Assembly (NCBI GenBank): GCA_016839815.1
Contig: JAEOTM010000032.1
Span: 66,879 to 130,878 of the forward strand
Length of the DNA: 64,000 nucleotides
Source: Candidatus Hodarchaeota archaeon
GTDB taxonomy: Archaea > Asgardarchaeota > Heimdallarchaeia > Hodarchaeales > Hodarchaeaceae
Reading direction: 5' to 3'
Shown: piece after piece, positions 1 through 64,000 of the stretch
How positions within the stretch are numbered: position 1 is the stretch's first letter
Layout: each line of letters begins with the position of its first letter
Translations under genes and position numbers: made by a program
Notes under the pieces: model-generated
The model's input: the letters and a program-made list of their open reading frames with translations, nothing else
The model's database searches: none
Told to the model about the DNA's origin: nothing

Positions 1-1173
1 ACAAATGAAAGCAATATACCGGTGGTAAATTTAGAAAAGCCTGTTGAAGTAATTAAAGGAACTCATGAAATACGTTTTACTGTAAACCATCTCACCTCAT
101 CAAGTATAACTTCCACTGAGGTTTCCATTGACAACGGTCCATGGGAAGCAGCATCTCCTGACGTTCTTGTGACAGATGGGTATCTTTATTCTTGGGATTC
201 AACATTAGAACGTGAAGGAAGTCATTTAATTCGTGCACGAGCAATTGATAACACTAGTTCTCCATATATCGGGTATTCTTCATTCATCAATGTTGAAGTT
301 GATAACCTAAATGGGACAATCCTTGTAGTGGATGATGATCTGGGTCGTGATGCTGAAGTGAGTGTTCTAGAGGCATTAGATTCGTTAGATCTTATAGATA
401 AATCTGAGATAATGCGTACTTCATCCTTTACTGAAGCAGAAATTACTGCAGAAGAGCTTACTCAATATAACTCCATTATCTGGGTTGGAAATCCTGAAAT
501 ATCTCCATTAAGTAATTCTCACATTAATTACAACGAATTTAGAGAAATTAAGAGATATTTTAATACTGATCTTGGAGAAGAACGATCCCCTGGTATTATC
601 TTTATGTCTTCATATACAATTTTTGACTTTAGCAATCAAGGAGCCGAATATCAGAATGAGTATCGAAATATCTTCCAAGCTGAATCTGTGAAAAACTTTC
701 GAGCACCAGTTGGTATGTTGCAGGGATCGCAATTCTTAGAAGATTTACCCCAGTTTACACTGGGAAATTCTGATACTCTCCGTGCAACAAGAGGAGCTGA
801 TGGTGAATTAGTCAACCTATTAGTAGGAGCTACTCCTATTCTTGTAGATATTGATCCACAATTTGCTTCCCATGACACAAAGGGATTTTTTGTAGATAAT
901 GGCCAATATAAACTTATAAATTATCAATTCCAACCTGAAATGGTTCCAAAAGAGGTTTTACCAGAATTGCTTCAACGTTCTCTTGATTATCTGTACATTC
1001 CTGCCAATGGATCGGAATTTACTACTACCACAACTCCTACTCCTTCAGTTATAGATCCTGTTCCGATTATAGGTTTTGCCACTGTAGGAGGACTAGGTGT
1101 TACAGTATTATTCTTAAAATTCAGACCAAAACCTCGCAAAGGAGAATCAATTTGGATTAAGAAGAGGGAATAA
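1..1173 (+). CDS. C-terminal part of a membrane-anchored surface protein (Ig-like domain, ILVVDDD alpha/beta domain, Thr/Pro linker, TM anchor)
   Basis: Frame is open from base 1, so it is 5'-truncated by the window. Ig-like YSWDST/IRARAID segment; TTTTTPTP linker, hydrophobic helix and basic tail. Confidence 0.75.
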   Translation, partial: TNESNIPVVNLEKPVEVIKGTHEIRFTVNHLTSSSITSTEVSIDNGPWEAASPDVLVTDGYLYSWDSTLEREGSHLIRARAIDNTSSPYIGYSSFINVEVDNLNGTILVVDDDLGRDAEVSVLEALDSLDLIDKSEIMRTSSFTEAEITAEELTQYNSIIWVGNPEISPLSNSHINYNEFREIKRYFNTDLGEERSPGIIFMSSYTIFDFSNQGAEYQNEYRNIFQAESVKNFRAPVGMLQGSQFLEDLPQFTLGNSDTLRATRGADGELVNLLVGATPILVDIDPQFASHDTKGFFVDNGQYKLINYQFQPEMVPKEVLPELLQRSLDYLYIPANGSEFTTTTTPTPSVIDPVPIIGFATVGGLGVTVLFLKFRPKPRKGESIWIKKRE

Positions 1174-1178
1174 AAGCT

Positions 1179-2105
1179 TCAGGAGATTTCCTCTGTTTCC
1201 TCAGTTAATACGGCTAAAACTATACCAATTCCTATGAAAATACCTCCAATAATTGTTGAAATTGGTAGCTCTTGGGAAAGAAAGAGAAATCCTAAAAGCG
1301 AGGCACCTGCTGCTTCTCCTAATACAGTCAACGATACAACCTGTGCTGAAAGCTTTTTCATCGAATATGTGTAGAGCGCATGACCTAATAGACTAGGCCC
1401 AATGGCTAACGCCAGAAACCATGTCATATCTGATACTGGAAAATTCCATACATTTTCTGAAAGGTACAATGAATATAGAAATAGAAAAAATGCACAAAAA
1501 GCATTTACGAAATAAGTGTATGAGATATTAGAAACTTTGAACTGACTGCGCATTTGTTTACCAATTATAAAGTAACAGGCTACACACACTGCACCAAATA
1601 GCGCTAAAATAATCCCTTCTTGGAAAGAACCAATAAATTGATCCGAAGAACCTCCAGACGCAATGAAAATTATCCCAATAAAGCAGAAAAATAACCCAAT
1701 AACTTGGTAGCGGTTGAGTGTCTCACGAAAAAGGAGAAAAGATAGAAAAATTACCCAGAGTGGAGAGGAATTGACTACAATCACTGAGGCGGCTACTGTA
1801 GTATATTCCAAACTCTGCATCCATGAAAAAAAGTGTAACGAGAGAAAAAATCCTGCTAAAATGAAGTATTTCATGTGATCGATCGTTAAGACTTGATAAA
1901 ACTGTGTTCGTATCTCGGTCAGAAACAATAGGGGACTAAGTAAAAGAACAACTAAAAACATTCTCCAAAATGCGTCAAGGATTGGTGGAGATTTACTAGT
2001 AACAATAAAGATCGAGGCTCCAGAAACAGCCAATGTAGCAATAATTAAAGCTAAATATTCGTATCTGACTGGAAATTTGTTTGTGATTTGAGATATTTCT
2101 TTCAT
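1179..2105 (-). CDS. EamA/DMT family transporter
   Basis: About 10 TM helices in two EamA repeats (SLEYTTVAASVIVVNSSP; GPSLLGH...GEA). ATG at 2105 preferred over TTG at 2171. Confidence 0.9.
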   Translation of the reverse strand: MKEISQITNKFPVRYEYLALIIATLAVSGASIFIVTSKSPPILDAFWRMFLVVLLLSPLLFLTEIRTQFYQVLTIDHMKYFILAGFFLSLHFFSWMQSLEYTTVAASVIVVNSSPLWVIFLSFLLFRETLNRYQVIGLFFCFIGIIFIASGGSSDQFIGSFQEGIILALFGAVCVACYFIIGKQMRSQFKVSNISYTYFVNAFCAFFLFLYSLYLSENVWNFPVSDMTWFLALAIGPSLLGHALYTYSMKKLSAQVVSLTVLGEAAGASLLGFLFLSQELPISTIIGGIFIGIGIVLAVLTEETEEIS

Positions 2106-2190
2106 CGTCTGATTTTTGGGAATAAACACTAATAACTTTTCTGGAGTACGAAATTCATTGGACTTTGACAATTCAGAGAGTTAAGTCGTT

Positions 2191-3063
2191 ATGTCAATGG
2201 ATAATAATACCTTACCAAGAATTGGAGCTCATAAATCCATTGCAAATGGCATAGATAAGGCAATTGATCGTGGATTACAGAGCACTTGTGAGTGTTTACA
2301 AATTTTCACAAGACCCCCAAGACGTTGGGATGCAGGAAAAACTACTCTCAATGATAAACAGGTTGGATATTTTTTAAATAAATCTAAAAAGGCAAACTAT
2401 TTCGATACCGCAATTCATATGCCCTATCTACCTAATCTTTCTTCCCCAGAAGAGAATCTATACTATAGATCTATTAAAGTCCTCCAAGAAGAGATAAATA
2501 CTTCACACCTCCTCAAATGTCCATATGTAATTACTCATCTTGGTAGTCCAAAGCTAGAAACCCGAAAATTCGCCGTGAAACGTGTAGTGAATGCGATTAA
2601 CAAGATTAGCGAAACACAGATTTCTCCTACTATGATTTTATTAGAAAATTCTACAGCGAAAAAAAGGGAATGGGGAAAAAAGATTGAAGATCTTGTTGAA
2701 GTGATAAACACAGTTGACTCACCTCAACTTGTTGGAATATGCTTAGATACAGCGCATGCGTATGCATCTGGATACGAAATTTCGATTCCTGAAACACTGC
2801 ATGAGGTTTTTGATCAGATTGACTCTCTAGTAGGAACCGATAAAGTCCGAATTATTCATGTGAATGATTCGAAAGGACAACATAATTCAGGAATTGATCA
2901 TCATGAACATATTGGACGGGGAAATATCGGTCTTGAATGTTTTAGGGAATTAATGCAACACCCACGTTTTAAGAAAATTTCCATGATTTTAGAAACTCCT
3001 AAAGATAATCAAACCAATGATAAAGACAATCTCACCCTACTTAGGAGTCTAAGAAAAAATTAA
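2191..3063 (+). CDS. nfo: Endonuclease IV (AP endonuclease)
   Basis: IGAH, HMPYL.NL, HLGS, LLEN, CLDTAH, HVNDS, DHHEHIG.G.IG and LETP motifs. Confidence 0.95.
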   Translation: MSMDNNTLPRIGAHKSIANGIDKAIDRGLQSTCECLQIFTRPPRRWDAGKTTLNDKQVGYFLNKSKKANYFDTAIHMPYLPNLSSPEENLYYRSIKVLQEEINTSHLLKCPYVITHLGSPKLETRKFAVKRVVNAINKISETQISPTMILLENSTAKKREWGKKIEDLVEVINTVDSPQLVGICLDTAHAYASGYEISIPETLHEVFDQIDSLVGTDKVRIIHVNDSKGQHNSGIDHHEHIGRGNIGLECFRELMQHPRFKKISMILETPKDNQTNDKDNLTLLRSLRKN

Positions 3064-3101
3064 ATTTATTGAAGGAATAGATGAATTAAGGTGGCTCGGA
3101 A

Positions 3102-3668
3102 ATGAAAGAATCTGAAATTGACCTGAAGACAGCTTATCGATTTTTATATCCACGATTCACAATTGTTGTTTCATCAGGAACGCTTACTAACCCAAATGCA
3201 TTAGCTATCGCATGGTCAACCCCTTTGTCGGCTGATCCTCCATTAGTTGGTGTTCTAATTTCAGAAAAACGGTATTCTTACGAGATAATAAAAAAAGAGA
3301 AGTGTTTTGTGGTAAATGTCCCAAATTTCAATCTTATTGATGAAACGCATTATGTAGGAAGAATCTCGGGGCGTGATGAACCAAATAAGGTTGAAAAAGC
3401 TGGTTTTACATTGGAAGTATCAAAAAAAGTCTCAGCACCAAGTATTAAAGAATGCAAAATTAATTTAGAGTGTACCCTTACAGATATCATAACCACTGGT
3501 GACCATGAAATGTTCATTGGAGAAATCATAGCAATTTCGGTTGATTCAGATATCCGTGACAGCTGGTCGTACAATATTGCCAAATATGAATCACTCTATT
3601 GGAGACAATCAAAGTTTAGGAATGATGTCTATCGTCTAAAAGTATTGAATGAGGAAGAAAAGACTTGA
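3102..3668 (+). CDS. Flavin reductase-like FMN-binding protein
   Basis: S.DPPLV, ISGRD..K, NLEC and GDHEMFIGEI motifs. Confidence 0.9.
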   Translation: MKESEIDLKTAYRFLYPRFTIVVSSGTLTNPNALAIAWSTPLSADPPLVGVLISEKRYSYEIIKKEKCFVVNVPNFNLIDETHYVGRISGRDEPNKVEKAGFTLEVSKKVSAPSIKECKINLECTLTDIITTGDHEMFIGEIIAISVDSDIRDSWSYNIAKYESLYWRQSKFRNDVYRLKVLNEEEKT

Positions 3669-4690
3669 ACTCACTTTCTCACGAATTAACGGTGGAAGAT
3701 CAAACTGTATTCTTTCAATCCGCAGAGAATATGGAAAATATTGAATCTAGCTCAGTAACCCTAGTTGTTACTTCACCTCCTTATTGGAATGTAAGAAATT
3801 ATGGTTCAGAGCAAATCGGATTCGGTCAAAGTTATACAGATTACATTAAATCGCTTGAAAAGGTATGGAAGGAATGTGAACGAGTTCTTCAGCCAAATGG
3901 AAAGATAGCTATTAATGTTCAGCCACTACCGATTGATAGTAAACATTCTGGATTTGGTCGTCGCGTTATTTTGAACATAATGTTCGATATTGAACGATAT
4001 TTTTGTAGGGAAAATCAATTTTATTTATCTGGAATGCACTATTGGGATAAAGCACCATATATTTCAAATGTATCTTGGGGAAGTTATCCTAAACCCACTA
4101 ATATTGCCTCTAATACAAGTTTTGAGCAAATATTCGTTTTTGTGAAGAAAGGAAAAACGCGCAAAGTCTCATCGAGTATTATGCAAAAGAGTTTATTATC
4201 AAAAGATGAGTGGAGACATTTCGCTGTACGAGGAATTTGGGATGATATCGCGCCTGTAATTAAAATTGACTCAAAGGGTGTAAACAAATTTGGTCATTCT
4301 GCACCATTTCCAGAAGAAATCCCCTATCGAATCATTAAAATGCATACTGCTCTAGGTGAAACAGTTCTCGACCCGTTTCTAGGCTCAGGAACAACATTGA
4401 AAATCTGTCGAATTACAGGAAGAAAAGGAATAGGATTTGAAATTAATCAGGAGTATAGAGAATTAATAAAAACCAGAATTCTTGAAGACTGGCCTATCCC
4501 TTCGATCGAAGGGCAGTACAAGACAATAGGAACCACATTTTTTTATGAGACTCTACGTCATGTTCATCAGTGGATCTCTCACGATCCAACAATGTCATTA
4601 GGTGATGTAATTTCCAAAATTCAGAAAAAGTACCCCAAGAAATATACTAAATCTTGGGTATCACATTTAAAGACTTTAATGGAAGATTAG
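3665..4690 (+). CDS. Beta-class DNA amino-methyltransferase (N4-C/N6-A), apparently orphan
   Basis: VTSPPYW precedes HSAPFP and VLDPFLGSGTT; overlaps the upstream stop by 4 nt. Confidence 0.9.
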   Translation: MNSLSHELTVEDQTVFFQSAENMENIESSSVTLVVTSPPYWNVRNYGSEQIGFGQSYTDYIKSLEKVWKECERVLQPNGKIAINVQPLPIDSKHSGFGRRVILNIMFDIERYFCRENQFYLSGMHYWDKAPYISNVSWGSYPKPTNIASNTSFEQIFVFVKKGKTRKVSSSIMQKSLLSKDEWRHFAVRGIWDDIAPVIKIDSKGVNKFGHSAPFPEEIPYRIIKMHTALGETVLDPFLGSGTTLKICRITGRKGIGFEINQEYRELIKTRILEDWPIPSIEGQYKTIGTTFFYETLRHVHQWISHDPTMSLGDVISKIQKKYPKKYTKSWVSHLKTLMED

Positions 4691-5009
4691 TAACCACAAA
4701 TGAAAATGGTGATATCTATATTAAGAATTTCTTACCAATTTTGTTCTAAAGACTGATTTTGATAAAAGAATTGGTAAATATAATCGATATACCAGAAATG
4801 TCAGAATCAAATCAGGTTAAACTACTTAAAAACCCATTATTAATTTTTCATACGAATTTGAAAATCATTCTCCATATTGAGTACTATACACTGAGCTATC
4901 ATCATCTAGTAAGCTAGTGAATTTCTAAATTCCACTTCATTTCATGAAGACCCTATACAAGAATAGTAAACTTGCTAGGTAAAGTTAAATCCCAAAACAA
5001 AGGAATAAC

Positions 5010-5017
5010 TTTATAAA
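5010..5017 (+). promoter_or_regulatory. TATA box of the histone gene
   Basis: TTTATAAA with a purine-rich BRE-like stretch upstream; SD AAGGTGA lies before ATG 5085. Confidence 0.6.
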
Positions 5018-5084
5018 GAGTGGAAAATTCAAAGTGAATGTCGAATAAATATCGACAGATTTTTCGAGAAAAAGGTGAAAAAAT

Positions 5085-5288
5085 ATGGCAGGATTTGCAA
5101 GTGCTCGCGTAGAGAAACTTATTCGTAATGCTGGTGCACGTCGTGTATCCGCAGATGCAATTGCTCGTCTTAATGAGGTTTTAACCGATTATGGTATGAA
5201 CCTCGCTAAATACGCAGTTGAAATTGCCCGTCACTCTGGTCGAAAGACCGTTAAGGAAAATGACGTTAAATTAGCCGCAACCAAATAA
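5085..5288 (+). CDS. Archaeal histone (HMf fold, tail-less)
   Basis: RVSADA and HSGRKTVKENDV histone-fold signatures; 67 aa. Confidence 0.97.
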   Translation: MAGFASARVEKLIRNAGARRVSADAIARLNEVLTDYGMNLAKYAVEIARHSGRKTVKENDVKLAATK

Positions 5289-5328
5289 GGTTAACACTAA
5301 TTACACGTTCTTATATCCTTTATCCCCC

Positions 5329-5336
5329 TTTTTTTT
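5329..5336 (+). terminator. Oligo-T terminator of the histone gene
   Basis: T-run about 40 nt after the stop. Confidence 0.55.
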
Positions 5337-5376
5337 ATACTAAACAACCTGACAGATAATAGTGAGCAATGAAAAA

Positions 5377-5790
5377 TTAGTTTTCAATCGGGCGTTCTTC
5401 CCGTGTAACCGATTTAAGTTTTTCAGTTTGAAGTTGCTGTATTCGATCTATTTCAGCGAGTAGATTGCGTATACTAGTTGGTTTAGTAAAAAAGCCAATA
5501 GCACCCGATTCCAATGCTTCTTTTTCAACACGTTTTTCCGCAGAAACAAACAAAACTTTAGCATGAGGATTTTTCTTTAATATTTCTTTCATAGCAACGA
5601 GGCCATCAAGAACTGGCATACGATAATCCATGATAATAATATCTGGCTTAATAGGAAGTTCTGAGAATTTTTCAATCGCTTCTTTCCCGTTACTGGCACT
5701 ATCTACAACATCGTGACCTTCCATCATTAATAATTTGGAATAGATCATGAGTAAATCTCTTTCATCGTCTACTAAGAGAATCCGTGCCAT
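5377..5790 (-). CDS. Stand-alone response regulator receiver protein
   Basis: ILLVDDE, IMDYRMP.LDG, FVSA and FTKP motifs. Confidence 0.95.
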   Translation of the reverse strand: MARILLVDDERDLLMIYSKLLMMEGHDVVDSASNGKEAIEKFSELPIKPDIIIMDYRMPVLDGLVAMKEILKKNPHAKVLFVSAEKRVEKEALESGAIGFFTKPTSIRNLLAEIDRIQQLQTEKLKSVTREERPIEN

Positions 5791-6028
5791 TATTAATCCT
5801 CAATCTGATAGAATATATCGATTTAATGCGATTTTTTTTTTGAGAATAACATTTAGGGTGTCATGTTTAGTAATTTCTATATTGCGTCACTATATTTATT
5901 AAACTCACTATATAAATTCGAAGAATTATAAGAAAATACTGTGAAGGGATTCATTCTCTTTCTAATTATGATACTCACATTAAGCAAAAATGATTTTATT
6001 AAATTGAAGGAGTTACTAGAGTTTTAGC

Positions 6029-6628
6029 CTAGATTAAATCTAACGCATCTTTCAATTGATCTTTTTCTTTGTCTGTAAGGCCTTCCTTGCTAGGAATTAA
6101 CAAATCAGATTCCCCTGTAAGGGACATAGAAATCTGGAGTGATTTATCAAGATAGTAAGAAGCTTTTTCTTCCATCTTTTTATGCTTATAAGCAGCTGAA
6201 ATAATATATAAACTAGTAGCAATTCCCTTTACATATCCGATATCCTGAGTGACTTCTAAAGCTTCCTCAGTGAAATCAAAGGCCTTTATGAAATCCTTTC
6301 TCTCCATAGCAAGGACCCAAGCTAAATTCAACAACGCCTCAGCCGTCCCACGTTTATATTTGTGCACACGAGCGTTTGTTAATGCTGTAGCTGTTACTTC
6401 CAAGAATTGCTCGAATGCGTTGTTCTTCCAATGAAGAATACCAAGAGCATTCTGAACATCAATTTCAGGGATAACACTTTCCAGTTTAGCTGCTTCTTTT
6501 AGTGTCTCTTCTAATAGTAAAATCGCTTTTGAATAAGCTCCTTCTTCTGCAAGGGAAACAGATTTATTTAGTATCGCCTTGAACTTATCGATTACCTTGG
6601 GGTCGAGTTTTTTCTTCTGGTCGGCCAT
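6029..6628 (-). CDS. TPR (MalT-like) repeat protein
   Basis: NALG, GTAEALLNLA and GIATSLYII helical repeats. ATG at 6628 preferred. Confidence 0.75.
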   Translation of the reverse strand: MADQKKKLDPKVIDKFKAILNKSVSLAEEGAYSKAILLLEETLKEAAKLESVIPEIDVQNALGILHWKNNAFEQFLEVTATALTNARVHKYKRGTAEALLNLAWVLAMERKDFIKAFDFTEEALEVTQDIGYVKGIATSLYIISAAYKHKKMEEKASYYLDKSLQISMSLTGESDLLIPSKEGLTDKEKDQLKDALDLI

Positions 6629-6887
6629 TTTGCTCACTTTGCGAGCTCTGAGAAGCAATCTGTTCCTTACTTCTGTATTCCTTTGCTATTCAGCAGCGGT
6701 TTTCTGAATTCATTACTACGTCTTTTTCATATTGCACTACCTAAATAATATTTCCTATTAGAGTTCACTCTTTGATGACCAATACACATACACTTTTTGA
6801 GATCTAGTACAAAATGATGGATTTCAACTATCATTATTGGGTGGTATGTTTAGTACCTGAATTCTAGGCCGTGGATGGTGTAAAATA

Positions 6888-7604
6888 GTGCAATGCTCAG
6901 GAAATTATGTGGTGGGAAAATTTCTTAACAGGCCAAATAGATTTCTTGCTGAAATTCAAATTTCTCCTTCAGAAGAAGTTCATTTAGCTCATGTCCCTGA
7001 TCCTGGTCGTTTACGTGAACTACTAATTCCAAGTGTACAGGTCCTTCTAGAAAAACATGATAATCCAAGAAGAAAAACTAGATTCTCTTTAGTAGGAGTG
7101 AATTATAATTCTACCTGGGTGAATATAGATTCACAGCTCAGTAATCGTCTTTTCAAAGAGGAATATTATAAGATTAAGCGGTATCAGGGATTTAAGCTAT
7201 TAAAATCAGAGTTCACTTTTCAAAAATCGAGATTTGACTTTCTGATGGAGGATCGAACTGACACACTAGATTCCAAGAAAGTATTGATTGAAGTTAAAAG
7301 TGCAACACTGGTAAAGGGAACTACTGCGATGTTTCCTGATGCACCGACATTACGAGGAACTCGACATGTAAAGGAACTTATTGACGCTTTATCCTGTGGG
7401 TATAGTGCTGAGATAGTATTTTTAACAAAACGAAACGACGCTAAGAATTTCAAACCATATAAGGAGATGGATCCGCCTTTTTATGAGGCCCTAGTGCAAG
7501 CAAAAGCGGTAGGAGTTAATTTATGCGCAATAATTTGTATTTACGACCCAATTGTATCAAAAACAATATCAATCTTAAAAGAGATTCCCATAATTGGTGT
7601 TTAA
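6888..7604 (+). CDS. sfsA: SfsA DNA/RNA nuclease
   Basis: RPNRF, HVPDPGRL.EL, SRFDF, IEVKS and FPDAPT.RG.RH motifs. Confidence 0.95.
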   Translation: MQCSGNYVVGKFLNRPNRFLAEIQISPSEEVHLAHVPDPGRLRELLIPSVQVLLEKHDNPRRKTRFSLVGVNYNSTWVNIDSQLSNRLFKEEYYKIKRYQGFKLLKSEFTFQKSRFDFLMEDRTDTLDSKKVLIEVKSATLVKGTTAMFPDAPTLRGTRHVKELIDALSCGYSAEIVFLTKRNDAKNFKPYKEMDPPFYEALVQAKAVGVNLCAIICIYDPIVSKTISILKEIPIIGV

Positions 7605-7788
7605 ACTTATATGGTTTTAAAATGGGAATATTAATCCATTTTTAACTTTATTTTCAGGTTCTCCTCGATGAAGGTTAAAAATATTTCATTTTCTTGATTT
7701 CAGGAGCTTTGAAAACGAATAAACTATGGAATATTACTTAAACGTAGGTTTTTCACACATTTATATTAAGTCATAGAAATCGCTAAGA

Positions 7789-8904
7789 ATGACGGTAACG
7801 AGAGTGTGGGAACATGTTATTGCCCATGTGGATCTAGACGCCTTTTTCGCGAGTGTACATATAAAAATTTCTCCTTTTTTAAAGTCTTATCCTGTTATAA
7901 TTGGTTCAGATCCTCAAGCAGGGAAAGGAAGGGGTGTTGTATCTACATGTTCCTACGAAGCAAGAAAATTTGGGCTTCATTCTGGAATGCCAATTTCAAC
8001 AGCATATAGACTCTGTCCAGATGGAATATATGTCTGTTCAGGGAGAGAGGTTTCCTTTACTAATTATCATTCAGAATCTGAAAAAGTAATGGCCATTCTA
8101 AAGCATTATAGTCCTATATTCCAAAGTGCGGGTTTGGATGAGGCGTATTTAGACATAACTAATGAATGGACTAAGTATGGAGACACTCCAGAAGCAATCG
8201 CTCTAGATATTCAGTCAAGGATCCAGAAAGAACTCGCACTACCAATTTCAGTAGGTATTTCAGAGACAAAGTCAATTGCAAAAATTGCTTCTGATCTAAA
8301 CAAACCCAACGGAATCGCAATAGTGCCGAATGAAAAGATACCTGAAATTCTTTACTCCTTACCAGTAAGAAAAATTATTGGAGTGGGGAAAAAAACCGAA
8401 CAGGTTCTTATCCGTAAGGGTTTAAAGACAATCGGAGATATCGCGCTTACTTCCCGAGAAAAACTCTTCCTCTTGTTAGGAGATTATGGTTTACATTTAC
8501 AAAAAGTTGTTCATGGGAAGAATTTTCGTCCTGTTGGTTACTTTAGAGGGGAGAGAAAATCAATAAGTTCAGAAAGAACCTTTCGAACAGATCAAAATGA
8601 CTGGAATATTATAGATTCTAAGGTCAGAGAAATCACAAAGAAACTAGTGAATAGGTTACAGAAGTATCATCTTTTGACAAGAACAATTAGCATCAAAATT
8701 CGTTTCGAAGGATATGTCACATACACCCGTAGTTCTAGCTTTACGAATTATCTCAACGCTAAATCAGTTATTCTGAGAAAGACAAACTCTTTATTAGAAG
8801 AATTTAGAACATCACCCAAAAAAGTTCGTTTAATCGGAGTTAGAGTATCGAATTTAAAGAAACAAGGTGGTCAAAAGGAATTATCTCTATTTCTTCTCGA
8901 ATGA
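7789..8904 (+). CDS. dinB: Y-family DNA polymerase IV
   Basis: HVDLDAFFASV, SYEARKFG..SGMP, LDEAYLD, AKIASD..KPNG and VRLIGV motifs. Confidence 0.97.
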   Translation: MTVTRVWEHVIAHVDLDAFFASVHIKISPFLKSYPVIIGSDPQAGKGRGVVSTCSYEARKFGLHSGMPISTAYRLCPDGIYVCSGREVSFTNYHSESEKVMAILKHYSPIFQSAGLDEAYLDITNEWTKYGDTPEAIALDIQSRIQKELALPISVGISETKSIAKIASDLNKPNGIAIVPNEKIPEILYSLPVRKIIGVGKKTEQVLIRKGLKTIGDIALTSREKLFLLLGDYGLHLQKVVHGKNFRPVGYFRGERKSISSERTFRTDQNDWNIIDSKVREITKKLVNRLQKYHLLTRTISIKIRFEGYVTYTRSSSFTNYLNAKSVILRKTNSLLEEFRTSPKKVRLIGVRVSNLKKQGGQKELSLFLLE

Positions 8905-9027
8905 AGAAAATAAGTCAGATTTAACTCAAATTACTCCATCATCTAGCTCTGAGTATTCAAGAACCTTAAAAAAATTTAAGCACCTAGACAACATTATCTC
9001 AATGTAATTATACCGAGGTTTCCTACA

Positions 9028-10593
9028 ATGGTATACCGATTATCAAAAATGCGTTTTAAAACACAAATACTCTTTTTCTGTGTAATATGGATATTTTCAG
9101 CTATTCTAGCGATTTCAGGTGCAATGGTCATCACTACTGCAGCCATCCTACCAAGCACTCCTTATGATATCCGAGAAAACCCATTAGTTAGCGAGATTAG
9201 ACAAGATATGGGTCCTTGGCAAAATTGGAATTATTATAATGAAGAATCTGGAATGTGGTATCAACATGTAACCGTTCAAGATCAGGAAGGAAAATTAGTG
9301 GCATATGAGTCAGGAGGAGATCGGATTCCTGACTTTCGGCCATATCGACTAGAAGAAGTGAGAGAGAATGGATTGGTAGTCTTTTTCACAGATGTAAAAA
9401 TTCTTAACTTCTTTTACAATGACCCTAACACAAATAATTTTACACACTATGCCGTGAATATCGGTTTTCGTGAAGCGATATGGGTAGATATTGTTAGACA
9501 TGAGTTAATCCCCCACTATCAGCCTCATAAATCATTTCCAATTTTTCTTGCAGGTGCAGACGGAACAACAAGTGGAGCTGATCGTGCTGAAGAAGAGTCC
9601 CTAGGGAAGTACTACGTTGTCAGTAATCGACCAATTTTAGATTGGTTAAAACAAATAATTACTGAGATCAGTGAGAATTTTGTTAGAGAGTTCTTTTTTG
9701 TGGGAAATTTACTACTAATTACAGTAGCAGTTGGTGGAGGAGCTAGTATTCTCACATCCTTTGCATTGATAATATTTCGTATCGTACGTCTTTTAGGAGG
9801 TAGGTTTTGGACATATACCGTATTAAAAATGCTAAATGGTAGAACCGGTAAGATAATTGGATATATTCCTTTCTTTGACTTTGATGGTGAGACATACATT
9901 GAAGAAAGCTTTGTAAATACCATCAATCTTTCAGGTGTTCGGTCTACACTTGGGGAATTATATAGACAGAGAGCTTATGATATCTTATTCTTTCCTACAG
10001 CATTAGCAGCTATTCTTACAATATTTTTTGTGCAAAATTCTCCCCTTGAAAATAAATCTCTTGCCCTTGCTTGGAGTCCTATTCTTTCTCCGTTTGTCTT
10101 ACTTATTCTGATGTTTTATTTCCCAGTTATTTGGAGTTTTAATGAAGGTGGATTTAAACGTATTCAATCAAGTCCACAAGGAGATCTTATTGCCGTAAAA
10201 CCTCTTGGGAAAATATTAAGAGATGGATTAGGTATTATCTTTGGATTTTCTGGCTTAATATCACTTGGAGCACTAGCAATTCAAGTAACAGAGAGTTTTG
10301 CGGGTCAAGCTACTTCCTCTGAAGGTATTCAAGTAGCTGGATTCTCCTTGGACTTATTTGGAATCGCATTACTTGTACTATGGACAATTGGCCTTTTTCT
10401 GATTCTTCTTGCATCAGTACTTGTTGGTGCATCATTGATTGCAGTTGCATACCTTCAATCAACTCATCTAAACACCATTAAAGAACTAAGAGAAAGAGCT
10501 GAAAAAGATAAAGTGATAAGTAACTTTGGATCTCTATCCACCCAATTCAAACCTAAAGGTATCGAAACGATCTATTCTATCGATAATGAATGA
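9028..10593 (+). CDS. Multi-pass membrane protein of unknown function
   Basis: 521-aa ORF with an N-terminal TM helix, an extracellular domain and about 5 further TM helices. Confidence 0.7.
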   Translation: MVYRLSKMRFKTQILFFCVIWIFSAILAISGAMVITTAAILPSTPYDIRENPLVSEIRQDMGPWQNWNYYNEESGMWYQHVTVQDQEGKLVAYESGGDRIPDFRPYRLEEVRENGLVVFFTDVKILNFFYNDPNTNNFTHYAVNIGFREAIWVDIVRHELIPHYQPHKSFPIFLAGADGTTSGADRAEEESLGKYYVVSNRPILDWLKQIITEISENFVREFFFVGNLLLITVAVGGGASILTSFALIIFRIVRLLGGRFWTYTVLKMLNGRTGKIIGYIPFFDFDGETYIEESFVNTINLSGVRSTLGELYRQRAYDILFFPTALAAILTIFFVQNSPLENKSLALAWSPILSPFVLLILMFYFPVIWSFNEGGFKRIQSSPQGDLIAVKPLGKILRDGLGIIFGFSGLISLGALAIQVTESFAGQATSSEGIQVAGFSLDLFGIALLVLWTIGLFLILLASVLVGASLIAVAYLQSTHLNTIKELRERAEKDKVISNFGSLSTQFKPKGIETIYSIDNE

Positions 10594-10765
10594 GCATTAA
10601 CTAGATTAATTATAGTTAACTTATATCTCATTCTTTCTTTTTTTTTTAATTTTCAATCTAAAAACAGATTACGATTATCAAAAACAATCAACGATTGAGA
10701 ATCTGCGATGCCCGAAAGAAAGTCATATTAAAAGATTAGTGAGTAAGGCCAGATAGGTAATATTA

Positions 10766-11296
10766 GTGGATAAAATACAGCTTCGTGAGTTTTTTGAAGA
10801 ATATGAAACTATAGATGCAAATAACTACTCCCATCTTTTTGATCTAATTAGGAGAATAGTGAGCAGAGTTCTAAGAAAATCACGACCAGGCATTTTATTA
10901 GGATTAGAAGATTTAGGTTTTCATCCTCAGGGGTTTGTTGGAGGCTATCACCGAGTTGGTACAAACGAAATATATCTAAACAGAAATGTATTACAGATGA
11001 TGCGAGAAGAAACTCCTAAAGATCATTATAAAGCCTACCTATTTCATCTGCTCCTTCATGAGTACATTCACTCAATAGGAGTCATCGATGAGCATAAAAC
11101 TAGAGATTTTACAGCAATAATCTCAAGAGCAATATTTGATACAAAGCATCCTGTGTATAAAATTGCAGCTTGGGGTCTTAACGCTCTCTTCCCCCATGAA
11201 TTTTACGAGGGACACTTTGAACCTGAAGAGCATACTCCAAGAAATATTGAATTCATACAACTAGAACATCATGATAGTCGATTAACATATATCTGA
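10766..11296 (+). CDS. Zincin-like metallopeptidase (HExxH)
   Basis: LLHEYIHSIG motif. Confidence 0.7.
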   Translation: MDKIQLREFFEEYETIDANNYSHLFDLIRRIVSRVLRKSRPGILLGLEDLGFHPQGFVGGYHRVGTNEIYLNRNVLQMMREETPKDHYKAYLFHLLLHEYIHSIGVIDEHKTRDFTAIISRAIFDTKHPVYKIAAWGLNALFPHEFYEGHFEPEEHTPRNIEFIQLEHHDSRLTYI

Positions 11297-11449
11297 CGTC
11301 AAACTTCGGTAATAAATAGCCTAGTTCCTTCTAGGTGTCATTTTTTTGGTACTTCCCGATTTCCCTCAATAATCCACCCTTTCTGTTTGAAGCTTAACTT
11401 CATAGTAGAACAACTTTTAAATTCCAAAAGAAATTACTGAGGTTGTGAA

Positions 11450-11698
11450 TTGGTTATTGTGAAAAAAATCGGCGGATTAGCAAAGGGAGCTACAAAGGGA
11501 GTAGTAAAAGAGGCAATGAGTACTGTATTACAAACAGCTGTAAAAGAAATTATCGTAGAAACTGGTGCAAAAGACTTAGCGAAAGAACAACTACTCGATG
11601 CTGGAAAAAAGATTATGGGAGATAAATCTATCCCAAATAAACAAAAAATTGAGAAAGAAATCTTAAAAACACTGATTAAAAAAGAATTAGGATTATAG
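11450..11698 (+). CDS. Small basic helical hypothetical protein
   Basis: SD GAGGT, TTG start, 82 aa. Confidence 0.65.
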   Translation: MVIVKKIGGLAKGATKGVVKEAMSTVLQTAVKEIIVETGAKDLAKEQLLDAGKKIMGDKSIPNKQKIEKEILKTLIKKELGL

Positions 11699-11776
11699 AA
11701 GACATTAGAGACTTAATCCTAAAATAATCATCTGTTATCTATTTTTCATATAAATTCACTTTAAAACGAAGAGGAC

Positions 11777-13942
11777 TTATATACTGTTTTTTCCTGAATT
11801 AATGGGATTTGTAACCTTAGTACCTGGTTGATTATTAGCTACCGTATTCTGTAATAGAGACATAGATTCATTTCTCCATTTTTTTCTTTCTAAACGGATT
11901 TTCAAAGACGAGAGTTCCATATAAATAGCGAGAATAAGTACTATGACAATATTTATTGTTGCATAAATATCTCCACTAAAATTCTTGGTAATAGACCCTA
12001 GAAATAAGCAAAACAGAAGGATTCGACTAACATTCACGAAGAAGACCATTATTATCCCTTCAGGTTTCTTTCGTATGAATTGAAACCATTGAATAACAAC
12101 CAAAATGAAAATTTGCAATCCTAGTGCTGCTACCAAGTGTCCACTCCAGATTGTAAATCCCCCAATCTGATATACAATAGAACTGTCATTCACCGCGCTG
12201 ATAGAGTAGATAGGAATGTTATAAGACCCATCTATACTTAATCCAGTCAGCAAAATTAACACGAAAAGTAGAATTTCATAAACCAAACCCGAAAGTAATG
12301 TAAATGAGATGAAGACAGCAGAAAGAAAAGAAAAAATTGGGCTTAGAATGAGATACAATAGTGTCCAAAGGGTAGAAATTAATTGAAATAGTCCCGATCC
12401 ATTTTTTTGAGACCTAGAATCACCAGAGACGTCACCAGGATGAATATGGGAACGACTATTTTGTATAACTGAAGATTGCGGGGAAATTTGTGTTGAAGTA
12501 GATTTGATTTCAGCTCGGGAAGGAGATTTTGAAGCAGTAGATTTCTGAATCTCCAGATGTGAAGAAGGTGAAACAGAATCACGACCTAAATAATGTAATC
12601 CACTGATTATTGATCTTTTTAAGGCAAGATGTCGTTGAAATCCCACCGTAATTTCGAAAATAAGGTAAGTGCATGGTAGTAGTAAACTTAGAAACACTCC
12701 ATATGACCCAAAGTAGTCCCAAAAGTAGTCGTAGCTATATGCAACAAGCATCATTAATGAGCGAATACCGAGTAATCTACCAATCCAGAAACTAGAGCTA
12801 TTCAACTTAAAGGAGGATCCATTAATCTCATCTTCGGATGAAAAGCTGATTACTATCAATGCTATAAGGATTCCACTAGCTAATAAAAGATGGATAGATA
12901 AAACTGGTAACAATCGTTCGGTTTCAAAATAATAAAATTCGCTGATGAAAATGATCTCTCCCCATCCATACCCCCAAGCAAAGAAGAAACTAATCAGGAG
13001 AAAAATTCCACTAAGAAGCAATGTAAGTCGTTCACCTGTGGAATAATCTTGAAAAGTCCCACTCCACTTGTTTAGTTTATTGTTCATATCTGATATTATC
13101 TCATTATTTTCTATTGAGTTGGCTAAAGCAATCAGTGAGGGAGAAATTGTTTGAATCCATAGCTGACTTTTTAACTGTCTTTCAAGCAATAATTCTCCCG
13201 CAATTAATATTGGAACAGCTATTATGGCTTCCCAAGGTAATGGTAATAATGAGCCTTTGAGGAGGAGGATAAGAAAACCTATTCGTGCAATTGTGATTAT
13301 AACAGTATCATCAGAAACTCTAGAAAATTCTCTTATTGCCATTCTTCTCTTCCATTTCAAGATTAACCATCCTTCAAAGAAGAGGAAAACCAAGAACCAT
13401 AATATCGAAATGGAGAGATATTCCTCTATTAAATACTGAATATTACCATAAGAGAAAGTAGTTTGCCCCATGTAACCAAAAGGTCGTATTACTACCATTA
13501 TTATAGCTGAAATATAGATGAAAGCTGATATAATTCTAAAAAATGCGAATATTTTGTTTCTTCGAAGCTGAGATAAATAACTAGCAGATATTCGGGGGGT
13601 AGAAAAGGCCTTTTTATGAGTAATACCTTTAAATTTCTGATTTTCTTTCTGTTTTAATGGAATTGTTGTCGTTAGATCAACTTCCTCATCATCGGATTCT
13701 AAATACTGATCACATATTTCAGAGGGAGAACCACACTCTTCCATAGCCTGTAAAACATTTGAATGGGTAATAGTGACTTCTGTAGCAAGTTCATTGCTCC
13801 TAATATACATAAAGTCATTAATCTCAGTAAGTAAGGTATCAATTTCATTTGGATGCATTTTACAGGTCGATTTCATATATTCCTCAATATTATCAATGTA
13901 AGAGCGAATTAATTCCCTTGCATCAGTATTCATTTCTTTCAA
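11777..13942 (-). CDS. HAAS-domain multi-pass membrane protein (PadR partner)
   Basis: N-terminal YI..I....EI..LL.EI...A.EECGSP.EI..QY followed by many TM helices. TTG 13942 follows SD GAGGT. Confidence 0.75.
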   Translation of the reverse strand: MKEMNTDARELIRSYIDNIEEYMKSTCKMHPNEIDTLLTEINDFMYIRSNELATEVTITHSNVLQAMEECGSPSEICDQYLESDDEEVDLTTTIPLKQKENQKFKGITHKKAFSTPRISASYLSQLRRNKIFAFFRIISAFIYISAIIMVVIRPFGYMGQTTFSYGNIQYLIEEYLSISILWFLVFLFFEGWLILKWKRRMAIREFSRVSDDTVIITIARIGFLILLLKGSLLPLPWEAIIAVPILIAGELLLERQLKSQLWIQTISPSLIALANSIENNEIISDMNNKLNKWSGTFQDYSTGERLTLLLSGIFLLISFFFAWGYGWGEIIFISEFYYFETERLLPVLSIHLLLASGILIALIVISFSSEDEINGSSFKLNSSSFWIGRLLGIRSLMMLVAYSYDYFWDYFGSYGVFLSLLLPCTYLIFEITVGFQRHLALKRSIISGLHYLGRDSVSPSSHLEIQKSTASKSPSRAEIKSTSTQISPQSSVIQNSRSHIHPGDVSGDSRSQKNGSGLFQLISTLWTLLYLILSPIFSFLSAVFISFTLLSGLVYEILLFVLILLTGLSIDGSYNIPIYSISAVNDSSIVYQIGGFTIWSGHLVAALGLQIFILVVIQWFQFIRKKPEGIIMVFFVNVSRILLFCLFLGSITKNFSGDIYATINIVIVLILAIYMELSSLKIRLERKKWRNESMSLLQNTVANNQPGTKVTNPINSGKNSI

Positions 13943-13943
13943 C

Positions 13944-14339
13944 TTAACTACCTCTTTCTTGCTTATAAGTGTGAATTTCATTATACCAGTTTTGAATGGA
14001 CATATGATAAGTAAAATATGTTTGAATCATTGATTCAATCATCTGTTCACCAGTAGTAGTAATAGTATATATTCTACGGGGCATACCTGGAGATTCTATG
14101 TCTTCAGCAATTATTGATGTAATTAAACCGTCGAGTTCCATTCGTTTGAGCAATGGATATACAGTCCCAGCCTTCAATGGAATTTTAGTCTCTCTAAGCA
14201 TCTTAATTAACCCATAACCATGCGCTTCTTCAGTATGTAAACGGATTAGTAACAAGATCATCAATTTTAATAATCCACGTCGTAAATCACGTTCCCAATT
14301 TTGGATAATAGTGGGAGCATCTCTGGAATCTGTGTCCAC
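13944..14339 (-). CDS. PadR family transcriptional regulator
   Basis: LRRGLL, HGYGLI, GTVYPLLKRME.DGLI and RRIY.IT..G motifs. Confidence 0.95.
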   Translation of the reverse strand: MDTDSRDAPTIIQNWERDLRRGLLKLMILLLIRLHTEEAHGYGLIKMLRETKIPLKAGTVYPLLKRMELDGLITSIIAEDIESPGMPRRIYTITTTGEQMIESMIQTYFTYHMSIQNWYNEIHTYKQERGS

Positions 14340-14559
14340 GTTGCTTCTGTTACTATTTGACAGCTTTCATGCCCCAATGACGTTTTCTAATTAAATACTA
14401 CTTATGTGAACCATTGGTTCTTGTGAGTATGTCTCTGTCAGTACACCTATATATATTGTACATCTATATTTAAGCTTAGAAAATGCGGCAAAAACAACCG
14501 TAATAAATTTTAAGAAACTTCTCATAATGTACTTAGATAAATCCTAAGAGAGGATTAAA

Positions 14560-15123
14560 GTGGTAAGATGCTTTGTATGCGTAGAAATCGCTGACTCAAC
14601 AAATATTCAGACTATTGAGGAAGTTCTCATGAAATTAAAGCTGATCAGAGGGATCAGACCTGTTAAAACTAACCAGCTCCACCTTACTCTCAAATTTCTG
14701 GGTGAGATAGCAGAAAAAAAGCTTCCAAGTATCATTCAACAGCTCAAGACTATAAAAATTCCAACTTTTTCGTTAAAATTCTCCAGCATTGGTAGTTTCC
14801 CCAATAATGTAAGACCCCGAGTTATATGGACAGGATTAACGTTTGGTAACCAAGAATTAACCACATTGGCTAAAGAAGTTGACCAAAAACTTATGCAAAT
14901 CGGCTTACCTAAAGAAAAAAGACGCTTCTCACCTCATTTAACTCTTGGACGGGTTAAAAAGTTAACTAATGACACAAAACTGGAGTTAACTACATTTTTT
15001 CAAGAAATGAAAGAGCTTACAGGAGAGGAAGAGAAAATCACTCGATTTGTCTTTAAAGAAAGTATGTTAACTCCCTCTGGTGCAGTCTATAAAGACCTGG
15101 CGACATTCTCCCTAATCGAATAA
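14560..15123 (+). CDS. thpR: RNA 2',3'-cyclic phosphodiesterase (2H family)
   Basis: Two HLTL motifs, PRVIW, G.VY. Confidence 0.93.
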   Translation: MVRCFVCVEIADSTNIQTIEEVLMKLKLIRGIRPVKTNQLHLTLKFLGEIAEKKLPSIIQQLKTIKIPTFSLKFSSIGSFPNNVRPRVIWTGLTFGNQELTTLAKEVDQKLMQIGLPKEKRRFSPHLTLGRVKKLTNDTKLELTTFFQEMKELTGEEEKITRFVFKESMLTPSGAVYKDLATFSLIE

Positions 15124-15134
15124 CTTCTAGTTTT

Positions 15135-15323
15135 TCAGACCATTCGTCGGTTATCTTTTTGTTTAGCAATTACAGAGATATTTTCGAAATACACTTCTTG
15201 TTTACAGGGGTCACATAAATGTTTGTTCTTCTCTGTTGGATGGTCATATATCTTCAGACTTTCCGATTCTACCCGTCCACAGGTATCACAAACGGTTCTT
15301 CTACCTAACTTCAATGAATCCAT
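15135..15323 (-). CDS. Small C4 zinc-finger protein
   Basis: CDTC...CDPC in a 62-aa ORF. Confidence 0.65.
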   Translation of the reverse strand: MDSLKLGRRTVCDTCGRVESESLKIYDHPTEKNKHLCDPCKQEVYFENISVIAKQKDNRRMV

Positions 15324-15571
15324 CTCTCAACTCGGTGAAATTAATTACATTGTGCATGTAATTACTTTGTGTTACATAAATTAACCAGAGGTTAAATAAA
15401 AGTTTATCTAACAAATTTCTTCGTATGATAGGAATTAAATCTGAATTCAGTCAATCGTGGGGATCCATGCACAGGATACAGATTTTTGCAATTCATATGT
15501 ATATATAATAACTTATGAAAGGGATGTGTCCGAAGGCCTGGTGAATACGACCAAGTACAATGATGCGAATT

Positions 15572-15919
15572 TTATAAAACTTTTTTGAGTTTTAGTAAAT
15601 CCACCATTTTACCCTTGATTTTTAGATCGCCTGCTGTAAAAGCACTCATGGCCTTAATTTCTTTATTGAGTACTCCGAGCCACGTTTTAGAGTCAGTTAT
15701 TAATAAAATGTCATACTTCTTTGATTTATCAATCGGTTCTTCTGTGAGTTCTCCAGGTAAACCAGCTGTTAAAGTGGTCGTCCACGTTTTATTAAACTCT
15801 TTAAAAGAAAAAGCAACGGTTTTGTTCCATTTCTTAAAGCGTTTTTTATTTTCTTCTTTAGAAAGCTTCCCTAGTACTTTATTTATCCCGTTCACTACTT
15901 GACCTTCCGTATCAGACAT
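15572..15919 (-). CDS. SCP2 sterol/lipid-binding domain protein
   Basis: AMSAFTAGDLKIKGKM..LLKL signature. Confidence 0.9.
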   Translation of the reverse strand: MSDTEGQVVNGINKVLGKLSKEENKKRFKKWNKTVAFSFKEFNKTWTTTLTAGLPGELTEEPIDKSKKYDILLITDSKTWLGVLNKEIKAMSAFTAGDLKIKGKMVDLLKLKKVL

Positions 15920-16002
15920 AATTCTACCAACTCATGGGTATTCGTTGAATTCAAGATATGCACTTTTATCTGTATCCAATGTGGGATCTAGAGGAAGTGG
16001 AG

Positions 16003-17310
16003 TTACGTGGCTTTGGCAACTTTTGCTGCAGCTCTAGCTTTCTTTTTTCGCGCTTTTTCACGTTTTAATGCAATGTCAAGTTTATTTTTTCGTGCTTGGA
16101 GTCCATAATGAATCCATAATCCAAACGCTCGATACCAAACGTGAGCGAATTTTCCGAAAGGGGCTAAGATCATTAGCTCCATTATGGTAATTACATGGAT
16201 AACAAAGAACCAATAACTCCAGATTGAGGGGATGGAGGTTAGATAGTATGTCAGTGTGATTAAAAATCCAGTTAACCCAACAAGAAATAGATTTGTTAGA
16301 AATAACCAATCACAAGTAAGACTATGACTTGCATAACGACTATTTTTCTGTACACGAGACCGCACAGCCATAACTACACCGATCATTAATGAAATCCCAC
16401 TAAAAATCCCCAATAAACGAATAGGGTGCGTAATCTCAACCAATTGATTGGCATCTGGTTTTAAAAACATATTCAAAGTTGTAGCTATACCTAAACCAAA
16501 GAAACCCCATAATATAAAGAGATGCATTAACCAACGGTTTCTAATAAATTGTGATTTAAATTCTGGACGGTGCGGGGGAAGTGCACACTCAAGCTGCCTG
16601 TATTGTAGAAAAACTTCTTTGAAGATTACTATAAATGCCTGTTTGGTCATGATAAACGGAGAAAATAGTAAATGGTAGGCGGTATTGAGCTTCAGATCAT
16701 TTCTTCGAGTCTTAAAAGCTGTTTTTACCCCGTTTCGTAGATTTGAATCATACTCCTTCGAAATTTGCCTATACATATTGAGGATAGATAATCCAATTAT
16801 AAGGAAAAGTACCCCTGCAATTGCTATCCCCACAATCTCGACAATTTCTTTCGACACAACGTCAAAAAGCCTAACTGGCCTTCCTTCAACAATTTTTTCA
16901 GGATTGCCTAGAAGGTTAAAGAGCACTATTGCAAAAAGAGCTACAAAACCCATAAGGAAGAACCCACCAAATCGGTTCTGGTTAATAATACGAGATAAAC
17001 CTGTAACTTCATATTGGCCCATCGCCCACCTTCGAGATGCCATTACAAACTCTCCAGGTTCTGCATCACGAGGACATGTATCAGAACAATCGTTACAATA
17101 TGAACATAACCACATCTGGTCACTTCCGAGAATCTTTTCCTTTAATCCTACACTCGCATAACGAATGAGATTTCGTGGAAAAGGATCCGCATCATCGGAT
17201 AAGGGACAAATTGCTGTGCAATTGCCACAATTAAAACATGCACTGACATTAAAATCACTGGTGGAATAATTCTTGATTTCGTCAATTAAATCTGGATCAA
17301 TAATGGTCAT
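16003..17310 (-). CDS. QmoC-like protein: HdrC-type 2x[4Fe-4S] domain fused to a cytochrome b-like membrane domain
   Basis: CFNCGNCTAICP and CSYCNDCSDTCP; about 6 TM helices with RWLMH..I.WGF and H...PFGKFAHVWYR. Confidence 0.88.
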   Translation of the reverse strand: MTIIDPDLIDEIKNYSTSDFNVSACFNCGNCTAICPLSDDADPFPRNLIRYASVGLKEKILGSDQMWLCSYCNDCSDTCPRDAEPGEFVMASRRWAMGQYEVTGLSRIINQNRFGGFFLMGFVALFAIVLFNLLGNPEKIVEGRPVRLFDVVSKEIVEIVGIAIAGVLFLIIGLSILNMYRQISKEYDSNLRNGVKTAFKTRRNDLKLNTAYHLLFSPFIMTKQAFIVIFKEVFLQYRQLECALPPHRPEFKSQFIRNRWLMHLFILWGFFGLGIATTLNMFLKPDANQLVEITHPIRLLGIFSGISLMIGVVMAVRSRVQKNSRYASHSLTCDWLFLTNLFLVGLTGFLITLTYYLTSIPSIWSYWFFVIHVITIMELMILAPFGKFAHVWYRAFGLWIHYGLQARKNKLDIALKREKARKKKARAAAKVAKAT

Positions 17311-17323
17311 TCATTCTCACATC

Positions 17324-17602
17324 CTATGAGGGGACTCTCGAAACAAGAGCCCACTTGTGATACTGTCCCTCACGATTAGATGTTTCTACAACAAGACTGT
17401 ACTTTCTCATACTGGTCAGATACCAATGAACGACATGCTTGGGCTGACCAATTTCTTCAGCAATTGCTGGAATAGTCTTTTCTTTTGAAGTATCAACATC
17501 ACTACCCAGTAAAGCTTTACGTATGTGATTCTTAATTACGCTGGCTTCAAGAACGCGATTAAAGCGATTCTGAAGTACATTTAGTGGTTTAGAATTACTC
17601 AT
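17324..17602 (-). CDS. Small winged-helix protein inside the hdr/qmo-like operon
   Basis: TIPAIAEEIG...VVHWYL..MRKY.LV helix-turn-helix pattern. Confidence 0.75.
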   Translation of the reverse strand: MSNSKPLNVLQNRFNRVLEASVIKNHIRKALLGSDVDTSKEKTIPAIAEEIGQPKHVVHWYLTSMRKYSLVVETSNREGQYHKWALVSRVPS

Positions 17603-19647
17603 ATGTCAACCTCCTGCACAAATCCATCAATCATACCTTCCAAAGCTGCTAATGAATACCCTTGAACATCAATTGCTCCTGGAGTGGGACACACTGCAAC
17701 ACAAGCACCACAACCTTTGCATAGTGCAGGATTTACTTGTGCACAAGAAACAATTTCATTATTGATAGTTGTTTCAACCATTTGTATTGCATCAAGATAT
17801 TCACATTCATTTACACATAGACCTGTCCCTGTACAAATCTCGGGTTTTACTTTAGCCACATAGGGTTCGAGTTCTGTAAATTCCTTACCCAAAATAATAG
17901 ATGCTTTGGAAGCTGCGGCAAGTGCTGCGGAAGTTGCTTCTGTAATATCAAAAGGTGCTTGAGCGGTGCCCGCTAGCATAATACCACTGTTAGCCACCTC
18001 AACAGGCCGTAATTTCGGATGTACTTCCAGAAGAAAACGATCAGCTCCAATAGGAAGATTGAGCTGTTCGGTTAGATTTTTTTGATCTTTCGCTACCATT
18101 CCTACTGCAAGAACAACTAAATCAACAGGAATCTCAATTTCTTCTCCGTAAGTTAAATCGTCCTTTACTTTCATATGGAGACGGTGCCCTTCTTCAGGTT
18201 TATAAACAGATGGTAAATCATTGGAAGTATATTTAAGAAAAATAGCTCCAGACTTGGAAGCAACCTCATAATAATCTTCTTCATGAAAACGACCATAAGT
18301 TCGCATATCACGATAAAGATTATACGTTTTTACGTGAGGAAAACGTTCTTTAAGTTCATTAACGGATTGAAGACTAGCAGTGCAACATACGCGAGAACAA
18401 TACTCGTTCAGTTCCCCATTGCAATTCTGACCAGGTTTAAAGTTCTTTCCAGCTTGTCTACTTCCCACACAGTGAATGAATCCAACCGATTTGATTGGAT
18501 GTCCATCCCACTCTAATTTCTCTTCAAATTCTCCGCTAGGGGCTGTCATTCGGATGAATTGGGGTAATGTGATTACATTTGGATATTCATTCCATCCATA
18601 TTCCCCTTCAAATGGAATATATGTATCAAAACCAGTGGCTAATATTATTACTCCTACGGTGATATCAGTAAATGTAGGATCAGCGGCTACTTGAAATCGA
18701 TTTGAATCATCAAGAGCTGCTTTACATTCTCCACAACTCGTACATGAATTCCAATCAATTGCGGGAGCTTGAGGATAATGACCTGGATGTGGACGGAGAA
18801 TTGCTTTTTGATCATACTCTCCGTTGGGGGTAAGTTCCCCATCAACAACTACAGGACAAGCATTCATTGCTATCCGAAGTTCTGCATCACTAATATGACC
18901 AACAATTCCTCGTGAAACATGTCTTTTCAGAGATAATTCAAAATTACCAATATAACCTTTAGCTTTATCAATTTGAGTATTTATATAAACAGTAATTAAT
19001 GGATGCTTAATAACCTCACTAATCAGAAGAGCTAAAGATTCACAGGCAACCTCATTTGTAGGAAAAATTCTATCTAATGATGCCATACGACCTCCTAAAT
19101 AGGGAGATCTTTCTATTAATTCCACAGCAAGACCAGAATCAGCTAGGTCTTTAGCTGCACGTAAACCAGAGACACCACCTCCAACAACAAGGACTCTTTT
19201 CGTTGTTTGAATCTTTATAGTTTCTAGTGGATCAAAATTAACTGCTTTATTGACTGCAGCACGAATCAGAGAGATGGCCTTTTCGGTTGCTTTCTCAGGA
19301 GTGTGAGGATGAGCCCACGAAACTTGTTCTCGGATATTGGCGTGTTCATAGAGAAATACATTCATTCCACCACGATCAGTAGCTCCTCGAAAGGTTGTTT
19401 CATGTAGTTTAGGGCTGCAAGATGCTACTACAACTCTATCTATTATACCATCTTGGATATCTTTTTCAATAAGTTCTTGTCCTGTTTTAGAACACATAAA
19501 CATATTACGACGGGATACAACAACTTTGGGGTCCTCCTCTAGAGCGTTACGAACCGTTTCTACATTTACAACATCACTTATATTTCCACCACAGTGACAA
19601 ATATAGACTCCTGCCCGCGGAAAGTCATTTTTTTCTTCATTGGTCAT
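17599..19647 (-). CDS. hdrA: HdrA-like flavo-iron-sulfur protein (N-terminal domain, FAD domain, C-terminal ferredoxin)
   Basis: CHCGGNI, ASCSP, GGGVSG, CVGSR, YCSRVCC, E.HPKLRPV and CKGCGACVAVCP motifs. Confidence 0.92.
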   Translation of the reverse strand: MTNEEKNDFPRAGVYICHCGGNISDVVNVETVRNALEEDPKVVVSRRNMFMCSKTGQELIEKDIQDGIIDRVVVASCSPKLHETTFRGATDRGGMNVFLYEHANIREQVSWAHPHTPEKATEKAISLIRAAVNKAVNFDPLETIKIQTTKRVLVVGGGVSGLRAAKDLADSGLAVELIERSPYLGGRMASLDRIFPTNEVACESLALLISEVIKHPLITVYINTQIDKAKGYIGNFELSLKRHVSRGIVGHISDAELRIAMNACPVVVDGELTPNGEYDQKAILRPHPGHYPQAPAIDWNSCTSCGECKAALDDSNRFQVAADPTFTDITVGVIILATGFDTYIPFEGEYGWNEYPNVITLPQFIRMTAPSGEFEEKLEWDGHPIKSVGFIHCVGSRQAGKNFKPGQNCNGELNEYCSRVCCTASLQSVNELKERFPHVKTYNLYRDMRTYGRFHEEDYYEVASKSGAIFLKYTSNDLPSVYKPEEGHRLHMKVKDDLTYGEEIEIPVDLVVLAVGMVAKDQKNLTEQLNLPIGADRFLLEVHPKLRPVEVANSGIMLAGTAQAPFDITEATSAALAAASKASIILGKEFTELEPYVAKVKPEICTGTGLCVNECEYLDAIQMVETTINNEIVSCAQVNPALCKGCGACVAVCPTPGAIDVQGYSLAALEGMIDGFVQEVDI

Positions 19648-19649
19648 AT

Positions 19650-21050
19650 TTAGCTCTCCGAATTAGCCTCTTCGGCCGTAACAGGAACAATAGTGGATTC
19701 CAAAGATGAAAATTCAGTTCGTTCTTTGTGTTTAGCTTTTAGAAATTTTACAACCTTCATGCTAGCTGCGGAACCCTCTACAATTGTATCAACAATATCT
19801 TTGGGGCCCATAGCAGTTCCAGCACCAAATACACCTTCCAAACTGGTCAAAACAGGATTAAGTTTAAGGTCGACAGCTTCAATAAATCCATCTTTATCAA
19901 CCTCAACTGGAAAATGACTCGTAGCACACGAGGCTTGGGTTAATCCCAGACTTAACACTACCATGTCATACTCTTCTTTTGATTTACCACCATTACTACC
20001 AATATTTTCGATAGAAAGAATCAAATTATTAGTTTCAGGATCCTCTTGAATATCTCCAACCTTACCTTTGATAAATTCAACACCCATAGCTTTGGCATTC
20101 TCAAAAAATTGCTCGTAACCCTTACCAAATGCGCGAATATCCATGTAATAACAAGTAACTTGTACAATCGGCAACGCACCAGTAATCAGGATCGCCTGTT
20201 TTATTGTATACATGCAACAAACTCGACTGCAGTAAGTACGATCTAATGAAGCATCACGGGAACCAGCACAATGAATGTATGCAATATGCATTGGAACTCG
20301 ACCATCTGATGGACGACGAATTCCACCGTAAGGCCCATTCGGGGCAAGAAGTCGCTCAGCAGTCATTGAAGAAATAACATTTTGAAATTCGCCACCACCC
20401 CACTCTTTCTTTTCACCCACAGGGGTTAGCTCAAATCCAGTAGCTAATACAACTGACTCAGCTTCTACCTGAACCTGTTCATCTTTTTGAAAATAATCAA
20501 CCGCGTCTGCTGGGCAAATTCGAGAACAACCAAGACAAGCAATACAATGTTGCATATCGATTAACGCTACTTGGGGAAGAGCAGTTTGGAATGGAATGTA
20601 AATTGCCTTCCGTGTTCCAATACCCATTTCAAATTCGGAGGGAACATCGACTGGACACTGAAATTCGCACTGACGACAACCTGTACACTTTTCAACATCT
20701 ATAAAGCGAGCTTTCTTTTTGATATCAACTACAAAATTACCTTTTTCATTTTTATGATACCCAGTCACTTCCGAATATGTCCAAGAATCGATCTTCTTGT
20801 GGTGGGAAGTGCTACTCATCTTGGGAGTGGTAATACAACTCGCGCAATCAAGAGTAGGAAACACTTTTGAAAGTTGGATCATTTTACCGCCGATACTGGG
20901 TTCTTTATCCACCACAAGCACATCATAATCTTGATCCGCAAGATCTAATGCCGTTTGTAAACCAGCAATTCCCCCACCTATAACTAAAGTAGAATAGATT
21001 GTCTCTTCTTCGTCTTTAATCATCACTAGTTCCTCCATGGGTTTACCCAT
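19650..21050 (-). CDS. hdrA: Short HdrA-like flavo-iron-sulfur protein (FAD domain plus inserted ferredoxin)
   Basis: GGGIAG, FPTLDCASC, two CxxCxxCxxxCP, CAGSR, YCSRVCCMY.IK and GPKDI motifs. Confidence 0.92.
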   Translation of the reverse strand: MGKPMEELVMIKDEEETIYSTLVIGGGIAGLQTALDLADQDYDVLVVDKEPSIGGKMIQLSKVFPTLDCASCITTPKMSSTSHHKKIDSWTYSEVTGYHKNEKGNFVVDIKKKARFIDVEKCTGCRQCEFQCPVDVPSEFEMGIGTRKAIYIPFQTALPQVALIDMQHCIACLGCSRICPADAVDYFQKDEQVQVEAESVVLATGFELTPVGEKKEWGGGEFQNVISSMTAERLLAPNGPYGGIRRPSDGRVPMHIAYIHCAGSRDASLDRTYCSRVCCMYTIKQAILITGALPIVQVTCYYMDIRAFGKGYEQFFENAKAMGVEFIKGKVGDIQEDPETNNLILSIENIGSNGGKSKEEYDMVVLSLGLTQASCATSHFPVEVDKDGFIEAVDLKLNPVLTSLEGVFGAGTAMGPKDIVDTIVEGSAASMKVVKFLKAKHKERTEFSSLESTIVPVTAEEANSES

Positions 21051-21501
21051 TCGCTTCTACTGCTACAGACGAAGGTGATTTATTCAAAATGTCTTTAGCA
21101 GGTTGAAGACTCCGTAAATACTCATCCATTTCCTTGATTTCCTTTACAACATGTTTTGCACAAACAGTACATATTGCAGTCAATTTTAAACGCTTAGATT
21201 CTAAACCGTACTCATGCTTCATTCGTTTCATCACTTTGTTAACTCGTAAGCTAAGACGCTTGAATGCACCAGAATAAGGACATTCCTCACCACAGGACAT
21301 GATGATTATACCATCAATTCCCTTACGAAAAGAATCAATATAGAATTCTTCAGGAAAAATGACCGGAGAGGGAACGCGCATTACATATGAATTTGGCGGA
21401 TACTCCAAATGTTGTTGTCCTGCATTATCCACCCCAGGATATGAACACATGATTGTAGTCAAAACAAGGATTTTTGGAGTATATTCAACTGTCGCAGACA
21501 T
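21043..21501 (-). CDS. mvhD: MvhD/FlpD-type [2Fe-2S] subunit
   Basis: CSYPGVD.AG...LEYP, GIDGIIIMSC...CPY and ICTVC motifs. ATG at 21501 preferred. Confidence 0.88.
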   Translation of the reverse strand: MSATVEYTPKILVLTTIMCSYPGVDNAGQQHLEYPPNSYVMRVPSPVIFPEEFYIDSFRKGIDGIIIMSCGEECPYSGAFKRLSLRVNKVMKRMKHEYGLESKRLKLTAICTVCAKHVVKEIKEMDEYLRSLQPAKDILNKSPSSVAVEANG

Positions 21502-21535
21502 GGAACGTTTTCCAACCAAAAAGAATTTATTAAAA

Positions 21536-21802
21536 TTATTTCTTCCTGATCACGTAAAAACGATCGTATCCATCATCTTCTACGAAACCAAGATACTGAT
21601 GTTTGGCAAAATTAGCCCATGCAGGGATATCTTCACGTGTACCGGGGTCGGAAGACCAAATTTCCAAAACTTCATCAATATCTACTTTACCGACTGCTTT
21701 CTTGGTTTCAAGTAGTGGGCCAGGACAAGCAGATCCACGTGCATCTACAATATGATCTGATTCTTCAGGGACTTCATTACCCAAATCTGTTTCTTCACTC
21801 AT
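21536..21802 (-). CDS. tusA: TusA family sulfur carrier
   Basis: DARGSACPGP and SDPG...DIPAW motifs. Confidence 0.93.
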   Translation of the reverse strand: MSEETDLGNEVPEESDHIVDARGSACPGPLLETKKAVGKVDIDEVLEIWSSDPGTREDIPAWANFAKHQYLGFVEDDGYDRFYVIRKK

Positions 21803-22063
21803 TTTTTTAACCACTTTTTTACTAATTAGTTTTATCTACAGATAACTTTTCAAGAGGATATTTAACGATTGGTTTAACAATTGTAAATTATGATATGAAA
21901 TGCTATAACATATATAAATATGAATAACAAAAATACTCATTTAATTTATATAGCATAGATCAAAATGTAGAAAACCATATAAACTTTTTACGAAAAAGAG
22001 ATTTTTGAAAAGCTTCGATCACAAAAATTCGCTTAAATCAAGTTTACAAGTGGAAGATCTAGA

Positions 22064-22600
22064 ATGTTTAGTCGTGATCAAATTAAACGGTTGTTTGAAC
22101 TCAGTAAAGACCAAATTGTAGACGAAACCGATTTCTACATCGTTTGTCTATTAGAACATCATGGAGAAAAAAAAGTACCAGAAATCGTTGAAGCTCTAGA
22201 GGAAGAGGGAATCCACCTAAAACCTGTTTCTGTCACCCGTCGCATTAAACGTTTAAAAGAAAAAGGTGTATTAGTAAAGATGGTTCCTTTAAGCCGTCTT
22301 TGGAAACTTGGATTCTCCCGAGATCTACTTCTTATGATTCAAACTGAACCTGGTAGAGATATTGACAAAATAATTGATCAAATAACTCCTATTGAAGGAG
22401 TGAAGCGGTTATATCAGATTTTTGGTGAATATGACTTGCTAGTAGAATTATGTTGTCTAGGAGATGAAGGACTGCAGGAAAGTCTCGCAGCTATTAATTG
22501 TGTACCTGGTTTGTCTCGAATATCGAAATCTCCTATTCAACATCGAATCAAAGAACATTACTACAATCTACAAGAAAATAAGGAAGAACTAACAGTCTAG
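22064..22600 (+). CDS. Lrp/AsnC family regulator
   Basis: HTH (VTRRIKRLKEKGVL) plus RAM domain (FGEYDLL). Confidence 0.9.
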   Translation: MFSRDQIKRLFELSKDQIVDETDFYIVCLLEHHGEKKVPEIVEALEEEGIHLKPVSVTRRIKRLKEKGVLVKMVPLSRLWKLGFSRDLLLMIQTEPGRDIDKIIDQITPIEGVKRLYQIFGEYDLLVELCCLGDEGLQESLAAINCVPGLSRISKSPIQHRIKEHYYNLQENKEELTV

Positions 22601-22683
22601 GGGTTGGTAAATTCTAATTACTTCATCGAAAAACAACTCCAGAAAAATCCCCCTAGTATCAAAAAAGGAAAGTTGAAAAAAAA

Positions 22684-23040
22684 ATGGTAAAATTCGTAAT
22701 TGTCTCCACTCATGGAAATGACAACTTTGAACGAGCAAGTATGGCTTGGGCAGTAGCAAACGCTGCACATGTGTTAGATGCAGAGGTTATGATGTTTTTA
22801 CAAGCTGAAGGCGTTAATGTAGTCCGAAAGGATTTCTGTAAAGGTTGGGTATTCCCTCCATTCACTCCTCTCGAGGATTTGATTAAAAATTTCATGGAAA
22901 TGGGTGGTCAGGTATATGCATGTGTTCCTTGTGTTGAAGCCAGGGAGATTAAACAGGAAGATTATATTGAAGGTGTAAAGCTCGCTGGTGCTACTAAACT
23001 TCTGGCTGAGTCAGTGGATGCCAAAGTCTTCACCTACTAA
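22684..23040 (+). CDS. DsrE family sulfurtransferase
   Basis: FLQAEGV and YACVPC...R motifs. Confidence 0.9.
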   Translation: MVKFVIVSTHGNDNFERASMAWAVANAAHVLDAEVMMFLQAEGVNVVRKDFCKGWVFPPFTPLEDLIKNFMEMGGQVYACVPCVEAREIKQEDYIEGVKLAGATKLLAESVDAKVFTY

Positions 23041-23050
23041 ACAACACTCA

Positions 23051-24169
23051 CTAGACTTCATCTAATAGCGTTTTTGTAAAATCCACGAAACTTCCATTGT
23101 CCTGGATGTGTTCCATTTCCTTACTCTGGAGAACTGGATCCCAGTTCTTCCATCCTCTATTTTGTGCTTCTCTGAGATTTCGTAATGCTTTGTCTACCTC
23201 ATACTGAGTAGCATAGGATCGAGCAGCCAATACATAAACCCATATAGGAACTTTACCTAGTTTAAAAGCTCGCTCAAAATCCTCTATTGCTTTTCCATAC
23301 TGACTCTGATAGAAATATCTCATTCCTTTCTCTGCATAGTGTTCTGCCTCATCAAACATGCATATATAGTGAACATAATCACGTTCTTTCGTAAAACCTA
23401 CTTTTTCTGCAACAGCTATTGAACCATAATTGAGATTATCACAATGCCAGCCTACTGTTTTAAACCCTATAGATAGACAATGATCAATAGTTGCTGCCGC
23501 GGTAAGTGCCCCTAAACCTTTCATTCGATAAGATGCTGTTGTGATTATTCCGATTTCACATTCATCCCCACTCTCACAATCAGCATTAATCCAGACAACC
23601 ACTTTATTTCTGTGAACTAAACACTTTCCAAAGCCCATTCTAACTTGATCTTCCAAATTTGATTCAATCCACTCTTGAATGTCATCAGGAAATTCAAAGG
23701 ATTCGGTAGCAAAAGTTGAATCAATTTGATGAAGATCATAGCCGTTAGGGATTTTGTTTTTCCATTCAAGTGAAATTTTGTTGCAGGAAAAGTGAATCCG
23801 ATGAGAGGGGAGAGGAGTTCTAATATCAAATATCTCTGGGAAAGTTTTTCTCCATTCATCGCTGTCTATATGAAAGAAAAGGTATGAAAGAAAGTTTGGA
23901 TTGACAGGAGAGTAAAACTGTTTTTTTAGAATCATATCTTGAATTAAGACCTTAAGTCCCTGATTAAACTCCTCATTATGTGAATTTCCAGCCAGAAACC
24001 AACCCTCGGTTGAAGCCATGAAGCCACTCGTAGGATTATCACTATCATTGACCCAAATTTTCCCCTGGGAAGGCCCTTCGATTACAGCTCTAACTACTAC
24101 TTGATAATCAAATCCCTTGAATAAAACTCTTGTATTAGGGTAAAACTGTCTTTTCAGTTCGTGGAATAT
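23051..24169 (-). CDS. GNAT acetyltransferase with C-terminal TPR; probable ATA start
   Basis: EIGI.T...YRMKGLG and N.GS..VAEKVGF motifs. The frame stays open 50 codons upstream of ATG 24019, reaching ATA 24169 behind SD AAAGGTG. Confidence 0.85.
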   Translation of the reverse strand: MFHELKRQFYPNTRVLFKGFDYQVVVRAVIEGPSQGKIWVNDSDNPTSGFMASTEGWFLAGNSHNEEFNQGLKVLIQDMILKKQFYSPVNPNFLSYLFFHIDSDEWRKTFPEIFDIRTPLPSHRIHFSCNKISLEWKNKIPNGYDLHQIDSTFATESFEFPDDIQEWIESNLEDQVRMGFGKCLVHRNKVVVWINADCESGDECEIGIITTASYRMKGLGALTAAATIDHCLSIGFKTVGWHCDNLNYGSIAVAEKVGFTKERDYVHYICMFDEAEHYAEKGMRYFYQSQYGKAIEDFERAFKLGKVPIWVYVLAARSYATQYEVDKALRNLREAQNRGWKNWDPVLQSKEMEHIQDNGSFVDFTKTLLDEV

Positions 24170-24412
24170 GGTACAACACCTTTAGAAGTTAATTTTCGTA
24201 TCTCTTCTAAAATGAATTTATAAAACTATGTCATACGGCAAGAACTCATTTACAGAAGACTTATAAGATTATTCAACTAGTTTCTAGCAACAGTTTGTAG
24301 TACAGACCGTTAAGATATTATTAAAAATGAAAAAAGGAGGAGATCATCTATCCTGATCAATGAGATTATTGCTTTGCTTCAGCTTGTATCTGAGAAATAA
24401 CACCGCTTGTAA

Positions 24413-24820
24413 TTAGCTATAACAATACGTGCCCAACAGTAGTAATGCTTGAACACCAGCCAATGAGAGATGTCCAATGATATCGTTCAATGGTAAAAAT
24501 TGTGCTACAAATAACACCCAAAATATTCCCAAAATTAACCCTATTTTTATGAATACACCTTGATTGAGAATTAAGTATCCCATTACTACTTCTAATACCA
24601 CAATTAAGAGTATGACTAACTTTTCATTGGGAATAATGAGTTTTTCTAAAAATTCTCTTTGGATCGGAAGACGTGTATTTTCTAAGCAAACGGCCCATAA
24701 ATATTCGGTATTATTGATTGTATGAAACAAATTAAAAACTGCTGAAATTAAGTAAAACAATCCTAATAGAACCCGACTCACAGTTAATATAGTTACGATT
24801 TCACCTTCAAACAAGGACAA
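24413..24820 (-). CDS. DoxX-like 4-TM membrane protein
   Basis: RVLLGLFY...A..N and VVLEV.MG.LIL motifs. Confidence 0.65.
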   Translation of the reverse strand: MSLFEGEIVTILTVSRVLLGLFYLISAVFNLFHTINNTEYLWAVCLENTRLPIQREFLEKLIIPNEKLVILLIVVLEVVMGYLILNQGVFIKIGLILGIFWVLFVAQFLPLNDIIGHLSLAGVQALLLLGTYCYS

Positions 24821-25121
24821 ACTATCAATCCTTCAATATACCGTTAATTAAAGGCTTTAATGATAGGATTTTAAGAATTTCTTCATGAGATCAGCTTGAA
24901 AATGTGAAAGATTGATTCTTATCAACCCTAATCATATTGGAATGCTATTCGGATAGATGTAGTCCATATTAGTTTATAAAGTTCGCGTGTACGCTGAATG
25001 GTACTGTTTACACCTGGTTTCACTTGAATTAATGCGATTTTAGTTTCAACATTGTATACATTTTACCAGAAACAATTTTGAGTTTAAAAGAAAAAAAAGA
25101 AGAATCAAAGATTCTTGATTA

Positions 25122-25685
25122 TTAATCGTGACTGATCGCTTTTTTCTGTATCAGAGAAATAACCCCACAAGCACCACAGCGGTTCTGACAAGAATGATCA
25201 TCGAAAAGTTGCTTTACAGAGTTTGGATGATTGAATAACCAGAAGGGTTTGTCAGCAAATCCTTCTGTTTCTTTAACGAAGAAGCTATTCCGTCTTTTTA
25301 CTCCTGGAAGATGACTAAGGGGAAAAGTATCGATAAATTTACTAATTTTCTCCCTCGAATCAGCTACTAAACAGATAACAAGATTATACTCAAAACCTGA
25401 AACAGAGAACATCGCGGTAACCAAAGGACAATCTTGGAAATATTCCAAGATTGCTTGTTCAGTATCGGGATTTGTTATTTCAATAAAGGATAGAGCATGA
25501 CTAAATTTGAGCTGTGTGATATTAATTCCAATACCTGGAGAAATCAGATTTTTTTCCTCAAGATCATCAAATCTCGCTTTAATAGTTCCTTTAGCATAGC
25601 TTAAGTCTTTTGCAGCTTGATTAAAAGAACAACGTGGATGCTTTTGAAAATAATCAATAATTTTCTTGTCTTTTTCGTCTATCAT
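25122..25685 (-). CDS. Lrp/AsnC family regulator with C-terminal Cys cluster
   Basis: IDEKDKKII HTH, SGFEYNL RAM domain, C-terminal CQNRCGAC. Confidence 0.9.
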   Translation of the reverse strand: MIDEKDKKIIDYFQKHPRCSFNQAAKDLSYAKGTIKARFDDLEEKNLISPGIGINITQLKFSHALSFIEITNPDTEQAILEYFQDCPLVTAMFSVSGFEYNLVICLVADSREKISKFIDTFPLSHLPGVKRRNSFFVKETEGFADKPFWLFNHPNSVKQLFDDHSCQNRCGACGVISLIQKKAISHD

Positions 25686-25725
25686 GCTCTAGAAACCTCT
25701 ATTTATAACGTTCCCATTTTTTCTC

Positions 25726-26898
25726 TCACATTCGACCTGATAGGAATCCATAGAAATATAGAAACCGTTGGTACTTCTTAAAATAATAGAATAACCGATT
25801 TGAGATATAACCCAAACCAAAGGGAGGACGATTGTAATTAAAATCGAAAAACATAGCGGAAGTTAGGGAAGTCATCACTAAACAGGTTGCGTGTCCATTA
25901 TATTTCTCTTTAACCTCAGAAATATCAATCTTTCCTTTGAGTACATCAACTAGGTTATGAGCTACCGCCATAGCCTGATAGTGGGCTGAAGAACCCGCTT
26001 TAGATACAGGTAGGTTTGCAGTATCACCAAGAGCGAAAATAAAGGGAAATTCCTCATTTTGAAGAGTTTTTGTATTCACATTCACCCAACCAGATTCATC
26101 TGCGATCGGACTACCCTGGAGGTAAAGCTGCCCCGTATGAGGGGGAACCATAAGAAGAAGATCATATTCAATTTCATCACCTTCAAGTGATTCAACTACC
26201 TTCTTATCAGCATGAATTGTTTCTGTATTGAAGAAAGTATGTAAATTAATGTTTTTCTTGGCAAATTTCTTCTCTATATGAACATTCGCCTTTTCAATTG
26301 AAAAAGCACCACCAATCGGGCTCAAGTAATGTAAATTCGTTTTATTACGTAATTTTTTTCGTCTTAGGAAATGTTCCATCATAAATATTCCTTCGAGAGG
26401 AGCAACAGGACATTTGAAGGGGAGATCGGCAATACCAACAACAACATTCCCGCCTGTACCCTTTTCTACAAAATCATCAAGGCTTTTGCGTAATTCATGA
26501 ATTCCTTCTTCGTTATAATAATGATTAGCGCCTTCTTTGAAGCCAGGAACACTATCATAGTCATAATGAGCTCCTGTAGCAATAACTAGATAGTCGAAGG
26601 AAAGATTGTTTCCACTAGCAAAGGAAACAGATTTGTTCTCAATATCTAAGCCAGTAACCTCTTCCTTAAGTATGTTAACTCGCTTATTAACGACTTTTCG
26701 AACTGGTTTATACATAGAATTCAGTGATTTCTTATCAAAGATCCTAAAAGGTAGATCCGCCTCATAAAAAACATTATCTTGTTTTGAGACTAATGTAACG
26801 TCAGCTTGTTTTTTAGCTTTACGTCCTAGAAGGTTTGCAACAATTACTCCTCCAGTACCTCCTCCTAGTATAACAACTTTGGCTTTTTCTTGACTCAT
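25726..26898 (-). CDS. sqr: Sulfide:quinone oxidoreductase-like flavoprotein (type III-like)
   Basis: GGGTGG, FKCPVAPLE, VPPH, ALGD...P.SKAGS and YNGHATC motifs. Confidence 0.85.
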   Translation of the reverse strand: MSQEKAKVVILGGGTGGVIVANLLGRKAKKQADVTLVSKQDNVFYEADLPFRIFDKKSLNSMYKPVRKVVNKRVNILKEEVTGLDIENKSVSFASGNNLSFDYLVIATGAHYDYDSVPGFKEGANHYYNEEGIHELRKSLDDFVEKGTGGNVVVGIADLPFKCPVAPLEGIFMMEHFLRRKKLRNKTNLHYLSPIGGAFSIEKANVHIEKKFAKKNINLHTFFNTETIHADKKVVESLEGDEIEYDLLLMVPPHTGQLYLQGSPIADESGWVNVNTKTLQNEEFPFIFALGDTANLPVSKAGSSAHYQAMAVAHNLVDVLKGKIDISEVKEKYNGHATCLVMTSLTSAMFFDFNYNRPPFGLGYISNRLFYYFKKYQRFLYFYGFLSGRM

Positions 26899-26929
26899 AT
26901 GATCACCAAAAAAATAGGAATAAGGAAAA

Positions 26930-27172
26930 CTATCGTGCTTTCCTTACTTGAAATCTTGTGTACCCGTTTTCTTCAACAACGGCTACCATCTCATGTTTAG
27001 CTTTCTCAACCCACTTAGGGATGTCTTTTATTGAGCCTGCGTCTTTAGACCAGACTTCGTATACTTTCCCAGTCTCTCCTTTTTTGATGGATTTAATCAA
27101 TTCCATTAAGGGACCTGGACAAAAAGCATTTCTTGCATCCATAACTTTGTCTGCTTGTACTTCATTACTCAT
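26930..27172 (-). CDS. tusA: TusA family sulfur carrier
   Basis: DARNAFCPGP and D.GS..DIPKW motifs. Confidence 0.93.
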   Translation of the reverse strand: MSNEVQADKVMDARNAFCPGPLMELIKSIKKGETGKVYEVWSKDAGSIKDIPKWVEKAKHEMVAVVEENGYTRFQVRKAR

Positions 27173-27200
27173 ATTAATACACCTTTTGTTAAAATTTAAT

Positions 27201-27611
27201 TTAAAGAAACATTACCCGATCAGCAAGCATTGCCTCTTCAGCAAGAGTATTGACTCCTGCGATTTTATCAACCATAGGAAGAAGATCTTCTTTTTCTAAT
27301 CCTAAGATTTCTGTGATTTGAACACAGGCTACAATTGTTACTTCTCCCAGATCTTTCAAATCTTCGAGCAGCTCTTTCCAATGCAGCAAATTTCCAGCCT
27401 TTCTTGCCTGATTGACTTTTTCTACCACTTCAGGGTAGATACTAGTGACATCTGGTTCAGGAGGAGCATCCTTTTTCAAGGCATAAACCGCATCGTGCAT
27501 GAAGAAAATAAGTACTTCATGGTCACTGGTTACCGCTCCAGATGCTATAATTGCTAAGGTCTGCAGTTTATCAGTAGCCGCAGAATCACAAACCATAAGA
27601 AATTTTCCCAT
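27201..27611 (-). CDS. DsrE/DsrF-like (DrsE_2) family protein
   Basis: IFFMHDAV and IVAC motifs. Confidence 0.85.
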   Translation of the reverse strand: MGKFLMVCDSAATDKLQTLAIIASGAVTSDHEVLIFFMHDAVYALKKDAPPEPDVTSIYPEVVEKVNQARKAGNLLHWKELLEDLKDLGEVTIVACVQITEILGLEKEDLLPMVDKIAGVNTLAEEAMLADRVMFL

Positions 27612-27645
27612 CTAACTCACCTAGAAAAAATAAGAAAAGAGAAAA

Positions 27646-28134
27646 TTACATGAAAAGGGTGATATCAGCATCTTTCGCAAATTCAAGGAATGTTGCTGCA
27701 CCACCAGTCTCGACACCATCAATAATATCGGATTTTTTAATGCCCATGACATCCTGGGTCATCTGACAGGCGATCATACGAACTCCACCTTCAATACAGG
27801 CTTCACGGAGTTCCTCAAATTTTGCGACATTAGCCTTTTTCATCCAGCTTTTCATCATCATCGTCGCAATCCGGGTCATTCCAGGCAACATTCCCATCCA
27901 ATTTGGAACGGGTATTAGTCCGAATGCTTTCGGTGCTGCAGGATTAGCTATGGGGCTAACTTTGAGGTCCTTACTACGTTTTTTGTGAATTAGATCGAAA
28001 CCATAGAATGTAAAGAAAATCGCGACTTCCATATCCATGGCCACACCTGTTGAAGCTAGGAGAACAGGGGGATAAGCTGCATCAAGAGTTCCTTGGGATG
28101 CAATAATTGCCATACGTTTAGGTTTTTCACTCAT
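27646..28134 (-). CDS. DsrE2/YrkE-like sulfur carrier
   Basis: GTLD.AYPP, IFFTFYG, IACQMT and GGAATFL motifs. Confidence 0.92.
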   Translation of the reverse strand: MSEKPKRMAIIASQGTLDAAYPPVLLASTGVAMDMEVAIFFTFYGFDLIHKKRSKDLKVSPIANPAAPKAFGLIPVPNWMGMLPGMTRIATMMMKSWMKKANVAKFEELREACIEGGVRMIACQMTQDVMGIKKSDIIDGVETGGAATFLEFAKDADITLFM

Positions 28135-28147
28135 AATGTCGCATCCT

Positions 28148-28384
28148 TTACTTCATTCGTTTGACTAAATATCGATAATCTTTTGGACCTAACTCTTCAG
28201 AAGAAAGAAGATCTTGTCCAGTGGTACGTGTCCAAGCAGGAATATCAGCCATACTTCCAGGGTCAGTTGATAGTATTTCTAAAATTTGACCGATTTCCAT
28301 TTCTTTCAAAGCTTTCTTTGATTTTAGAACTGGCATTGGGCAACTCAAGCCGCGCGCATCTAAGGTTTTATGTACTTGACTCAT
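28148..28384 (-). CDS. tusA: TusA family sulfur carrier
   Basis: LDARGLSCPMP and TDPGS..DIPAW motifs. ATG 28384 with SD-like AAGGA is preferred over TTG 28510. Confidence 0.93.
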   Translation of the reverse strand: MSQVHKTLDARGLSCPMPVLKSKKALKEMEIGQILEILSTDPGSMADIPAWTRTTGQDLLSSEELGPKDYRYLVKRMK

Positions 28385-28560
28385 ATTATTTTCATCCTTA
28401 AGTGTTTGATTAAGTGTTTCTTTGTTATTACCATTATTTGTAGTGAATAGTTCCAAAATCTTTGAATCTTTGGCTAGGAATTCCGAACTAAGGATGGTTT
28501 GAGGTTTCAAACCACCGTTTGGATTGTTAAGAGTGGTTATGTGCGTTGAAACTATTCAAT
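28385..28560 (-). ncRNA. Putative structured cis-regulatory 5' leader of the tusA-dsrE-sqr operon
   Basis: 13-bp closing helix (28546-28558 with 28444-28456), alternative internal hairpins and an anti-SD octamer. Starts about 25 nt downstream of the TATA box. Confidence 0.5.
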
Positions 28561-28568
28561 GTACAGCT

Positions 28569-28598
28569 TTGCCAATGAGTTTATAAATCAATTGGCGA
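28569..28598 (-). promoter_or_regulatory. TATA box (TTTATAAA, 28580-28587) inside an inverted repeat GCCAAT...ATTGGC
   Basis: Read directly from the sequence; likely promoter plus operator. Confidence 0.55.
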
Positions 28599-28799
28599 AG
28601 TGGACACAAAGGCATCTATTGCCGTAATTTCTCTATTTCTTAACTATAGAAGAGATTTTTTGTAATAAATTACTCTATATACTGGAAAATGGGAAAAAAG
28701 AGGGATTAAGTCTAATTTAATTTTTACTCCATGCAAAAAAAATTACCCCGTAGATACCTCTGATGGTATCTTTAAGTTGATTAGACTTCTTTTTCAATC

Positions 28800-28817
28800 A
28801 TTGACCAATTGGTCAAT
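28800..28817. promoter_or_regulatory. Perfect 18-bp palindrome ATTGACCAATTGGTCAAT (putative operator)
   Basis: Exactly self-complementary; lies in a divergent intergenic region. Confidence 0.55.
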
Positions 28818-29178
28818 TAGCCTCTACTTCAAATTAAAATTCTCTTTTTGGTAAAACAATGATAAAACTCGAAAAATTATTTCCTTCTGGATATTTTCCT
28901 TCCTATTTAAAATTAAACTCTAACTATTCAATAAAAAGGCTGTATCATATCCTTTAGGGAAATTCTTGAGATTGGATTCAATAATTTGTTCTGAAATTTC
29001 CTTTCGATCTCTTCACGTTTTGGTGTTGAAAATTTTTGATATTTATAACCATATACTCACTGTTGTCAGAATATTGAGAGGTCAGAGATATAAACCTTTA
29101 TCTAATCTGGTATACAGAGAGCTAGAATAATTCCTCAATGAAGATCATCATTAATCAAAAGCCTGTGAGGGGTTTAAT

Positions 29179-31446
29179 ATGACCAAGGAACTAAAATCAC
29201 TTTTAATTTTGTTTGTTTTAATTCTTCTACTACCAAACATAAGGTATACATCTGAAAAAAACCAATTAAAAATCATTCAAACTGATCTTTCCTCAAGAAT
29301 TGCAGAAAATGTCTTATATAATACAACACTTACAGTTACAGCTCCATTAGGATATTCTATGCTTGAATCCACTCCAATTATACTTAATTTATCCCTTTTA
29401 GCAAGTGCTCTCCCACCATCTGTTGATCCATTTGGATTAGATACCCCTGATTCTTCTGATGATATTAAGTGGAATGCTGCATTTGTCACCTATGAGGATT
29501 CACTAATTCCATCTCAAGTAGATGATGTAGATACTATCCCTGGATATTCAGAAAAAGATGAATTATTATTTGCATTACCAGATTCAGTAAACCTAGCTAG
29601 TGGAGAAAGTAGTTCGTTTTCCATCTATTTCAGTCAAAAAGATCTCAATCTACCTCCCCCATATTTTCCAGAAGTCTGTAGTATCACTCCTTATTCAAAA
29701 CTCGAAGAAATTGATGACCTCTGGCCTGAACTAATCGACCCTGATGATGGTGCCTACTATATTGGTAATGAAATCGTTCAAGGAGCCGTTTTAAGATCCG
29801 CTGCATGGTCATCAGGAGCTATTTATGAATTATCTTTGCTAGATGACCAAGGAGAGTCACGATTTGATATCATAAAGGAGAAATTCCCTTTCCCATCAGA
29901 AATTTGGAAATGGTCACGATTTGCTCGAATTGAAGAGTTTACCTCACAAAATCAGTATGCAACTCACCCTTATCCAGGTAAACTGATCAATCTAATACCT
30001 GGCCCGATTCGCGCCCGAATTACGGTACAAAGTACTCAACCTTATACATTTAATAAATACGGAGAACCTGGAGACCAACTAGATATTTATGGGGTTTATA
30101 CTTACAGTGTCTATGCCAATCAAACCTACTTCGATTATTCAATAGATATTACGGGTTCTGAAGCAAACACTTCATCTGTGCTTCCTCTTGAGTATCAAAA
30201 CCGGGAGTGGGGTGGTGGTAGACCCGGTACATATTATAAAGGTATCTATGTTCCTGGATATACTGAAGATGAAGGTTATGGTGAAGGATGGGTTATGCGA
30301 GCGCCAGAGGATATTGATATGCATAGTATCGACACAAGCGATTTCTCCTCCCCATGGTATCTCGAAGCGTTATTAGAGGGAACAACAATCACTCCTTCCT
30401 CCTGGGAACAACCAGATGATGATAAGCTTGGTTATGGCTTTATTTTTGAAGATAGAGGTTTCAATAATATCTCCTGGAGTGCCTCAACTGAAGGAGTAAA
30501 GAACTTATATCATGGTGCTCAATTCCCATTGAAAACAAGATATCATCCATTCGATGCTGATGTTCTTGGTGGCCAAGACAAAATTGCCTTCATGGAAGAC
30601 AGATATGATGAATTTATTAAACCACGGCCCACTCTTACTTTTAGTAGCTCTATTATTTCAGTGGCGGAGTTACCCTTTGACTCTCTCCTCATAAGTACAC
30701 CAAAAGCCTCCCTCGACTTTGATAATCATCTCTTAGATGTTGAAAACATTACCGCGTTTGCTACCGACGTGGCAGAATTTGTTAGTGATGCTAATGCTAC
30801 TAAAGCCGCTTATCAGTTACTTCATTTTGATAATAACTCTGAAACGGGAATTACGGGGAATTTATCCTGGAATAATATTTCACAAACGTGGGAGGTAGAA
30901 AATATCGATGTATCTTCTCTAAATCTTCACAATTCTTTTGTAGTAGTTGTTGAAATGGAAACTTCCACTTTAAGTGCAAAAAGTCCTCCTTCAGACTGTA
31001 TTAGTGTTGGTGAAGATATATACCCGCCAACCATAACGGCAATAGTTCAGAATCCTTCTGAAAACATTCGTTATACAGATCCTGTAGAAATCACTTGTCA
31101 GGTTTCAGATGAAAGTGGAATTTCAAAGGTAATTTTACGCTACCATAATGACAGTTGGATTGATGTTCCTATGGTTCTAGAAGCAGGGAAGTTCATTGGA
31201 TCTATCCCTCCCCATTCAGGTGGAACAATGATTGAATATGAAATAAAGGCACTAGATAATTCTGATCGAGAAAATTCGGTTAGTACCGTTACTTTTAACT
31301 ATACCGTTGAAACAGATGTGGAATCCTCGACTACTAGATCATCCGTCCCAACTTCTACTGTAGATACCAAGATATCTTCTGGATTCACCTTTATTGGAGT
31401 CCTAATTTTAATCTGTGTCGGTTTAAGTTGGAAAAAGAGAAGGTAA
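29179..31446 (+). CDS. Secreted, C-terminally anchored surface protein (DUF4861-like N-terminal region, Ig-like domains)
   Basis: Signal peptide; PSQVDD.D...DELLF and GPIRA motifs; Ser/Thr linker, SGF, TM helix, KKRR. Confidence 0.75.
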   Translation: MTKELKSLLILFVLILLLPNIRYTSEKNQLKIIQTDLSSRIAENVLYNTTLTVTAPLGYSMLESTPIILNLSLLASALPPSVDPFGLDTPDSSDDIKWNAAFVTYEDSLIPSQVDDVDTIPGYSEKDELLFALPDSVNLASGESSSFSIYFSQKDLNLPPPYFPEVCSITPYSKLEEIDDLWPELIDPDDGAYYIGNEIVQGAVLRSAAWSSGAIYELSLLDDQGESRFDIIKEKFPFPSEIWKWSRFARIEEFTSQNQYATHPYPGKLINLIPGPIRARITVQSTQPYTFNKYGEPGDQLDIYGVYTYSVYANQTYFDYSIDITGSEANTSSVLPLEYQNREWGGGRPGTYYKGIYVPGYTEDEGYGEGWVMRAPEDIDMHSIDTSDFSSPWYLEALLEGTTITPSSWEQPDDDKLGYGFIFEDRGFNNISWSASTEGVKNLYHGAQFPLKTRYHPFDADVLGGQDKIAFMEDRYDEFIKPRPTLTFSSSIISVAELPFDSLLISTPKASLDFDNHLLDVENITAFATDVAEFVSDANATKAAYQLLHFDNNSETGITGNLSWNNISQTWEVENIDVSSLNLHNSFVVVVEMETSTLSAKSPPSDCISVGEDIYPPTITAIVQNPSENIRYTDPVEITCQVSDESGISKVILRYHNDSWIDVPMVLEAGKFIGSIPPHSGGTMIEYEIKALDNSDRENSVSTVTFNYTVETDVESSTTRSSVPTSTVDTKISSGFTFIGVLILICVGLSWKKRR

Positions 31447-31544
31447 AAGTAGGTAATTGATGCTTCCTTTTCGGGAATCTATTACTACTATTCTCATCAC
31501 CTTTTCTTCTCTTCCAAGATCAATTTTTTATTAATTAACTGTAA

Positions 31545-32711
31545 TCATGAGATAATTGAATCTTCAAGAGCCTTTGTAATGCATTGAAGACCTGCAGAGA
31601 GCTCTTGATTGCTAGGGTAGCCAAAACCAATACGCATAAACCGTTTATCGACTTCAAACCAATGACCTGGGGCTACGAATGTTTTGTATTTCTCCTTCAA
31701 GAGAAAATAGAATTTTTCGATGTCTACATCTAGATCCATTTCAATTCTCGGAAAACAGATACATCCTCCTTGGGGTTCTATCCACTCTAGATACGGATTT
31801 CTGTCAATCCAGTCTTTCAAACTTTCGAAATTTGCTCTTACATGTCCCTGAATATTTTTCAAGAAGTGCTGCTTCTTATTTACATAAAAATGAGTTGCAA
31901 TCGCTTCATCAATTATCGAATTACAGATAAAAATCAGTTCTTTTGCAGCTAGAAATCTCTCCATCAATCTTTCATTTTGAGTTATCAACCAACCTGATCT
32001 GATTCCTGGTAATCCATATGCCTTGGAAAACGATGAAACACTTATAACATTCGAACTCAGGGAGGCAGCTATTGATGGAGGGTTTTTTGTCATATCTCTA
32101 TAGGTCTCATCTAATATCAATGTACATCCGTTGAATTCCGCTAGAGCAACAACCTCATTGAGCTCCTTTTCCGTTAAAATTGTCCCTGTTGGATTTTGTG
32201 GATAAGTAAGACTGATTACTTTCGTATTTGGTTTTATTAATTGTTCTAGTTTTTCTAGATCGAGTTTGAATTTATCCTCATATACTAATCTTAAATAGTC
32301 AATTTGGCACCGAATGGCCCTTGGTGTCTCGATATTAGCCACATAATTAGGATGAAGAAGTACTGCATGATCGTTTGGCTTTAGGAGTGAAGTAGCAACA
32401 ATAAATAGGGCTCCAGCGGCTCCTGTAGTAATTAACACATTATCCGATTTGAAGCTCTCTCCTTCTTCAGCAATAGATTGCCTTAATTGATGATTCCCTA
32501 AATGATCACCGTAAGAAAGTGTTATATTCTTTAAATCTAATTCTAAGTCTCCATAAACTACATCTGGGACAGAACTTTCGGCTAGATTATGGTGAATATT
32601 TTCATACCCATACTCTTCTGGGGATTCCTTTTCTATTGGAGTTCTTCGATAAGCTAGGTGCCCTTCTCGGTTTTCATCGTCTTTATTATGTAAGATATTT
32701 TTATTTTTCAT
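31545..32711 (-). CDS. PLP-dependent aminotransferase class I/II
   Basis: PQNPTG, DETY and SFSKAYGLPGIRSGW motifs. Confidence 0.95.
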   Translation of the reverse strand: MKNKNILHNKDDENREGHLAYRRTPIEKESPEEYGYENIHHNLAESSVPDVVYGDLELDLKNITLSYGDHLGNHQLRQSIAEEGESFKSDNVLITTGAAGALFIVATSLLKPNDHAVLLHPNYVANIETPRAIRCQIDYLRLVYEDKFKLDLEKLEQLIKPNTKVISLTYPQNPTGTILTEKELNEVVALAEFNGCTLILDETYRDMTKNPPSIAASLSSNVISVSSFSKAYGLPGIRSGWLITQNERLMERFLAAKELIFICNSIIDEAIATHFYVNKKQHFLKNIQGHVRANFESLKDWIDRNPYLEWIEPQGGCICFPRIEMDLDVDIEKFYFLLKEKYKTFVAPGHWFEVDKRFMRIGFGYPSNQELSAGLQCITKALEDSIIS

Positions 32712-32816
32712 ATTCTCTTCACCCTTATTATCTTAAACTCCAAAACTTAACGGATTCTAATCTTCATTTGACTCTTTCAATGGAGATAATCAGAATTAAG
32801 ATCCTTATACTGATAG

Positions 32817-33908
32817 TTAATGCTGTTCTTCTTCCTGTTTTTGTTTTAATTTCTTCTTAATGAGCTCTAGCGAGACAAAATTCTGATTAATGTTAAATGA
32901 CATGGCAGGAGATAGATATGTATTCTTAATAGCTTCGATACAAGCGTGAAAATTTTGAGTATACTTCTCTTGCCATCTAATATGATCTTCTACGGTTCTA
33001 AACGTGCTTGTGACAAAATAATTATATCTTCCTAAATTTGCTTTAACTAGAAGAGGAACACGAGGATCTCGTCTGATAAAATTCGCTACCTCAAGACATC
33101 GCTTTTTAATTTCAAATAACGAGAATATTAGCATGCACCCAGGAGGGACAATGGTTAAAGGGAATCGAGAGGTGGGTTTTCCAATTGTTCCAGCTTCTAA
33201 AAGGCTTTGTATCTGTCTGGAAATCGTATTCCTATTAACATCCAGTGTTCGCGCTAAGAAATTCTCATTTGTTCGAATACAATTACCATTTAGAATGAGG
33301 CGTAAGATCCTGATTGTCAGAGAATCTAATTCGAAATCACCTATCGAATTTATGATTCCTTGTTTATACCCACGTTCGATATTTCTGAATGGAGCAAAGG
33401 TGTCGTATTTTAAAATTCGCTTAGTGCTTAAATATAGGACATCAGGAGGGTGTCTATCCTCTTCTTTGATAATCTTTCCGCTATCTAATGCTTCATCACT
33501 CCATATTTGATAGGAGTAAAGATCTTCATGAAATTGAATTGTCACCGTGTTGTATACTTCTTCCTGGAAGACATAAGCAGCAAAAATATGCGGATCATTC
33601 TCAATAAAGGTACGAGTAGTCTGATCCCGGTAGAATTTATCCTTTGAAATCACTAATAACGGATACTCAGAAAAAAGCCACTCTAATGGGTAGACTGGTT
33701 TTTCGATTATCTTATTTTCCAATAGATGATCTAGTCTATCTTTAATTGTGTTTCTATGTTTATTGAGTTTATTTGCTAACGCACTGACATTGAAATCTAC
33801 TCCTTCCCCTGAACATAACAGTAGTAGCAATTTTAGAGTAGACTCTCTCTTCAAAAGGCTTTTCATGGACCTCGTGAGTGAGAAGATATTACCTCTTAAT
33901 AACCTCAT
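32817..33908 (-). CDS. Tandem (double) Lrp/AsnC-like regulator
   Basis: Two HTH+RAM repeats (LANKLNKHRNTI...IIEKP and LARTLDVNRNTI...TIGKP). Confidence 0.8.
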   Translation of the reverse strand: MRLLRGNIFSLTRSMKSLLKRESTLKLLLLLCSGEGVDFNVSALANKLNKHRNTIKDRLDHLLENKIIEKPVYPLEWLFSEYPLLVISKDKFYRDQTTRTFIENDPHIFAAYVFQEEVYNTVTIQFHEDLYSYQIWSDEALDSGKIIKEEDRHPPDVLYLSTKRILKYDTFAPFRNIERGYKQGIINSIGDFELDSLTIRILRLILNGNCIRTNENFLARTLDVNRNTISRQIQSLLEAGTIGKPTSRFPLTIVPPGCMLIFSLFEIKKRCLEVANFIRRDPRVPLLVKANLGRYNYFVTSTFRTVEDHIRWQEKYTQNFHACIEAIKNTYLSPAMSFNINQNFVSLELIKKKLKQKQEEEQH

Positions 33909-33993
33909 TGAGTTCTCAATCTATTTTTGGTAGACTTAGCTGATATTAAACCTAATGAACAATGTGTCAAACTTAAAGGTAGATATCACCATT

Positions 33994-34131
33994 CTAAAAA
34001 GATTTAGATGCTTCTTCTTCTTTGGGATTGGATGGAAAACAGATATGAAAGCAGGTACAATAGTTGCAATTTGGGTAAAAGTCAGCGCAAATTTTTCCTA
34101 TGTGTTCATTTAATTCTGTATGTGTACTCAT
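33994..34131 (-). CDS. Unannotated 45-aa microprotein with an EndoIII/MutY-type C-x6-C-x2-C-x5-C motif
   Basis: Translated by hand: MSTHTELNEHIGKICADFYPNCNYCTCFHICFPSNPKEEEASKSF. SD AAGGAAGGT; TATA at 34246-34253. Confidence 0.65.
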   Translation of the reverse strand: MSTHTELNEHIGKICADFYPNCNYCTCFHICFPSNPKEEEASKSF

Positions 34132-34531
34132 TTTTTTCAAACCTTCCTTTAGTCTTTTTTTTTTGTTGTGCTGTTTAAATTCTTAATGTAGGTGTTTAGA
34201 TTGTTTATTGACTTCTATTAGTCAAATAAATTCTACAGATAAGAATTTATAAAATGAGTGTACATAAAATGCGCTATTTAGTGAGAAATAGATAGATTAT
34301 GTTATAATAAATCAAATACTCTCCATAACTTCAGTAATTCTTAATGTACAATATTATTGTCTAGCTATCTAGCAATTTTTCAGCTGCATTATCAACTGCT
34401 AATTTTCAAAAATAAACATGTTTGATATTTCATGCACGTTTTTTTAGCAGAGAACTTTATCGATTTCAAGCATTATCTATTCTTTAATCAGGATTGGTTT
34501 ATAGAAAAAAAAATGAAAGAACCCTGAAAAC

Positions 34532-34690
34532 CTATGTTTGAAGGTTTTCCAGCGATTCTCTGAGGCATTGTAACTTTTCAATAATATTATCAAGACATTC
34601 TTTAGAATGTTCGACCGTTTCAGCATGGGACATCTCCTTGTGATGCTTTTTCCCATGGTTACCGCATTTACAATCTTTTTTATCAGACAT
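34532..34690 (-). CDS. Unannotated 52-aa Cys/His-rich microprotein with C-terminal amphipathic helix
   Basis: Translated by hand: MSDKKDCKCGNHGKKHHKEMSHAETVEHSKECLDNIIEKLQCLRESLENLQT. SD AAGGTGA; T-tract after the stop. Confidence 0.75.
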   Translation of the reverse strand: MSDKKDCKCGNHGKKHHKEMSHAETVEHSKECLDNIIEKLQCLRESLENLQT

Positions 34691-34776
34691 ACTAGATTTT
34701 CACCTTTACTTTAGATACTGGTTTACTCCATAAAATAAAGTTTATAAGTTACAAACTAAGGAGTAACTTAGTTGCT

Positions 34777-35172
34777 TTGAAGGGAAGTAGTGTGCAGAAA
34801 TCGAAAGAAATTCTCCAAGAATGCTTTCAAGTTGAGATCAATGGTGTCTGTTTAAAGCCGCTGATTAAATATACCGAGTTACTCAGTCGTAAATGGATGC
34901 TATTCACATTGATGCTCTTTCCAGAATCTAACCCTTTGAGATATTCTGAAATTCGCAATCGTTTAAATGGACTCAGCAAGGTCAAGATTAGTGATACAAC
35001 AATGTCTCAGCGTCTGAACGAATTGACTGAAAATAAAATTCTAACGAGAGAAGACTTCCAAGAGATTCCTCCGAGAGTAGAATATCAACTAACAACAAGA
35101 GGCAAAGAATTAAAAATGAGCTTACAACCTTTCATCCAGTGGTCCTTGGATATGTGTCATCAAGAAAACTAG
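34777..35172 (+). CDS. HxlR/DUF24 family wHTH regulator
   Basis: SRKW.L, LRYSEI and QEIPPRVEY.LT..G motifs; N-terminal Cys residues. Confidence 0.92.
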   Translation: MKGSSVQKSKEILQECFQVEINGVCLKPLIKYTELLSRKWMLFTLMLFPESNPLRYSEIRNRLNGLSKVKISDTTMSQRLNELTENKILTREDFQEIPPRVEYQLTTRGKELKMSLQPFIQWSLDMCHQEN

Positions 35173-35320
35173 TGAATGAGGATTAGTATCTCCAATCATC
35201 GAGTTAAAACTTCTTTCTTTTCCCATGGAATCGAACTAAAGCAGCAAAGAAAAAGCTTGATAGTAAGATTATGAAAAGATCATAGCCAGGAGAGGTAACA
35301 GAGGGAGTTGTTTAACTATT

Positions 35321-36253
35321 TTATTTCCGTAGCGGTTCGTTGAATATATCAAAACGGCTATAATGACCCGAATAGTCGAAATTCTGTCGTTCTTCAATAA
35401 CTGCGCGAAAATCAATGTCGGCGTAAAGTATTTCTTCCTTTCCTACCACTGGTTTGGTTACATACTTCCCCCCTGGATTTGAAATACAGGATCCTCCATT
35501 TTGCCATAATTTCTCCTTTTTGTTATCTAAATCCAATACAGATTTAATGGGAAAATCCTCTTCAGAAAGGTGAGTAACATCATCTGTTCTAATAAGACCA
35601 GATACTGATAGAACCCAATAACGACCCTCTTTAGCAATAAATCTAGTAATGTCACTTGTTACATGACTATTTCCTGGCCAGACAGCTATGTGAAGCATCT
35701 CATTTTGCTTATGAAGAGCAGCCCGAGCGTATGGAATCCAATTTTCCCAACAATTCAACCCTCCAATTTGGTATCCTTGGAATGGAACGGTTTTCAGACC
35801 TAAACCGTCGCCATCAGCCCATACAAGTCTTTCAGCATATGTAGGCTTTAATTTTCGATGTCGATTAATTAATTCACCGTTTTCATCTATTGTAATAAGA
35901 GTAGCATGTATTGATCCACTCGATTTTTCTGCTATCCCACCCATCATCATAATTTTTAATTCTCGAGCTAGATCTTTCATTTCAGTAAGAATCGAGCTAG
36001 AATTCAAATCAAGGGCTTCTTGCCAATAAGTGCTAAAGGCCCTTTTTTGATCAGCGTTATCCCAACTGGCAGCTCCTGATGCTCCCAACCAAAATGGGTA
36101 GCCTGGAATCAGCGATTCTCCCCATGAAACTAAGTTAGATCCTTTATCATGAGCTTCTCTAATGAATTCTGATAATTTCACCCACGTTTTTTGACTGTCT
36201 AAAAACACTGGGGCTATTTGAATCCCTGCAACTAAAACCATTTTCTTAACCAC
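35321..36253 (-). CDS. Nitrilase (carbon-nitrogen hydrolase)
   Basis: GE..IPGYP, HRKLKPT..ER and NCWEN give the E-K-C triad; GHYSR present. Confidence 0.95.
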   Translation of the reverse strand: MVKKMVLVAGIQIAPVFLDSQKTWVKLSEFIREAHDKGSNLVSWGESLIPGYPFWLGASGAASWDNADQKRAFSTYWQEALDLNSSSILTEMKDLARELKIMMMGGIAEKSSGSIHATLITIDENGELINRHRKLKPTYAERLVWADGDGLGLKTVPFQGYQIGGLNCWENWIPYARAALHKQNEMLHIAVWPGNSHVTSDITRFIAKEGRYWVLSVSGLIRTDDVTHLSEEDFPIKSVLDLDNKKEKLWQNGGSCISNPGGKYVTKPVVGKEEILYADIDFRAVIEERQNFDYSGHYSRFDIFNEPLRK

Positions 36254-36457
36254 TTTTTATCTGAATAAATACCCCAGAAAATCCTTTTACTATTAAACTC
36301 TTTTGAGCGATCTTCAGAAGGATACTAGTAGAGAGCCTAGAGGTTAAATAAGTGGACTTATGCGAGATTCATAACTTTGAGGATATTAATTCTTTAGTAG
36401 AGAGCCCCAGTATACAATATTTCAACTAAAATACAAGCTAAAAATGTGAGATATAAA

Positions 36458-36958
36458 ATGGAACAACAAACCAAACAAGAACGTCTTCTCAAGACCATTG
36501 ATACTTTGAGAAATTACGGACAACGATTAACTGATGGATTAACTACTGAAATGTTTAATTGGTCTCCTAAAGATTCGAAAGGAAAACCAATTCTTGAAAT
36601 CTTCCGTCACATCTTAGAGGGTGAGATATACTGGTTGGATCATATTGGCCACAAAGCACCTGTAACTCTAGATCAACTAGCTTCACTGGATTCATCAGAA
36701 TTACTAGAACTGTATTCTTCAATGCAGTCTTTTCTAAGAACCTTAGTACATAAGTCTGAAGACGAAGATTTCATTCCTCGCGAGCCAAAAGATGGAGCTA
36801 CACTCGCATGGGTTGTCTGGCATACATCGTTTCATACAATTCATCATTTAGCGCAAGTAGGCTATCTTCGCTATGCAAATGAGTTTCCTCCTGACTCAGA
36901 CGCTGTGAATACTTCCTGGGACAACACGATGGATTCTTTAATCAGTTTAGGAATGTAA
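36458..36958 (+). CDS. DinB/YfiT family protein
   Basis: HI..GE.YW and H...HT.HH.AQ motifs. Confidence 0.85.
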   Translation: MEQQTKQERLLKTIDTLRNYGQRLTDGLTTEMFNWSPKDSKGKPILEIFRHILEGEIYWLDHIGHKAPVTLDQLASLDSSELLELYSSMQSFLRTLVHKSEDEDFIPREPKDGATLAWVVWHTSFHTIHHLAQVGYLRYANEFPPDSDAVNTSWDNTMDSLISLGM

Positions 36959-37024
36959 ATTTATGAGAAATTAGTGTGTTCAGAGCTCACGAATAAAAAG
37001 AAACCTTTATCTCAGGTTCTCTTC

Positions 37025-37912
37025 CTAATCGGATGTTTTCAGATATCCATTGCGGATTGCTTTTTTCTTTTTCTCATTATACACTTCAAAGAAGACTTCT
37101 TGTTGATTATTACTCCTTCTCTTGCCAATAATTTGAATTTCAATATTAGAACCAGGGATAACCATTGATGTAAATTTACACGCGATTTCTGACACTTGAG
37201 TAGGATCACCATCAAGCTCTCTTTGGATAATCTCACTAACTGCAATGGCTAAAGTACATACACCTTGTAAAAGTATATCAGGTAATCCTAACTGATGAGC
37301 AATCTCCTTAGAGGTGTGAAATGGTAGTGTGGGCCCGACACATCCATCATAAATATGAGCTTGTAAGGGATTAACTTTAATTTCCTCATTCCACAAGATT
37401 CTAGACGGTTTCTCCAACTGGGGGATCTTTGGTATCTTCTCCTTACCTCGATCTCCTCCAATACATTCAACTCCCCTGAGCATTCCACCAAGATATTCAG
37501 TGAAAACCAAGTTATCTTGTTGATCAGTACCTGTAAATTTCGATATCACATGTGTCCCTGCACGATGTGAAATCACTGCTTCAATATTACCATTAACCCT
37601 CAGAATATCATTTGTTTTGATCAATCTATGTATCTTTAAATGCTCTGAATAATGTACAACAGTCATCAATAGTTCAAAAGGAAATTTCTTGTGTGAATTC
37701 TCTGTAATATTGTCAGTTAAATTTTCTACGATTGGTAAGGTAAGTGATACTGGAAAAAGGGGATGAGTTACGATTCCTCCTTCTCGTTCATCATTAAAAT
37801 AGAAGGGATTACAATCATTAATAGCCGTGGCATATAACATAATATCTCTCCAACTTATTTCTTTTGTTTTTTCATTTACAACTGTACTAACAAGATTAGA
37901 AGCAATTTCCAT
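37025..37912 (-). CDS. Double hot-dog MaoC / hydratase-2-like protein
   Basis: MLYA, VHYSEHLKIHR, PFHTS...A..LGLP.ILLQG.CT and KFTSMV.PG motifs. Confidence 0.85.
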   Translation of the reverse strand: MEIASNLVSTVVNEKTKEISWRDIMLYATAINDCNPFYFNDEREGGIVTHPLFPVSLTLPIVENLTDNITENSHKKFPFELLMTVVHYSEHLKIHRLIKTNDILRVNGNIEAVISHRAGTHVISKFTGTDQQDNLVFTEYLGGMLRGVECIGGDRGKEKIPKIPQLEKPSRILWNEEIKVNPLQAHIYDGCVGPTLPFHTSKEIAHQLGLPDILLQGVCTLAIAVSEIIQRELDGDPTQVSEIACKFTSMVIPGSNIEIQIIGKRRSNNQQEVFFEVYNEKKKKAIRNGYLKTSD

Positions 37913-38048
37913 CGATATTCACCAGTGTTAAACCTAGAAATATTCTGAATTTATTCTAAATCTTAAGGTTTTCAGTCCTTGGAGAAGTTTAACCACGTTA
38001 AGAATATTCAAAACTATAATTTATTTTCCCTTGAATTGTGATTTATCC

Positions 38049-39158
38049 ATGTATGCGGATTATAATGAGAAACTAGCAAAATTAGTAGTGCAATATGCTG
38101 TTAAAGTTGAGCCTGGAGATACTGTATATATAAAAGCACCGACAGTTGCTTCCTCCCTAGTAAAATATGTCTATCTTGAAGTAATCCAAGCTGGGGGCTA
38201 TATAACATTTGTGGATCTTAGCTTTAATGGCCAAGATGAATTATTTTTCAAATATGCTTCAGAAAATCAGATTAAATACGTCAATCCATTGAAGCTGGAA
38301 CTAATAAAAACCGTAAAAAAGTACATCAATCTATACGCTTCCTTCAATACAAGAGATTTAACAAGTGTTCCTCCTGAAAAGAAAGTTATGATAGCTGAAG
38401 CAAATAAAGAAATAAATAAGATCTTTCTTGAACGAGCTGGTTCAAAAGATCTTATGTGGAATATTTCACCTTATCCCTGTGATGCTTTCGCACAAGAAGC
38501 AAATATGGGACCTTTAGAGTATAAAAAATTCGCCTACAACGCACTTAATCTCCATCAACCTGACCCTGTGCAATTTTGGAAGGATTTTGAAACCAAACAG
38601 CAAAAAGTTGTTGATATTCTTGATAAAGGTGCTACAATGCAAATCATTGGAGAAGACACCGATCTAACCTTAGGTATTAAGGGACGTATCTGGGAAAATT
38701 GTAGTGGACATGAAAATTTACCTGATGGAGAGGTCTTTACTGCTCCAATTGAAGATGCGGTTAATGGTACTATCCGATTCACCTACCCAGGAATAATGGC
38801 TGGACAGGAGATTGAAGATATCCGATTGACTTTCAAAGAGGGAAAAGTTGTGGAATTCGATGCCGCAAAAGGGAAAGAATTATTGGAGAAGATGGTGACC
38901 ACTGTTCCTAATGCTGATGTGCTAGGTGAGCTTGCTGTTGGAACCAACTATGGTATCCAACGTTTTACTAAAAATATGCTATTTGATGAAAAAATGGGTG
39001 GTACGGTTCATCTTGCTTTGGGTTCGGGATATCCCGAAACAGGTTCAAAGAACGAATCCTCTATCCACTGGGATATTTTGAAAGATATGAAGGTTCCAGG
39101 ATCCAAAATACTCTTGGATGGAGATGTAATTTATAAAGAGGGAAAATGGTTAATTTAA
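38049..39158 (+). CDS. M29 aminopeptidase (AmpS/aminopeptidase T)
   Basis: NLPDGEVFTAP, GELAVGTN, LFDEK.GGTVHLALG and SSIHWD motifs. Confidence 0.95.
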   Translation: MYADYNEKLAKLVVQYAVKVEPGDTVYIKAPTVASSLVKYVYLEVIQAGGYITFVDLSFNGQDELFFKYASENQIKYVNPLKLELIKTVKKYINLYASFNTRDLTSVPPEKKVMIAEANKEINKIFLERAGSKDLMWNISPYPCDAFAQEANMGPLEYKKFAYNALNLHQPDPVQFWKDFETKQQKVVDILDKGATMQIIGEDTDLTLGIKGRIWENCSGHENLPDGEVFTAPIEDAVNGTIRFTYPGIMAGQEIEDIRLTFKEGKVVEFDAAKGKELLEKMVTTVPNADVLGELAVGTNYGIQRFTKNMLFDEKMGGTVHLALGSGYPETGSKNESSIHWDILKDMKVPGSKILLDGDVIYKEGKWLI

Positions 39159-39187
39159 CCTCCTCTCTATATTTTTATTTCCGAGAA

Positions 39188-40057
39188 TCATGAAATTATG
39201 AACTCCTCGATTTGCTGGTCGCTAATTGAAGAAATGCTTGGATACCCTACTACCAGTTTTATATTCTGTGACTTATATTCAGATATTTTCGTCTCAATAT
39301 TTGAATCTGTAAGAATATAATCATTCAAATTCTTTTTAATTACCTTTTGGACTTTTTCAGGTGCTGTAGACCAAGATGTATAGGATTGCTCTGGATTCCA
39401 CTCCTCAGTACATCGAAGTTGATCTTGAATTGATTTCCGTCTAAGAAGATATGGTAATAGTTCATCGAGACTGCTATCAATCTTCTGGATTGTGGTTGCT
39501 AAAGGAGCGTAAACTGCTAGTGAGTAATTTTCATAATCCTTTGAAAACCCATTCTTTAAGCGTGCGTCACCATTGAGACCAAATGGAATGATCGGAGAAT
39601 ATTGTTGACAAACATTCTTAATAAGACTTGAAGAAATATTATCGATTCCGAAAAAAATTGGACGGTTTGTCCTTTTCCTTATTTGTGAAAAGAATTTCTG
39701 AAAAGCAGTTTTCAGCAATACAGTTTGGTTTAAATTATAAGCTGGATGACCTGCGACAATATTCAAACTTAAATTTGAACAATCATCAAGTAAATCAAGG
39801 TATGATCTCCAAAGATCAGTACCATTTTGAAATTCTAAAGCCCTAACTGCAACAGTTAGTACCAAATTATTCTTGAGTTGGAGTACAAGTTCTCTTATCG
39901 CTTGAATTGATAAAAGATGATCTTGACCCTCATAGTCAAGGAAGATAAAAGAGTGGTGCTTATCTGCGGTTAAGATAGAATTCAAAAAATCTTTTTTAGT
40001 TGTAAATTTTGACTGTTTTAATGCGATACCTGTTAAAAACGTGTTTCTATTGTTCAG
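39188..40057 (-). CDS. Hypothetical alpha/beta protein (start uncertain: TTG 39985 or CTG 40057)
   Basis: Long ORF; the frame stays open 24 codons above the TTG. Confidence 0.6.
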   Translation of the reverse strand: MNNRNTFLTGIALKQSKFTTKKDFLNSILTADKHHSFIFLDYEGQDHLLSIQAIRELVLQLKNNLVLTVAVRALEFQNGTDLWRSYLDLLDDCSNLSLNIVAGHPAYNLNQTVLLKTAFQKFFSQIRKRTNRPIFFGIDNISSSLIKNVCQQYSPIIPFGLNGDARLKNGFSKDYENYSLAVYAPLATTIQKIDSSLDELLPYLLRRKSIQDQLRCTEEWNPEQSYTSWSTAPEKVQKVIKKNLNDYILTDSNIETKISEYKSQNIKLVVGYPSISSISDQQIEEFIIS

Positions 40058-40240
40058 GAACTAAATCCCACATGAAAATAACCTCAAATTCGATTTCTTT
40101 ACTTTCTATACTTCTAAGAACTGAGTCGTTCTTAACCTACCAAAAATTAATCATATAAAAAAAGCTGACCATACTGACATCAGAGAAGGTGAGAAAAGTT
40201 TTCTAAAACTTCCCTTCTTTCTTATAGGTTGGTATGAATC

Positions 40241-41647
40241 ATGAGTTTTTTTGATCAAGACTTATTAGTTTTAGGATTGCAGGAAGGGGAGAAGCTAGGA
40301 GCAAATTATGTTGAACTTCGCTATCAAGATAAGTACCTTGCTAATTTCCGATATCGAAATGGAGAATTAACAAGTACAACTGGTTCAAGGGAAGGTGTAT
40401 GTGTAAGAGTCCTGCTTAATGGAAGTTGGGGTCTTTCTGCAACTAATAAAACTTCTAAACAGGAAATTGTTGAAAGTGTTCGTTCTGCTGCAAAGTTAGC
40501 CAAAAATTCAGCACCATATAAAGAAAATAAAGTAGAGCTGGCAGAAATTGAGATAATCAATGAAACTGCAACCTCTCCCAGAAAGAGGCATTTACAAGAA
40601 TTATCGACGGAGGAGAAGCTAAAAATGATAATTGATGCCACTAAGGTTACGGAGAACATGCAACCTATTAAAAGTCTCACGATCAATTACAATGAAGTTA
40701 TTGATAATCGTATGATTGTTACCAATGAAGGTACTCGTGTTAGCTGGATTGATATGAAACCCACTTTAATGGCCTATGCCGTAGCCATGGAGGAAGGGAA
40801 AATGGCAAGTGGATATACATCGTGGTCACATACCTGTGGTGCTGAATTTTTTGATTTACATCCAATGGATGAAGTAGTAAAGGAGTCTGCTCAGAAAGCA
40901 TTAAAATTAGTTAAAGCTTCTCTTCCCCCGAGTGGGGTAAGTAATTTACTACTAGACCAACAATTGGTTGGAGTCTTTGCGCATGAAGCAATAGGACATA
41001 CAGCAGAGGCAGATCTCGTTCAAGTAGGTTCGTTTACACAAGGTAAACTTAACCAAAAAGTGTGTGATGAATCTATAACAATCATTGACTCCCCTGTTCT
41101 TGAGGGATCAAAATGGATGGGAGCTGGCTGGTTACCATTTGATGACGAAGGAGTTAGGGGAAAAACAGTGCATATCATTACAGACGGTATCATGACTAGT
41201 TATTTGACGAATAGAGCATTTGCAGCCGAATTAGGGGTAGAACCGACTGGGAACGCACGCGCATACACATTTAATAATGAACCGATCGTTAGAATGCGAA
41301 ATACCTACATTAAAGCAGGAGATATGACTTTTGATGAATTGTGCGAATCAATTGGAGATGGTTATTATCTTAAATCCTTGCAAAACGGACAAGCTGATAG
41401 CTCAGGAGAATTTATGTTCGGAGCAGTCGAATGCTATAAAATAAAGCAAGGTGAAATAACTGAGGAGCTTTTTCAGAACCCTGTCTTAACAGGGAATGCT
41501 TTCGAAGTTTTAAATAATATTCTCGGTGTAGGGAATGATTTTGATACTAATTTAGGGGCAGGTTTTTGTGGAAAAGAACAGCCTGCTAAAGTTGATGCAG
41601 GGGGTCCCCACTTAGCTGTAAAGGCGATGCTTGCTGGAGGAAAATAA
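40241..41647 (+). CDS. tldD: TldD metalloprotease
   Basis: HEAIGH..EAD, FDDEG, GNARA, RMRNT and CGK motifs. Confidence 0.95.
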   Translation: MSFFDQDLLVLGLQEGEKLGANYVELRYQDKYLANFRYRNGELTSTTGSREGVCVRVLLNGSWGLSATNKTSKQEIVESVRSAAKLAKNSAPYKENKVELAEIEIINETATSPRKRHLQELSTEEKLKMIIDATKVTENMQPIKSLTINYNEVIDNRMIVTNEGTRVSWIDMKPTLMAYAVAMEEGKMASGYTSWSHTCGAEFFDLHPMDEVVKESAQKALKLVKASLPPSGVSNLLLDQQLVGVFAHEAIGHTAEADLVQVGSFTQGKLNQKVCDESITIIDSPVLEGSKWMGAGWLPFDDEGVRGKTVHIITDGIMTSYLTNRAFAAELGVEPTGNARAYTFNNEPIVRMRNTYIKAGDMTFDELCESIGDGYYLKSLQNGQADSSGEFMFGAVECYKIKQGEITEELFQNPVLTGNAFEVLNNILGVGNDFDTNLGAGFCGKEQPAKVDAGGPHLAVKAMLAGGK

Positions 41648-41648
41648 T

Positions 41649-43037
41649 ATGACTACTGAGCGTGAATCTAAAGAATATTTACTTGATCTTAGTCAACAAT
41701 TAATAGATTATTCTAATACAAAAGCGATCACTGGAGCAGAAGTCTTTTTTCATCACAGGAAAAACACTCAAGTCATGACTGAGGGTCAATCCATCTCAAC
41801 CGAAAGAGCAACATCCGAATTAGGATTCGCAATTCGTGTTCTTAACAACGAGGTAGAAGGATTTTCTTACACGAATAAGATTGATATAGGGTCTCTAAAG
41901 ACCTGTGTTGATGAAGCAGTTAGTATTACAAAGGTTGCCCCAGAAAAACAAGGAATTAAGTTAACCGTTCCAACAAATTATTCAGAAATCAATGGAATTT
42001 TTACTAATTCAGTAGCAGAATTAACTATTGAAGAAATGATTGATTACGCAAAATTAGTACTTCAACCAATGCGAGATGCAAAAGTAGGTGTACGAACTAA
42101 TCTTAGTAGTATCGAGATTGAAGAAGAAACCTGTGGAATTGTCAATTCTTTGGGTGTAGAAGGATTCACAAGGTCGAACGGCCTTTCTGGAAATTTCCTT
42201 GCAGTAGCAAGAGAAGGGGAAAAAGTCGGATCTTTTGTTTTTGATAGCTTTTTCACTCATGAGGCGTCAAATATTGATTTTTCCAAGTTTGGGGACAAGC
42301 TCACTTCTAGAGCGATCAGAAATTTAGAGGCAATCACTCCCCCCACTATTGATTCGGATGTCGTTGTCTTTAGTAAGAACGGTGTTCTACAACCGCTTTT
42401 TTATGTAATTGCTCATTCAATTAGAGCAGACAGTGTAGAACAAGCCCGTTCGATGTGGAAGGATAAATTAGCAGATTCCGTTGCAGTCGATACATTCAAC
42501 TTTATAGATGACTCTCACAACCCTGATGCTGGAAGTGGATGCAGACCTTTTGATGATGAAGGAAACAAAACACAAAAAGTATCAATAATAAAAGATGGTA
42601 TCCTAGAAACCTTTTTATTTGACGAATTGCGAGCTAATAAGATGGATACTGTGTCCACTGGCAATTCATGGAGAGGACTGGGAGGATCACGATTTATCTT
42701 ACCTCCAAGTGAAATCTTTCCAAATGTACCCCACATACTGCATGGAGATATGAATACTGAAGAATTTTATGAGGATATTAAACTTGGGATTATATTCGAA
42801 TACTTTTCTGGTTCATTCAGAGTAGAAAACGGAATGTTTAGTGGAATAGCAAAGGGTGCTCAATTAATACGAAAAGGTGAGTTAGCGGAACCATTGATTA
42901 ACGTTTCCATTGGAGGAAATGTTTTTGATGTGTTAAATAATATTACTGGACTTTCAAAAGAAACTCAACTTACTAGTGGATATCTAACCACCCCATTTAT
43001 TAAAACACAAGGAATCAAAATATCTACACAAAAATAA
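41649..43037 (+). CDS. pmbA: TldE/PmbA partner subunit
   Basis: RPFDDEG, STGN and GMFSG motifs; no HExxH; directly follows tldD. Confidence 0.9.
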   Translation: MTTERESKEYLLDLSQQLIDYSNTKAITGAEVFFHHRKNTQVMTEGQSISTERATSELGFAIRVLNNEVEGFSYTNKIDIGSLKTCVDEAVSITKVAPEKQGIKLTVPTNYSEINGIFTNSVAELTIEEMIDYAKLVLQPMRDAKVGVRTNLSSIEIEEETCGIVNSLGVEGFTRSNGLSGNFLAVAREGEKVGSFVFDSFFTHEASNIDFSKFGDKLTSRAIRNLEAITPPTIDSDVVVFSKNGVLQPLFYVIAHSIRADSVEQARSMWKDKLADSVAVDTFNFIDDSHNPDAGSGCRPFDDEGNKTQKVSIIKDGILETFLFDELRANKMDTVSTGNSWRGLGGSRFILPPSEIFPNVPHILHGDMNTEEFYEDIKLGIIFEYFSGSFRVENGMFSGIAKGAQLIRKGELAEPLINVSIGGNVFDVLNNITGLSKETQLTSGYLTTPFIKTQGIKISTQK

Positions 43038-43062
43038 AGTTTGATACTTCTCTAAATATTGC

Positions 43063-44502
43063 TTATTTCGAATAATACTGAACAAGGGCTCGCATAGCTC
43101 TTGCCGTCATTCCAGGCCACTTGAAAACTGGAATCTGGTTATTCTGTAGAACAGGAATAAGCTTATCGGCAGTATCTATACAACTTATCAATACAGGGAT
43201 TTTATTAGAATGAACCCATTCAAAGAATCTATCTAGAGTTTCTTTAACAAGGAAATTCATTGCCTCTAGTGGGAATAGTTCACTGAATTCTCCATTATTG
43301 AAGCGAACGGATCGTTCAAGCATACTACTACCAAATATTCCGTAGAAAATTAAAGCATCCACTTCTCCTGAATGCCAAACGAGTTTGGGAACATCTTCAT
43401 AAAATAATGAGAAATTCATGTCAAAAGTTAAATCAATTGGATTATTAGCTGAAGCTACTGCAGGGATAATTTCGGCTAATTGATTCGTTAAATCCTCTGA
43501 AAACCCTACTACTTCAAGTCCTTCCTTCTCACAGAGATCGGCAAGAGTAACTGCTGGCCCTCCAGAATTTGTAATCAAACCTATTCTATTACCTTGAGGA
43601 GGGTGTGCTAATGAGAACGCATGAGTAAATTCAAACAGTTCTTCCATATTAGCCGCTTGAATTACTCCTGATTGCTTGAAAAACGCATTGTAGACCGAGG
43701 GTTTCCCCCCCAACGAGGCAGTATGAGATAATCCTGCACGTGCTCCTGCAGAGGTTCCACCATGATAGGAAACGACAACTGGTTTTTTTCCTGCGGTTGT
43801 TTGCAATGCTTCAACAAATTTCCTTCCCTCTTTCTTAATCCCCTCAATATACATACCTATTACTTCAGTTTGAGGATCCTGATAATAATAATTTAGGCAT
43901 TCTGTCATGCTAGTGTTGGCCTCATTCCCAACGGAAATCGATTTTCCAATCCTGATTCCTCTTCTTTCTGCCCAAATCAATATTTGCGAAATCCATGATC
44001 CACTTTGACTCAGTAAGGAAATGTTTCCTTTCTGTCCCTCAGGTAGATCAAAAGGGAACCAGGTACAATTGAGTGTGCCATACCTCGAATGAGTATTAAT
44101 TACTCCAATACAATTCGGACCAATGAATCTCATGTTATACTGAGTTGCAATTTCATCTAACCGTTCTTGATTGTCTACCTCCCCGATTTCACTAAACCCA
44201 GCTGAAACAATTATCGCAAAAGGAATACCGAGTTTCCCTGCTGCTTCTAAATAGTTTGTTACAAGTCGTGTAGGAAGAACGATAATTATAAGATCAGGGA
44301 TTTCAGGTAAATCTTCTATTCTCCGATACACTTGCAAGCCTAGAATTTTATCTTCCGTAGGGTGGATTGGATAAATTCTTCCTTTATATCGTGACTTGAG
44401 AGCATAACACTGACCAGTTCCCATGGTCATTATATTATTGGAAGCCCCTAGAAATGCTACAGATTTTGGATTAAGTAATTCATCTAAAAAATGGGTCATC
44501 AC
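43063..44502 (-). CDS. ADP-forming acyl-CoA synthetase, alpha subunit
   Basis: SAGFSE, GPNCIG, SQSG, SVGNE, SHTASL, TNSGG and NPIDL motifs. Confidence 0.93.
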   Translation of the reverse strand: MMTHFLDELLNPKSVAFLGASNNIMTMGTGQCYALKSRYKGRIYPIHPTEDKILGLQVYRRIEDLPEIPDLIIIVLPTRLVTNYLEAAGKLGIPFAIIVSAGFSEIGEVDNQERLDEIATQYNMRFIGPNCIGVINTHSRYGTLNCTWFPFDLPEGQKGNISLLSQSGSWISQILIWAERRGIRIGKSISVGNEANTSMTECLNYYYQDPQTEVIGMYIEGIKKEGRKFVEALQTTAGKKPVVVSYHGGTSAGARAGLSHTASLGGKPSVYNAFFKQSGVIQAANMEELFEFTHAFSLAHPPQGNRIGLITNSGGPAVTLADLCEKEGLEVVGFSEDLTNQLAEIIPAVASANNPIDLTFDMNFSLFYEDVPKLVWHSGEVDALIFYGIFGSSMLERSVRFNNGEFSELFPLEAMNFLVKETLDRFFEWVHSNKIPVLISCIDTADKLIPVLQNNQIPVFKWPGMTARAMRALVQYYSK

Positions 44503-44635
44503 AGTCTTATAAGATCCTCTTCAGAGTTTATAAAAACCTTATAGTCCTGTGATGAAGTTACACCATGACTATCTGCTGAATTGCAGTTGCAAAGTAATAA
44601 TTTACTAGAGATTCACAATACAAGAAAGATTAATA

Positions 44636-46189
44636 ATGAACAAGATTCTGAAGATGTATGTGAACTCACGTAAGCAAAACCACACTAAAGAGTATGGGGA
44701 TTTCCAAACTCCATCAGTGCTTGCGGAGGAAGTCATAAAGAATTTGAAAGGAAAAGGAATTTCTCCTTCCTCAATTCTGGAACCTACATGTGGTACAGGT
44801 GCATTTATACTTGTAGCCGCAGAAAATTTCCCAGATGTAAAAAAAATTTATGGATTTGATATTAATAAGAAGTATTTAGCCATTTTAAGAAAAAACATTG
44901 TCAAGCTCAAGAAGAGACAAATGGTTACATTAGAAAATACAGACTTTTTTCAAAAGAATTGGAAGGAATTCTTATCTCAATTAGCAAAACCAATTTTAAT
45001 CATAGGAAATTTACCTTGGATTACCTCATCTACCCAAGGATTAATTAATGGGAAGAATCTACCGAAGAAAAGCAATATACATGGATTTAAAGGCTTAGAT
45101 TCTCTTACTGGAAAAAGTAATTTCGATATATCTGAATGGATGATTCTCCAACTGTTAGGCGCCATGAATGAGTCCACAGGCACGTTGGCCATGTTGTGTA
45201 AGGTAAGTGTTGCTAGAAAGATCTTCGAGTATATTCATACTCATGACCTGCCAGTTTCATCATATACAATCCATCGAATCGATGCTTTAACACATTTTGA
45301 AGCCTCAATTGATGCATGCTTATTGACATGTATAATCACCAAGGGATACACTACAAAAGAAGCCCATTTTTTTCCTTCACTCAACGCACCTAAGCCTTCA
45401 TCTACTCTTGGGATTATTGACAAGCTAATAATCAATGATATGTCGACTTTTCGAGAAACACAATTCCTACATGGAAAATTCTCTGTATCTTGGAGATCGG
45501 GGGTAAAACATGATGCCGCTCAAATAATGATTTTAAAAAAAGATGAAGATTCCTTCATAAATGGACTAAATAAGAGAGTTATTGTTGAGGATACCTACCT
45601 TTACCCTCACTTAAAAAGTACTGATCTTGTCCATAATAGGGTAGATGGTACCCATCGCTGGTTAATAGTTCCACAAAAATCGGTTGGGGAAGATACAAAA
45701 CAAATAAGAAAAATTGCTCCAAAAACATGGGACTATCTCTATCGTAATCGAGCTCTATTAGATAATCGCAAGAGTTCTATTTACAAAGGAAAACCCTCGT
45801 TCTCGGTGTTCGGTGTGGGACACTATACATTTACAAATTGGAAAATTGGGATTTCAGGTTTGCATAAACATCTCAATTTTGTATTTATAGGCCCTATCCA
45901 AAATAAACCAGTCGTTCTTGACGATACAAGTTATCTCCTGCCAATGGAATCTAAAGAAGAAGCCCTCTTCTTCTATTCTCTATTAACGCATCCAATAGCT
46001 TCCAAATTTCTGAATAGTATAATTTACTGGAATGCTAAGCGTCCTATATCACAAAAAATCTTACGTCAACTAAATATTCCAAAAATTACACAAAAAATAA
46101 GTTTAAAGTATATCCTTGAAACTGTAGAAAGCCTAAATATAGGTTTTGACGAACAAAAGCTTGAAGGATTGTATCAAAAGTACACATAA
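44636..46189 (+). CDS. Gamma-class N6-adenine DNA methyltransferase-like protein, orphan
   Basis: YGDFQTP, LEPTCGTGAF, GNLPW, GKSNFDISEW and WRSGVKHD motifs. Confidence 0.85.
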   Translation: MNKILKMYVNSRKQNHTKEYGDFQTPSVLAEEVIKNLKGKGISPSSILEPTCGTGAFILVAAENFPDVKKIYGFDINKKYLAILRKNIVKLKKRQMVTLENTDFFQKNWKEFLSQLAKPILIIGNLPWITSSTQGLINGKNLPKKSNIHGFKGLDSLTGKSNFDISEWMILQLLGAMNESTGTLAMLCKVSVARKIFEYIHTHDLPVSSYTIHRIDALTHFEASIDACLLTCIITKGYTTKEAHFFPSLNAPKPSSTLGIIDKLIINDMSTFRETQFLHGKFSVSWRSGVKHDAAQIMILKKDEDSFINGLNKRVIVEDTYLYPHLKSTDLVHNRVDGTHRWLIVPQKSVGEDTKQIRKIAPKTWDYLYRNRALLDNRKSSIYKGKPSFSVFGVGHYTFTNWKIGISGLHKHLNFVFIGPIQNKPVVLDDTSYLLPMESKEEALFFYSLLTHPIASKFLNSIIYWNAKRPISQKILRQLNIPKITQKISLKYILETVESLNIGFDEQKLEGLYQKYT

Positions 46190-46209
46190 ATCGAGTATTT
46201 GCTAATTGT

Positions 46210-47346
46210 TTAATTATTCTCTTTTGATTGATCTACTAACTGAAAATGACCAAGTTTTAAACCTAATTTAACCCCCTTAGAATAGTAGTATTTTGACTTA
46301 GGTATATCATCAATTTGGGCATAAAGTTCAGCTAATGCCAAGAGAGCATAGAATTGTTCTTGTTCATCACCCACTGATTCTGTAATTTTAGCAAAAGTGT
46401 GGTAATCCTCAATCGCCTCATCAATCTTTCCTTGGTTCAACTTCCACCGAATTAAATTGACAAGAGGACCAACCGTAAGCCAGCGTGCACCAGATTTATT
46501 AGCATAATCCAAAGAATCTTGGAAGTATCCTCTGGCTTCATTCACCTGTTTTTGAGCTGTAAGGATAAAGCCTACTCGATTATAAATCATTGAAAGCAAA
46601 TGCCAGCTTTGAACTTCCTGTGCCAAATCAATAGCTTTATCATAAAGCTCAATGGCTTTGGCAAAATCACCACTGATGTGATAAATATGGCCAATTCATA
46701 AACTGGTCATGATTTGAAAAAATCGATGGGGAAAGATGTACAATTCGCTCTGAACTTTATTTAAAAGATGGAGTGCTCTGGTGGTCTGCCCACGAATGGA
46801 ATAAGCTTTACGAATATATGCCCATGGAAGAAGGTGGGCTTTTTCTCTTTCCGTAAGCTCTGGTATGGTTTCAGAAAGATGGATAATTTTATGATACAGC
46901 TCATCGACCTTATTTTGATCACGACGAATCGAATAGAAAAAAAGAATGATGCTCAAGGCTTCGATTTTTATTTTTGGATCATCGATAGTATCAATCTCAA
47001 TATTGCTAAGAATCCGAAGACCTTCTTCGGAATGTCCCTGAAAAGTTAATGCAAGAGCATAAAAAATTCTAACACCTAGAATTCCCTGACTTGTTACTGT
47101 AATTGATGTATACACTTCGTTTAATTTTCTCAAATCACCCGCAAAAAACAAGAGCTTTATCAAAACATACCATAATTCATCCAGATTTTCTTTAGAAGGA
47201 AGATTATGGATAAATTCCTCTAGCTCTTGAGCAACCTGATGGAAATCCTTTGTTTCCCAATAATGAGTTTCCGCATATTGGAGTAAGGACTGTAGAACAG
47301 TGGGAGGGATTCGTTTGTGATGAAGAAGGAGTTCAGGGATTGTCAT
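46210..47346 (-). pseudogene. TPR protein interrupted by one in-frame TGA (46696-46698)
   Basis: Both track ORFs are in the same frame. Read-through gives ...IMTSL*IGHIYHISGDFAKAIELYDKAIDLAQEV..., an intact TPR. Confidence 0.8.
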
Positions 47347-47523
47347 TTATTTCTAGTCCGATGTAGATAATCAAGCTAATTAATCTAAAATCCCCTACTT
47401 AACATCTACGTTCCGAAATTCATTTCAATCAAATAGGTAAGAAACTCAGTGATGATCGATTTAAGTTGAAATTGCCCTATTAAAAAACTTAAAAAGTCAT
47501 CATTCAACAGGAATGGAACTATC

Positions 47524-49251
47524 ATGGCTAAATTCAAAAGCATAACCTTTAAACAAGTAATGATTGGATTTTGTCTTTTTATAAGTTCCATAATGATAAT
47601 CACTTCAGCACATGAGAACTTAACTGCGATTCCACCAACAAATCCTATATTCGTTGATGAGATCAAATTATCATTAACATCTCAAATTGAGGATATGACA
47701 AAAGCTTCAAATTTAAGTGTATTAATGCATATGGAAGCCCAAAAACTGCTAGCTAAGTCTTATAAATCAATAATTACCCAACAGGATATTATCAACCAAA
47801 TTAACACAATTGCGAGGAGTGAAGGAGGAGATAATGCATTAAGCTTTCCCACCCTAATATATTCGGGAGACGATTTTCAATTTTTACATGGAAATCCACA
47901 TGATGATATAATTCACCCAATTGATCCGAGATCTGAATCACTTGTTATGATAGACTTAGGAGCCAAATATAATGGAATGTGCTCTGATGTAACAAGAACT
48001 TATTTCTTTGAAAATGCTTCTGATAAAATGAAACAGGCATATCAAGTAGTTCTTGATGCGGAATCAGCTGTCATTGAAGCTATTCATCCAGGAGTGAAAA
48101 TAGGTGATTTAAATGACATTTTGTATGATGTGTATAATCAAAGTGGCTTTACTATGGATGGAGCTTACATTTATCCCAATTGGGGGCATGGTATAGGAGA
48201 TTATGTACATGAAATTCCTGTACTTGGACATCCTTATTTTGAAAATTATACAATAATGGCGGGAGCGACACTTGCTATAGAACCCAATTATTATAACCTG
48301 AATGAAGGATGGAGTGTAAGAGTGGAAGATACTATTCTTGTCACGTATAGTGGAAATATCATACTGTCAGAAGCTCTATCAAAGCAATTGGATGATCTTA
48401 CTATTCATCCTAACGATACTATTCCGGATATAAATATCGATTTTGTAAATTATAGCTACCATAAAACTGCAAATATAACTGCTTATTCTGAAGAGACGAT
48501 AGGAATTCAAACAATGGAGTTTTATGATGGATACAATTGGCGAAGAATGGATACAACTGACTCGACAAGCTTTACTGCATTATATTATATTGATGAGAAC
48601 TATGCAAGTGAATTACTTGGTCTTCTCAAAATTACCTACGACGATGGAAAGATTGACTATCACAGTGAAAAACTACTTCTTTACCCAGAGGGAGATATTA
48701 AAACGTATACCTTAGGGGAAATTACAGCCAGAAGCGATAATTACGAAAATACGTCTTATGGAGGAACCTATGACCTTATGACGGACAAATGGTCTCCGAG
48801 TAATGAATATTCTTGGATTTTTTCAGCCTCTGGTGCAGATATGATAAGAATTCACTTTAAAGATGCGAGCTTTAATCCAGATGATTTCTTCTTATTATTA
48901 GATGAAACTAACACCGTTATTAAGGAATTTTTTGTCTTCGATAATACTTCTTCACCCATGGATTCATTCTGGACTCCGTGGGTTAGTGGATCAGAAATTA
49001 AATTATGTTTAGAAGCCCTCAGTGAATTTGGATTTCATGAATTTTCGTTTACAATAGATCAAGTAGAAGCAATATCCCTTCAAATACCTATAACTTCGAA
49101 ATCTACAACAAACATCAGCAGCTCCGTACCAACCTCCGCTTCCACCCCGGCTTTTGAGAAAATTGGAGGAATAGGTATAAGTATCCTTTTTTTCTATAGG
49201 AAAAGAAGGAGGAGTATCCCTCCCGTCATACGAAATACGACTTACTTGTAA
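47524..49251 (+). CDS. Secreted M24 (Xaa-Pro type) peptidase with CUB-like domain and C-terminal anchor
   Basis: Signal peptide; IDLGA, SDVTRT, GHGIG..VHE.P, IEP and RVED motifs; IRIHF...WTPWV.G CUB-like segment; TPAFE-TM-RKRRR tail. Confidence 0.88.
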   Translation: MAKFKSITFKQVMIGFCLFISSIMIITSAHENLTAIPPTNPIFVDEIKLSLTSQIEDMTKASNLSVLMHMEAQKLLAKSYKSIITQQDIINQINTIARSEGGDNALSFPTLIYSGDDFQFLHGNPHDDIIHPIDPRSESLVMIDLGAKYNGMCSDVTRTYFFENASDKMKQAYQVVLDAESAVIEAIHPGVKIGDLNDILYDVYNQSGFTMDGAYIYPNWGHGIGDYVHEIPVLGHPYFENYTIMAGATLAIEPNYYNLNEGWSVRVEDTILVTYSGNIILSEALSKQLDDLTIHPNDTIPDINIDFVNYSYHKTANITAYSEETIGIQTMEFYDGYNWRRMDTTDSTSFTALYYIDENYASELLGLLKITYDDGKIDYHSEKLLLYPEGDIKTYTLGEITARSDNYENTSYGGTYDLMTDKWSPSNEYSWIFSASGADMIRIHFKDASFNPDDFFLLLDETNTVIKEFFVFDNTSSPMDSFWTPWVSGSEIKLCLEALSEFGFHEFSFTIDQVEAISLQIPITSKSTTNISSSVPTSASTPAFEKIGGIGISILFFYRKRRRSIPPVIRNTTYL

Positions 49252-49454
49252 TACCCCCCGTTTCTCATGTTCGGAGTTCTACACTAGTATATCGTGGTAA
49301 TACACACAAAATTGGTTATTCTAGGAAAATAAAGGAGGGTTACTCTTGGGTTAAGTCAAAAGTTCCTCCATACTCTTTATGAAATTGGATGTGTAGAGGA
49401 TAAAACAAGGATTTTTGTTCTACCCCATAATATAACCCCACTCAGCATACACAT

Positions 49455-49796
49455 TTGTATGTGTTTTTGATTACTCAAGTCACCCCGATGAAGGCCCTCT
49501 GGAGTGTGAATGGTGAACACAGAGTTCCCAGGTTATTAGAAATCCTCTATAAACGTGTTAAACCTTCACTCAATTTGGATGTGTATCTTTTATTCAATCA
49601 AGTTCCTGAAGTTGATATGATTACCGATTTAGAGACTTGGGCTACTGATTTCAATGAAGATGGGATCAAATACGCTAGCCATATCTCTTGTTCTTGTACT
49701 AGAGCCTATCAAATGGTGCATGGAACAACTATCTTCCCTTCCGACCATGAATTCACTCAATCTTTGATGAATGTAATTCAAGTCCTTTCTTCCTGA
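49455..49796 (+). pseudogene. Probable degraded gene fragment
   Basis: Weak TTG start; an EIGC segment sits upstream in another frame; no recognisable intact domain. Confidence 0.3.
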
Positions 49797-49889
49797 AATT
49801 ATGCTGACAATAGTGATTTCTAGTGTCGATAGTCAGGATCGTGATGAAGTAAAAGCATATTTCAACCAGTAAGGATAGTATAGTTTGCC

Positions 49890-51323
49890 ATGCGGGTAAT
49901 TCAACTTCATTATCACATACGCTTTTTCAGCAGTTTTGTATTCGGAATGATCTTAATTTGTGGTCTTATGTCAGATACGTCCCTTTTACCGGCGTCTACT
50001 ACGACTGTGCACTCCAATTTCTACACAACCGAATCTACGATTATTCAATACGTCGAACATGGCCCTATCATGGTAGAAAATGATACTGCATTGGAAAATG
50101 TGTCATCCAGTGGTATAGGAACTCCTACCAATCCTTTTATTATCGAGAACCTTAACATCACCAACTTCTCTTTAGGTGCGATCTGGATCACAAACACTAC
50201 GAAGGATTTTATCATTCGGAATTGCTGGATCAATGGGGAGGGAAATTCAACTAGTATGTATGGAATAATTGTTGGTGCACTTCAATCTGGAACCCCCTAT
50301 GTCTTGAATAACATTGTCAAAGGATGTCGAGTATATGGAATCACCGTGTATTTTAGTGATAGTGGTGTGATTGATGGAAACTACTGTGAAGAAAACCACG
50401 TGGGGATCTTAGTTGCAGGATTTGACATCACAGTGTCAAATAACATTTGTTTTAATAATTCTGATGGAATCTACACTTATCCTGCTGGAGAACAACTCAG
50501 TAGGAATATGAAAATTATCAATAATTCATTTACTTATAATAATCATAGTGGGATCAATCTACAGTATACCTCTGCTAATGAAATCACTGGAAATGAGGTG
50601 TTATATAATAAATACGGAATTTTTGCTTCGATTCTTGAAGATTCCACCATTTCCTTTAATCGTCTGGAACAGAATTCTGATTATGGTATCTTTATTATGA
50701 ATAAAGAGGTAGAAGGTTATCCTTATACCACTAAAGGAAACTCTATCCACTTTAACACCTTCATTGATAATGGATATCTAACCAACCACTCACAAGCGTT
50801 TGATAATGGAACGTATGAGTTCTGGTATGATCCAGAACGACTAGCGGGGAATCACTGGTCTGATTGGAATGGAACGGGGAATTATTCCATCGATGGAGGC
50901 CCCTTTGCTGATCTTTATCCTTTAAGGAATTTTGACTTTGAATTTCCCAGAATGAACAATCCAAACGATCTTATTGTAAAATATCACTCAAACGCGATAG
51001 TCACTTGGAATTGTTCGGATGATCATCCAGCTTTGTATGAACTATTTCTGAATAATTCTTTAATTGAGACTGGTTCTTGGAATGGCAGTCTAATTTCCTA
51101 TTCGGTATATAATCTGAGTGTGGACATTCACTATCTGGAATTGAAAGTTTATGACCAAAATGGCTTGGGTAGTTCAGATATGGTCACAATTACAGTTTAT
51201 CCAGTTCCTCGAGACATCCTTGACAAAATCTTCCAGTATCCTGACGTATTTGGGACAGGAATTATTGCTGGTGTTGTAGTAGAACTGGGTTTGATCATCT
51301 TTTTCCGATTAAGAAGAAAATGA
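49890..51323 (+). CDS. NosD/CASH right-handed beta-helix surface protein with Ig domain and TM anchor
   Basis: G.GT..NPFIIENL, N.I..N..GI repeats, GNHWSDW and DLYPL motifs; C-terminal TM helix plus RRK. Confidence 0.9.
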   Translation: MRVIQLHYHIRFFSSFVFGMILICGLMSDTSLLPASTTTVHSNFYTTESTIIQYVEHGPIMVENDTALENVSSSGIGTPTNPFIIENLNITNFSLGAIWITNTTKDFIIRNCWINGEGNSTSMYGIIVGALQSGTPYVLNNIVKGCRVYGITVYFSDSGVIDGNYCEENHVGILVAGFDITVSNNICFNNSDGIYTYPAGEQLSRNMKIINNSFTYNNHSGINLQYTSANEITGNEVLYNKYGIFASILEDSTISFNRLEQNSDYGIFIMNKEVEGYPYTTKGNSIHFNTFIDNGYLTNHSQAFDNGTYEFWYDPERLAGNHWSDWNGTGNYSIDGGPFADLYPLRNFDFEFPRMNNPNDLIVKYHSNAIVTWNCSDDHPALYELFLNNSLIETGSWNGSLISYSVYNLSVDIHYLELKVYDQNGLGSSDMVTITVYPVPRDILDKIFQYPDVFGTGIIAGVVVELGLIIFFRLRRK

Positions 51324-51327
51324 TTCC

Positions 51328-51858
51328 TCAAAAATCATCCCAATAGAGTGCTTTCCTTAAGAGCTTGTCTCCATGCGAGAAAGTGTGTTGAATAGTTTTT
51401 GCTACAAACCAATAAGCTGATACATGCCCATGTCCATAATATTCTAACTTTTCAGAATCCCACTCATCTGGATTTATGCTTTTAATAGTATCCAGTTGTT
51501 TTTCGCGGATTTTTCGAAACCTATCAATAAGCTCGGTTTTACTAGTACATAACATCCACATTTCTTCTTCCTCAGAAGATTTAGGATAAGATGGTAAAGG
51601 TCCTCCTATCCAATATTTGAGACTCGGTAAGGCGATAGTTTCCTCGTAATAAAGTAGATGAAACAGTACCCGTAGTGCAGACCATTTTCCGAAAAACGAA
51701 TCTATCCCTTCAGGAGCATTGTCTTGTAACTCGTGATTTGGTTCTTCCCAAAGTCGTTCCTCAGGGAAAAGAGTTAGTGTCCATTCAATAATTCGTCTTG
51801 TATGGTTTAGCTGTTCCGCTAGGAACGATTTAGAATTCATAATTATAGTCAAGTACAA
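51328..51858 (-). CDS. DinB family protein
   Basis: WSA.RVLFHL..YE and KT.QHT..H motifs. Confidence 0.8.
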   Translation of the reverse strand: MYLTIIMNSKSFLAEQLNHTRRIIEWTLTLFPEERLWEEPNHELQDNAPEGIDSFFGKWSALRVLFHLLYYEETIALPSLKYWIGGPLPSYPKSSEEEEMWMLCTSKTELIDRFRKIREKQLDTIKSINPDEWDSEKLEYYGHGHVSAYWFVAKTIQHTFSHGDKLLRKALYWDDF

Positions 51859-51873
51859 TCTAGGCTTTAAGAT

Positions 51874-52074
51874 TTATGATTGAGAGACATCGGTCTTTAT
51901 CCAGAGTGAGTCTCCACCTTCTTCTTGAATATACTTGACATCTTCTTTACCTTTCTCTGAATTTCTGCTTGTTATTACCACTTTGGCCTCATATTGTGCG
52001 AATAATAATGCTGTAGAGCGTCCTATTCCAGAACCTCTTCTGTAATTAGTACAATTTTCCCTTAAATTCGTCAT
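51874..52074 (-). pseudogene. Truncated, frameshifted SDR oxidoreductase remnant
   Basis: GSGIGRSTALLFA..AKVV..SR...TDVS then a stop at 66 aa. GKIVLIT lies in another frame. Confidence 0.85.
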
Positions 52075-52192
52075 ACATCTAAACCAATCCTTTTAATTCA
52101 ATAGAAAATAGAACATGTTCCATTTAAATTAAGCTTATAAAGAATGATGGACTATTTTACACGGAGAATATCATTCCTTGGAAGATTAAAAA

Positions 52193-52747
52193 GTGGATGT
52201 TAGATGTCAGATATGTGGGTCAGAAAAGATCAGTCTTCGACATAGTAATTCCTCTGTTTTAGGGGGGGATCGATTTGTGTGTTCCTCCACATGTTTTGTT
52301 GCTGCAAATCGATACTCATATGTTGTTTTGGGTTTTCTTACTCTCTTTTTGCCACTAATTACATTAGATATCATGATTATTATTTTTTTCATTCCTTTCT
52401 CATTAACTTTATTCAGGTTTGCATTAAAAGCATTTTCTTTAGCAAATAAACCTTTTCACAGTAGTGCGTATATGGAGAATATACCCTTAGGAGAGTTAAG
52501 TGACCCTTCAAAATTCGCGATAAATAATCCCCCAAATTCCATTTTAAAAAACTCAAATCTTGTTCAATTTTCGTCTCCCAAACGTGAATTAAGTAATGGA
52601 TCAGAGTATGCGATCAGTGAAGCCAACATACGTGAACTCAGCAATGATTTAAGTTACCAAAATCAAATTATTATTGAAAAAGATCCCCAAGGGTTCTTTA
52701 ATCTATCCAATGGCAAGTTAAAACAAACCACGAGAAAATCCGATTAA
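52193..52747 (+). CDS. Zn-finger (CxxC...CSxxC) membrane protein
   Basis: CQIC and CSSTC motifs followed by a TM hairpin. Confidence 0.6.
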   Translation: MDVRCQICGSEKISLRHSNSSVLGGDRFVCSSTCFVAANRYSYVVLGFLTLFLPLITLDIMIIIFFIPFSLTLFRFALKAFSLANKPFHSSAYMENIPLGELSDPSKFAINNPPNSILKNSNLVQFSSPKRELSNGSEYAISEANIRELSNDLSYQNQIIIEKDPQGFFNLSNGKLKQTTRKSD

Positions 52748-52807
52748 CTCTTCCTAGTCTTTGTAATATATGCAAAGAATAATATTCTGATTTACAGTTG
52801 ACTTATT

Positions 52808-53644
52808 ATGAATTCCATAATCATCATTCGTGATATGCAACCAGAGGATGAGGAGTTTGTTAGTATGTGTGGACATAGTAGGGAGGAAGCAAAAGAAAGT
52901 CCCATATTCATTGCCGATTGTTTAGAATTTGGAGTGCATAGAAAGAAGTGGTTTAGTGAAAAATATCAACTTGGGTTTCGTGCAAAAGTAGCGTTAAGTG
53001 ATAACGTCAGGGCGGGATTTCTATATTGTATGCCGATAGAAATAAGTCCATGGGGGCCCATTGGTAAAGATTTGTTGGTTATTCCTTGTCTCAATATTAA
53101 TGAACCATTTAAAGGAATAGGAATAGGAAAAAAGTTACTTAAAGCTGCAGAACATGAAGTAGAAAATCAGAGAAAAAAAGGAATTGTCGTCTTGGCTTAT
53201 GATTGGAAATCTGATTTTTGGTTAATGCCAGCAGATTTTTTCAGGAAGAATGGATATCAAGAGGTTAGAAGAGCGAAACATCCATCAGGAAATTATGAGG
53301 AAGTGCTACTATGGAAAATTCAGAAATCCAGGGCAGAAAAACCAGCATTTCTTGTTAGAAATTATACCCATAACCCAATCTCTGGAAAGGTGGTTATTGA
53401 TTTATTTTACAATACATTTTGTGAGACTTCAAATACGGAAACAGGAAGAGTTCGAGAAGTAGTAGCTGACTTTGAGGATAAGGTTGTTCTACGAGAATAC
53501 TCTGCTGATGATCGAGAGCAATTCATGAATCATCAAATTCCACGTGCGATTTTTGTCAATGGAAAAGAGATTTCTTGGGGATATGAGGCACCACGAGAGG
53601 GGATACGAAAAGCGATTACTCAGGCTTTAAATTCTGAGCTATAA
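52808..53644 (+). CDS. GNAT acetyltransferase (YoaP-like)
   Basis: IPCL..NEPFKGIGIGKKLL and FFRKNGY motifs; C-terminal thioredoxin-like part. Confidence 0.85.
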   Translation: MNSIIIIRDMQPEDEEFVSMCGHSREEAKESPIFIADCLEFGVHRKKWFSEKYQLGFRAKVALSDNVRAGFLYCMPIEISPWGPIGKDLLVIPCLNINEPFKGIGIGKKLLKAAEHEVENQRKKGIVVLAYDWKSDFWLMPADFFRKNGYQEVRRAKHPSGNYEEVLLWKIQKSRAEKPAFLVRNYTHNPISGKVVIDLFYNTFCETSNTETGRVREVVADFEDKVVLREYSADDREQFMNHQIPRAIFVNGKEISWGYEAPREGIRKAITQALNSEL

Positions 53645-53659
53645 TAGAGATTAACGGGA

Positions 53660-54829
53660 TTAATGTTCGGATGGTTCTTGATATCTTGAATTAACTAATT
53701 GAATTAAGAAAGAGGTACCTTTTTGGTCTTCAGATGTAACGGAGAGATGTCCATTATACTTTTTAACCAATCTACTAACAATAAATAGACCCAGATTAGG
53801 TGAATTCGAATCATCAAAAAATTTTCCTTGATTTAAACTATTTTGGACAGATTCTGGCATTCCCTTTCCATAATCGGTAATTCTGATCCTATAAAACTGA
53901 TCATTTGGATGAATCTCTAGATCAATTTTCTCCGTTCCAGAATGAAGAACAGCATTGCGAATGATATTATCAAAAAGTGATGAAATCGCAAGATCAGCCA
54001 AGACGAAACCTTCTCCTGTAATAGTAAATTCAATAGGTTGATTTGAATAATTGTTAATTAATTCAGAAAGGATTGGTTTGAGGGCGAATTCTTCTGTTGG
54101 ATGTCCAGTTGCGGCTACTTTCTCTAATTCTTGCATTCGCTGGATTAAATTCTGCATCTTCTTTAAAGTACCAAACATTTTATTGATTTCAAGTGTCTGA
54201 CCTTTCTCGAAGAGAGTAAGATAACCTACTAATATTGCAATATCATTCATGAGATCATGTCTGAGAATTTTATTGATAATTGAGAGTGATTCGTTCAATG
54301 TTGAGATTTCTCTGGATGCTTGACCTTGTTTGTCAATATACCAGCTATTTTGTAGGGAAATTGCGCATAAATCCCCGAAAGCGGAAACAATTCGTACATC
54401 ATCATCATTAAAACCGCTTTTCTTATTTGCAAGTCCAATTAATCCTCTAGCAACGCCTTCAATTACTAATGGAGCAAACATTACATTTTCCAAACCCACA
54501 TGACCTTCTGGCATGAACTTCATCCATTCACTATCCCAGAATTCATTATCATATACACTGGTAAGCTTGTGATAGGATTCAGCTCGTAATCCTCTTATAG
54601 GCATTGGAAGATATGGATCTACAGTGCACTCTCTTCCTCCTGCATCTAAAAACAGGACTTCATTCTCCGATCCATCTTCACTTAGAAGTGCTACATATCC
54701 CGCGCTTGCACCAGTTAGCTCTTTGCACATATCAAAGATATTATGTGCCGTTACACTAAATTCTTGGAGTGATAGCACTTCTTTTGTGGCTTCGAGAATT
54801 AACTCAAGCTCTCTTTCTTTAGAGATCAT
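53660..54829 (-). CDS. GAF-sensor histidine kinase
   Basis: GAF domain (GLIGLANK); LRHDL.N, NIIRNA..H and DYGKGM motifs. Confidence 0.92.
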   Translation of the reverse strand: MISKERELELILEATKEVLSLQEFSVTAHNIFDMCKELTGASAGYVALLSEDGSENEVLFLDAGGRECTVDPYLPMPIRGLRAESYHKLTSVYDNEFWDSEWMKFMPEGHVGLENVMFAPLVIEGVARGLIGLANKKSGFNDDDVRIVSAFGDLCAISLQNSWYIDKQGQASREISTLNESLSIINKILRHDLMNDIAILVGYLTLFEKGQTLEINKMFGTLKKMQNLIQRMQELEKVAATGHPTEEFALKPILSELINNYSNQPIEFTITGEGFVLADLAISSLFDNIIRNAVLHSGTEKIDLEIHPNDQFYRIRITDYGKGMPESVQNSLNQGKFFDDSNSPNLGLFIVSRLVKKYNGHLSVTSEDQKGTSFLIQLVNSRYQEPSEH

Positions 54830-54919
54830 TGTCTCTCACAGTGAAACACGAATCGTTTGGATTAACTAAAGGTATATTGTTGGTCTGTATATTTAAATAC
54901 GTGTATTCTAATGGGAGTG

Positions 54920-55978
54920 TTATTGTTTACTGTGGAAATTCTTTAGAATTGATAAAAACCAAAACGTAGACTCAAGTTCTTGCCAAATCCTTGCTTTTCT
55001 ACTTTCACCTAGTCCCATATAGGCTCCATTAACCCAATATCCAGAGTGCTTTTCCTCTAGAAATCCTTTAGGGAGAATAATAGTCCCACGATCGGTTTTG
55101 TAGGACTCTAACACTTTTAAACCTCGCTTAAACCATTTCTGGGAGTGGATAAAGGGAAAATGGCTGAATATCCACAATTGAAGAAGGAATAATGATTTAT
55201 TTCTCACAGAACTAGTCTCTGAGGAAAAGTTCTCTAAATGGGGTTTCCAACCATGGGCATAGAAACGTTTATTCTTTGAATTGTAGTAAATTCCAAACCC
55301 AGGATGAAGGGATTGGAACTGTGGATCAAATATATACTCTATAATTGCTTTAATGTAGTCAAGTTTTATGTAAGAAGTTTTATAAAGAGATTTAGCCGCC
55401 AACACATCATAAATGGTAGGAACAGGGATAATATTGTCAAGATATAGATTTGGGTTCAATAAAGGACGGCCACGCATAGAACTAGGCATTGAGGGATATT
55501 TCGTGGGATCATCATATATATCAAATGACTTTCTTTTCACAAAACCATATATTTGTTCAAGACGTTGAACTAGAAATGAAATATTTCGATCATCTTTGAT
55601 CCCAAATTGAATTGAGAATGAGGTATAGGCACTCTTTAAAAGATTCAAGACTCCCCAATCTATTGATAGATCAATTTTTGAGTTGAAAAAAGATTGATAC
55701 GTGTTTATATGGTCCACAGAAACGTTTAACCCAAATTGTATCATTTTTGGAACATAATTTTCATACAAAACTCTCTTAGATCCATGAATACCAAAAGGAC
55801 TTCCTGGAAAAGTAGAAGGATGAAGTTGAAGCCAAGAAACAATTTTTGGAGAGCTAAGAATCTCTGCTACTAATTCGAGTGTGTTATGTGAAGGAGGATC
55901 AGGATGTAACTCAGTTAATGTACGAAAACGAATAACAGGTCCTCCATTTGCTAGGAGCCATTCTAATACTGCGCTCAT
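54920..55978 (-). CDS. Hypothetical protein (possible alpha/alpha-barrel)
   Basis: 352-aa ORF coupled to the upstream gene; LEWLL..GGP.IR.RT and ESTFW segments. Confidence 0.6.
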   Translation of the reverse strand: MSAVLEWLLANGGPVIRFRTLTELHPDPPSHNTLELVAEILSSPKIVSWLQLHPSTFPGSPFGIHGSKRVLYENYVPKMIQFGLNVSVDHINTYQSFFNSKIDLSIDWGVLNLLKSAYTSFSIQFGIKDDRNISFLVQRLEQIYGFVKRKSFDIYDDPTKYPSMPSSMRGRPLLNPNLYLDNIIPVPTIYDVLAAKSLYKTSYIKLDYIKAIIEYIFDPQFQSLHPGFGIYYNSKNKRFYAHGWKPHLENFSSETSSVRNKSLFLLQLWIFSHFPFIHSQKWFKRGLKVLESYKTDRGTIILPKGFLEEKHSGYWVNGAYMGLGESRKARIWQELESTFWFLSILKNFHSKQ

Positions 55979-56994
55979 TGACTGTTAACCACATCTACTA
56001 TCCATTCACTGATTGTTGAGAGAAAATCAGTGGCAAACTCATTTCGAGCTCTTGAATCTGTTGTTGTAAATTCGTGTGATGTTTGAGGAAATTCTTTCAC
56101 TGTTACATTTTCATTTCCTGCAACAGAAAGAACTTCTAAGATTTTATGCTTGTGTTCTTCAGGTGGATGGAAAGTATCTAGCTCTGCAAAAAGCAGTAGA
56201 GAGGGACACTTAATTTTAGAAAAAGACTTACTTGGATCATACCTTAGAAATGAACGAAACATGGGAGTATTCCCTTCAGTATATAAAAAACCCTCATATG
56301 TAGATTTAAGGTACTTATCAACAGAAGAAAAATCTTTTTTCACATTATCTGCCAACTTAAAATACTTTTGTTCAAATTCTTTACGAATTTGTAAACGTAC
56401 TTGTTCCCAATCCTTATCAGCAAGAATTTCATTATAAATAGAATTTACAAATTCCATTCCTTTTTCAGATTCATGGTTAGATTCACCTAAAGCTTGACCA
56501 ATATATTTTCGTGTTATACTTCCTGTATTAGTACCTATTAAGCCATGTACACCCAGTAAAACAAGAAATTTGACATCCTTTGACTGAGATGCTGCGATTG
56601 GCGCAATGGCTGCACCCAAACTATGACCCAGTAGGCCTATCCTAGAAGAGTCAATCCTGGGATGCTTTTTTAAAAAAGACATAATTTCCAGTACTTCATC
56701 AGCAAGATCGTAAAACGTGTAATCAGACCATATAACAGGAGAAGACTTTCCAGCTCCACGATCATCATACCTAAATGAAGCTATTCCATTTTCTGAAAAA
56801 TGTGAAGAAATAATACGGAATTTCTCTAGTCCTTGTCCCTCAAAATCCCGTTCACTAGGTCCATATCCACTGAGTAATATTACAACGGGTGGTTTACTAA
56901 TTTCAGAAGGAATAGTCAAGGTTCCAGAAAGTATCAGATCAGCAACGGGAATTTGAAGTTCTTCTGTTATAAATGTATGAGTATCAGTAGTCAT
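55975..56994 (-). CDS. Alpha/beta hydrolase
   Basis: SG.GP..RD, RYDDRG.G.S, GHSLG, D and H of the catalytic triad. Confidence 0.92.
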   Translation of the reverse strand: MTTDTHTFITEELQIPVADLILSGTLTIPSEISKPPVVILLSGYGPSERDFEGQGLEKFRIISSHFSENGIASFRYDDRGAGKSSPVIWSDYTFYDLADEVLEIMSFLKKHPRIDSSRIGLLGHSLGAAIAPIAASQSKDVKFLVLLGVHGLIGTNTGSITRKYIGQALGESNHESEKGMEFVNSIYNEILADKDWEQVRLQIRKEFEQKYFKLADNVKKDFSSVDKYLKSTYEGFLYTEGNTPMFRSFLRYDPSKSFSKIKCPSLLLFAELDTFHPPEEHKHKILEVLSVAGNENVTVKEFPQTSHEFTTTDSRARNEFATDFLSTISEWIVDVVNSQ

Positions 56995-57114
56995 AATGGA
57001 TTGTTACTCGAGTGATCACCAAAAAAATGTTCCTCATTTCACTAATAATGATGAGTAACTTTGCCATTTAGTCACAGTTCAAGGAGCGAACTGTGACAAA
57101 AATCAGAGTAAAAG

Positions 57115-57447
57115 GTGATAAAATTTAAGAAAATACCACAACTCCTAGCATTTCTCTCCATTATCCTCCTAATGTTTGGAGGATTAGGATTAGCAAACGC
57201 AACTCCTGATATTCCAGGAGATGGTCTGCAAAATGGTGACCTAGATCGTGATCGAGATCGTGATCGAGATGACGACTGTCCAGCCCCTTCTGATGGAGAG
57301 GATGGTGGGGATCCCAATCAAGGTGATGGTAAAAGAAATCAGTACGGTCCTTTGGACGGGCAAAACCCAAAAATGGCAATGCATCACTGGGCTTTAGAAT
57401 GGCAGAACCGATACCAATATCGATGGGATCCTGAACCCCCAGAGTAG
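57115..57447 (+). CDS. Small secreted protein with an Asp-Arg repeat
   Basis: Signal peptide ending ANA; DLDRDRDRDRDDDC; Trp/Tyr-rich tail. Confidence 0.75.
   Translation: MIKFKKIPQLLAFLSIILLMFGGLGLANATPDIPGDGLQNGDLDRDRDRDRDDDCPAPSDGEDGGDPNQGDGKRNQYGPLDGQNPKMAMHHWALEWQNRYQYRWDPEPPE
57243..57270 (+). repeat. Tandem GATCGW repeat encoding (DR)n
   Basis: AGATCGTGATCG x2 followed by AGAT. Confidence 0.85.
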
Positions 57448-57647
57448 TCTATAAAGAATTTTCAGGGTTCAAAAATCATACCCCCGAAGATATGAAAATA
57501 TCTTCTCTTTTTTTCTAAACAGAGAAGGGATCTCCTTAGACTGAACTCATAATATGAATATTCCTACCAAAACCCAAAAGCTTAAATCTACCATAATTCC
57601 TGTGTTTTGGTAATCTAACTTATCATATTTTTATAAAAAGTGATTTT

Positions 57648-58640
57648 ATGATTGTACAGGGATTTAAAGAGTGGTTACAAGAAAAAGGAACATCAAACGA
57701 TACAATATTACAAATAAATAATCTGATTTCTGAATTTGCTGACTTTCTTGATCAAAAAGGATCAACGATAAATAATCCATCCTATGAGGATGTTCATAAG
57801 TTTTCTAGTTATCTTATTGAACATAAAAAAAATTCTTTTGACAATTTCATATATATACTCCGTCTAGGCTATTTCTACAATAGTAATGACATAATTTTAG
57901 CTATTATGGAAATCATAGATGGAGGAGAGGTTATGTTTAATTTTTCATCACGATTAGAGGAGTTGTTTAGTAAAGAAATAAGAGATCAAGTTTTCGATGG
58001 TGAGATACCTCCATTGGGTCTTCATCCTAAAGATCGTCCTTTAATCACTAAACAACTGATTGATAAATTTATATCCCTTATTCCTCGTGAAAAATGTAAA
58101 AAACTGCTTAATGATGGCCTGAGAGATAAATATATTGATTCCTATAAACCTGATAGAGAGAAATATGTAGAACTAAACGATTTTGCAGAATTTCTGGTTT
58201 ATAAGAAAAAGAAATTAAAAAAAACACTAACTAACCATATAAATGAGGGATCATTATTCTTTACCCAAGAAATAGATCAATCCGTAATAGATTACGTAGA
58301 AGCTAATCCTAGTATTGAATCAGGAATATGGGAAGAAAATAGACTAATAATTACTAAAATTCCTTATATGGCTAAAGAGTTTATTGCAGAGAACGACCCA
58401 GAGAAAAAGAAATATTATTACTGCCACTGCCCGTGGGTACGGGAAGGTTTACAAGATAATTCGTTTGAACTGGATCCTATTTTCTGTAATTGTAGTGCAG
58501 GATATTATAAAAATTACTGGGAGTATGTTCTTGATTCAAAAGTAACGGTAGAACCTGTCGAATCCATTTTAAGGGGTAACGACATATGTAAATTTGTGGT
58601 TACGCTTCCAGACCACCTCGTTGAAAAACATGAAAGATAA
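57648..58640 (+). CDS. DUF6144/V4R-like Cys-motif protein
   Basis: YCHCPWVR, FCNCSAGY and ESIL.G...C motifs. Confidence 0.7.
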   Translation: MIVQGFKEWLQEKGTSNDTILQINNLISEFADFLDQKGSTINNPSYEDVHKFSSYLIEHKKNSFDNFIYILRLGYFYNSNDIILAIMEIIDGGEVMFNFSSRLEELFSKEIRDQVFDGEIPPLGLHPKDRPLITKQLIDKFISLIPREKCKKLLNDGLRDKYIDSYKPDREKYVELNDFAEFLVYKKKKLKKTLTNHINEGSLFFTQEIDQSVIDYVEANPSIESGIWEENRLIITKIPYMAKEFIAENDPEKKKYYYCHCPWVREGLQDNSFELDPIFCNCSAGYYKNYWEYVLDSKVTVEPVESILRGNDICKFVVTLPDHLVEKHER

Positions 58641-58745
58641 CATTTGAAAAGAGTGAGTCACAATCTTCCCAGAGAGTTAAGAGTAAATTGTACAAACTCA
58701 TCCTGTCCAGAATTCTTTTATACGAGTTGTCTGACAAATTTAGTC

Positions 58746-59219
58746 ATGAATTCAAATGAAACATCCAAGATACTAATTGCTTATTTTTCTTACTCTGGAA
58801 ACACCCAAGAGATCGCCCTTAAAATCAATGAAATGGTTGGAGGAGTATTATTTCGTATTGAACCTGCTAAAAAGTATCCTGAAAGCTATCAAGATGTATT
58901 GAAGGTTGGTAAGGATGAAATTATAAGGAAATATAGACCACCACTGAAAAAGAAATTGGAAAACATTGAAAAATTCGATGTGATTTTCATTGGTTCCCCA
59001 AATTGGTGTAAGACGATAGCTCCACCTGTAGTAACATTTCTTTCAGTCCATAGTTTCTCTGGAAAAAGAGTAATTCCATTTATCTCACACGGTGGAGGGG
59101 GTAAAGATAGTTGTGTTACTGATCTTAAAAAAATGATTCCTAAAGCAACTGTTTTAGAGGCAATTGTGGTTTATGGAAATCATATTGAAACTATTAGTAG
59201 AAAAATGTTAAAGTTATGA
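58746..59219 (+). CDS. Flavodoxin
   Basis: YFSYSGNT, GSPNW and PF.SHGGGG motifs. Confidence 0.9.
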   Translation: MNSNETSKILIAYFSYSGNTQEIALKINEMVGGVLFRIEPAKKYPESYQDVLKVGKDEIIRKYRPPLKKKLENIEKFDVIFIGSPNWCKTIAPPVVTFLSVHSFSGKRVIPFISHGGGGKDSCVTDLKKMIPKATVLEAIVVYGNHIETISRKMLKL

Positions 59220-59258
59220 AATATTGATTTCGAGTTTTTTCCTTTTCTATTCGACTAA

Positions 59259-59891
59259 TTACATTTTAGCTAAAGCTTTTTCAATATAATTTGCTCCAGT
59301 TTCATCATTTTCTCGTGCTTTCAGAATTATTGGAACAAATTTTCTTCTGATCTCGGGATTTGCCAAGGCAGTGATTTGTGCTTTTTCATCGTCCCAAATC
59401 TTGCCAACAATCTTCCACCATTCAGCCATGCACTTCCATTCTTCTTCAAAGCATTTTGCAGCCTCTAGAAGGTCTGAATCAGCTTTTTTGAATGAATCAT
59501 GTTCAGCCATTTGTTTTAAAAACTTTGATGCCTGAAATCTTTCTGCAACCATTGTCATTGCATCGTAGTGAACCATTTTTCGTTCAGCTAGAATATCAAA
59601 ATCATCTTTAGGAAATTCATTATCATTTTGTAATTTATCAGCCCATATAGTATAAGACATTAACCCATTGTGAAAATTTTTTACTTTTGGACGTCTAATC
59701 ACTTCAAGAGCCCATTCCAACGAGCTTCTGTAAATATCATTTAATGGTGGTTTTTCTTTGTTACTATCTAAGGCAACAATACCATAAGTGTCTTTAAACC
59801 AGTTTGATTTCCTAAAATAACCGGAATCTTCAAAAGAAACCTCTTCTTTAGACTGTCCAACTACTTCTACCATATCTTGGAAAAGACTCCA
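59259..59891 (-). pseudogene. 5'-truncated gene remnant
   Basis: The frame begins mid-domain (WSLFQDMVE...) just after a stop, with unrelated coding-like sequence upstream. Confidence 0.5.
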
Positions 59892-60088
59892 GGGTCACAT
59901 TAAATTGGATAAGTCTAAAGTACGGTCTCTAATGGAATAGCTTCTAACCAGATTTCCTGAAATTTGACTTCCATTTTTTCCGCAAACGCTTTCTTCCAGA
60001 GATAGATCATGGTAAAGATATCGTTGACATCCACAGGATTAGGAATTTTGAAGAGGGACTGGATTTTCTCATAAACACAAGCTAATCA

Positions 60089-61162
60089 CTAGTGTTTCTT
60101 AAATGCGTGATAGAAGTATCGCTTCTGGAGATTATTGTCGTTTCTATGAAGCCATCTCTTGCCATCATTTATTAGCTCTTCACACAGATCTAAATTACCT
60201 TCCTCTTCAAACATTTTTTTCAGTTTATTTCCAATTTCTATTTCTTTTACCCAAATTGACCGTGCATTAGCAGTGAAGTCTATTGTAGAAAAATTAAATC
60301 CTTGATTTGATAATGCCTGCGCTATTTCTGTAGAACTGGGATCTAAAAGGTAAGAGTCTTTCTTTGATTCAATAATCTGAGCGAGAAAAATACCTACTTG
60401 TCCGCTTGGTTTCAAGATATCAGATATTTTAGCAATAGTCTTATCCAGGCTTCCTATGAACCATGGATAAAGAGTGTCTATTGCATATATCGCATCGAAC
60501 GTAGATGAAGCAAAATCAAGATTATCAAAATCACCAACCTGAAATACAAGCTTCCCCTCTTTAGCTTGAGTATTTGCCCTTGCCCATGTTAGGAGTTTTT
60601 CTGCAAAATCTAACCCTATAATTTTCGCACCAGAATGGTGTTGGACATATTCTGTAATTTTACCTAATCCGCATCCAAGATCTAAAACTAAATCAGTGGA
60701 TTTTAAATTGAAGGACGAAATTAGAGCATTTAACTGGTGCATATCAAAAACATTGTATTGTGCTAAATTTTTACCATAAACTTGTTCACAGAACGAGGCA
60801 TAAGCTTGACTTTTTACATTACGAAGAAGGTTATCATTGTACCAGTTACTTAATTGTTCCGAGCGAAGTTTTTTACAGAAATCCTTTCCTAATTCAGACA
60901 GTTCAAGATCTACTCGATTATTAAGAAGAAGGGACCTTTCTTTGAGTGATTTAATTGCAGAATCAGAATCGATATTTTTCTCTGAAATCATTTTCAGCTT
61001 CTTAATACCCTCCTCTGAAAGGGTGATCTTCAATTCGTTTGATATCGTAATTTCATTCGTTTCAGGGTTTTTTTCTCGTTTTTCAAGTTCATTTATGATA
61101 TTGAGAACGGTTTTCTCACTTTCAGTTAATTCTATGGGATGTCTTGATGAATCCATTTTCAT
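60089..61162 (-). CDS. wHTH plus class I SAM-dependent methyltransferase
   Basis: VLDLGCGLG, GLDFA, FDAIYAIDTL and LKPSG motifs. Confidence 0.9.
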   Translation of the reverse strand: MKMDSSRHPIELTESEKTVLNIINELEKREKNPETNEITISNELKITLSEEGIKKLKMISEKNIDSDSAIKSLKERSLLLNNRVDLELSELGKDFCKKLRSEQLSNWYNDNLLRNVKSQAYASFCEQVYGKNLAQYNVFDMHQLNALISSFNLKSTDLVLDLGCGLGKITEYVQHHSGAKIIGLDFAEKLLTWARANTQAKEGKLVFQVGDFDNLDFASSTFDAIYAIDTLYPWFIGSLDKTIAKISDILKPSGQVGIFLAQIIESKKDSYLLDPSSTEIAQALSNQGFNFSTIDFTANARSIWVKEIEIGNKLKKMFEEEGNLDLCEELINDGKRWLHRNDNNLQKRYFYHAFKKH

Positions 61163-61584
61163 CTACTACGTACTTTTAGTAAATTTAATCAGGGTTATTC
61201 CATCTCCTTTGAAAAATATGTTAAATAGGAAGTGAAAGTGGCAAGTAACCTAGAACAAGAAATTTCATTTGGCAAACCGATATTATCAGATTTTCTCTCT
61301 GCTCATTTCTCAGACAAAAAAGTCGTTTCTATTACCATGGAAAGAGAATCTCCAAGAATGTTATTCAAGAAAACTTTTCATAGTAAATAATTATAACTTG
61401 GGGGTTTTTAATGCGTTCAATAGATTTTAGTATTATATCTAGAGTGGTACGGTACTAATTAAGGTACCTGTTGCAATTCCCACACTATCTGAAATTTCGG
61501 AAGTGTGTGTTTGATGGTACCCCTACTCCACAAATAGCTCTAAAGCATGTCTTAAGATATCGCTTTATCGGAGTGTGACATCCT

Positions 61585-62550
61585 ATGTTAGAAAAACGAA
61601 CCCTTGGAAAAACAGACATTGAGGTATCACCTATTGGCATCGGAGTAATGTTATGGGCTGGAGGGCAAGGTTTAATCTGGGGACGTTTCCCTGGTATTGC
61701 TGATGAAATCAAAACTACCATTATCAGAGAAGCTTTTGATGGTGGGGTCAATTTCTTCGACACTGCAGAAATATATGGCTTTGGAAAATCCGAAGAATAT
61801 TTATCGACTGCTTTGCAGGCCAATAATATTGAAGATCCCGATGTTGTAATTGGCACTAAATGGCGACCTATACTTCGTAGAGCCCGTAATATGCGAAAAT
61901 CCATTGATGCACGAATTAAATTTCTTGATCCTTACACAGTCGATCTTTACATGGTTCATTTTCCCTGGTTGACGTTTTCAACAGTAAAGGGTCAAATGAA
62001 AGAACTTACTACCCTTATTCAGAAGAATAAAGTCCGTTCTGTAGGTGTAAGTAACTTCAAAGAAGACAGGATGAGGAAAGCTCATACTCTTCTTGAAGAT
62101 CAGGAGATCCCCTTAGCTGTCAATCAAGTTCAGTATAGTCTGCTTAGAAGAAATATTGAAAGCAATGGTATCTTAGATGCCGCCAAAGAACTTGGTATCA
62201 CAATCATTGCTTACTCACCTATTCATCAGGGGTTACTGACTGGAAAGTATCATGCTAATCCTGAATTACTGAAACATAAATCACGATATTTCGGTAGAGG
62301 GTTCAAACAGGCGATTAAAAAGACTCAACCATTGATTGATACATTATCTGAAATTAGTAAATCTTATAACGCCACTCCTAGTCAAGTAGCTTTAAATTGG
62401 CTAGTTACTTACCATGGAGAAACGGTGGTTGCTATTCCAGGAGCTACAAAGCTTGGCCATGCTCAAGAAAGTGCAGGAGCAATGGCTTTCAAATTAAATC
62501 AATCTGAAATGAACGAGATTGCACAAGCCTCGGAGAAATTATCAGGTTAA
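61585..62550 (+). CDS. Aldo/keto reductase
   Basis: FDTAEIYG, DLY.VH.P, VGVSNF, AYSP and IPGA motifs. Confidence 0.95.
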   Translation: MLEKRTLGKTDIEVSPIGIGVMLWAGGQGLIWGRFPGIADEIKTTIIREAFDGGVNFFDTAEIYGFGKSEEYLSTALQANNIEDPDVVIGTKWRPILRRARNMRKSIDARIKFLDPYTVDLYMVHFPWLTFSTVKGQMKELTTLIQKNKVRSVGVSNFKEDRMRKAHTLLEDQEIPLAVNQVQYSLLRRNIESNGILDAAKELGITIIAYSPIHQGLLTGKYHANPELLKHKSRYFGRGFKQAIKKTQPLIDTLSEISKSYNATPSQVALNWLVTYHGETVVAIPGATKLGHAQESAGAMAFKLNQSEMNEIAQASEKLSG

Positions 62551-62581
62551 ACTAAAATTTTGATAAGAGAGTGAGGTATCT

Positions 62582-63112
62582 ATGTCAGGAGAGATATTAT
62601 TTTTCCTTCTTTTTATCTTAATAATTATAGTACTTTCCGTAGTATGGACAACAAACCTAGGGGCACCTTGGTTTCCAACCTCAATGACAAAGGTTCATAG
62701 AATGTTAAGATTAGCTGGTGTAGGATCTAATGATGTCGTTTATGATCTAGGGTGTGGTGATGGGCGTATACTTATTACTGCAGCTAGGCACTATGGAGCT
62801 AGAGCTGTGGGAATTGAAATAGATCCCCTACGATATCTCTGGTGTCAAGCTCTAATCACTGCTTTAGGGTTACGTCACCAAATAAAGATTATTTATGGTA
62901 ATTTCTTTGAAAAGGATTTAAATGATGCCACAGTTATCACTTGCTACTTACTTCAAGAAACTAATGACAGATTAGTGAAGAAATTAAAGAAAGAATTGCG
63001 TCCGGGAACAAAGATCGTTTCTCACACCTTTAGATTCTCTGAATTTCCACTAATTTACTGGGATCGTGATACGAGATTTTATCAAATTTCCTCGGATCAG
63101 GACAGAAACTGA
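62582..63112 (+). CDS. Membrane-anchored FAM173/aKMT-like methyltransferase
   Basis: N-terminal TM helix; APWFPT, YDLGCGDGR, GIEIDP and ATVITCYL motifs. Confidence 0.85.
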   Translation: MSGEILFFLLFILIIIVLSVVWTTNLGAPWFPTSMTKVHRMLRLAGVGSNDVVYDLGCGDGRILITAARHYGARAVGIEIDPLRYLWCQALITALGLRHQIKIIYGNFFEKDLNDATVITCYLLQETNDRLVKKLKKELRPGTKIVSHTFRFSEFPLIYWDRDTRFYQISSDQDRN

Positions 63113-63147
63113 AACCTCTTACACATCGCTCATGAAGAGTAATTGTA

Positions 63148-63618
63148 ATGAATTTACGAAAATATCACGAAAAAGACATGAATCAAGTTCTTCAATTACA
63201 TGATGAATTTGAGTCTGTCCACTTTCCTGAATTTCGCTCTCAAGATACTATATTGGGAAAACTAAACCTTGAGGAAAGATATTCATACTACCTTCAACAA
63301 CTTGGAAAGTTTTGGGTAATGGAAGATCAAGGGATGATTGTAGGGTTTATCGGAGTCCAATTTCAGCCAGAAGATCGAGTAGATCTAATTCAACTTCGGG
63401 TGAGGAGGAGTCATCAAAGACGAGGAATTGGCACGCAATTGATTAAAAAGGTTGAAGAGTATGTCGTAACGTTGGGAAAAAAACAGATTTATCTTCATAC
63501 TGCAGATCGTCTTGTGAAGGCACGCAATTTGTATGAAAAATTAGGATACATAATGGAAAATACCCTAGAATCCTCTGAGTTCACTATAATGACATACAAA
63601 AAGGATCTTTTCAAATAG
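63148..63618 (+). CDS. GNAT acetyltransferase
   Basis: QRRGIG and A.NLYEKLGY motifs. Confidence 0.92.
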   Translation: MNLRKYHEKDMNQVLQLHDEFESVHFPEFRSQDTILGKLNLEERYSYYLQQLGKFWVMEDQGMIVGFIGVQFQPEDRVDLIQLRVRRSHQRRGIGTQLIKKVEEYVVTLGKKQIYLHTADRLVKARNLYEKLGYIMENTLESSEFTIMTYKKDLFK

Positions 63619-63644
63619 AGCCCTTCTGTGTTTTTTTATTTAAC

Positions 63645-64000
63645 CTATTGAAGTATTGCCTTAGCTCTCTCGATGTCATCTACACCAAGGATTATTCTAT
63701 TATTTTCTGCGATGTAGATAATATCAATATTAATATTTTCTTGAGCCAACTTGCGAAAGAGTTTTCCACCAGATCCAGGTTGACTAACAATTTCTTTTAT
63801 TTCTAAAACAATTACTTCTCTTAGCTCTTTTATTTTAAAACCCGCTCGCTCTAATACATTATATGCTCTACCCGATTCCTCCACCAAAATGTGAATTAAA
63901 TCCTCTCCGTCACATATAGCTCCACAAAGTCCTTCAATATTAATTTTTTCCTTACCTAGAGTTTCTCCTAAATCAGCTAAGGCACCAGGTTTATTTTCTA
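63645..64000 (-). CDS. Tandem ACT-domain protein (5'-truncated by the window)
   Basis: Frame is open to the window edge: ENKPGALADL...INIE, then QPGSGG...INID. Confidence 0.88.
   Translation of the reverse strand, partial: ENKPGALADLGETLGKEKINIEGLCGAICDGEDLIHILVEESGRAYNVLERAGFKIKELREVIVLEIKEIVSQPGSGGKLFRKLAQENINIDIIYIAENNRIILGVDDIERAKAILQ

Follow-up and report, generated by a model that had tools for sequence, protein, structure and literature searches.

A TusA-linked, Qmo-like complex with neither HdrB nor AprAB beside an SQR relay operon in a Hodarchaeales-like archaeon

Introduction

Two operons in an archaeal genome assigned to Candidatus Hodarchaeota place genes for HdrA-like flavoproteins and a Qmo-like membrane subunit close to genes for TusA- and DsrE-type sulfur carriers and for an SQR. 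All of them lie in a window of 64,000 nucleotides (GCA_016839815.1 JAEOTM010000032.1:66879-130878), the whole stretch of DNA that was analysed. What might a Qmo-like complex do in the company of sulfur carriers, with neither HdrB nor AprAB encoded nearby, and does it form a single system with the SQR relay, as proposed in a preliminary description of the locus?

Gene content of the locus

All 15 genes named in that description were found to be present, intact and tightly packed, and Pfam matches agree with its count of three TusA, three DsrE-type and one SQR protein (Table 1). In operon A, the gaps from TusA1 to the QmoC-like gene range from -8 to +16 nt, including a 4-nt overlap of the s92 start with the stop of the 682-aa hdrA gene, and 83 nt then precede the SCP2-fold gene. 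The reading frame of TusA3 is open as far as a TTG at 28510, with the ATG at 28384 being the likelier start. As the gene order is kept in other genomes, the arrangement is not due to chance. The source genome is Hodarchaeales-like and 89.5% complete, and the suspected Asgard origin is supported by the closest QmoC-like homologues (60-87% identity), which are named Hodarchaeales or Promethearchaeota.

Table 1. Genes of the two operons and the divergent pair between them (window positions)
Gene product	Position	Strand	Evidence
SCP2-fold protein, possibly last operon A gene	15572..15919	-	Pfam SCP2 E 2e-12
QmoC-like, 435 aa	16003..17310	-	Pfam 2x[4Fe-4S] and weak NarI match; PDB HdrC E 2e-13
s92, small winged-helix protein, 92 aa	17324..17602	-	predicted model; without Pfam match
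HdrA-like 682 aa, QmoB-like	17599..19647	-	PDB HdrA 5odc_A full length, E 6e-137
HdrA-like 466 aa, QmoA-like	19650..21050	-	PDB HdrA 5odc_A residues 145-561, E 5e-118
MvhD-like, family-specific C-terminal CxxC (C117, C120)	21043..21519	-	Pfam FlpD E 4e-21
TusA1, complex-linked sulfur carrier, CPxP Cys	21536..21814	-	Pfam TusA E 1e-20
Lrp/AsnC-type regulator (Lrp1), divergent from operon A	22064..22600	+	Pfam AsnC_trans_reg
DsrE-type carrier, active-site Cys80	22684..23040	+	Pfam DsrE E 1e-14
Lrp/AsnC-type regulator, Cys-rich tail, last gene of SQR operon	25122..25685	-	Pfam HTH_24/AsnC
SQR-like flavoprotein	25726..26898	-	Pfam Pyr_redox_2 and FCSD_central; PDB SQOR E 2e-45
TusA2, directly upstream of SQR	26930..27172	-	Pfam TusA E 6e-19
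DsrE-type carrier, DsrE3-like	27201..27611	-	Pfam DsrE
DsrE2 (Cys123)	27646..28134	-	Pfam DrsE_2 E 1e-47
TusA3, first gene of SQR-relay operon	28148..28384	-	Pfam TusA E 7e-25, residues 48-118 of long ORF

Distribution and conservation of operon A

Operon A (module A) comprises TusA, the MvhD-like protein, two HdrA-like proteins, the small winged-helix protein and the QmoC-like subunit. The five-gene core TusA-MvhD-HdrA-HdrA-QmoC was found in 59 of 63 loci with enough upstream DNA, spread over many bacterial and archaeal phyla. Among Asgard loci, 12 of 15 contain it, and the remaining 3 are cut by contig ends. It can be seen that the linkage of sulfur carriers with the hdrA pair is conserved well beyond Asgard archaea; a restriction to that group was not borne out, and the family overlaps the 'type II Qmo' of the literature. 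The bacterial hosts belong mostly to Anaerolineae, Bacteroidales, Spirochaetia and similar lineages, which are generally anaerobic fermenters. Among anaerobes, both bacterial and archaeal, the core is widespread, and the papers searched gave no test of its function.

TusA1, the first gene of the core, is its best-conserved component (median identity of 55% over 61 loci), and its Cys30 is invariant. A DsrE-type gene is also present in 43 of the 59 loci carrying the core, and DsrE homologues stand directly 3' of the QmoC-like gene in many loci; Cys80 of DsrE and Cys123 of DsrE2 are likewise invariant. The SCP2 gene is conserved only at the genus level, adjoining the cluster in one genome (G062) and lying 7 kb off in another (G059). 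Upstream ArsR-type regulators occur in 17 loci (15 bacterial, 2 archaeal), and most of these presumably have two cysteines placed as in SqrR/BigR. In some variants the cluster also contains an NAD(P)H module or a gene for Mvh hydrogenase, and no HdrB type was detected among the recurrent gene families of 95 related loci.

Subunits of the complex

The 466-aa HdrA-like protein consists of a FAD domain with an inserted two-cluster ferredoxin domain, and both of its CxxCxxCxxxCP motifs and its DCxxC motif are 95-100% conserved. The 682-aa paralogue, which has no fused MvhD domain, keeps its cluster cysteines in the N-terminal part, the FAD domain and the C-terminal ferredoxin part, and its inserted ferredoxin domain is degenerate. 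The full HdrA set of FAD and cluster-cysteine features is thus supplied jointly by the two paralogues. The 682-aa and 466-aa proteins score 461 and 398 bits against PDB HdrA, versus about 150 and about 200 bits against Apr-linked QmoB and QmoA, and no family-specific cysteine was found in the family alignment of the HdrA-like subunits.

The QmoC-like protein joins an HdrC-type 2x[4Fe-4S] domain to a predicted cytochrome b domain of NarI type in the membrane. Its predicted model (pLDDT 87) resembles HdrC at the N-terminus and NarI (Z 11.2) and EtfD (Z 11.1) in the membrane part. His263, His372 and His390 are invariant, and at the fourth haem-ligand position this protein has Glu, 82% of the family have His and type I QmoC has Gln or Tyr. 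The s92 protein is modelled as a winged helix-turn-helix with an ArsR/SmtB-like fold (pLDDT 88); neither a Pfam match nor a conserved cysteine was found in it. Its family contains 529 clusters at 50% identity (E<=1e-3), with lengths of 69-192 aa among the best 150 of the 529.

The earlier naming of an mvhD gene stands as regards the fold family (Pfam FlpD; PDB MvhD 9sw2_D, E 2e-12) but not as regards the canonical cysteine pattern CxxC...C...CxxxC, of which 3 of 5 positions are kept. Of 52 family members, 49 have a C-terminal CxxC, which none of the 9 canonical MvhD aligned shows, nor does PDB 9sw2_D. This motif holds the only invariant cysteines of the family, 8 of whose 52 members have three cysteines or fewer. 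The divergent MvhD with this family-specific CxxC is new, and the motif is a candidate thiol/persulfide site, but it could merely provide replacement ligands for an iron-sulfur cluster. In Nitrososphaeria, the variants linked to hydrogenase have retained a canonical MvhD without the CxxC, so that the CxxC form belongs to loci in which no hydrogenase gene stands next to the MvhD-like gene.

From these features, a general role in flavin-based redox balancing can be considered, in which sulfur would not be the substrate, with a donor passing electrons via the MvhD-like protein to quinone and ferredoxin and with TusA and DsrE involved in regulation, maturation or unrelated sulfur trafficking. The complete HdrA electron-transfer architecture, with quinone in place of HdrB as the high-potential arm, the NAD(P)H or hydrogenase input modules of some variants, and the lack of a recognisable sulfur-active site are all consistent with such a role. 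We regard it as unlikely, since it does not account for the leading position and conservation of TusA, the frequent DsrE-type gene, the invariant carrier cysteines or the persulfide-sensor-type ArsR of many loci, and since the variants that are linked to hydrogenase are those with a canonical MvhD.

Comparison with known systems

The preliminary description had taken the locus for a distinct system. This holds for the complex, which differs from Apr-linked Qmo and from HdrABC and sHdr, but not for its union with the SQR relay. Type I QmoABC, known from sulfate reducers and Chlorobi, similarly combines two HdrA-derived flavoproteins with a quinone-interacting FeS/cytochrome b subunit in the membrane, but its identity to the module A subunits is 24-33%. 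Type I QmoB carries a C-terminal MvhD domain and has lost the N-terminal HdrA cluster, whereas module A has a separate, divergent MvhD-like protein and retains the cluster. Type I is partnered with AprAB/Sat, and neither aprA nor sat was found in this genome.

In the QmoC phylogeny, 4 of 5 Apr-linked QmoC form a separate clade with 100% support, and an Apr-linked QmoC from Acidobacteria (G449) nests inside the module A family. An aprBA-qmoABC locus coexists with a separate TusA-linked paralogue in 5 sulfate-reducer-like genomes, and the module A complex is a paralogue of Apr-linked QmoABC. Among 50 host genomes, aprA is absent from 41 and dsrA from 39. That the operon encodes a canonical QmoABC serving an APS reductase located elsewhere is hardly credible: its subunit logic does resemble QmoA, QmoB and QmoC, and the acidobacterial sequence would fit, but the search of the 89.5% complete genome returned nothing above 36 bits for aprA (cut-off 642) and found neither sat nor dsrA, and the coexistence of both loci in the 5 genomes also argues against it. 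For this genome, the missing aprA and sat rule it out, short of aprBA and sat being located in the ~10% not covered by the assembly.

A 'type II' QmoABC has been reported in Vulcanisaeta moutnovskia and Ammonifex degensii (Neukirchen et al. 2023, PMC10504309; DiSCo, PMC8477390), in organisms with or without Apr/Dsr, and its function was stated to be unclear. It shares with module A QmoA- and QmoB-like subunits that are both much closer to HdrA than to bacterial QmoAB, and a QmoC made of an HdrC domain and a membrane cytochrome b. Unlike it, module A has fixed TusA, DsrE, MvhD-like (CxxC) and winged-helix partners, of which no mention was found in the literature on 'type II' Qmo. Module A appears to have its nearest published counterpart there, and the equivalence is one that we infer, the tree being built without the V. 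moutnovskia and A. degensii sequences.

HdrABC-MvhAGD of methanogens (PDB 5odc, 8rvu, 7bkb) is similar in HdrA architecture and cluster ligands, in the HdrC-type domain and in the MvhD-type fold. In module A, however, two complementary paralogues take the place of a single HdrA, the HdrC part continues into a predicted membrane cytochrome b, the MvhD-like protein has the new CxxC and no hydrogenase gene belongs to the operon; lacking HdrB, the complex also lacks the non-cubane catalytic clusters. The sHdr-LbpA system works with TusA, DsrE3 and DsrE2 transferases, the dsrE3A-dsrE2B-tusA set of Metallosphaera being an example (Koch & Dahl 2018, PMC6067878; Tanabe et al. 2024, PMC11094781). The same kinds of carriers stand beside an Hdr-type complex in both systems, but module A has no sHdrB1/B2, LbpA or lipoate-maturation genes, its HdrA is full-size and FeS-rich, and its QmoC-like subunit anchors the complex in the membrane.

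Partners and sinks in the rest of the genome

The reported absence of hdrB, lbpA, aprAB, sat and dsrAB from the window was upheld by whole-genome searches, which gave no CCG/HdrB, GcvH/LbpA, AprA, DsrA or Sat match on its contig; next to the carriers in the window, LbpA, lipoate-maturation genes and sHdrB1/B2 were likewise not found. When the search proposed for aprAB, hdrB and lbpA was extended to the genome, no aprA was detected, but hdrB is present elsewhere, within a soluble Mvh-HdrABC cluster (19 CCG matches in the genome, 0 on the window's contig), as are 4 GcvH-type genes. The 2 of these 4 that were examined adjoin cytochrome c maturation genes, not lipoate ligases. Cytochrome bd and COX1 are both encoded in the genome and provide a sink for quinol; MqnA was not found in the genome search. 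A terminal oxidase is present in 10 of the 12 class genomes carrying the cluster, and the cluster lies 2.5 kb from cydAB in G071. In G015 and G059, which carry the cluster, no terminal oxidase was found.

On two contigs (C25 and C189), a TusA-YeeE/YedE-ArsR trio adjoins HdrB-HdrC-HdrA(MvhD)-MvhA-MvhG, which makes the soluble complex a second possible partner of the sulfur relay, or a competing sink for it. The relay could even serve mainly this complex, which would use H2 to reduce imported thiosulfate or sulfane sulfur, with the Qmo-like complex only loosely related. Exactly such chemistry by Mvh-HdrABC has been proposed for the Asgard archaeon Nerearchaeum (preprint 10.1101/2025.07.22.663070), and the SQR relay occurs in many genomes without the Qmo-like cluster. 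This seems quite improbable, as TusA1 and DsrE fixed in the Qmo-like operon across phyla, and DsrE2-DsrE-TusA directly before the complex in G044, would be left unexplained.

Operon B and its relation to operon A

Operon B (module B) has the order TusA-DsrE2-DsrE-TusA-SQR-Lrp. The best PDB matches of its SQR are human mitochondrial (type II) SQOR, over residues 7-383, versus far weaker scores with type I, type V and FCSD structures, and its cysteines are found in KCPVAP and GHATC motifs. Judged by sequence, the protein is type II-like, with two catalytic-type cysteines, and closest to SQOR among solved structures. Type II SQR and mitochondrial SQOR pathways, such as that of the staphylococcal cst operon, likewise encode sulfurtransferase-type acceptors with the SQR, but in module B the acceptors are separate TusA, DsrE2 and DsrE proteins, and neither a persulfide dioxygenase nor a rhodanese was found in the island.

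The TusA-SQR adjacency is kept in 18 of 19 loci of relatives, the DsrE3-like DsrE is conserved within the SQR operon, and the Lrp gene downstream of SQR is conserved within the genus. Of the 83 genomes of the class, 51 have an SQR homologue, whether or not module A is present, as do 8 of the 12 module A carriers, so that the two are not correlated and their adjacency here may be incidental. Because the two operons occur independently in relatives, their reading as a single system was abandoned; operon B is a separate module, more widespread than operon A. In G015, SQR, the relay and the complex are encoded in a single cluster.

Proposed mechanism

The best explanation, with a rough probability of 0.55, would be a complex of the 'type II Qmo' kind, without HdrB or AprAB, that exchanges electrons between carrier-bound sulfane sulfur and quinone, with operon B as a separate SQR module. 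The two complementary HdrA-like flavoproteins would form a heterodimer, from which electrons would pass through the HdrC-like FeS domain of the QmoC-like subunit and its NarI-type cytochrome b to the quinone pool. TusA, DsrE, s92 and the divergent MvhD-like protein would be dedicated partners. Two electrons would be exchanged with quinone as TusA/DsrE persulfide is converted to thiol and sulfide or as that conversion runs backwards. Thiol/persulfide exchange would probably take place at the invariant CxxC of the MvhD-like protein; neither an HdrB/CCG-type catalytic site nor any other that is recognised as sulfur-active was found in the complex. Ferredoxin may be a third partner, since the ferredoxin-type branch of the 466-aa HdrA is intact. 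The potentials are about -270 mV for S0/HS-, -75 mV for menaquinone and -450 mV for ferredoxin. Since the first is close to the mean of the other two, the reaction would be near equilibrium and reversible. Under anoxia, net reduction of sulfane sulfur would serve as an electron sink or for detoxification, and the reverse direction would operate when cytochrome bd or the heme-copper oxidase drains quinol; the former is narrowly favoured. Direction, substrate, catalytic site and ferredoxin involvement are what we infer from these features.

The cues to direction conflict: the carriers resemble those of sulfur oxidisers, and the NAD(P)H and hydrogenase variants and anaerobic hosts suggest reduction.

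A complex acting only oxidatively, from sulfide or carrier persulfide to quinone and perhaps ferredoxin, downstream of or parallel to SQR under microoxic conditions with cytochrome bd/Cox as the sink, is possible but not probable. It would agree with the adjoining SQR-relay operon, which is joined to the complex in G015, with the terminal oxidases here and in most class carriers and the nearby cydAB of G071, with sets of TusA, DsrE2 and DsrE3 as a hallmark of cytoplasmic sulfur oxidation (sHdr; PMC11094781), and with a Cloacimonadota Hdr/TusA cluster read as oxidising (PMC8542988). Nevertheless, the lack of dsrA, aprA and sat leaves no route past the sulfane level, HdrB/LbpA-type chemistry is absent from the cluster, and the two-electron step is already done by SQR. 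The two cluster carriers in which no terminal oxidase was found, and bacterial hosts mostly of lineages taken as anaerobic fermenters, also speak against it.

More speculative, and rather unlikely, is that the complex might be a reversible electron-bifurcating sulfide/persulfide:quinone+ferredoxin oxidoreductase, with TusA/DsrE sulfur as the mid-potential two-electron couple and the MvhD-fold CxxC as the catalytic thiol site. If true, this would provide a new route to reduced ferredoxin from sulfide, or a sulfane sulfur respiration, in anaerobes that include archaeal relatives of eukaryotes.

In operon B, the type II-like SQR would oxidise sulfide and load the TusA/DsrE2/DsrE relay. Modules A and B lie 4 kb apart in this genome and probably share a carrier pool in it. 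The divergent Lrp1-DsrE pair adjoins the SQR operon in two relatives (G063 and G076).

Gene organization of the sulfur island

Pfam scans of the window confirmed the presence of all genes named in the preliminary description. They form an island consisting of two operons and a divergent Lrp-DsrE pair, with sulfur-unrelated genes on its flanks. In operon A, which encodes the Qmo-like complex, the intergenic gaps from TusA to the QmoC-like gene range from -8 to +16 nt. The closest homologues of the QmoC-like gene (60-87% identity) belong to Hodarchaeales/Promethearchaeota MAGs, and the Asgard assignment therefore holds. Two further genes lie between the sulfur modules, one of them encoding a hydrophobic protein that, to judge from its sequence, is probably membrane-bound. 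In two relatives (G063 and G076), the Lrp-DsrE pair abuts the SQR operon without either gene, and both therefore look like insertions.

Features of the sulfur island and its flanks
Feature	Coordinates	Strand	Content
Operon A	21814-15572	minus	TusA, MvhD/FlpD-family, HdrA-like (466 aa), HdrA-like (682 aa), 92-aa ORF (no Pfam match), QmoC-like (435 aa), SCP2; Pfam
MvhD-like gene	21043-21519		within operon A
QmoC-like gene	16003-17310		within operon A
Lrp-DsrE pair			divergent from operon A
GNAT-TPR gene	23051-24019		between the sulfur modules
Hydrophobic protein	24413-24820		135 aa, no Pfam match
Operon B	28384-25122	minus	TusA, DsrE2, DsrE, TusA, SQR-like, Lrp; Pfam
SQR gene	25726-26898		within operon B
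Flanking large ORF	29179-31446		755 aa, no Pfam match
Flanking large ORF	11777-13981		734 aa, no Pfam match
Flanking large ORF	9028-10593		521 aa, no Pfam match

Conservation of the sulfur-carrier linkage

The linkage of sulfur carriers to the HdrA pair, noted in the preliminary description, is conserved far beyond the Asgard archaea. Within the phylum, a near-full-length QmoC-like gene was present in 18 of 400 genomes (the window's own counted). The order TusA-MvhD-HdrA-HdrA-QmoC was found in 12 of the 15 phylum loci fetched, the remaining three being cut by contig ends. DsrE is often the gene directly after QmoC; G044 has DsrE2-DsrE-TusA just ahead of the complex, and G015 combines TusA-SQR-TusA-DsrE2-DsrE with the complex in a single cluster.

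When one genome per prokaryote species was scanned, 80 loci were retrieved, from bacteria (Chloroflexota, Planctomycetota, Bacteroidota, Acidobacteriota, Desulfomonilaceae, Syntrophales, NC10, Actinomycetota, Spirochaetia, and Ignavibacteria) and from archaea (Thermoplasmata, Bathyarchaeia, and Nitrososphaeria). Where the upstream DNA sufficed, 59 of 63 loci contain the five-gene core, and 43 of these 59 also possess a DsrE-type gene. Of all components, TusA1, the first gene of operon A, is conserved best (median identity 55%), and the active-site cysteines of the carriers are invariant. When all neighbouring ORFs were clustered, the recurrent neighbours included no family of the Apr, Sat, Dsr, or HdrB type. 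Those that did recur include LysR regulators and, in 17 loci (15 bacterial, 2 archaeal), ArsR-type regulators, mostly with two cysteines whose placement we take to be that of SqrR/BigR. Additionally, an HdrL-type NAD(P)H module lies near the cluster in 9 loci, mostly of Bacteroidota plus 2 of Actinomycetota, and MvhG is found near it in Nitrososphaeria and Bathyarchaeia.

Relationship to canonical Qmo and Hdr systems

The complex is neither a canonical Qmo nor a canonical Hdr. A canonical Qmo serving an Apr encoded elsewhere was rejected on the absence of aprA, sat, and dsrA, the separate location of aprBA-qmoABC, and the QmoC tree. The absence of these three genes, described earlier for the window, extends to its whole genome (89.5% complete, 7.8% contamination); among 50 host genomes of the complex, 41 are without aprA and 39 without dsrA. 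Five sulfate-reducer-like hosts carry a separate aprBA-qmoABC locus alongside the TusA-linked cluster. In the QmoC tree, four of the five Apr-linked QmoC sequences form a separate, fully supported clade, while the fifth, from Acidobacteria, nests within the TusA-linked family.

The absence of hdrB, noted earlier for the window, does not extend to the whole genome, where 19 CCG-domain matches include HdrB on contigs C25 and C189. Two syntenic copies are located there (C25:8000-25763 and C189:16500-36000), which may be paralogues, strain variants, or part of the 7.8% contamination. In both, TusA-YeeE/YedE-ArsR (258 aa) adjoins HdrB-HdrC-HdrA(MvhD-fused)-MvhA-MvhG-HycI, and MvhD-HdrL (1040 aa)-HdrCB-HdrB-HdrC with a divergent GcvH-like gene is found further along. 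HdrB at these sites does not make operon A a canonical Hdr; the Mvh-Hdr cluster with TusA-YeeE is plausible as a second partner for the relay. An sHdr system at the same sites was rejected, as GcvH has cytochrome c maturation genes for neighbours, lipoate ligase is absent, and the HdrA does not resemble sHdrA. No evidence for sHdr/LbpA was found.

A published class, type II Qmo, comprises QmoAB proteins close to HdrA, with or without Apr/Dsr, whose function was explicitly left open (PMC10504309, PMC8477390); the pattern of the TusA-linked family is consistent with it. In a full-text search of openly readable papers, neither the TusA-MvhD-HdrA-HdrA-QmoC cluster nor its linkage to TusA/DsrE was found described. 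The nearest precedents are an Hdr/TusA/rhodanese cluster of Cloacimonadota, to which an oxidative role was assigned (PMC8542988), and a preprint in which TusA/DsrE persulfides are proposed together with a soluble Hdr in another Asgard archaeon (10.1101/2025.07.22.663070).

Subunits of the complex

The 682-aa HdrA-like subunit aligns over its full length with the solved HdrA 5odc_A (E 6e-137), and the match of the 466-aa subunit is to residues 145-561 of the same protein, which comprise its FAD and inserted-ferredoxin part (E 5e-118). The cluster sets of the two paralogues are complementary: the former retains those at the N-terminus, in the FAD domain, and at the C-terminus, the latter the DCxxC motif together with both inserted-ferredoxin motifs. 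The conserved cysteines, surveyed in 85 and 63 family members, are without exception canonical HdrA cluster ligands, and no family-specific cysteine was found.

The predicted QmoC-like model (pLDDT 87) resembles HdrC at its N-terminus, and its membrane part resembles NarI (Z 11.2) and mycobacterial EtfD (Z 11.1); Foldseek by itself yielded merely weak E-values for this model and that of the 92-aa protein. Three histidines are invariant. At residue 158, His occurs in 82% of the family and Glu in the window's genus-level clade. The missing fourth His is not decisive for haem loss, because Apr-linked (type I) QmoC has Gln or Tyr, not His, at the same position. A TGA noted in the QmoC of G059 was rejected as selenocysteine; it is a stop codon. 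The 92-aa protein has a confidently predicted ArsR/SmtB-like winged-helix fold (pLDDT 88) and no conserved cysteine. Its family comprises 529 representative clusters, of which the best 150 are small proteins of 69-192 aa.

The MvhD-like subunit of operon A is not a canonical MvhD, a point that is new here. A C-terminal CxxC (C117 and C120 in the window protein) exists in 49 of 52 TusA-linked members. It is absent from the canonical set compared, namely the genome's own MvhDs, the HdrA-fused MvhD domain, Apr-linked QmoB C-terminal domains, hydrogenase-linked homologues, and PDB 9sw2_D. The positions of the canonical CxxC...C...CxxxC pattern are kept only patchily in the family (0-71%), and eight members have three cysteines or fewer in total; some members have too few for canonical cluster binding. 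The C-terminal CxxC is the only family-specific cysteine feature of the complex. It is a candidate site of thiol/persulfide exchange; alternatively, it could supply a replacement cluster ligand.

Proposed reaction and significance

Compared to HdrABC, quinone would take the place of HdrB, with HdrC-like clusters leading to a haem b domain, while the ferredoxin branch is retained. From this architecture and the fixed thiol-carrier and CxxC partners, we infer that the complex may carry out a two-electron exchange of carrier persulfide with quinone, in which ferredoxin is possibly a third partner. The S0/HS- potential lies near the mean of menaquinone and ferredoxin, and the reaction could therefore run either way. 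The evidence on direction is split. On one side, cytochrome bd and COX1 are present in the window's genome, and 10 of 12 class genomes with the cluster possess a terminal oxidase; on the other, none was found in G015 and G059, and most bacterial hosts are presumably anaerobes.

Sulfur carriers are hard-wired to this large and conserved membrane complex of the HdrA/Qmo type. To the widely occurring core cluster, the window contributes an Asgard setting, an adjacent type II-like SQR relay, and the CxxC feature. Should carrier-bound sulfane sulfur be the substrate of the complex, it would supply a missing enzyme to the cytoplasmic sulfur cycle in many uncultured anaerobes, including Anaerolineae, Bacteroidales, Planctomycetota, Acidobacteriota, Bathyarchaeia, and Thermoplasmata, and the puzzling type II Qmo would gain a function. 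The MvhD-like CxxC and the invariant carrier cysteines are direct mutational targets. In Hodarchaeales, the complex is found next to an SQR of the mitochondrial type and to a respiratory chain linked to quinone, a setting that bears on hydrogen/sulfur syntrophy models of eukaryote origin.

Independence of the complex and the SQR relay

Among solved structures, human mitochondrial SQOR is closest to the SQR (E 2e-45), whose cysteines include one in a KCPVAP motif and one in a GHATC motif. Within the class, 51 of 83 genomes encode a homologue, and the gene immediately upstream is TusA in 18 of 19 relatives' loci fetched. The full TusA-DsrE2-DsrE-TusA-SQR-Lrp order was found in all ten same-genus loci fetched, to the extent that their flanking sequence covers it; the shortest breaks off within the second TusA gene. 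In other families, the relay and SQR part is mostly kept without Lrp. In one family-level group (f4), SQR occurs in 26 of 31 genomes, whereas terminal oxidases are nearly absent (cytochrome bd in 1, COX1 in 0).

The single coupled system proposed in the preliminary description was not borne out, for the two modules occur independently in relatives. The Qmo-like cluster exists in 12 genomes of the class, and SQR is found in 8 of these 12 compared to 51 of 83 overall, so that neither enrichment nor correlation across the class was seen. The complex occurs without SQR in G059 and G044, and G063, G074, and G075 have the SQR operon but no full QmoC-like gene. SQR and the complex appear to connect independently of each other to the carriers, as to a common hub.

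Additionally, a second and divergent cluster subtype was found in a genome of the same genus (G071:C1:50000-69900), with the order DsrE-like, TusA, MvhD-like, HdrA, HdrA, winged-helix, QmoC. Its distance from cydAB is 2.5 kb, and after the cluster come genes for a 276-aa ArsR-like protein, fumarase, and aconitase.

Follow-up and report, generated by a model that had tools for sequence, protein, structure and literature searches.

A conserved structured leader predicted at the mRNA start of a sulfur-carrier operon in Hodarchaeales

Does the long non-coding leader of a sulfur-trafficking operon in an Asgard archaeon carry an RNA switch, and what might read it? The locus lies in a 64,000-nt stretch of DNA (hereafter, the window) from an archaeon of the Hodarchaeales, the archaeal order proposed as closest to eukaryotes; its genome is about 89% complete. 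Close relatives of the host carry the labels Hodarchaeota, Hodarchaeales or Heimdallarchaeota, and one of them is Ca. Hodarchaeum mangrovi. Archaeal cis-regulatory RNAs, confirmed or predicted, number a handful (PMC7247131), and the literature that we searched describes none for this operon or for Hodarchaeales. The original prediction had placed a translational switch upstream of the operon, with alternative pairings and a segment complementary to the Shine-Dalgarno (SD) site of the first gene. RNA structure in the long non-coding leader was borne out by covariation; the switch as drawn was not, as its pairs lack compensatory change.

Operon, promoter and operator boxes

The genes of the operon and the predicted promoter elements are as follows.

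28148–28384, minus strand: tusA (78 aa), gene 1; PF01206; ATG at 28384
27646–28134, minus strand: dsrE2; PF13686; NF047629 score slightly under the cut-off
27201–27611, minus strand: dsrE-like gene; PF02635
26930–27172, minus strand: second tusA; PF01206
25726–26898, minus strand: gene for a type III SQR-like flavoprotein
25122–25685, minus strand: Lrp/AsnC regulator gene, last in the operon, with a conserved C-x3-C-x2-C tail
28580–28587, minus strand: TATA box, 30 nt upstream of the predicted +1
28591–28608: operator box (about −42), an 18-bp degenerate palindrome matching a PWM built from homologs; putative Lrp-type site
28559–28576: operator box (about −10) between TATA and +1, matching the homolog PWM
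28800–28817: distal operator (about −251), a perfect palindrome

The order tusA-dsrE2-dsrE-tusA-sqr-lrp was retained in every homolog locus of sufficient length. The operon dsrE2 was present in 11 of 22 genus genomes and in two genomes of the sister family, and all 11 of these genus genomes have orthologs of the operon Lrp with its three-cysteine tail. The leader element was absent from the sole readable upstream region of the sister family. Many genus members also have TusA paralogs with in-frame rhodanese-like fusions (L011, L020, L023, L024 and others), with no such leader directly upstream of the TusA part. Within the window, the interval 21815–22063, between the neighbouring tusA-mvhD-hdrA operon and a divergent lrp, contained neither the leader's terminal helix (P1, below) nor operator boxes.

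The TATA box lies upstream of the leader, as originally described. Its start is 30 nt from a conserved G in nearly all leaders, and standard archaeal promoter geometry identifies this G as +1; in the window, transcription most likely starts at G28557. The leader sits between this predicted promoter and the first gene, on the same strand; it is non-coding, and its association with the operon is constant.

Promoters of the homologs (n = 25) contain 18-bp degenerate palindromes centred at about −40 and −9, often also at about −71, with a spacing of 31 bp. The window promoter has the boxes near −40 and −9 plus the perfect distal copy. As the box matrix was trained on the two proximal boxes, the independent evidence comes from the −71 box and from the promoter of an unrelated operon, which has a paralogous Lrp as its last gene and is preceded by similar 31-bp-spaced boxes. 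There, the paralogous Lrp (51% identical) comes after a gene for a 1064-aa FAD/Fe-S/CCG oxidoreductase (L169:1607-1686 and L170, in genomes G016 and G001), and the leader of about 130 nt that follows the boxes lacks P1. P1 as a general companion of Lrp systems was rejected on this account: the paralogous operon has the boxes, not P1.

The phased boxes are probably binding sites of the operon's own Lrp, which we infer to autoregulate the operon and which may sense sulfur or redox state; the three-Cys tail is a possible metal, Fe-S or persulfide sensor. Ss-LrpB of Sulfolobus binds three palindromes at regular spacing, wrapping about 100 bp (PMC1802622). For the promoter part only, our locus is alike: regularly spaced degenerate palindromes with an AT-rich centre, near an lrp-containing unit. 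It differs in its consensus (18 bp, with a GRCCAWWTGGYC core), in the three-Cys tail of the Lrp and in that binding is predicted.

The terminal helix and its interior

Our sample, drawn from genomes, metagenomes and individual contigs, comprised 25 complete leaders located before orthologous tusA genes plus two partial ones; some 50 other TusA clusters lie outside it. From +1 to tusA, 24 leaders measured 156–187 nt and one measured 116 nt. We distinguished clade A (eight sequences including the window genome, 173 nt, no indels), clade B (eight leaders) and a mixed set C (10). Along the window leader, in RNA order, the elements are as follows.

28546–28557, minus strand: P1, 5' strand, from the predicted +1 (G28557); 100% identical in clade A, covariation genus-wide
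28524–28545, minus strand: junction J1/2, single-stranded, with CGCAC invariant in clade A; 82% identity against 60% at four-fold sites
28517–28523, minus strand: P2 base, 5' strand (UCC core); 82% of cells paired, two pairs with compensatory change
28493–28516, minus strand: apical 10-bp hairpin; in clade A 52% identity, 81% paired, five pairs with compensatory change
28482–28488, minus strand: P2 base, 3' strand; CGGA invariant in clade A
28457–28465, minus strand: junction J2/1, with a conserved UCARAGA adjoining P1; 94% identity in clade A against 60% at four-fold sites
28445–28456, minus strand: P1, 3' strand, ending at +113; covariation
28401–28444, minus strand: AU-rich spacer including a genome-private 10-mer repeat; 72% identity

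The 176-nt stretch of the original prediction folds at z = −2.5. The 118 nt from the predicted +1 reached z = −4.4, with none of 200 shuffles equally stable, and the opposite strand z = −2.1. None of the other promoter-like long leaders in the genome, 116 in all, has so long a 5'-terminal stem: 12 bp here, and 8 bp in the runner-up. Two helices proposed at the outset are present and kept in relatives: a 13-bp stem with one G-U (28558–28546/28456–28444), which contains P1, and the 10-bp hairpin (28516–28493).

Across 24 aligned leaders, 86.5% of the P1 cells were paired and 38 were compensatory; neither value was reached in 500 shuffles, and slid controls were far lower. Because related sequences inflate such counts, compensatory cells were recounted on the tusA tree. 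Pair 4 was paired in 24/24 leaders with two independent U-A/C-G swaps, and pairs 10–12 share three to four changes each. In P1, G-U cells far exceeded A-C cells (26 against 3), which points to RNA on this, the transcribed, strand. The 5' end reads GRAYAG in all leaders (GAAGAG in one), and CURUUC occurs at about +108 to +113 in most. The P1-to-P1 span is 113 nt in 16 leaders, 112 nt in five, and 111, 110 and 102 nt in one each (110–113 nt in 23 of 24); in clade B, P1 extends to 13–16 bp. When the first 118 nt were folded alone, the closing stem formed at P ≥ 0.67 in 24 of 25 leaders. Once downstream RNA was included, P1 no longer dominated the prediction for several leaders of clade A and of set C. 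Two domains are shorter, L150:527-628 (102 nt) and L141:585-675 (about 91 nt), by about 11 and 22 nt relative to 113; with two cases, this may be chance.

The interior is clade-specific. In clade A, the inner arm (P2 base and 10-bp hairpin) is 52–80% identical and 81–82% paired, with seven compensated pairs; P1 and P2 together have 12 compensatory cells, a count that none of 500 shuffles equalled. Invariant junctions exist within clade B too, but they differ from those of clade A. Across clades, the interior is not alignable, only the P1 ends are common, and there is no invariant ligand-type core genus-wide. The covariance models of clades A and B recognise each other weakly, chiefly via P1. 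No K-turn, BHB, C/D or H/ACA motif was seen on inspection. Two invariant single-stranded segments of clade B, GUCACCG and CUUUCACUCA (for example in L006:1355-1361 and L150), show complementarity both to the canonical SD and to AUG-AGU-GAA, a common start context.

Searches for known relatives were negative. The comparison with known classes suggested by the original prediction gave, for the window locus and eight homolog loci, no match in Rfam 15 at gathering thresholds and noise only at E up to 10. Covariance models found one copy per genome, always upstream of the sulfur operon and in this genus only; the clade A model, run against 83 class genomes, did not find the element outside the genus. 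Blastn, pattern and covariance models revealed no extra copies in the genome or class, and the loose pattern search was dominated by chance. A MITE or other mobile inverted-repeat element was rejected given the single copy at an orthologous site, and DNA inversion was rejected on inspection. Taken as sequence predictions, these results describe a folded domain of about 113 bases at the predicted mRNA start that is real, conserved and uncatalogued.

A divergent second tusA in genome G013 (L025:1366-1503, contig C64) has kept, in decaying form, the 3' half alone of a clade B leader; the next gene encodes a flavoprotein, not DsrE2. The main operon of the same genome has a clade A leader.

The Shine-Dalgarno site and the proposed switch

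Two further segments bear on translation of tusA.

28393–28399, minus strand: weak SD with an AGGA core; −4.7 kcal/mol with the genus 16S tail
28489–28496, minus strand: proposed anti-SD; just a 4-nt UYYU core kept, in 7/8 clade A leaders

The SD upstream of tusA is genuine but weak, since AGGA is all that the canonical 16S tail of the genus pairs with. In genome G007, a 16S rRNA match (L167:1501-3725) spans about 2225 nt, about 750 nt more than in relatives, suggesting an intron or insertion.

The original prediction had paired CAUCCUUA (28496–28489) with UAAGGAUG (28400–28393). The two are indeed exact complements, and the match is significant against shuffles in the window genome and in one relative (p about 0.01 each) and in none of the other 23 leaders. 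Conservation did not follow, as the anti-SD/SD helix shows zero compensatory changes and pairs no better than shuffles. The UYYU:AGGA pairing remaining in 7/8 clade A leaders is a 4-bp core, one among many such short helices, and the UYYU bases can alternatively pair with the invariant GGA. A similar fate befell the alternative partner of the hairpin: AACCACU (28538–28532) can pair with GGUGGUU (28516–28510), with zero compensatory changes and a fit no better than shuffles. The 10-mer direct repeat next to the SD (28419–28410 and 28407–28398) exists as described and is private to the window genome.

We also compared predicted SD accessibility between states. The SD was more accessible with P1 closed than with its 5' strand blocked in 23 of 25 leaders, and equally accessible in two. 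Shuffled interiors behave alike, so this SD-freeing effect is generic. In the opened state, occlusion of the SD matched that of shuffled interiors (median percentile 0.52). Opened leaders are thus no better at masking the SD than shuffled interiors and show no sign of an evolved anti-SD, and selected occlusion of the SD by the interior was rejected. The P1 3' strand was likewise rejected as an anti-SD, being no better against the SD than against random RBSs.

Candidate functions and known systems

The reading that we favour, at roughly even odds, is a new cis-acting structured 5' leader. It would shield the 5' end and leave the weak SD accessible, and it may be gated by a protein. Under this model, an mRNA starting at G28557 would carry the domain of about 113 nt as its first part. 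Its 5' end would pair with +102 to +113, as covariation indicates, around a clade-specific interior whose hairpins are supported by covariation in clade A. Closed P1 is predicted to bury the 5' end and to keep the interior, which is rich in pyrimidines, from reaching the weak SD 45 nt downstream; for this reason, the closed form would be the stable, translatable one, and opening or trimming would lower expression. The domain would thereby set mRNA lifetime or translation. Since the switch pairs are not conserved, protection or gating of the message appears likelier than metabolite sensing. Reading by a protein rather than a metabolite pocket is suggested by what is constant genus-wide, namely the terminal helix and the length around an exchangeable interior. 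The reader could be TusA or another product of the operon, or else a general factor of RNA decay or initiation. A sulfur or redox signal would enter mainly at transcription initiation, via the Cys-tailed Lrp on the phased boxes.

The rival readings differ in what they ask of P1 and the interior. A metabolite-binding translational riboswitch that hides the SD would suit a long leader with a closing helix, conserved unpaired junctions, a variable hairpin and a metabolic operon downstream, and it would make sense of the perfect 8-nt anti-SD in the window genome, of its counterpart in L002 (8/8 with one G-U), of the UYYU:AGGA core and of the 1–7 kcal/mol that separate P1-closed and anti-SD states in clade A. 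Against it stand the accessibility and compensation results above (including significance in 2/25 leaders), the lack of an Rfam aptamer class and the restriction to the genus. Aptamer nucleotides that bind ligand are conserved in riboswitches (PMC8241225); here, a single genus already shows different junction nucleotides from clade to clade, and a model built on one clade finds little but P1 in another. We consider this reading decidedly improbable. Release of the 113-nt domain through processing or premature termination, yielding a stable small RNA that acts in trans or at long range, is unlikely, if less so. A blunt terminal helix with fixed sequence and length resembles independent small RNAs, C/A-rich loops complementary to SD or start-codon sequences offer a possible route, and the invariant GUCACCG of clade B pairs with the dsrE2 SD (p 0.006–0.2 in five related leaders, post hoc). 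This complementarity was not significant in clade A, however. In addition, no conserved U-tract or terminator was found after P1, complementarity or identity to 16S rRNA, tRNAs and the operon was of chance length only, and a TROVE/Ro60 gene was not found in the window genome, about 89% complete.

Very improbable, in our view, is that a transcription factor binds the P1 arms as inverted DNA sites and loops about 107 bp, with the RNA fold incidental. The terminal 6 bp are conserved in sequence at fixed spacing, in clade A the 5' arm forms a 5-4-5 palindrome of its own, and the short variants, at 102 and about 91 nt, lie roughly one and two helical turns below 113, a periodicity that is not significant with only two length variants. 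By contrast, the strong preference for G-U over A-C and the covarying inner hairpin speak for RNA, the stem runs to 12–16 bp with clade-specific sequence, the operator PWM gives nothing at P1 and the 5-4-5 palindrome is absent in clade B. Least probable by far is a coding leader, either a leader-peptide attenuator or a translated N-terminal extension of TusA. Clade A has no indels in 173 nt and few in-frame stops, and gene callers extend several TusAs to 118–120 aa. Nevertheless, synonymous and non-synonymous changes stand at 53:246 in the extension against 414:156 in tusA, third-position bias is lacking, the frame is interrupted by stops in L138 and in the majority of leaders from clade B and set C, and no conserved uORF with an SD was found. 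The frame from TTG 28510, whose translation would have spoken against the original prediction, is accordingly not coding. A lack of conservation or covariation in relatives would have counted against that prediction too, and the opposite was observed. A SECIS element was also rejected: 90 alignments of operon proteins contained no in-frame UGA (0 stops). The Sec trait is mostly missing from Hodarchaeales (PMC11227280).

Among known systems, the element is a structured leader of a known general kind, outside every riboswitch family. The fluoride riboswitch of Thermococcus kodakarensis, the sole experimentally shown natural archaeal riboswitch as of 2021 (PMC8241225), is likewise a structured archaeal 5' leader upstream of a detoxification or metabolic gene with an SD nearby. 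The Hodarchaeales leader differs from it in having no Rfam match, conserved ligand core or SD-pairing, and in being genus-restricted, whereas the fluoride riboswitch is cross-domain. Protein-binding leaders are often limited to lineages (PMC7247131). The r-leaders (archaeal S15/eL15/L4 candidates, PMC7247131; the L7Ae k-turn leader, PMC6298567) are, like ours, covarying, lineage-limited cis leaders before an operon; here, the operon is non-ribosomal, no k-turn was seen, no mimicry of 16S rRNA was detected and the protein ligand is hypothetical. Long 5' UTRs of Methanolobus psychrophilus also exceed 150 nt and are proposed to act post-transcriptionally on stability or translation (PMC5378194), but the Hodarchaeales leader has a defined, length-fixed, covarying domain closed at the extreme 5' end. 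The constancy of terminal helix and total length, with the interior swapped between close clades, suggests a recognition mode unlike that of a classical aptamer. Y RNA and YrlA are about 110 nt long, with paired ends, a large pyrimidine-rich internal loop and a variable interior. Size, paired ends, pyrimidine-rich loop and variable interior thus resemble those of the Hodarchaeales leader, which lacks the bulged-C Ro60 helix and lies inside a predicted mRNA leader. A Y RNA was rejected, as no TROVE/Ro60 partner gene was found in the window genome.

The leader is well supported as an RNA structure, and the Cys-tailed Lrp with its phased boxes would add a transcriptional layer. Its significance is tempered by the restriction to one genus, by the lack of a conserved switch and by a transcript predicted from sequence. 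The protective-leader model leaves the fixed length of about 113 nt and the clade-replaced invariant junctions unexplained. An active post-transcriptional switch for sulfur trafficking, in which a factor grips or measures the terminal helix and opens or cleaves the domain, lowering operon expression and possibly freeing a small RNA, is rather improbable; the factor might, for instance, be TusA, acting differently when empty and when persulfide-loaded, or a small sulfur ligand in clade-specific pockets. If true, it would place control of sulfur trafficking by RNA in the order proposed closest to eukaryotes.

Returning to the favoured protective leader, a clear RNase J ortholog was lacking in the window genome, about 89% complete, and the enzymes from which the 5' end is shielded would then need to be of the aCPSF type. 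aCPSF1 is present in this genome. An aCPSF-like beta-CASP match (G000:C6:75989-77356) has two in-frame TGA codons, consistent with a broken gene, sequencing error or recoding.

Follow-up and report, generated by a model that had tools for sequence, protein, structure and literature searches.

Wbl proteins hold a [4Fe-4S] cluster that is sensitive to O2 and NO, and they act together with transcription factors. The cyanobacterial SmtA/SmtB system pairs a small Cys-rich protein with an adjacent repressor and has an operator in the form of an inverted repeat, and small Cys proteins also modulate transcription in archaea (e.g., Brz of Halobacterium). The arrangement C-x2-C-x5-C recurs in WhiB-like proteins, in FNR, and in Cas4/AddB. 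In the Asgard archaea, gene regulation is almost unexplored; the Hodarchaeales are the archaeal order now placed closest to eukaryotes. With a further cysteine in front, Cys-X6-Cys-X2-Cys-X5-Cys is the [4Fe-4S] motif of endonuclease III (EndoIII) and MutY (PMC11138216), whose cluster loop is abbreviated FCL below.

We analyzed a gene for a 45-amino-acid (aa) protein with this last spacing in DNA from a Candidatus Hodarchaeota archaeon. "The window" refers to the whole stretch of DNA analyzed, which is 64,000 nucleotides (nts) long. The features of the locus, in the order in which they are met by a transcribing polymerase, are as follows.

34259..34264, minus strand: TGTACA palindrome at the BRE position, 4 nt upstream of the TATA box; found in 11 of 11 promoters (one reads TGTGCA)
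34247..34254, minus strand: TATA box TTTTATAA; its TTTT.T columns are invariant in 11 aligned upstream regions
34208..34225, minus strand: palindrome TTGACT-N6-AGTCAA at the expected transcription start; candidate operator or 5' mRNA hairpin
34142..34147, minus strand: Shine-Dalgarno (SD)-like GGAAGG, 10 nt 5' of the ATG; same position in homologues
33994..34131, minus strand: coding sequence of the 45-aa four-cysteine microprotein, TAG stop codon included; evidence from the ORF list, 41 homologues, and dN/dS
34039..34089, minus strand: C-x6-C-x2-C-x5-C loop CADFYPNCNYCTCFHIC, codons 15 to 31; proposed metal or cluster ligands, with the Cys invariant in the family
32817..33908, minus strand: gene for a 363-aa fused double Lrp/AsnC-type protein, a presumed transcription factor, 85 nt downstream of the microprotein gene; evidence from HTH matches, AF2, Foldseek, and profile

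The microprotein gene and its family

The translation of positions 33994-34131 (-) contains KICADFYPNCNYCTCFHICFP, in which the C-x6-C-x2-C-x5-C spacing is exact at C15, C22, C25, and C31. Translated in six frames, the 64-kb window contains this spacing a single time; the mean for 100 shuffles was 0.03. A fifth cysteine, C27, lies within the last spacer (C25 to C31) of the window copy and is not conserved in the 41-sequence alignment discussed below. We take the ATG at 34131 to be the start codon. A TTG at 34140, three codons 5' of the ATG, was rejected because it leaves only 1 nt after the SD, and the SD-to-ATG spacing of the homologues agrees with the ATG. In all 13 copies that start with ATG or TTG, GAAGGTG or GGAGG stands 7 to 10 nt before the start codon. 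An earlier note on this DNA had described a stand-alone ORF with the exact cysteine spacing and with its own SD and TATA box, and all of these are present (GGAAGG at 34147-34142 and TTTTATAA at 34254-34247).

A single-sequence word search of 5.8 billion clusters returned no homologue, nor did it return the window copy itself; it took six-frame and profile searches to bring homologues to light. In 40 related genomes, searched in six frames, there were 16 matches (E, 5e-15 to 6e-5), all of them in one genus and all of them short open frames. Among the fetched loci the recurring core is K-I-C-x-D-F-Y/F-P-N-C-x-x-C-x-x-F-x-x-C-F/Y-P, in ORFs of 45 to 76 aa. The profile search yielded 25 small proteins, each annotated as "hypothetical"; three are from Promethearchaeota metagenome-assembled genomes (MAGs), and the others are metagenomic. 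A filter-free hidden Markov model (HMM) search of 1.84 billion cluster representatives gave 13 clusters, which are 48 to 88 aa long with one exception. That exception, the sole long match (P0032, 299 aa), was considered as a fused or longer form and set aside as a KKCFPNR repeat artefact; therefore, no fused form was found among the 1.84 billion representatives. The microprotein had no match in Pfam, NCBIfam, or PADLOC, and a sequence-profile search of the PDB gave chance matches only (E ≥ 0.48). The literature that we searched contained no description of the family.

As aligned, the family comprises 41 small proteins of 45 to 109 aa, of which the window copy is the shortest. Seven positions are invariant (C15, F18, P20, C22, C25, C31, and P33) and five are nearly so (D17, N21, F32, D39, and S42); one member has a longer first Cys spacer. 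Conservation peaks in the Cys core and is lowest at both termini. Over the 32-codon core, pairwise dN/dS values ranged from 0.04 to 0.5, with synonymous sites near saturation. Taken together, the conserved homologues, the invariant Cys, the SD, and the dN/dS values mean that the ORF is a real, conserved protein-coding gene under purifying selection. The earlier note had proposed a search for Asgard homologues with the Cys pattern and would have given up its reading had there been none; homologues exist, and their four Cys are invariant in all 41 sequences. With purifying selection and with its own SD and promoter, the gene encodes a genuine stand-alone microprotein, as that note had suggested.

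The distribution of the family is narrow. When 301 genomes from across the phylum (30 families, 70 genera) were searched in six frames with the profile, 10 proved to be carriers, all belonging to one genus. The carrier genomes are MAGs labeled Candidatus Hodarchaeota, Heimdallarchaeota, or Promethearchaeota archaeon, and three single-contig genomes of the same genus gave no significant match. Copy number ranges from one in the window's genome to as many as six in another (G007).

Two sets of copies depart from the common pattern. The copy at L029:3401-3565 (G002:C32), which reads CRICAEFFPNCNICSRFQTCFP..., opens right after a stop codon, and no ATG, GTG, or TTG precedes its Cys motif; either the copy is a pseudogene or its start codon is non-canonical. 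A divergent subfamily (L030:3192-3374, L031:1979-2170, and L032:3132-3237) reads CNICNFF..KCYP and is without the fifth Cys. Its members are located between the genes for an MFS transporter and a UbiA prenyltransferase, with no double-Lrp gene nearby, and their upstream regions have a different conserved sequence with no TGACC palindrome.

The cysteine loop and its probable cofactor

The microprotein and the FCL (PF10576) have identical Cys spacing, and in both an Ile precedes the first Cys and a Pro occupies loop position 5. The local topology predicted for the microprotein (helix, loop, short helix) is also like that of the FCL. The loops themselves differ, however. At the cluster loop, the Nth proteins of the window's own genome read ICTPTSPKCSQCPIITQC and ICIATTPKCYICPMNTLC, and Nth loops of the same class are basic (KAKKPL and TPTSPK), whereas the residues between the first two Cys of the window microprotein are ADFYPN, an acidic and aromatic loop (DFYPN). 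Thus, the replacement of the basic loop residues to which the earlier note drew attention is borne out. A further difference is that the microprotein is not embedded in an HhH-GPD glycosylase.

Searches for a relationship beyond the spacing were negative. None of the 41 family members matched PF10576 at E ≤ 10 (the model cutoff is 20.5 bits), so the search with the EndoIII [4Fe-4S] model that the earlier note had recommended went against it. Whole-genome scans with PF10576 returned glycosylase-sized frames only (85 to 476 aa, the shortest at contig ends) and no microprotein locus, even in multi-copy genomes. We also built a local FCL HMM from 32 Nth loops of the same class. Microprotein cores scored −4.2 to +4.3 bits against it, with a median of −1.4, and the Nth loops themselves scored 47 to 51 bits; shuffled sequences in which the Cys were held fixed had a median of −2.3 bits, and 41% of them reached the microprotein median. 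The HhH-GPD model (PF00730) matched on three other contigs of the genome and nowhere in the window. The earlier note had named a decayed nth or mutY gene upstream as grounds for refutation; the locus has no HhH-GPD remnant, and the upstream sequence is a conserved promoter.

Because all tests beyond the spacing were negative, the microprotein is not detectably an FCL family member or the remnant of one. Homology to the FCL is not supported, and the likeness would be at most geometric convergence; all that follows from the common spacing is that 17 residues in this arrangement are able to wrap a cubane. Of the EndoIII-type loop claimed in the earlier note, the spacing and the Ile and Pro context stand, but the relationship does not, given that PF10576 has no match and that the HMM scores are those of Cys-fixed shuffles.

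Structure prediction added little. The AF2 model of the microprotein, made from the 41-sequence alignment, is of low confidence (pLDDT, 64) and has a helix at residues 4 to 18, a loop with C22 and C25, a short helix at 27 to 31, and a helix at 36 to 44. Foldseek found nothing in the PDB with this model, a wide VIA-align search gave generic helical fragments only (Z ≤ 3.4), and the ESM Atlas score of 0.84 is uninformative. If the fold depends on a cofactor, a lack of structural matches is expected; the result is thus uninformative either way and is no evidence of a new fold. By sequence, too, nothing beyond the Cys spacing connected the microprotein with an Fe-S family in searches of Pfam, PDB profiles, and the local FCL HMM.

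Four invariant Cys are most economically read as a sign of a metal or Fe-S role, and from their conservation we think it likely that the four bind a single metal center. The microprotein, judged by its sequence, probably holds an iron-sulfur cluster or zinc. If there is a metal center, [4Fe-4S] appears somewhat more likely than Zn(Cys)4, for several reasons: the spacing is a proven cubane-binding geometry (EndoIII and MutY); there is only one CxxC; conserved aromatics and prolines flank the Cys loop (D-F-Y/F-P-N and C-F-P); and the hosts are Fe-S-rich anaerobes. The recurrence of C-x2-C-x5-C in WhiB-like proteins, FNR, and Cas4/AddB argues in the same direction.

Promoter, palindrome, and the neighboring regulator gene

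The upstream regions of 11 copies have a mean column identity of 73%, which is above that of the coding N-termini. Read in order, the conserved blocks are TTTTTGTACA; 4 nt on, TTTTATA; about 22 nt on, (A/T)CCTGACC-N6-GGTCAA; a GTTCTATGAAGAGTA block; and the SD followed by TGAAATAAATG. Promoter and candidate operator are conserved in 12 microprotein copies; the earlier note had noticed neither this conservation and the palindrome nor the confinement of the family to a single genus. The microprotein promoter is the sole exact match to TGTACA-N3-R-TTTTAT in the window, and the composite of TATA box and palindrome is unique in the window's 4.24-Mb assembly. In 164 kb of fetched loci, 12 of the 14 TGACY-N6-RGTCA sites lie at microprotein promoters. 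Positions 33800-34800 matched no family in Rfam.

About 29 nt separate the start of the TATA box from the start of the palindrome, which thus lies where archaeal transcription is expected to begin, in the window near 34224-34228; a protein bound there would block RNA polymerase. In the window the palindrome reads TTGACT-AATAGA-AGTCAA, and both half-sites carry a matching change relative to the TGACC-N6-GGTCA that its relatives have at the same spacing. In the promoter of another copy (L034), an A-to-G change is compatible with a G-U wobble. Because the double change in the window preserves pairing and the change in L034 preserves a wobble pair, the variation fits both a DNA operator and an RNA hairpin. 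We favor an operator on account of the position of the palindrome, the symmetry of the putative regulator, and the degenerate half-sites of the sister promoters described below.

The best candidate for a protein that binds this site is encoded next door. The earlier note had called the neighboring gene a double-Lrp regulator, and the 363-aa gene product, encoded on the same strand as the microprotein, has the fold of a fused double Lrp/AsnC protein. It had 13 Pfam matches at E ≤ 1, all to generic HTH models and with one set per half. The AF2 model (14 sequences; pLDDT, 63) has two winged helix-turn-helix (wHTH) domains, with a beta-alpha-beta-beta-alpha-beta domain after the second: the wHTH at residues 196 to 238 is followed by E259-E332, a RAM-type domain. 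The first half, with the first effector-like domain, was modeled with low confidence. With this model Foldseek found archaeal Lrp/AsnC proteins at an E of ~1e-5 (PH1519, PH0061, ST1022, and a halophilic Lrp) and, over the full length, the fused siroheme decarboxylase NirDL 4ch7 (355 columns; E, 2e-5; TM, 0.44 to 0.50). The sequence profile of the 363-aa family weakly found PH0061 (E, 0.008) and PF0864. Like Lrp/AsnC proteins and NirDL/AhbAB, the protein consists of two copies of a wHTH plus a beta-alpha-beta-beta-alpha-beta domain, here in one chain; it differs from Lrp/AsnC in that neither the Pfam AsnC_trans_reg (PF01037) model nor the NirD-type models match it. The domain architecture and the Foldseek and profile matches together support the double-Lrp identity. 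Because NirDL is among the fold matches, the 363-aa protein is a presumed DNA-binding protein only, and on the model an enzymatic rather than a regulatory role is conceivable.

The recognition helices, KHRNTIK and VNRNTI(I/S)R (HRNT and NRNT), one per half, are conserved across the double-Lrp family. We consider it slightly more probable than otherwise that the palindrome is bound by the double-Lrp protein: the recognition helices in its two winged-helix domains are nearly identical, as expected of a pseudo-dimer on a two-fold symmetric site. AT-centered palindromes of the TTGAC-N-GTCAA type resemble archaeal Lrp boxes.

The two genes are linked in distribution and, in part, in position. Among 41 genomes searched, the double-Lrp gene was limited to the carrier genus, where it is present in 14 of 21 congeners, and every genome with the microprotein also has the double-Lrp gene. 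Fifteen microprotein copies were examined for their neighbors: eight are within about 4 kb of a double-Lrp gene, either adjacent (the window copy, L033, L034, L037, and L038) or near (L025 to L027), and seven are not near one. Four arrangements occur: the microprotein gene can be upstream of the regulator gene (window and L033), downstream of it (L037 and L038), directly divergent from it (L034), or divergent from an operon that ends in it (L025 to L027). Short microproteins (45 to 52 aa) adjoin regulators of Lrp clade I, which are 67 to 77% identical to the regulator in the window, and long microproteins (64 aa) adjoin clade II, at about 41% identity to that regulator.

Other neighbors vary. 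In the window they are genes for an aminotransferase, an HxlR protein, and a nitrilase-type hydrolase; elsewhere, they encode TauE, MFS, Mrp/Mbh-like subunits, a radical SAM protein, and a NifB-like domain protein. In the window, a 52-aa Cys/His-rich ORF (N-terminal CKCGNHGKKHH) at 34532-34690 (-) fills the 650-nt gap that precedes the microprotein promoter. This ORF is divergent from the gene for the HxlR-family regulator at 34777-35172 (+), which matches Pfam HxlR at an E of 3.6e-16.

A promoter of the microprotein type also stands beside the regulator gene with a different small gene after it (L015 and L023). At L015:819-1371 (G002:C58), the promoter has a perfect TGACC-N6-GGTCA and is followed by a 162-aa hydrophobic membrane ORF and no Cys microprotein; the six-frame match of the adjacent double-Lrp gene contains an internal TAA. 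In G008, the promoter precedes a pair of genes for a 64-aa membrane protein and a 65-aa acidic protein. Sister promoters at L027:16704-17447, L035:2205-2947, and L023:18-666 combine TGTACA-TATA with a degenerate palindrome (CGACC or TGATC-N6-GGTCA) and precede a conserved pair of genes for a membrane protein of 64 to 70 aa (MALKNDL...) and an acidic protein of 65 to 79 aa that ends in EEDNENPYL. The gene pair adjoins long microproteins in L027 and L035, and the (A/I)LEQ motif of the acidic protein resembles the tail of the long microproteins. A further sister promoter is at L036:4392 (-). The acidic-protein gene of this membrane-plus-acidic cassette was not matched in the window's genome, which is 89.5% complete. 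The promoter common to these loci marks out a small set of microprotein genes, a regulon that accompanies the double-Lrp gene.

In the window's genome, TTGACY-N6-RGTCAA occurs at one other place only, on contig C119, at the start of an unrelated 165-aa HTH gene. There (L048:1501-1560; G000:C119:8383-8442), the palindromes TTGACCTATTTTGGTCAA and GTTGACTATTTTTTGTCAA lie side by side at the 5' end of the gene, which encodes a C-terminal His/Cys-rich segment (HGHSH ... CTSCEEFVEC). Its product may be an autoregulated metal-sensing factor.

Possible functions and comparison with known systems

The gene itself, the invariance of its Cys, its restriction to one lineage, the conservation of its promoter and palindrome, and its linkage to the double-Lrp gene are directly supported by the data. 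From them we infer a cofactor, a binder of the palindrome, and a physiological role. Our preferred reading, to which we give about an even chance, is that the microprotein is a regulated cytoplasmic four-cysteine metalloprotein, with [4Fe-4S] the favored cofactor, and that it is the output of the neighboring double-Lrp factor. The gene would be translated into a cytoplasmic metalloprotein of 45 aa, the shortest member of a Hodarchaeales family confined to one genus, and the four invariant Cys of its 17-residue loop would hold one metal center, preferably [4Fe-4S]. Transcription would begin from the conserved promoter, where a TGACY-N6-RGTCA palindrome covers the expected start. The fused double-Lrp protein would bind the palindrome, and the microprotein would be its regulated output and possibly also its modulating partner. 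The microprotein would then act as a small redox-, Fe-S-, or metal-responsive module. The redox or iron sensor proposed in the earlier note is likewise a hypothesis.

Several other functions can be weighed against the same evidence. The microprotein could be a buffer or chaperone for zinc or another metal, its gene repressed by the neighboring winged-helix factor according to the logic of SmtA/SmtB. A wHTH protein encoded next door and a palindrome where transcription is expected to start would suit such a protein, as would the four invariant Cys and the presence of up to six copies per genome, some of which adjoin TauE or MFS transporters. Nevertheless, we consider this function unlikely. Four or five Cys allow one metal ion only and so make a poor buffer; the single CxxC pair is unlike zinc ribbons or knuckles, and the hosts are anaerobes rich in Fe-S proteins. 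Moreover, the regulator belongs to no known metal-sensing family (ArsR/SmtB, CsoR, or MerR), and the Pfam matches of this neighbor are to generic HTH models.

A minimal ferredoxin-like carrier, or an Fe-S assembly or delivery factor for membrane redox complexes such as an Mrp/Mbh-type hydrogenase, is distinctly unlikely. It is suggested by the long-tailed copies, which come immediately after operons encoding Mrp/complex-I antiporter-like subunits and have genes for a NifB/MrpORP-like domain protein and a radical SAM protein nearby. But the window copy has no such neighbors, the 20 kb examined in G007 contain no promoter of the microprotein type ahead of the Mrp/Mbh-like operon, and the only consistent partner of the microprotein is the double-Lrp gene.

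The short, Cys-rich character of the peptide, its tandem copies in L027, and a 315-aa radical SAM gene beside four long-tailed copies could point to the precursor of a radical-SAM-modified Cys-rich RiPP of the ranthipeptide/SCIFF type. We judge this very improbable because no radical SAM, peptidase, or exporter gene is near the window copy, and because elsewhere the radical SAM gene is convergent (L037 and L038), with no SPASM/twitch domain detected and no NCBIfam maturase cutoff reached. In addition, conservation peaks in the Cys core and is least at the termini, whereas such a precursor would have a conserved leader and a variable core, and the microprotein genes have their own strong SD sites and operator-type promoters.

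A toxin-antitoxin reading was also dropped, because the partner is a double Lrp of 363 aa and nothing toxin-like was found in fold or family. Finally, the FCL-identical spacing with its Ile and Pro and a few weak tblastn matches of the microprotein onto genuine Nth loops (E, 0.04 to 0.55) might suggest a chance ORF or the decayed C terminus of an nth/mutY glycosylase gene, but this has next to no chance of being right and is already refuted by the 41 conserved homologues under purifying selection, by the conserved promoter and SD directly upstream, and by the lack of both an HhH-GPD signal at the locus and FCL similarity beyond the fixed Cys.

Small proteins are routinely missed in annotation, and this family is a well-supported, lineage-specific example. 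If our preferred reading is right and the loop binds [4Fe-4S], then a 17-residue cluster loop can stand alone as a protein and is a minimal natural Fe-S scaffold, and the locus would be a candidate redox-sensing circuit in Asgard archaea. If zinc is bound instead, the loop would have a new ligand geometry among archaeal zinc microproteins. Either way, regulator, operator, and microprotein make up a compact system that is tractable in vitro.

How the microprotein compares with other small-protein systems can be stated briefly. Zinc-ribbon and CPxCG microproteins have two CxxC knuckles, whereas the microprotein has one CxxC (C22-x2-C25), with the other ligands at −7 and +6. The locus resembles SmtA/SmtB and Brz in having a gene for a small Cys-rich protein beside a winged-helix regulator gene and an inverted repeat at the promoter; it differs from them in that the microprotein has four or five Cys and no His ligands and in that the regulator is not of the ArsR family.

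The likeness to WhiB-like proteins is of another sort. Each is a small protein that is confined to one lineage, occurs in several copies, and has four invariant Cys, the last three of them spaced C-x2-C-x5-C. Between the first two Cys there are 6 residues in the microprotein but 14 or more in Wbl proteins, and the microprotein is half the size, comes from another domain of life, and would have an Lrp-type partner, not a sigma factor. No family member matches the Pfam WhiB model (PF02467), and the sequences have no GxWGG (the G[V/I]WGG turn) and no basic tail. Nonetheless, if the microprotein works with the double-Lrp protein, WhiB-like proteins would be the best functional analogy, one of logic and not of ancestry. 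Taken to its limit, the analogy would make the stand-alone minimal [4Fe-4S] loop protein an O2-, NO-, or redox-sensitive partner of the double-Lrp protein, that is, an independently invented archaeal counterpart of WhiB that controls a small microprotein regulon via TGACC-N6-GGTCA. We think this rather unlikely; were it true, the microprotein, at 45 aa, would be among the smallest natural [4Fe-4S] proteins. The protein family is new, but its kind is familiar: a small, Cys-rich, probably metal-binding protein connected with a transcription factor.
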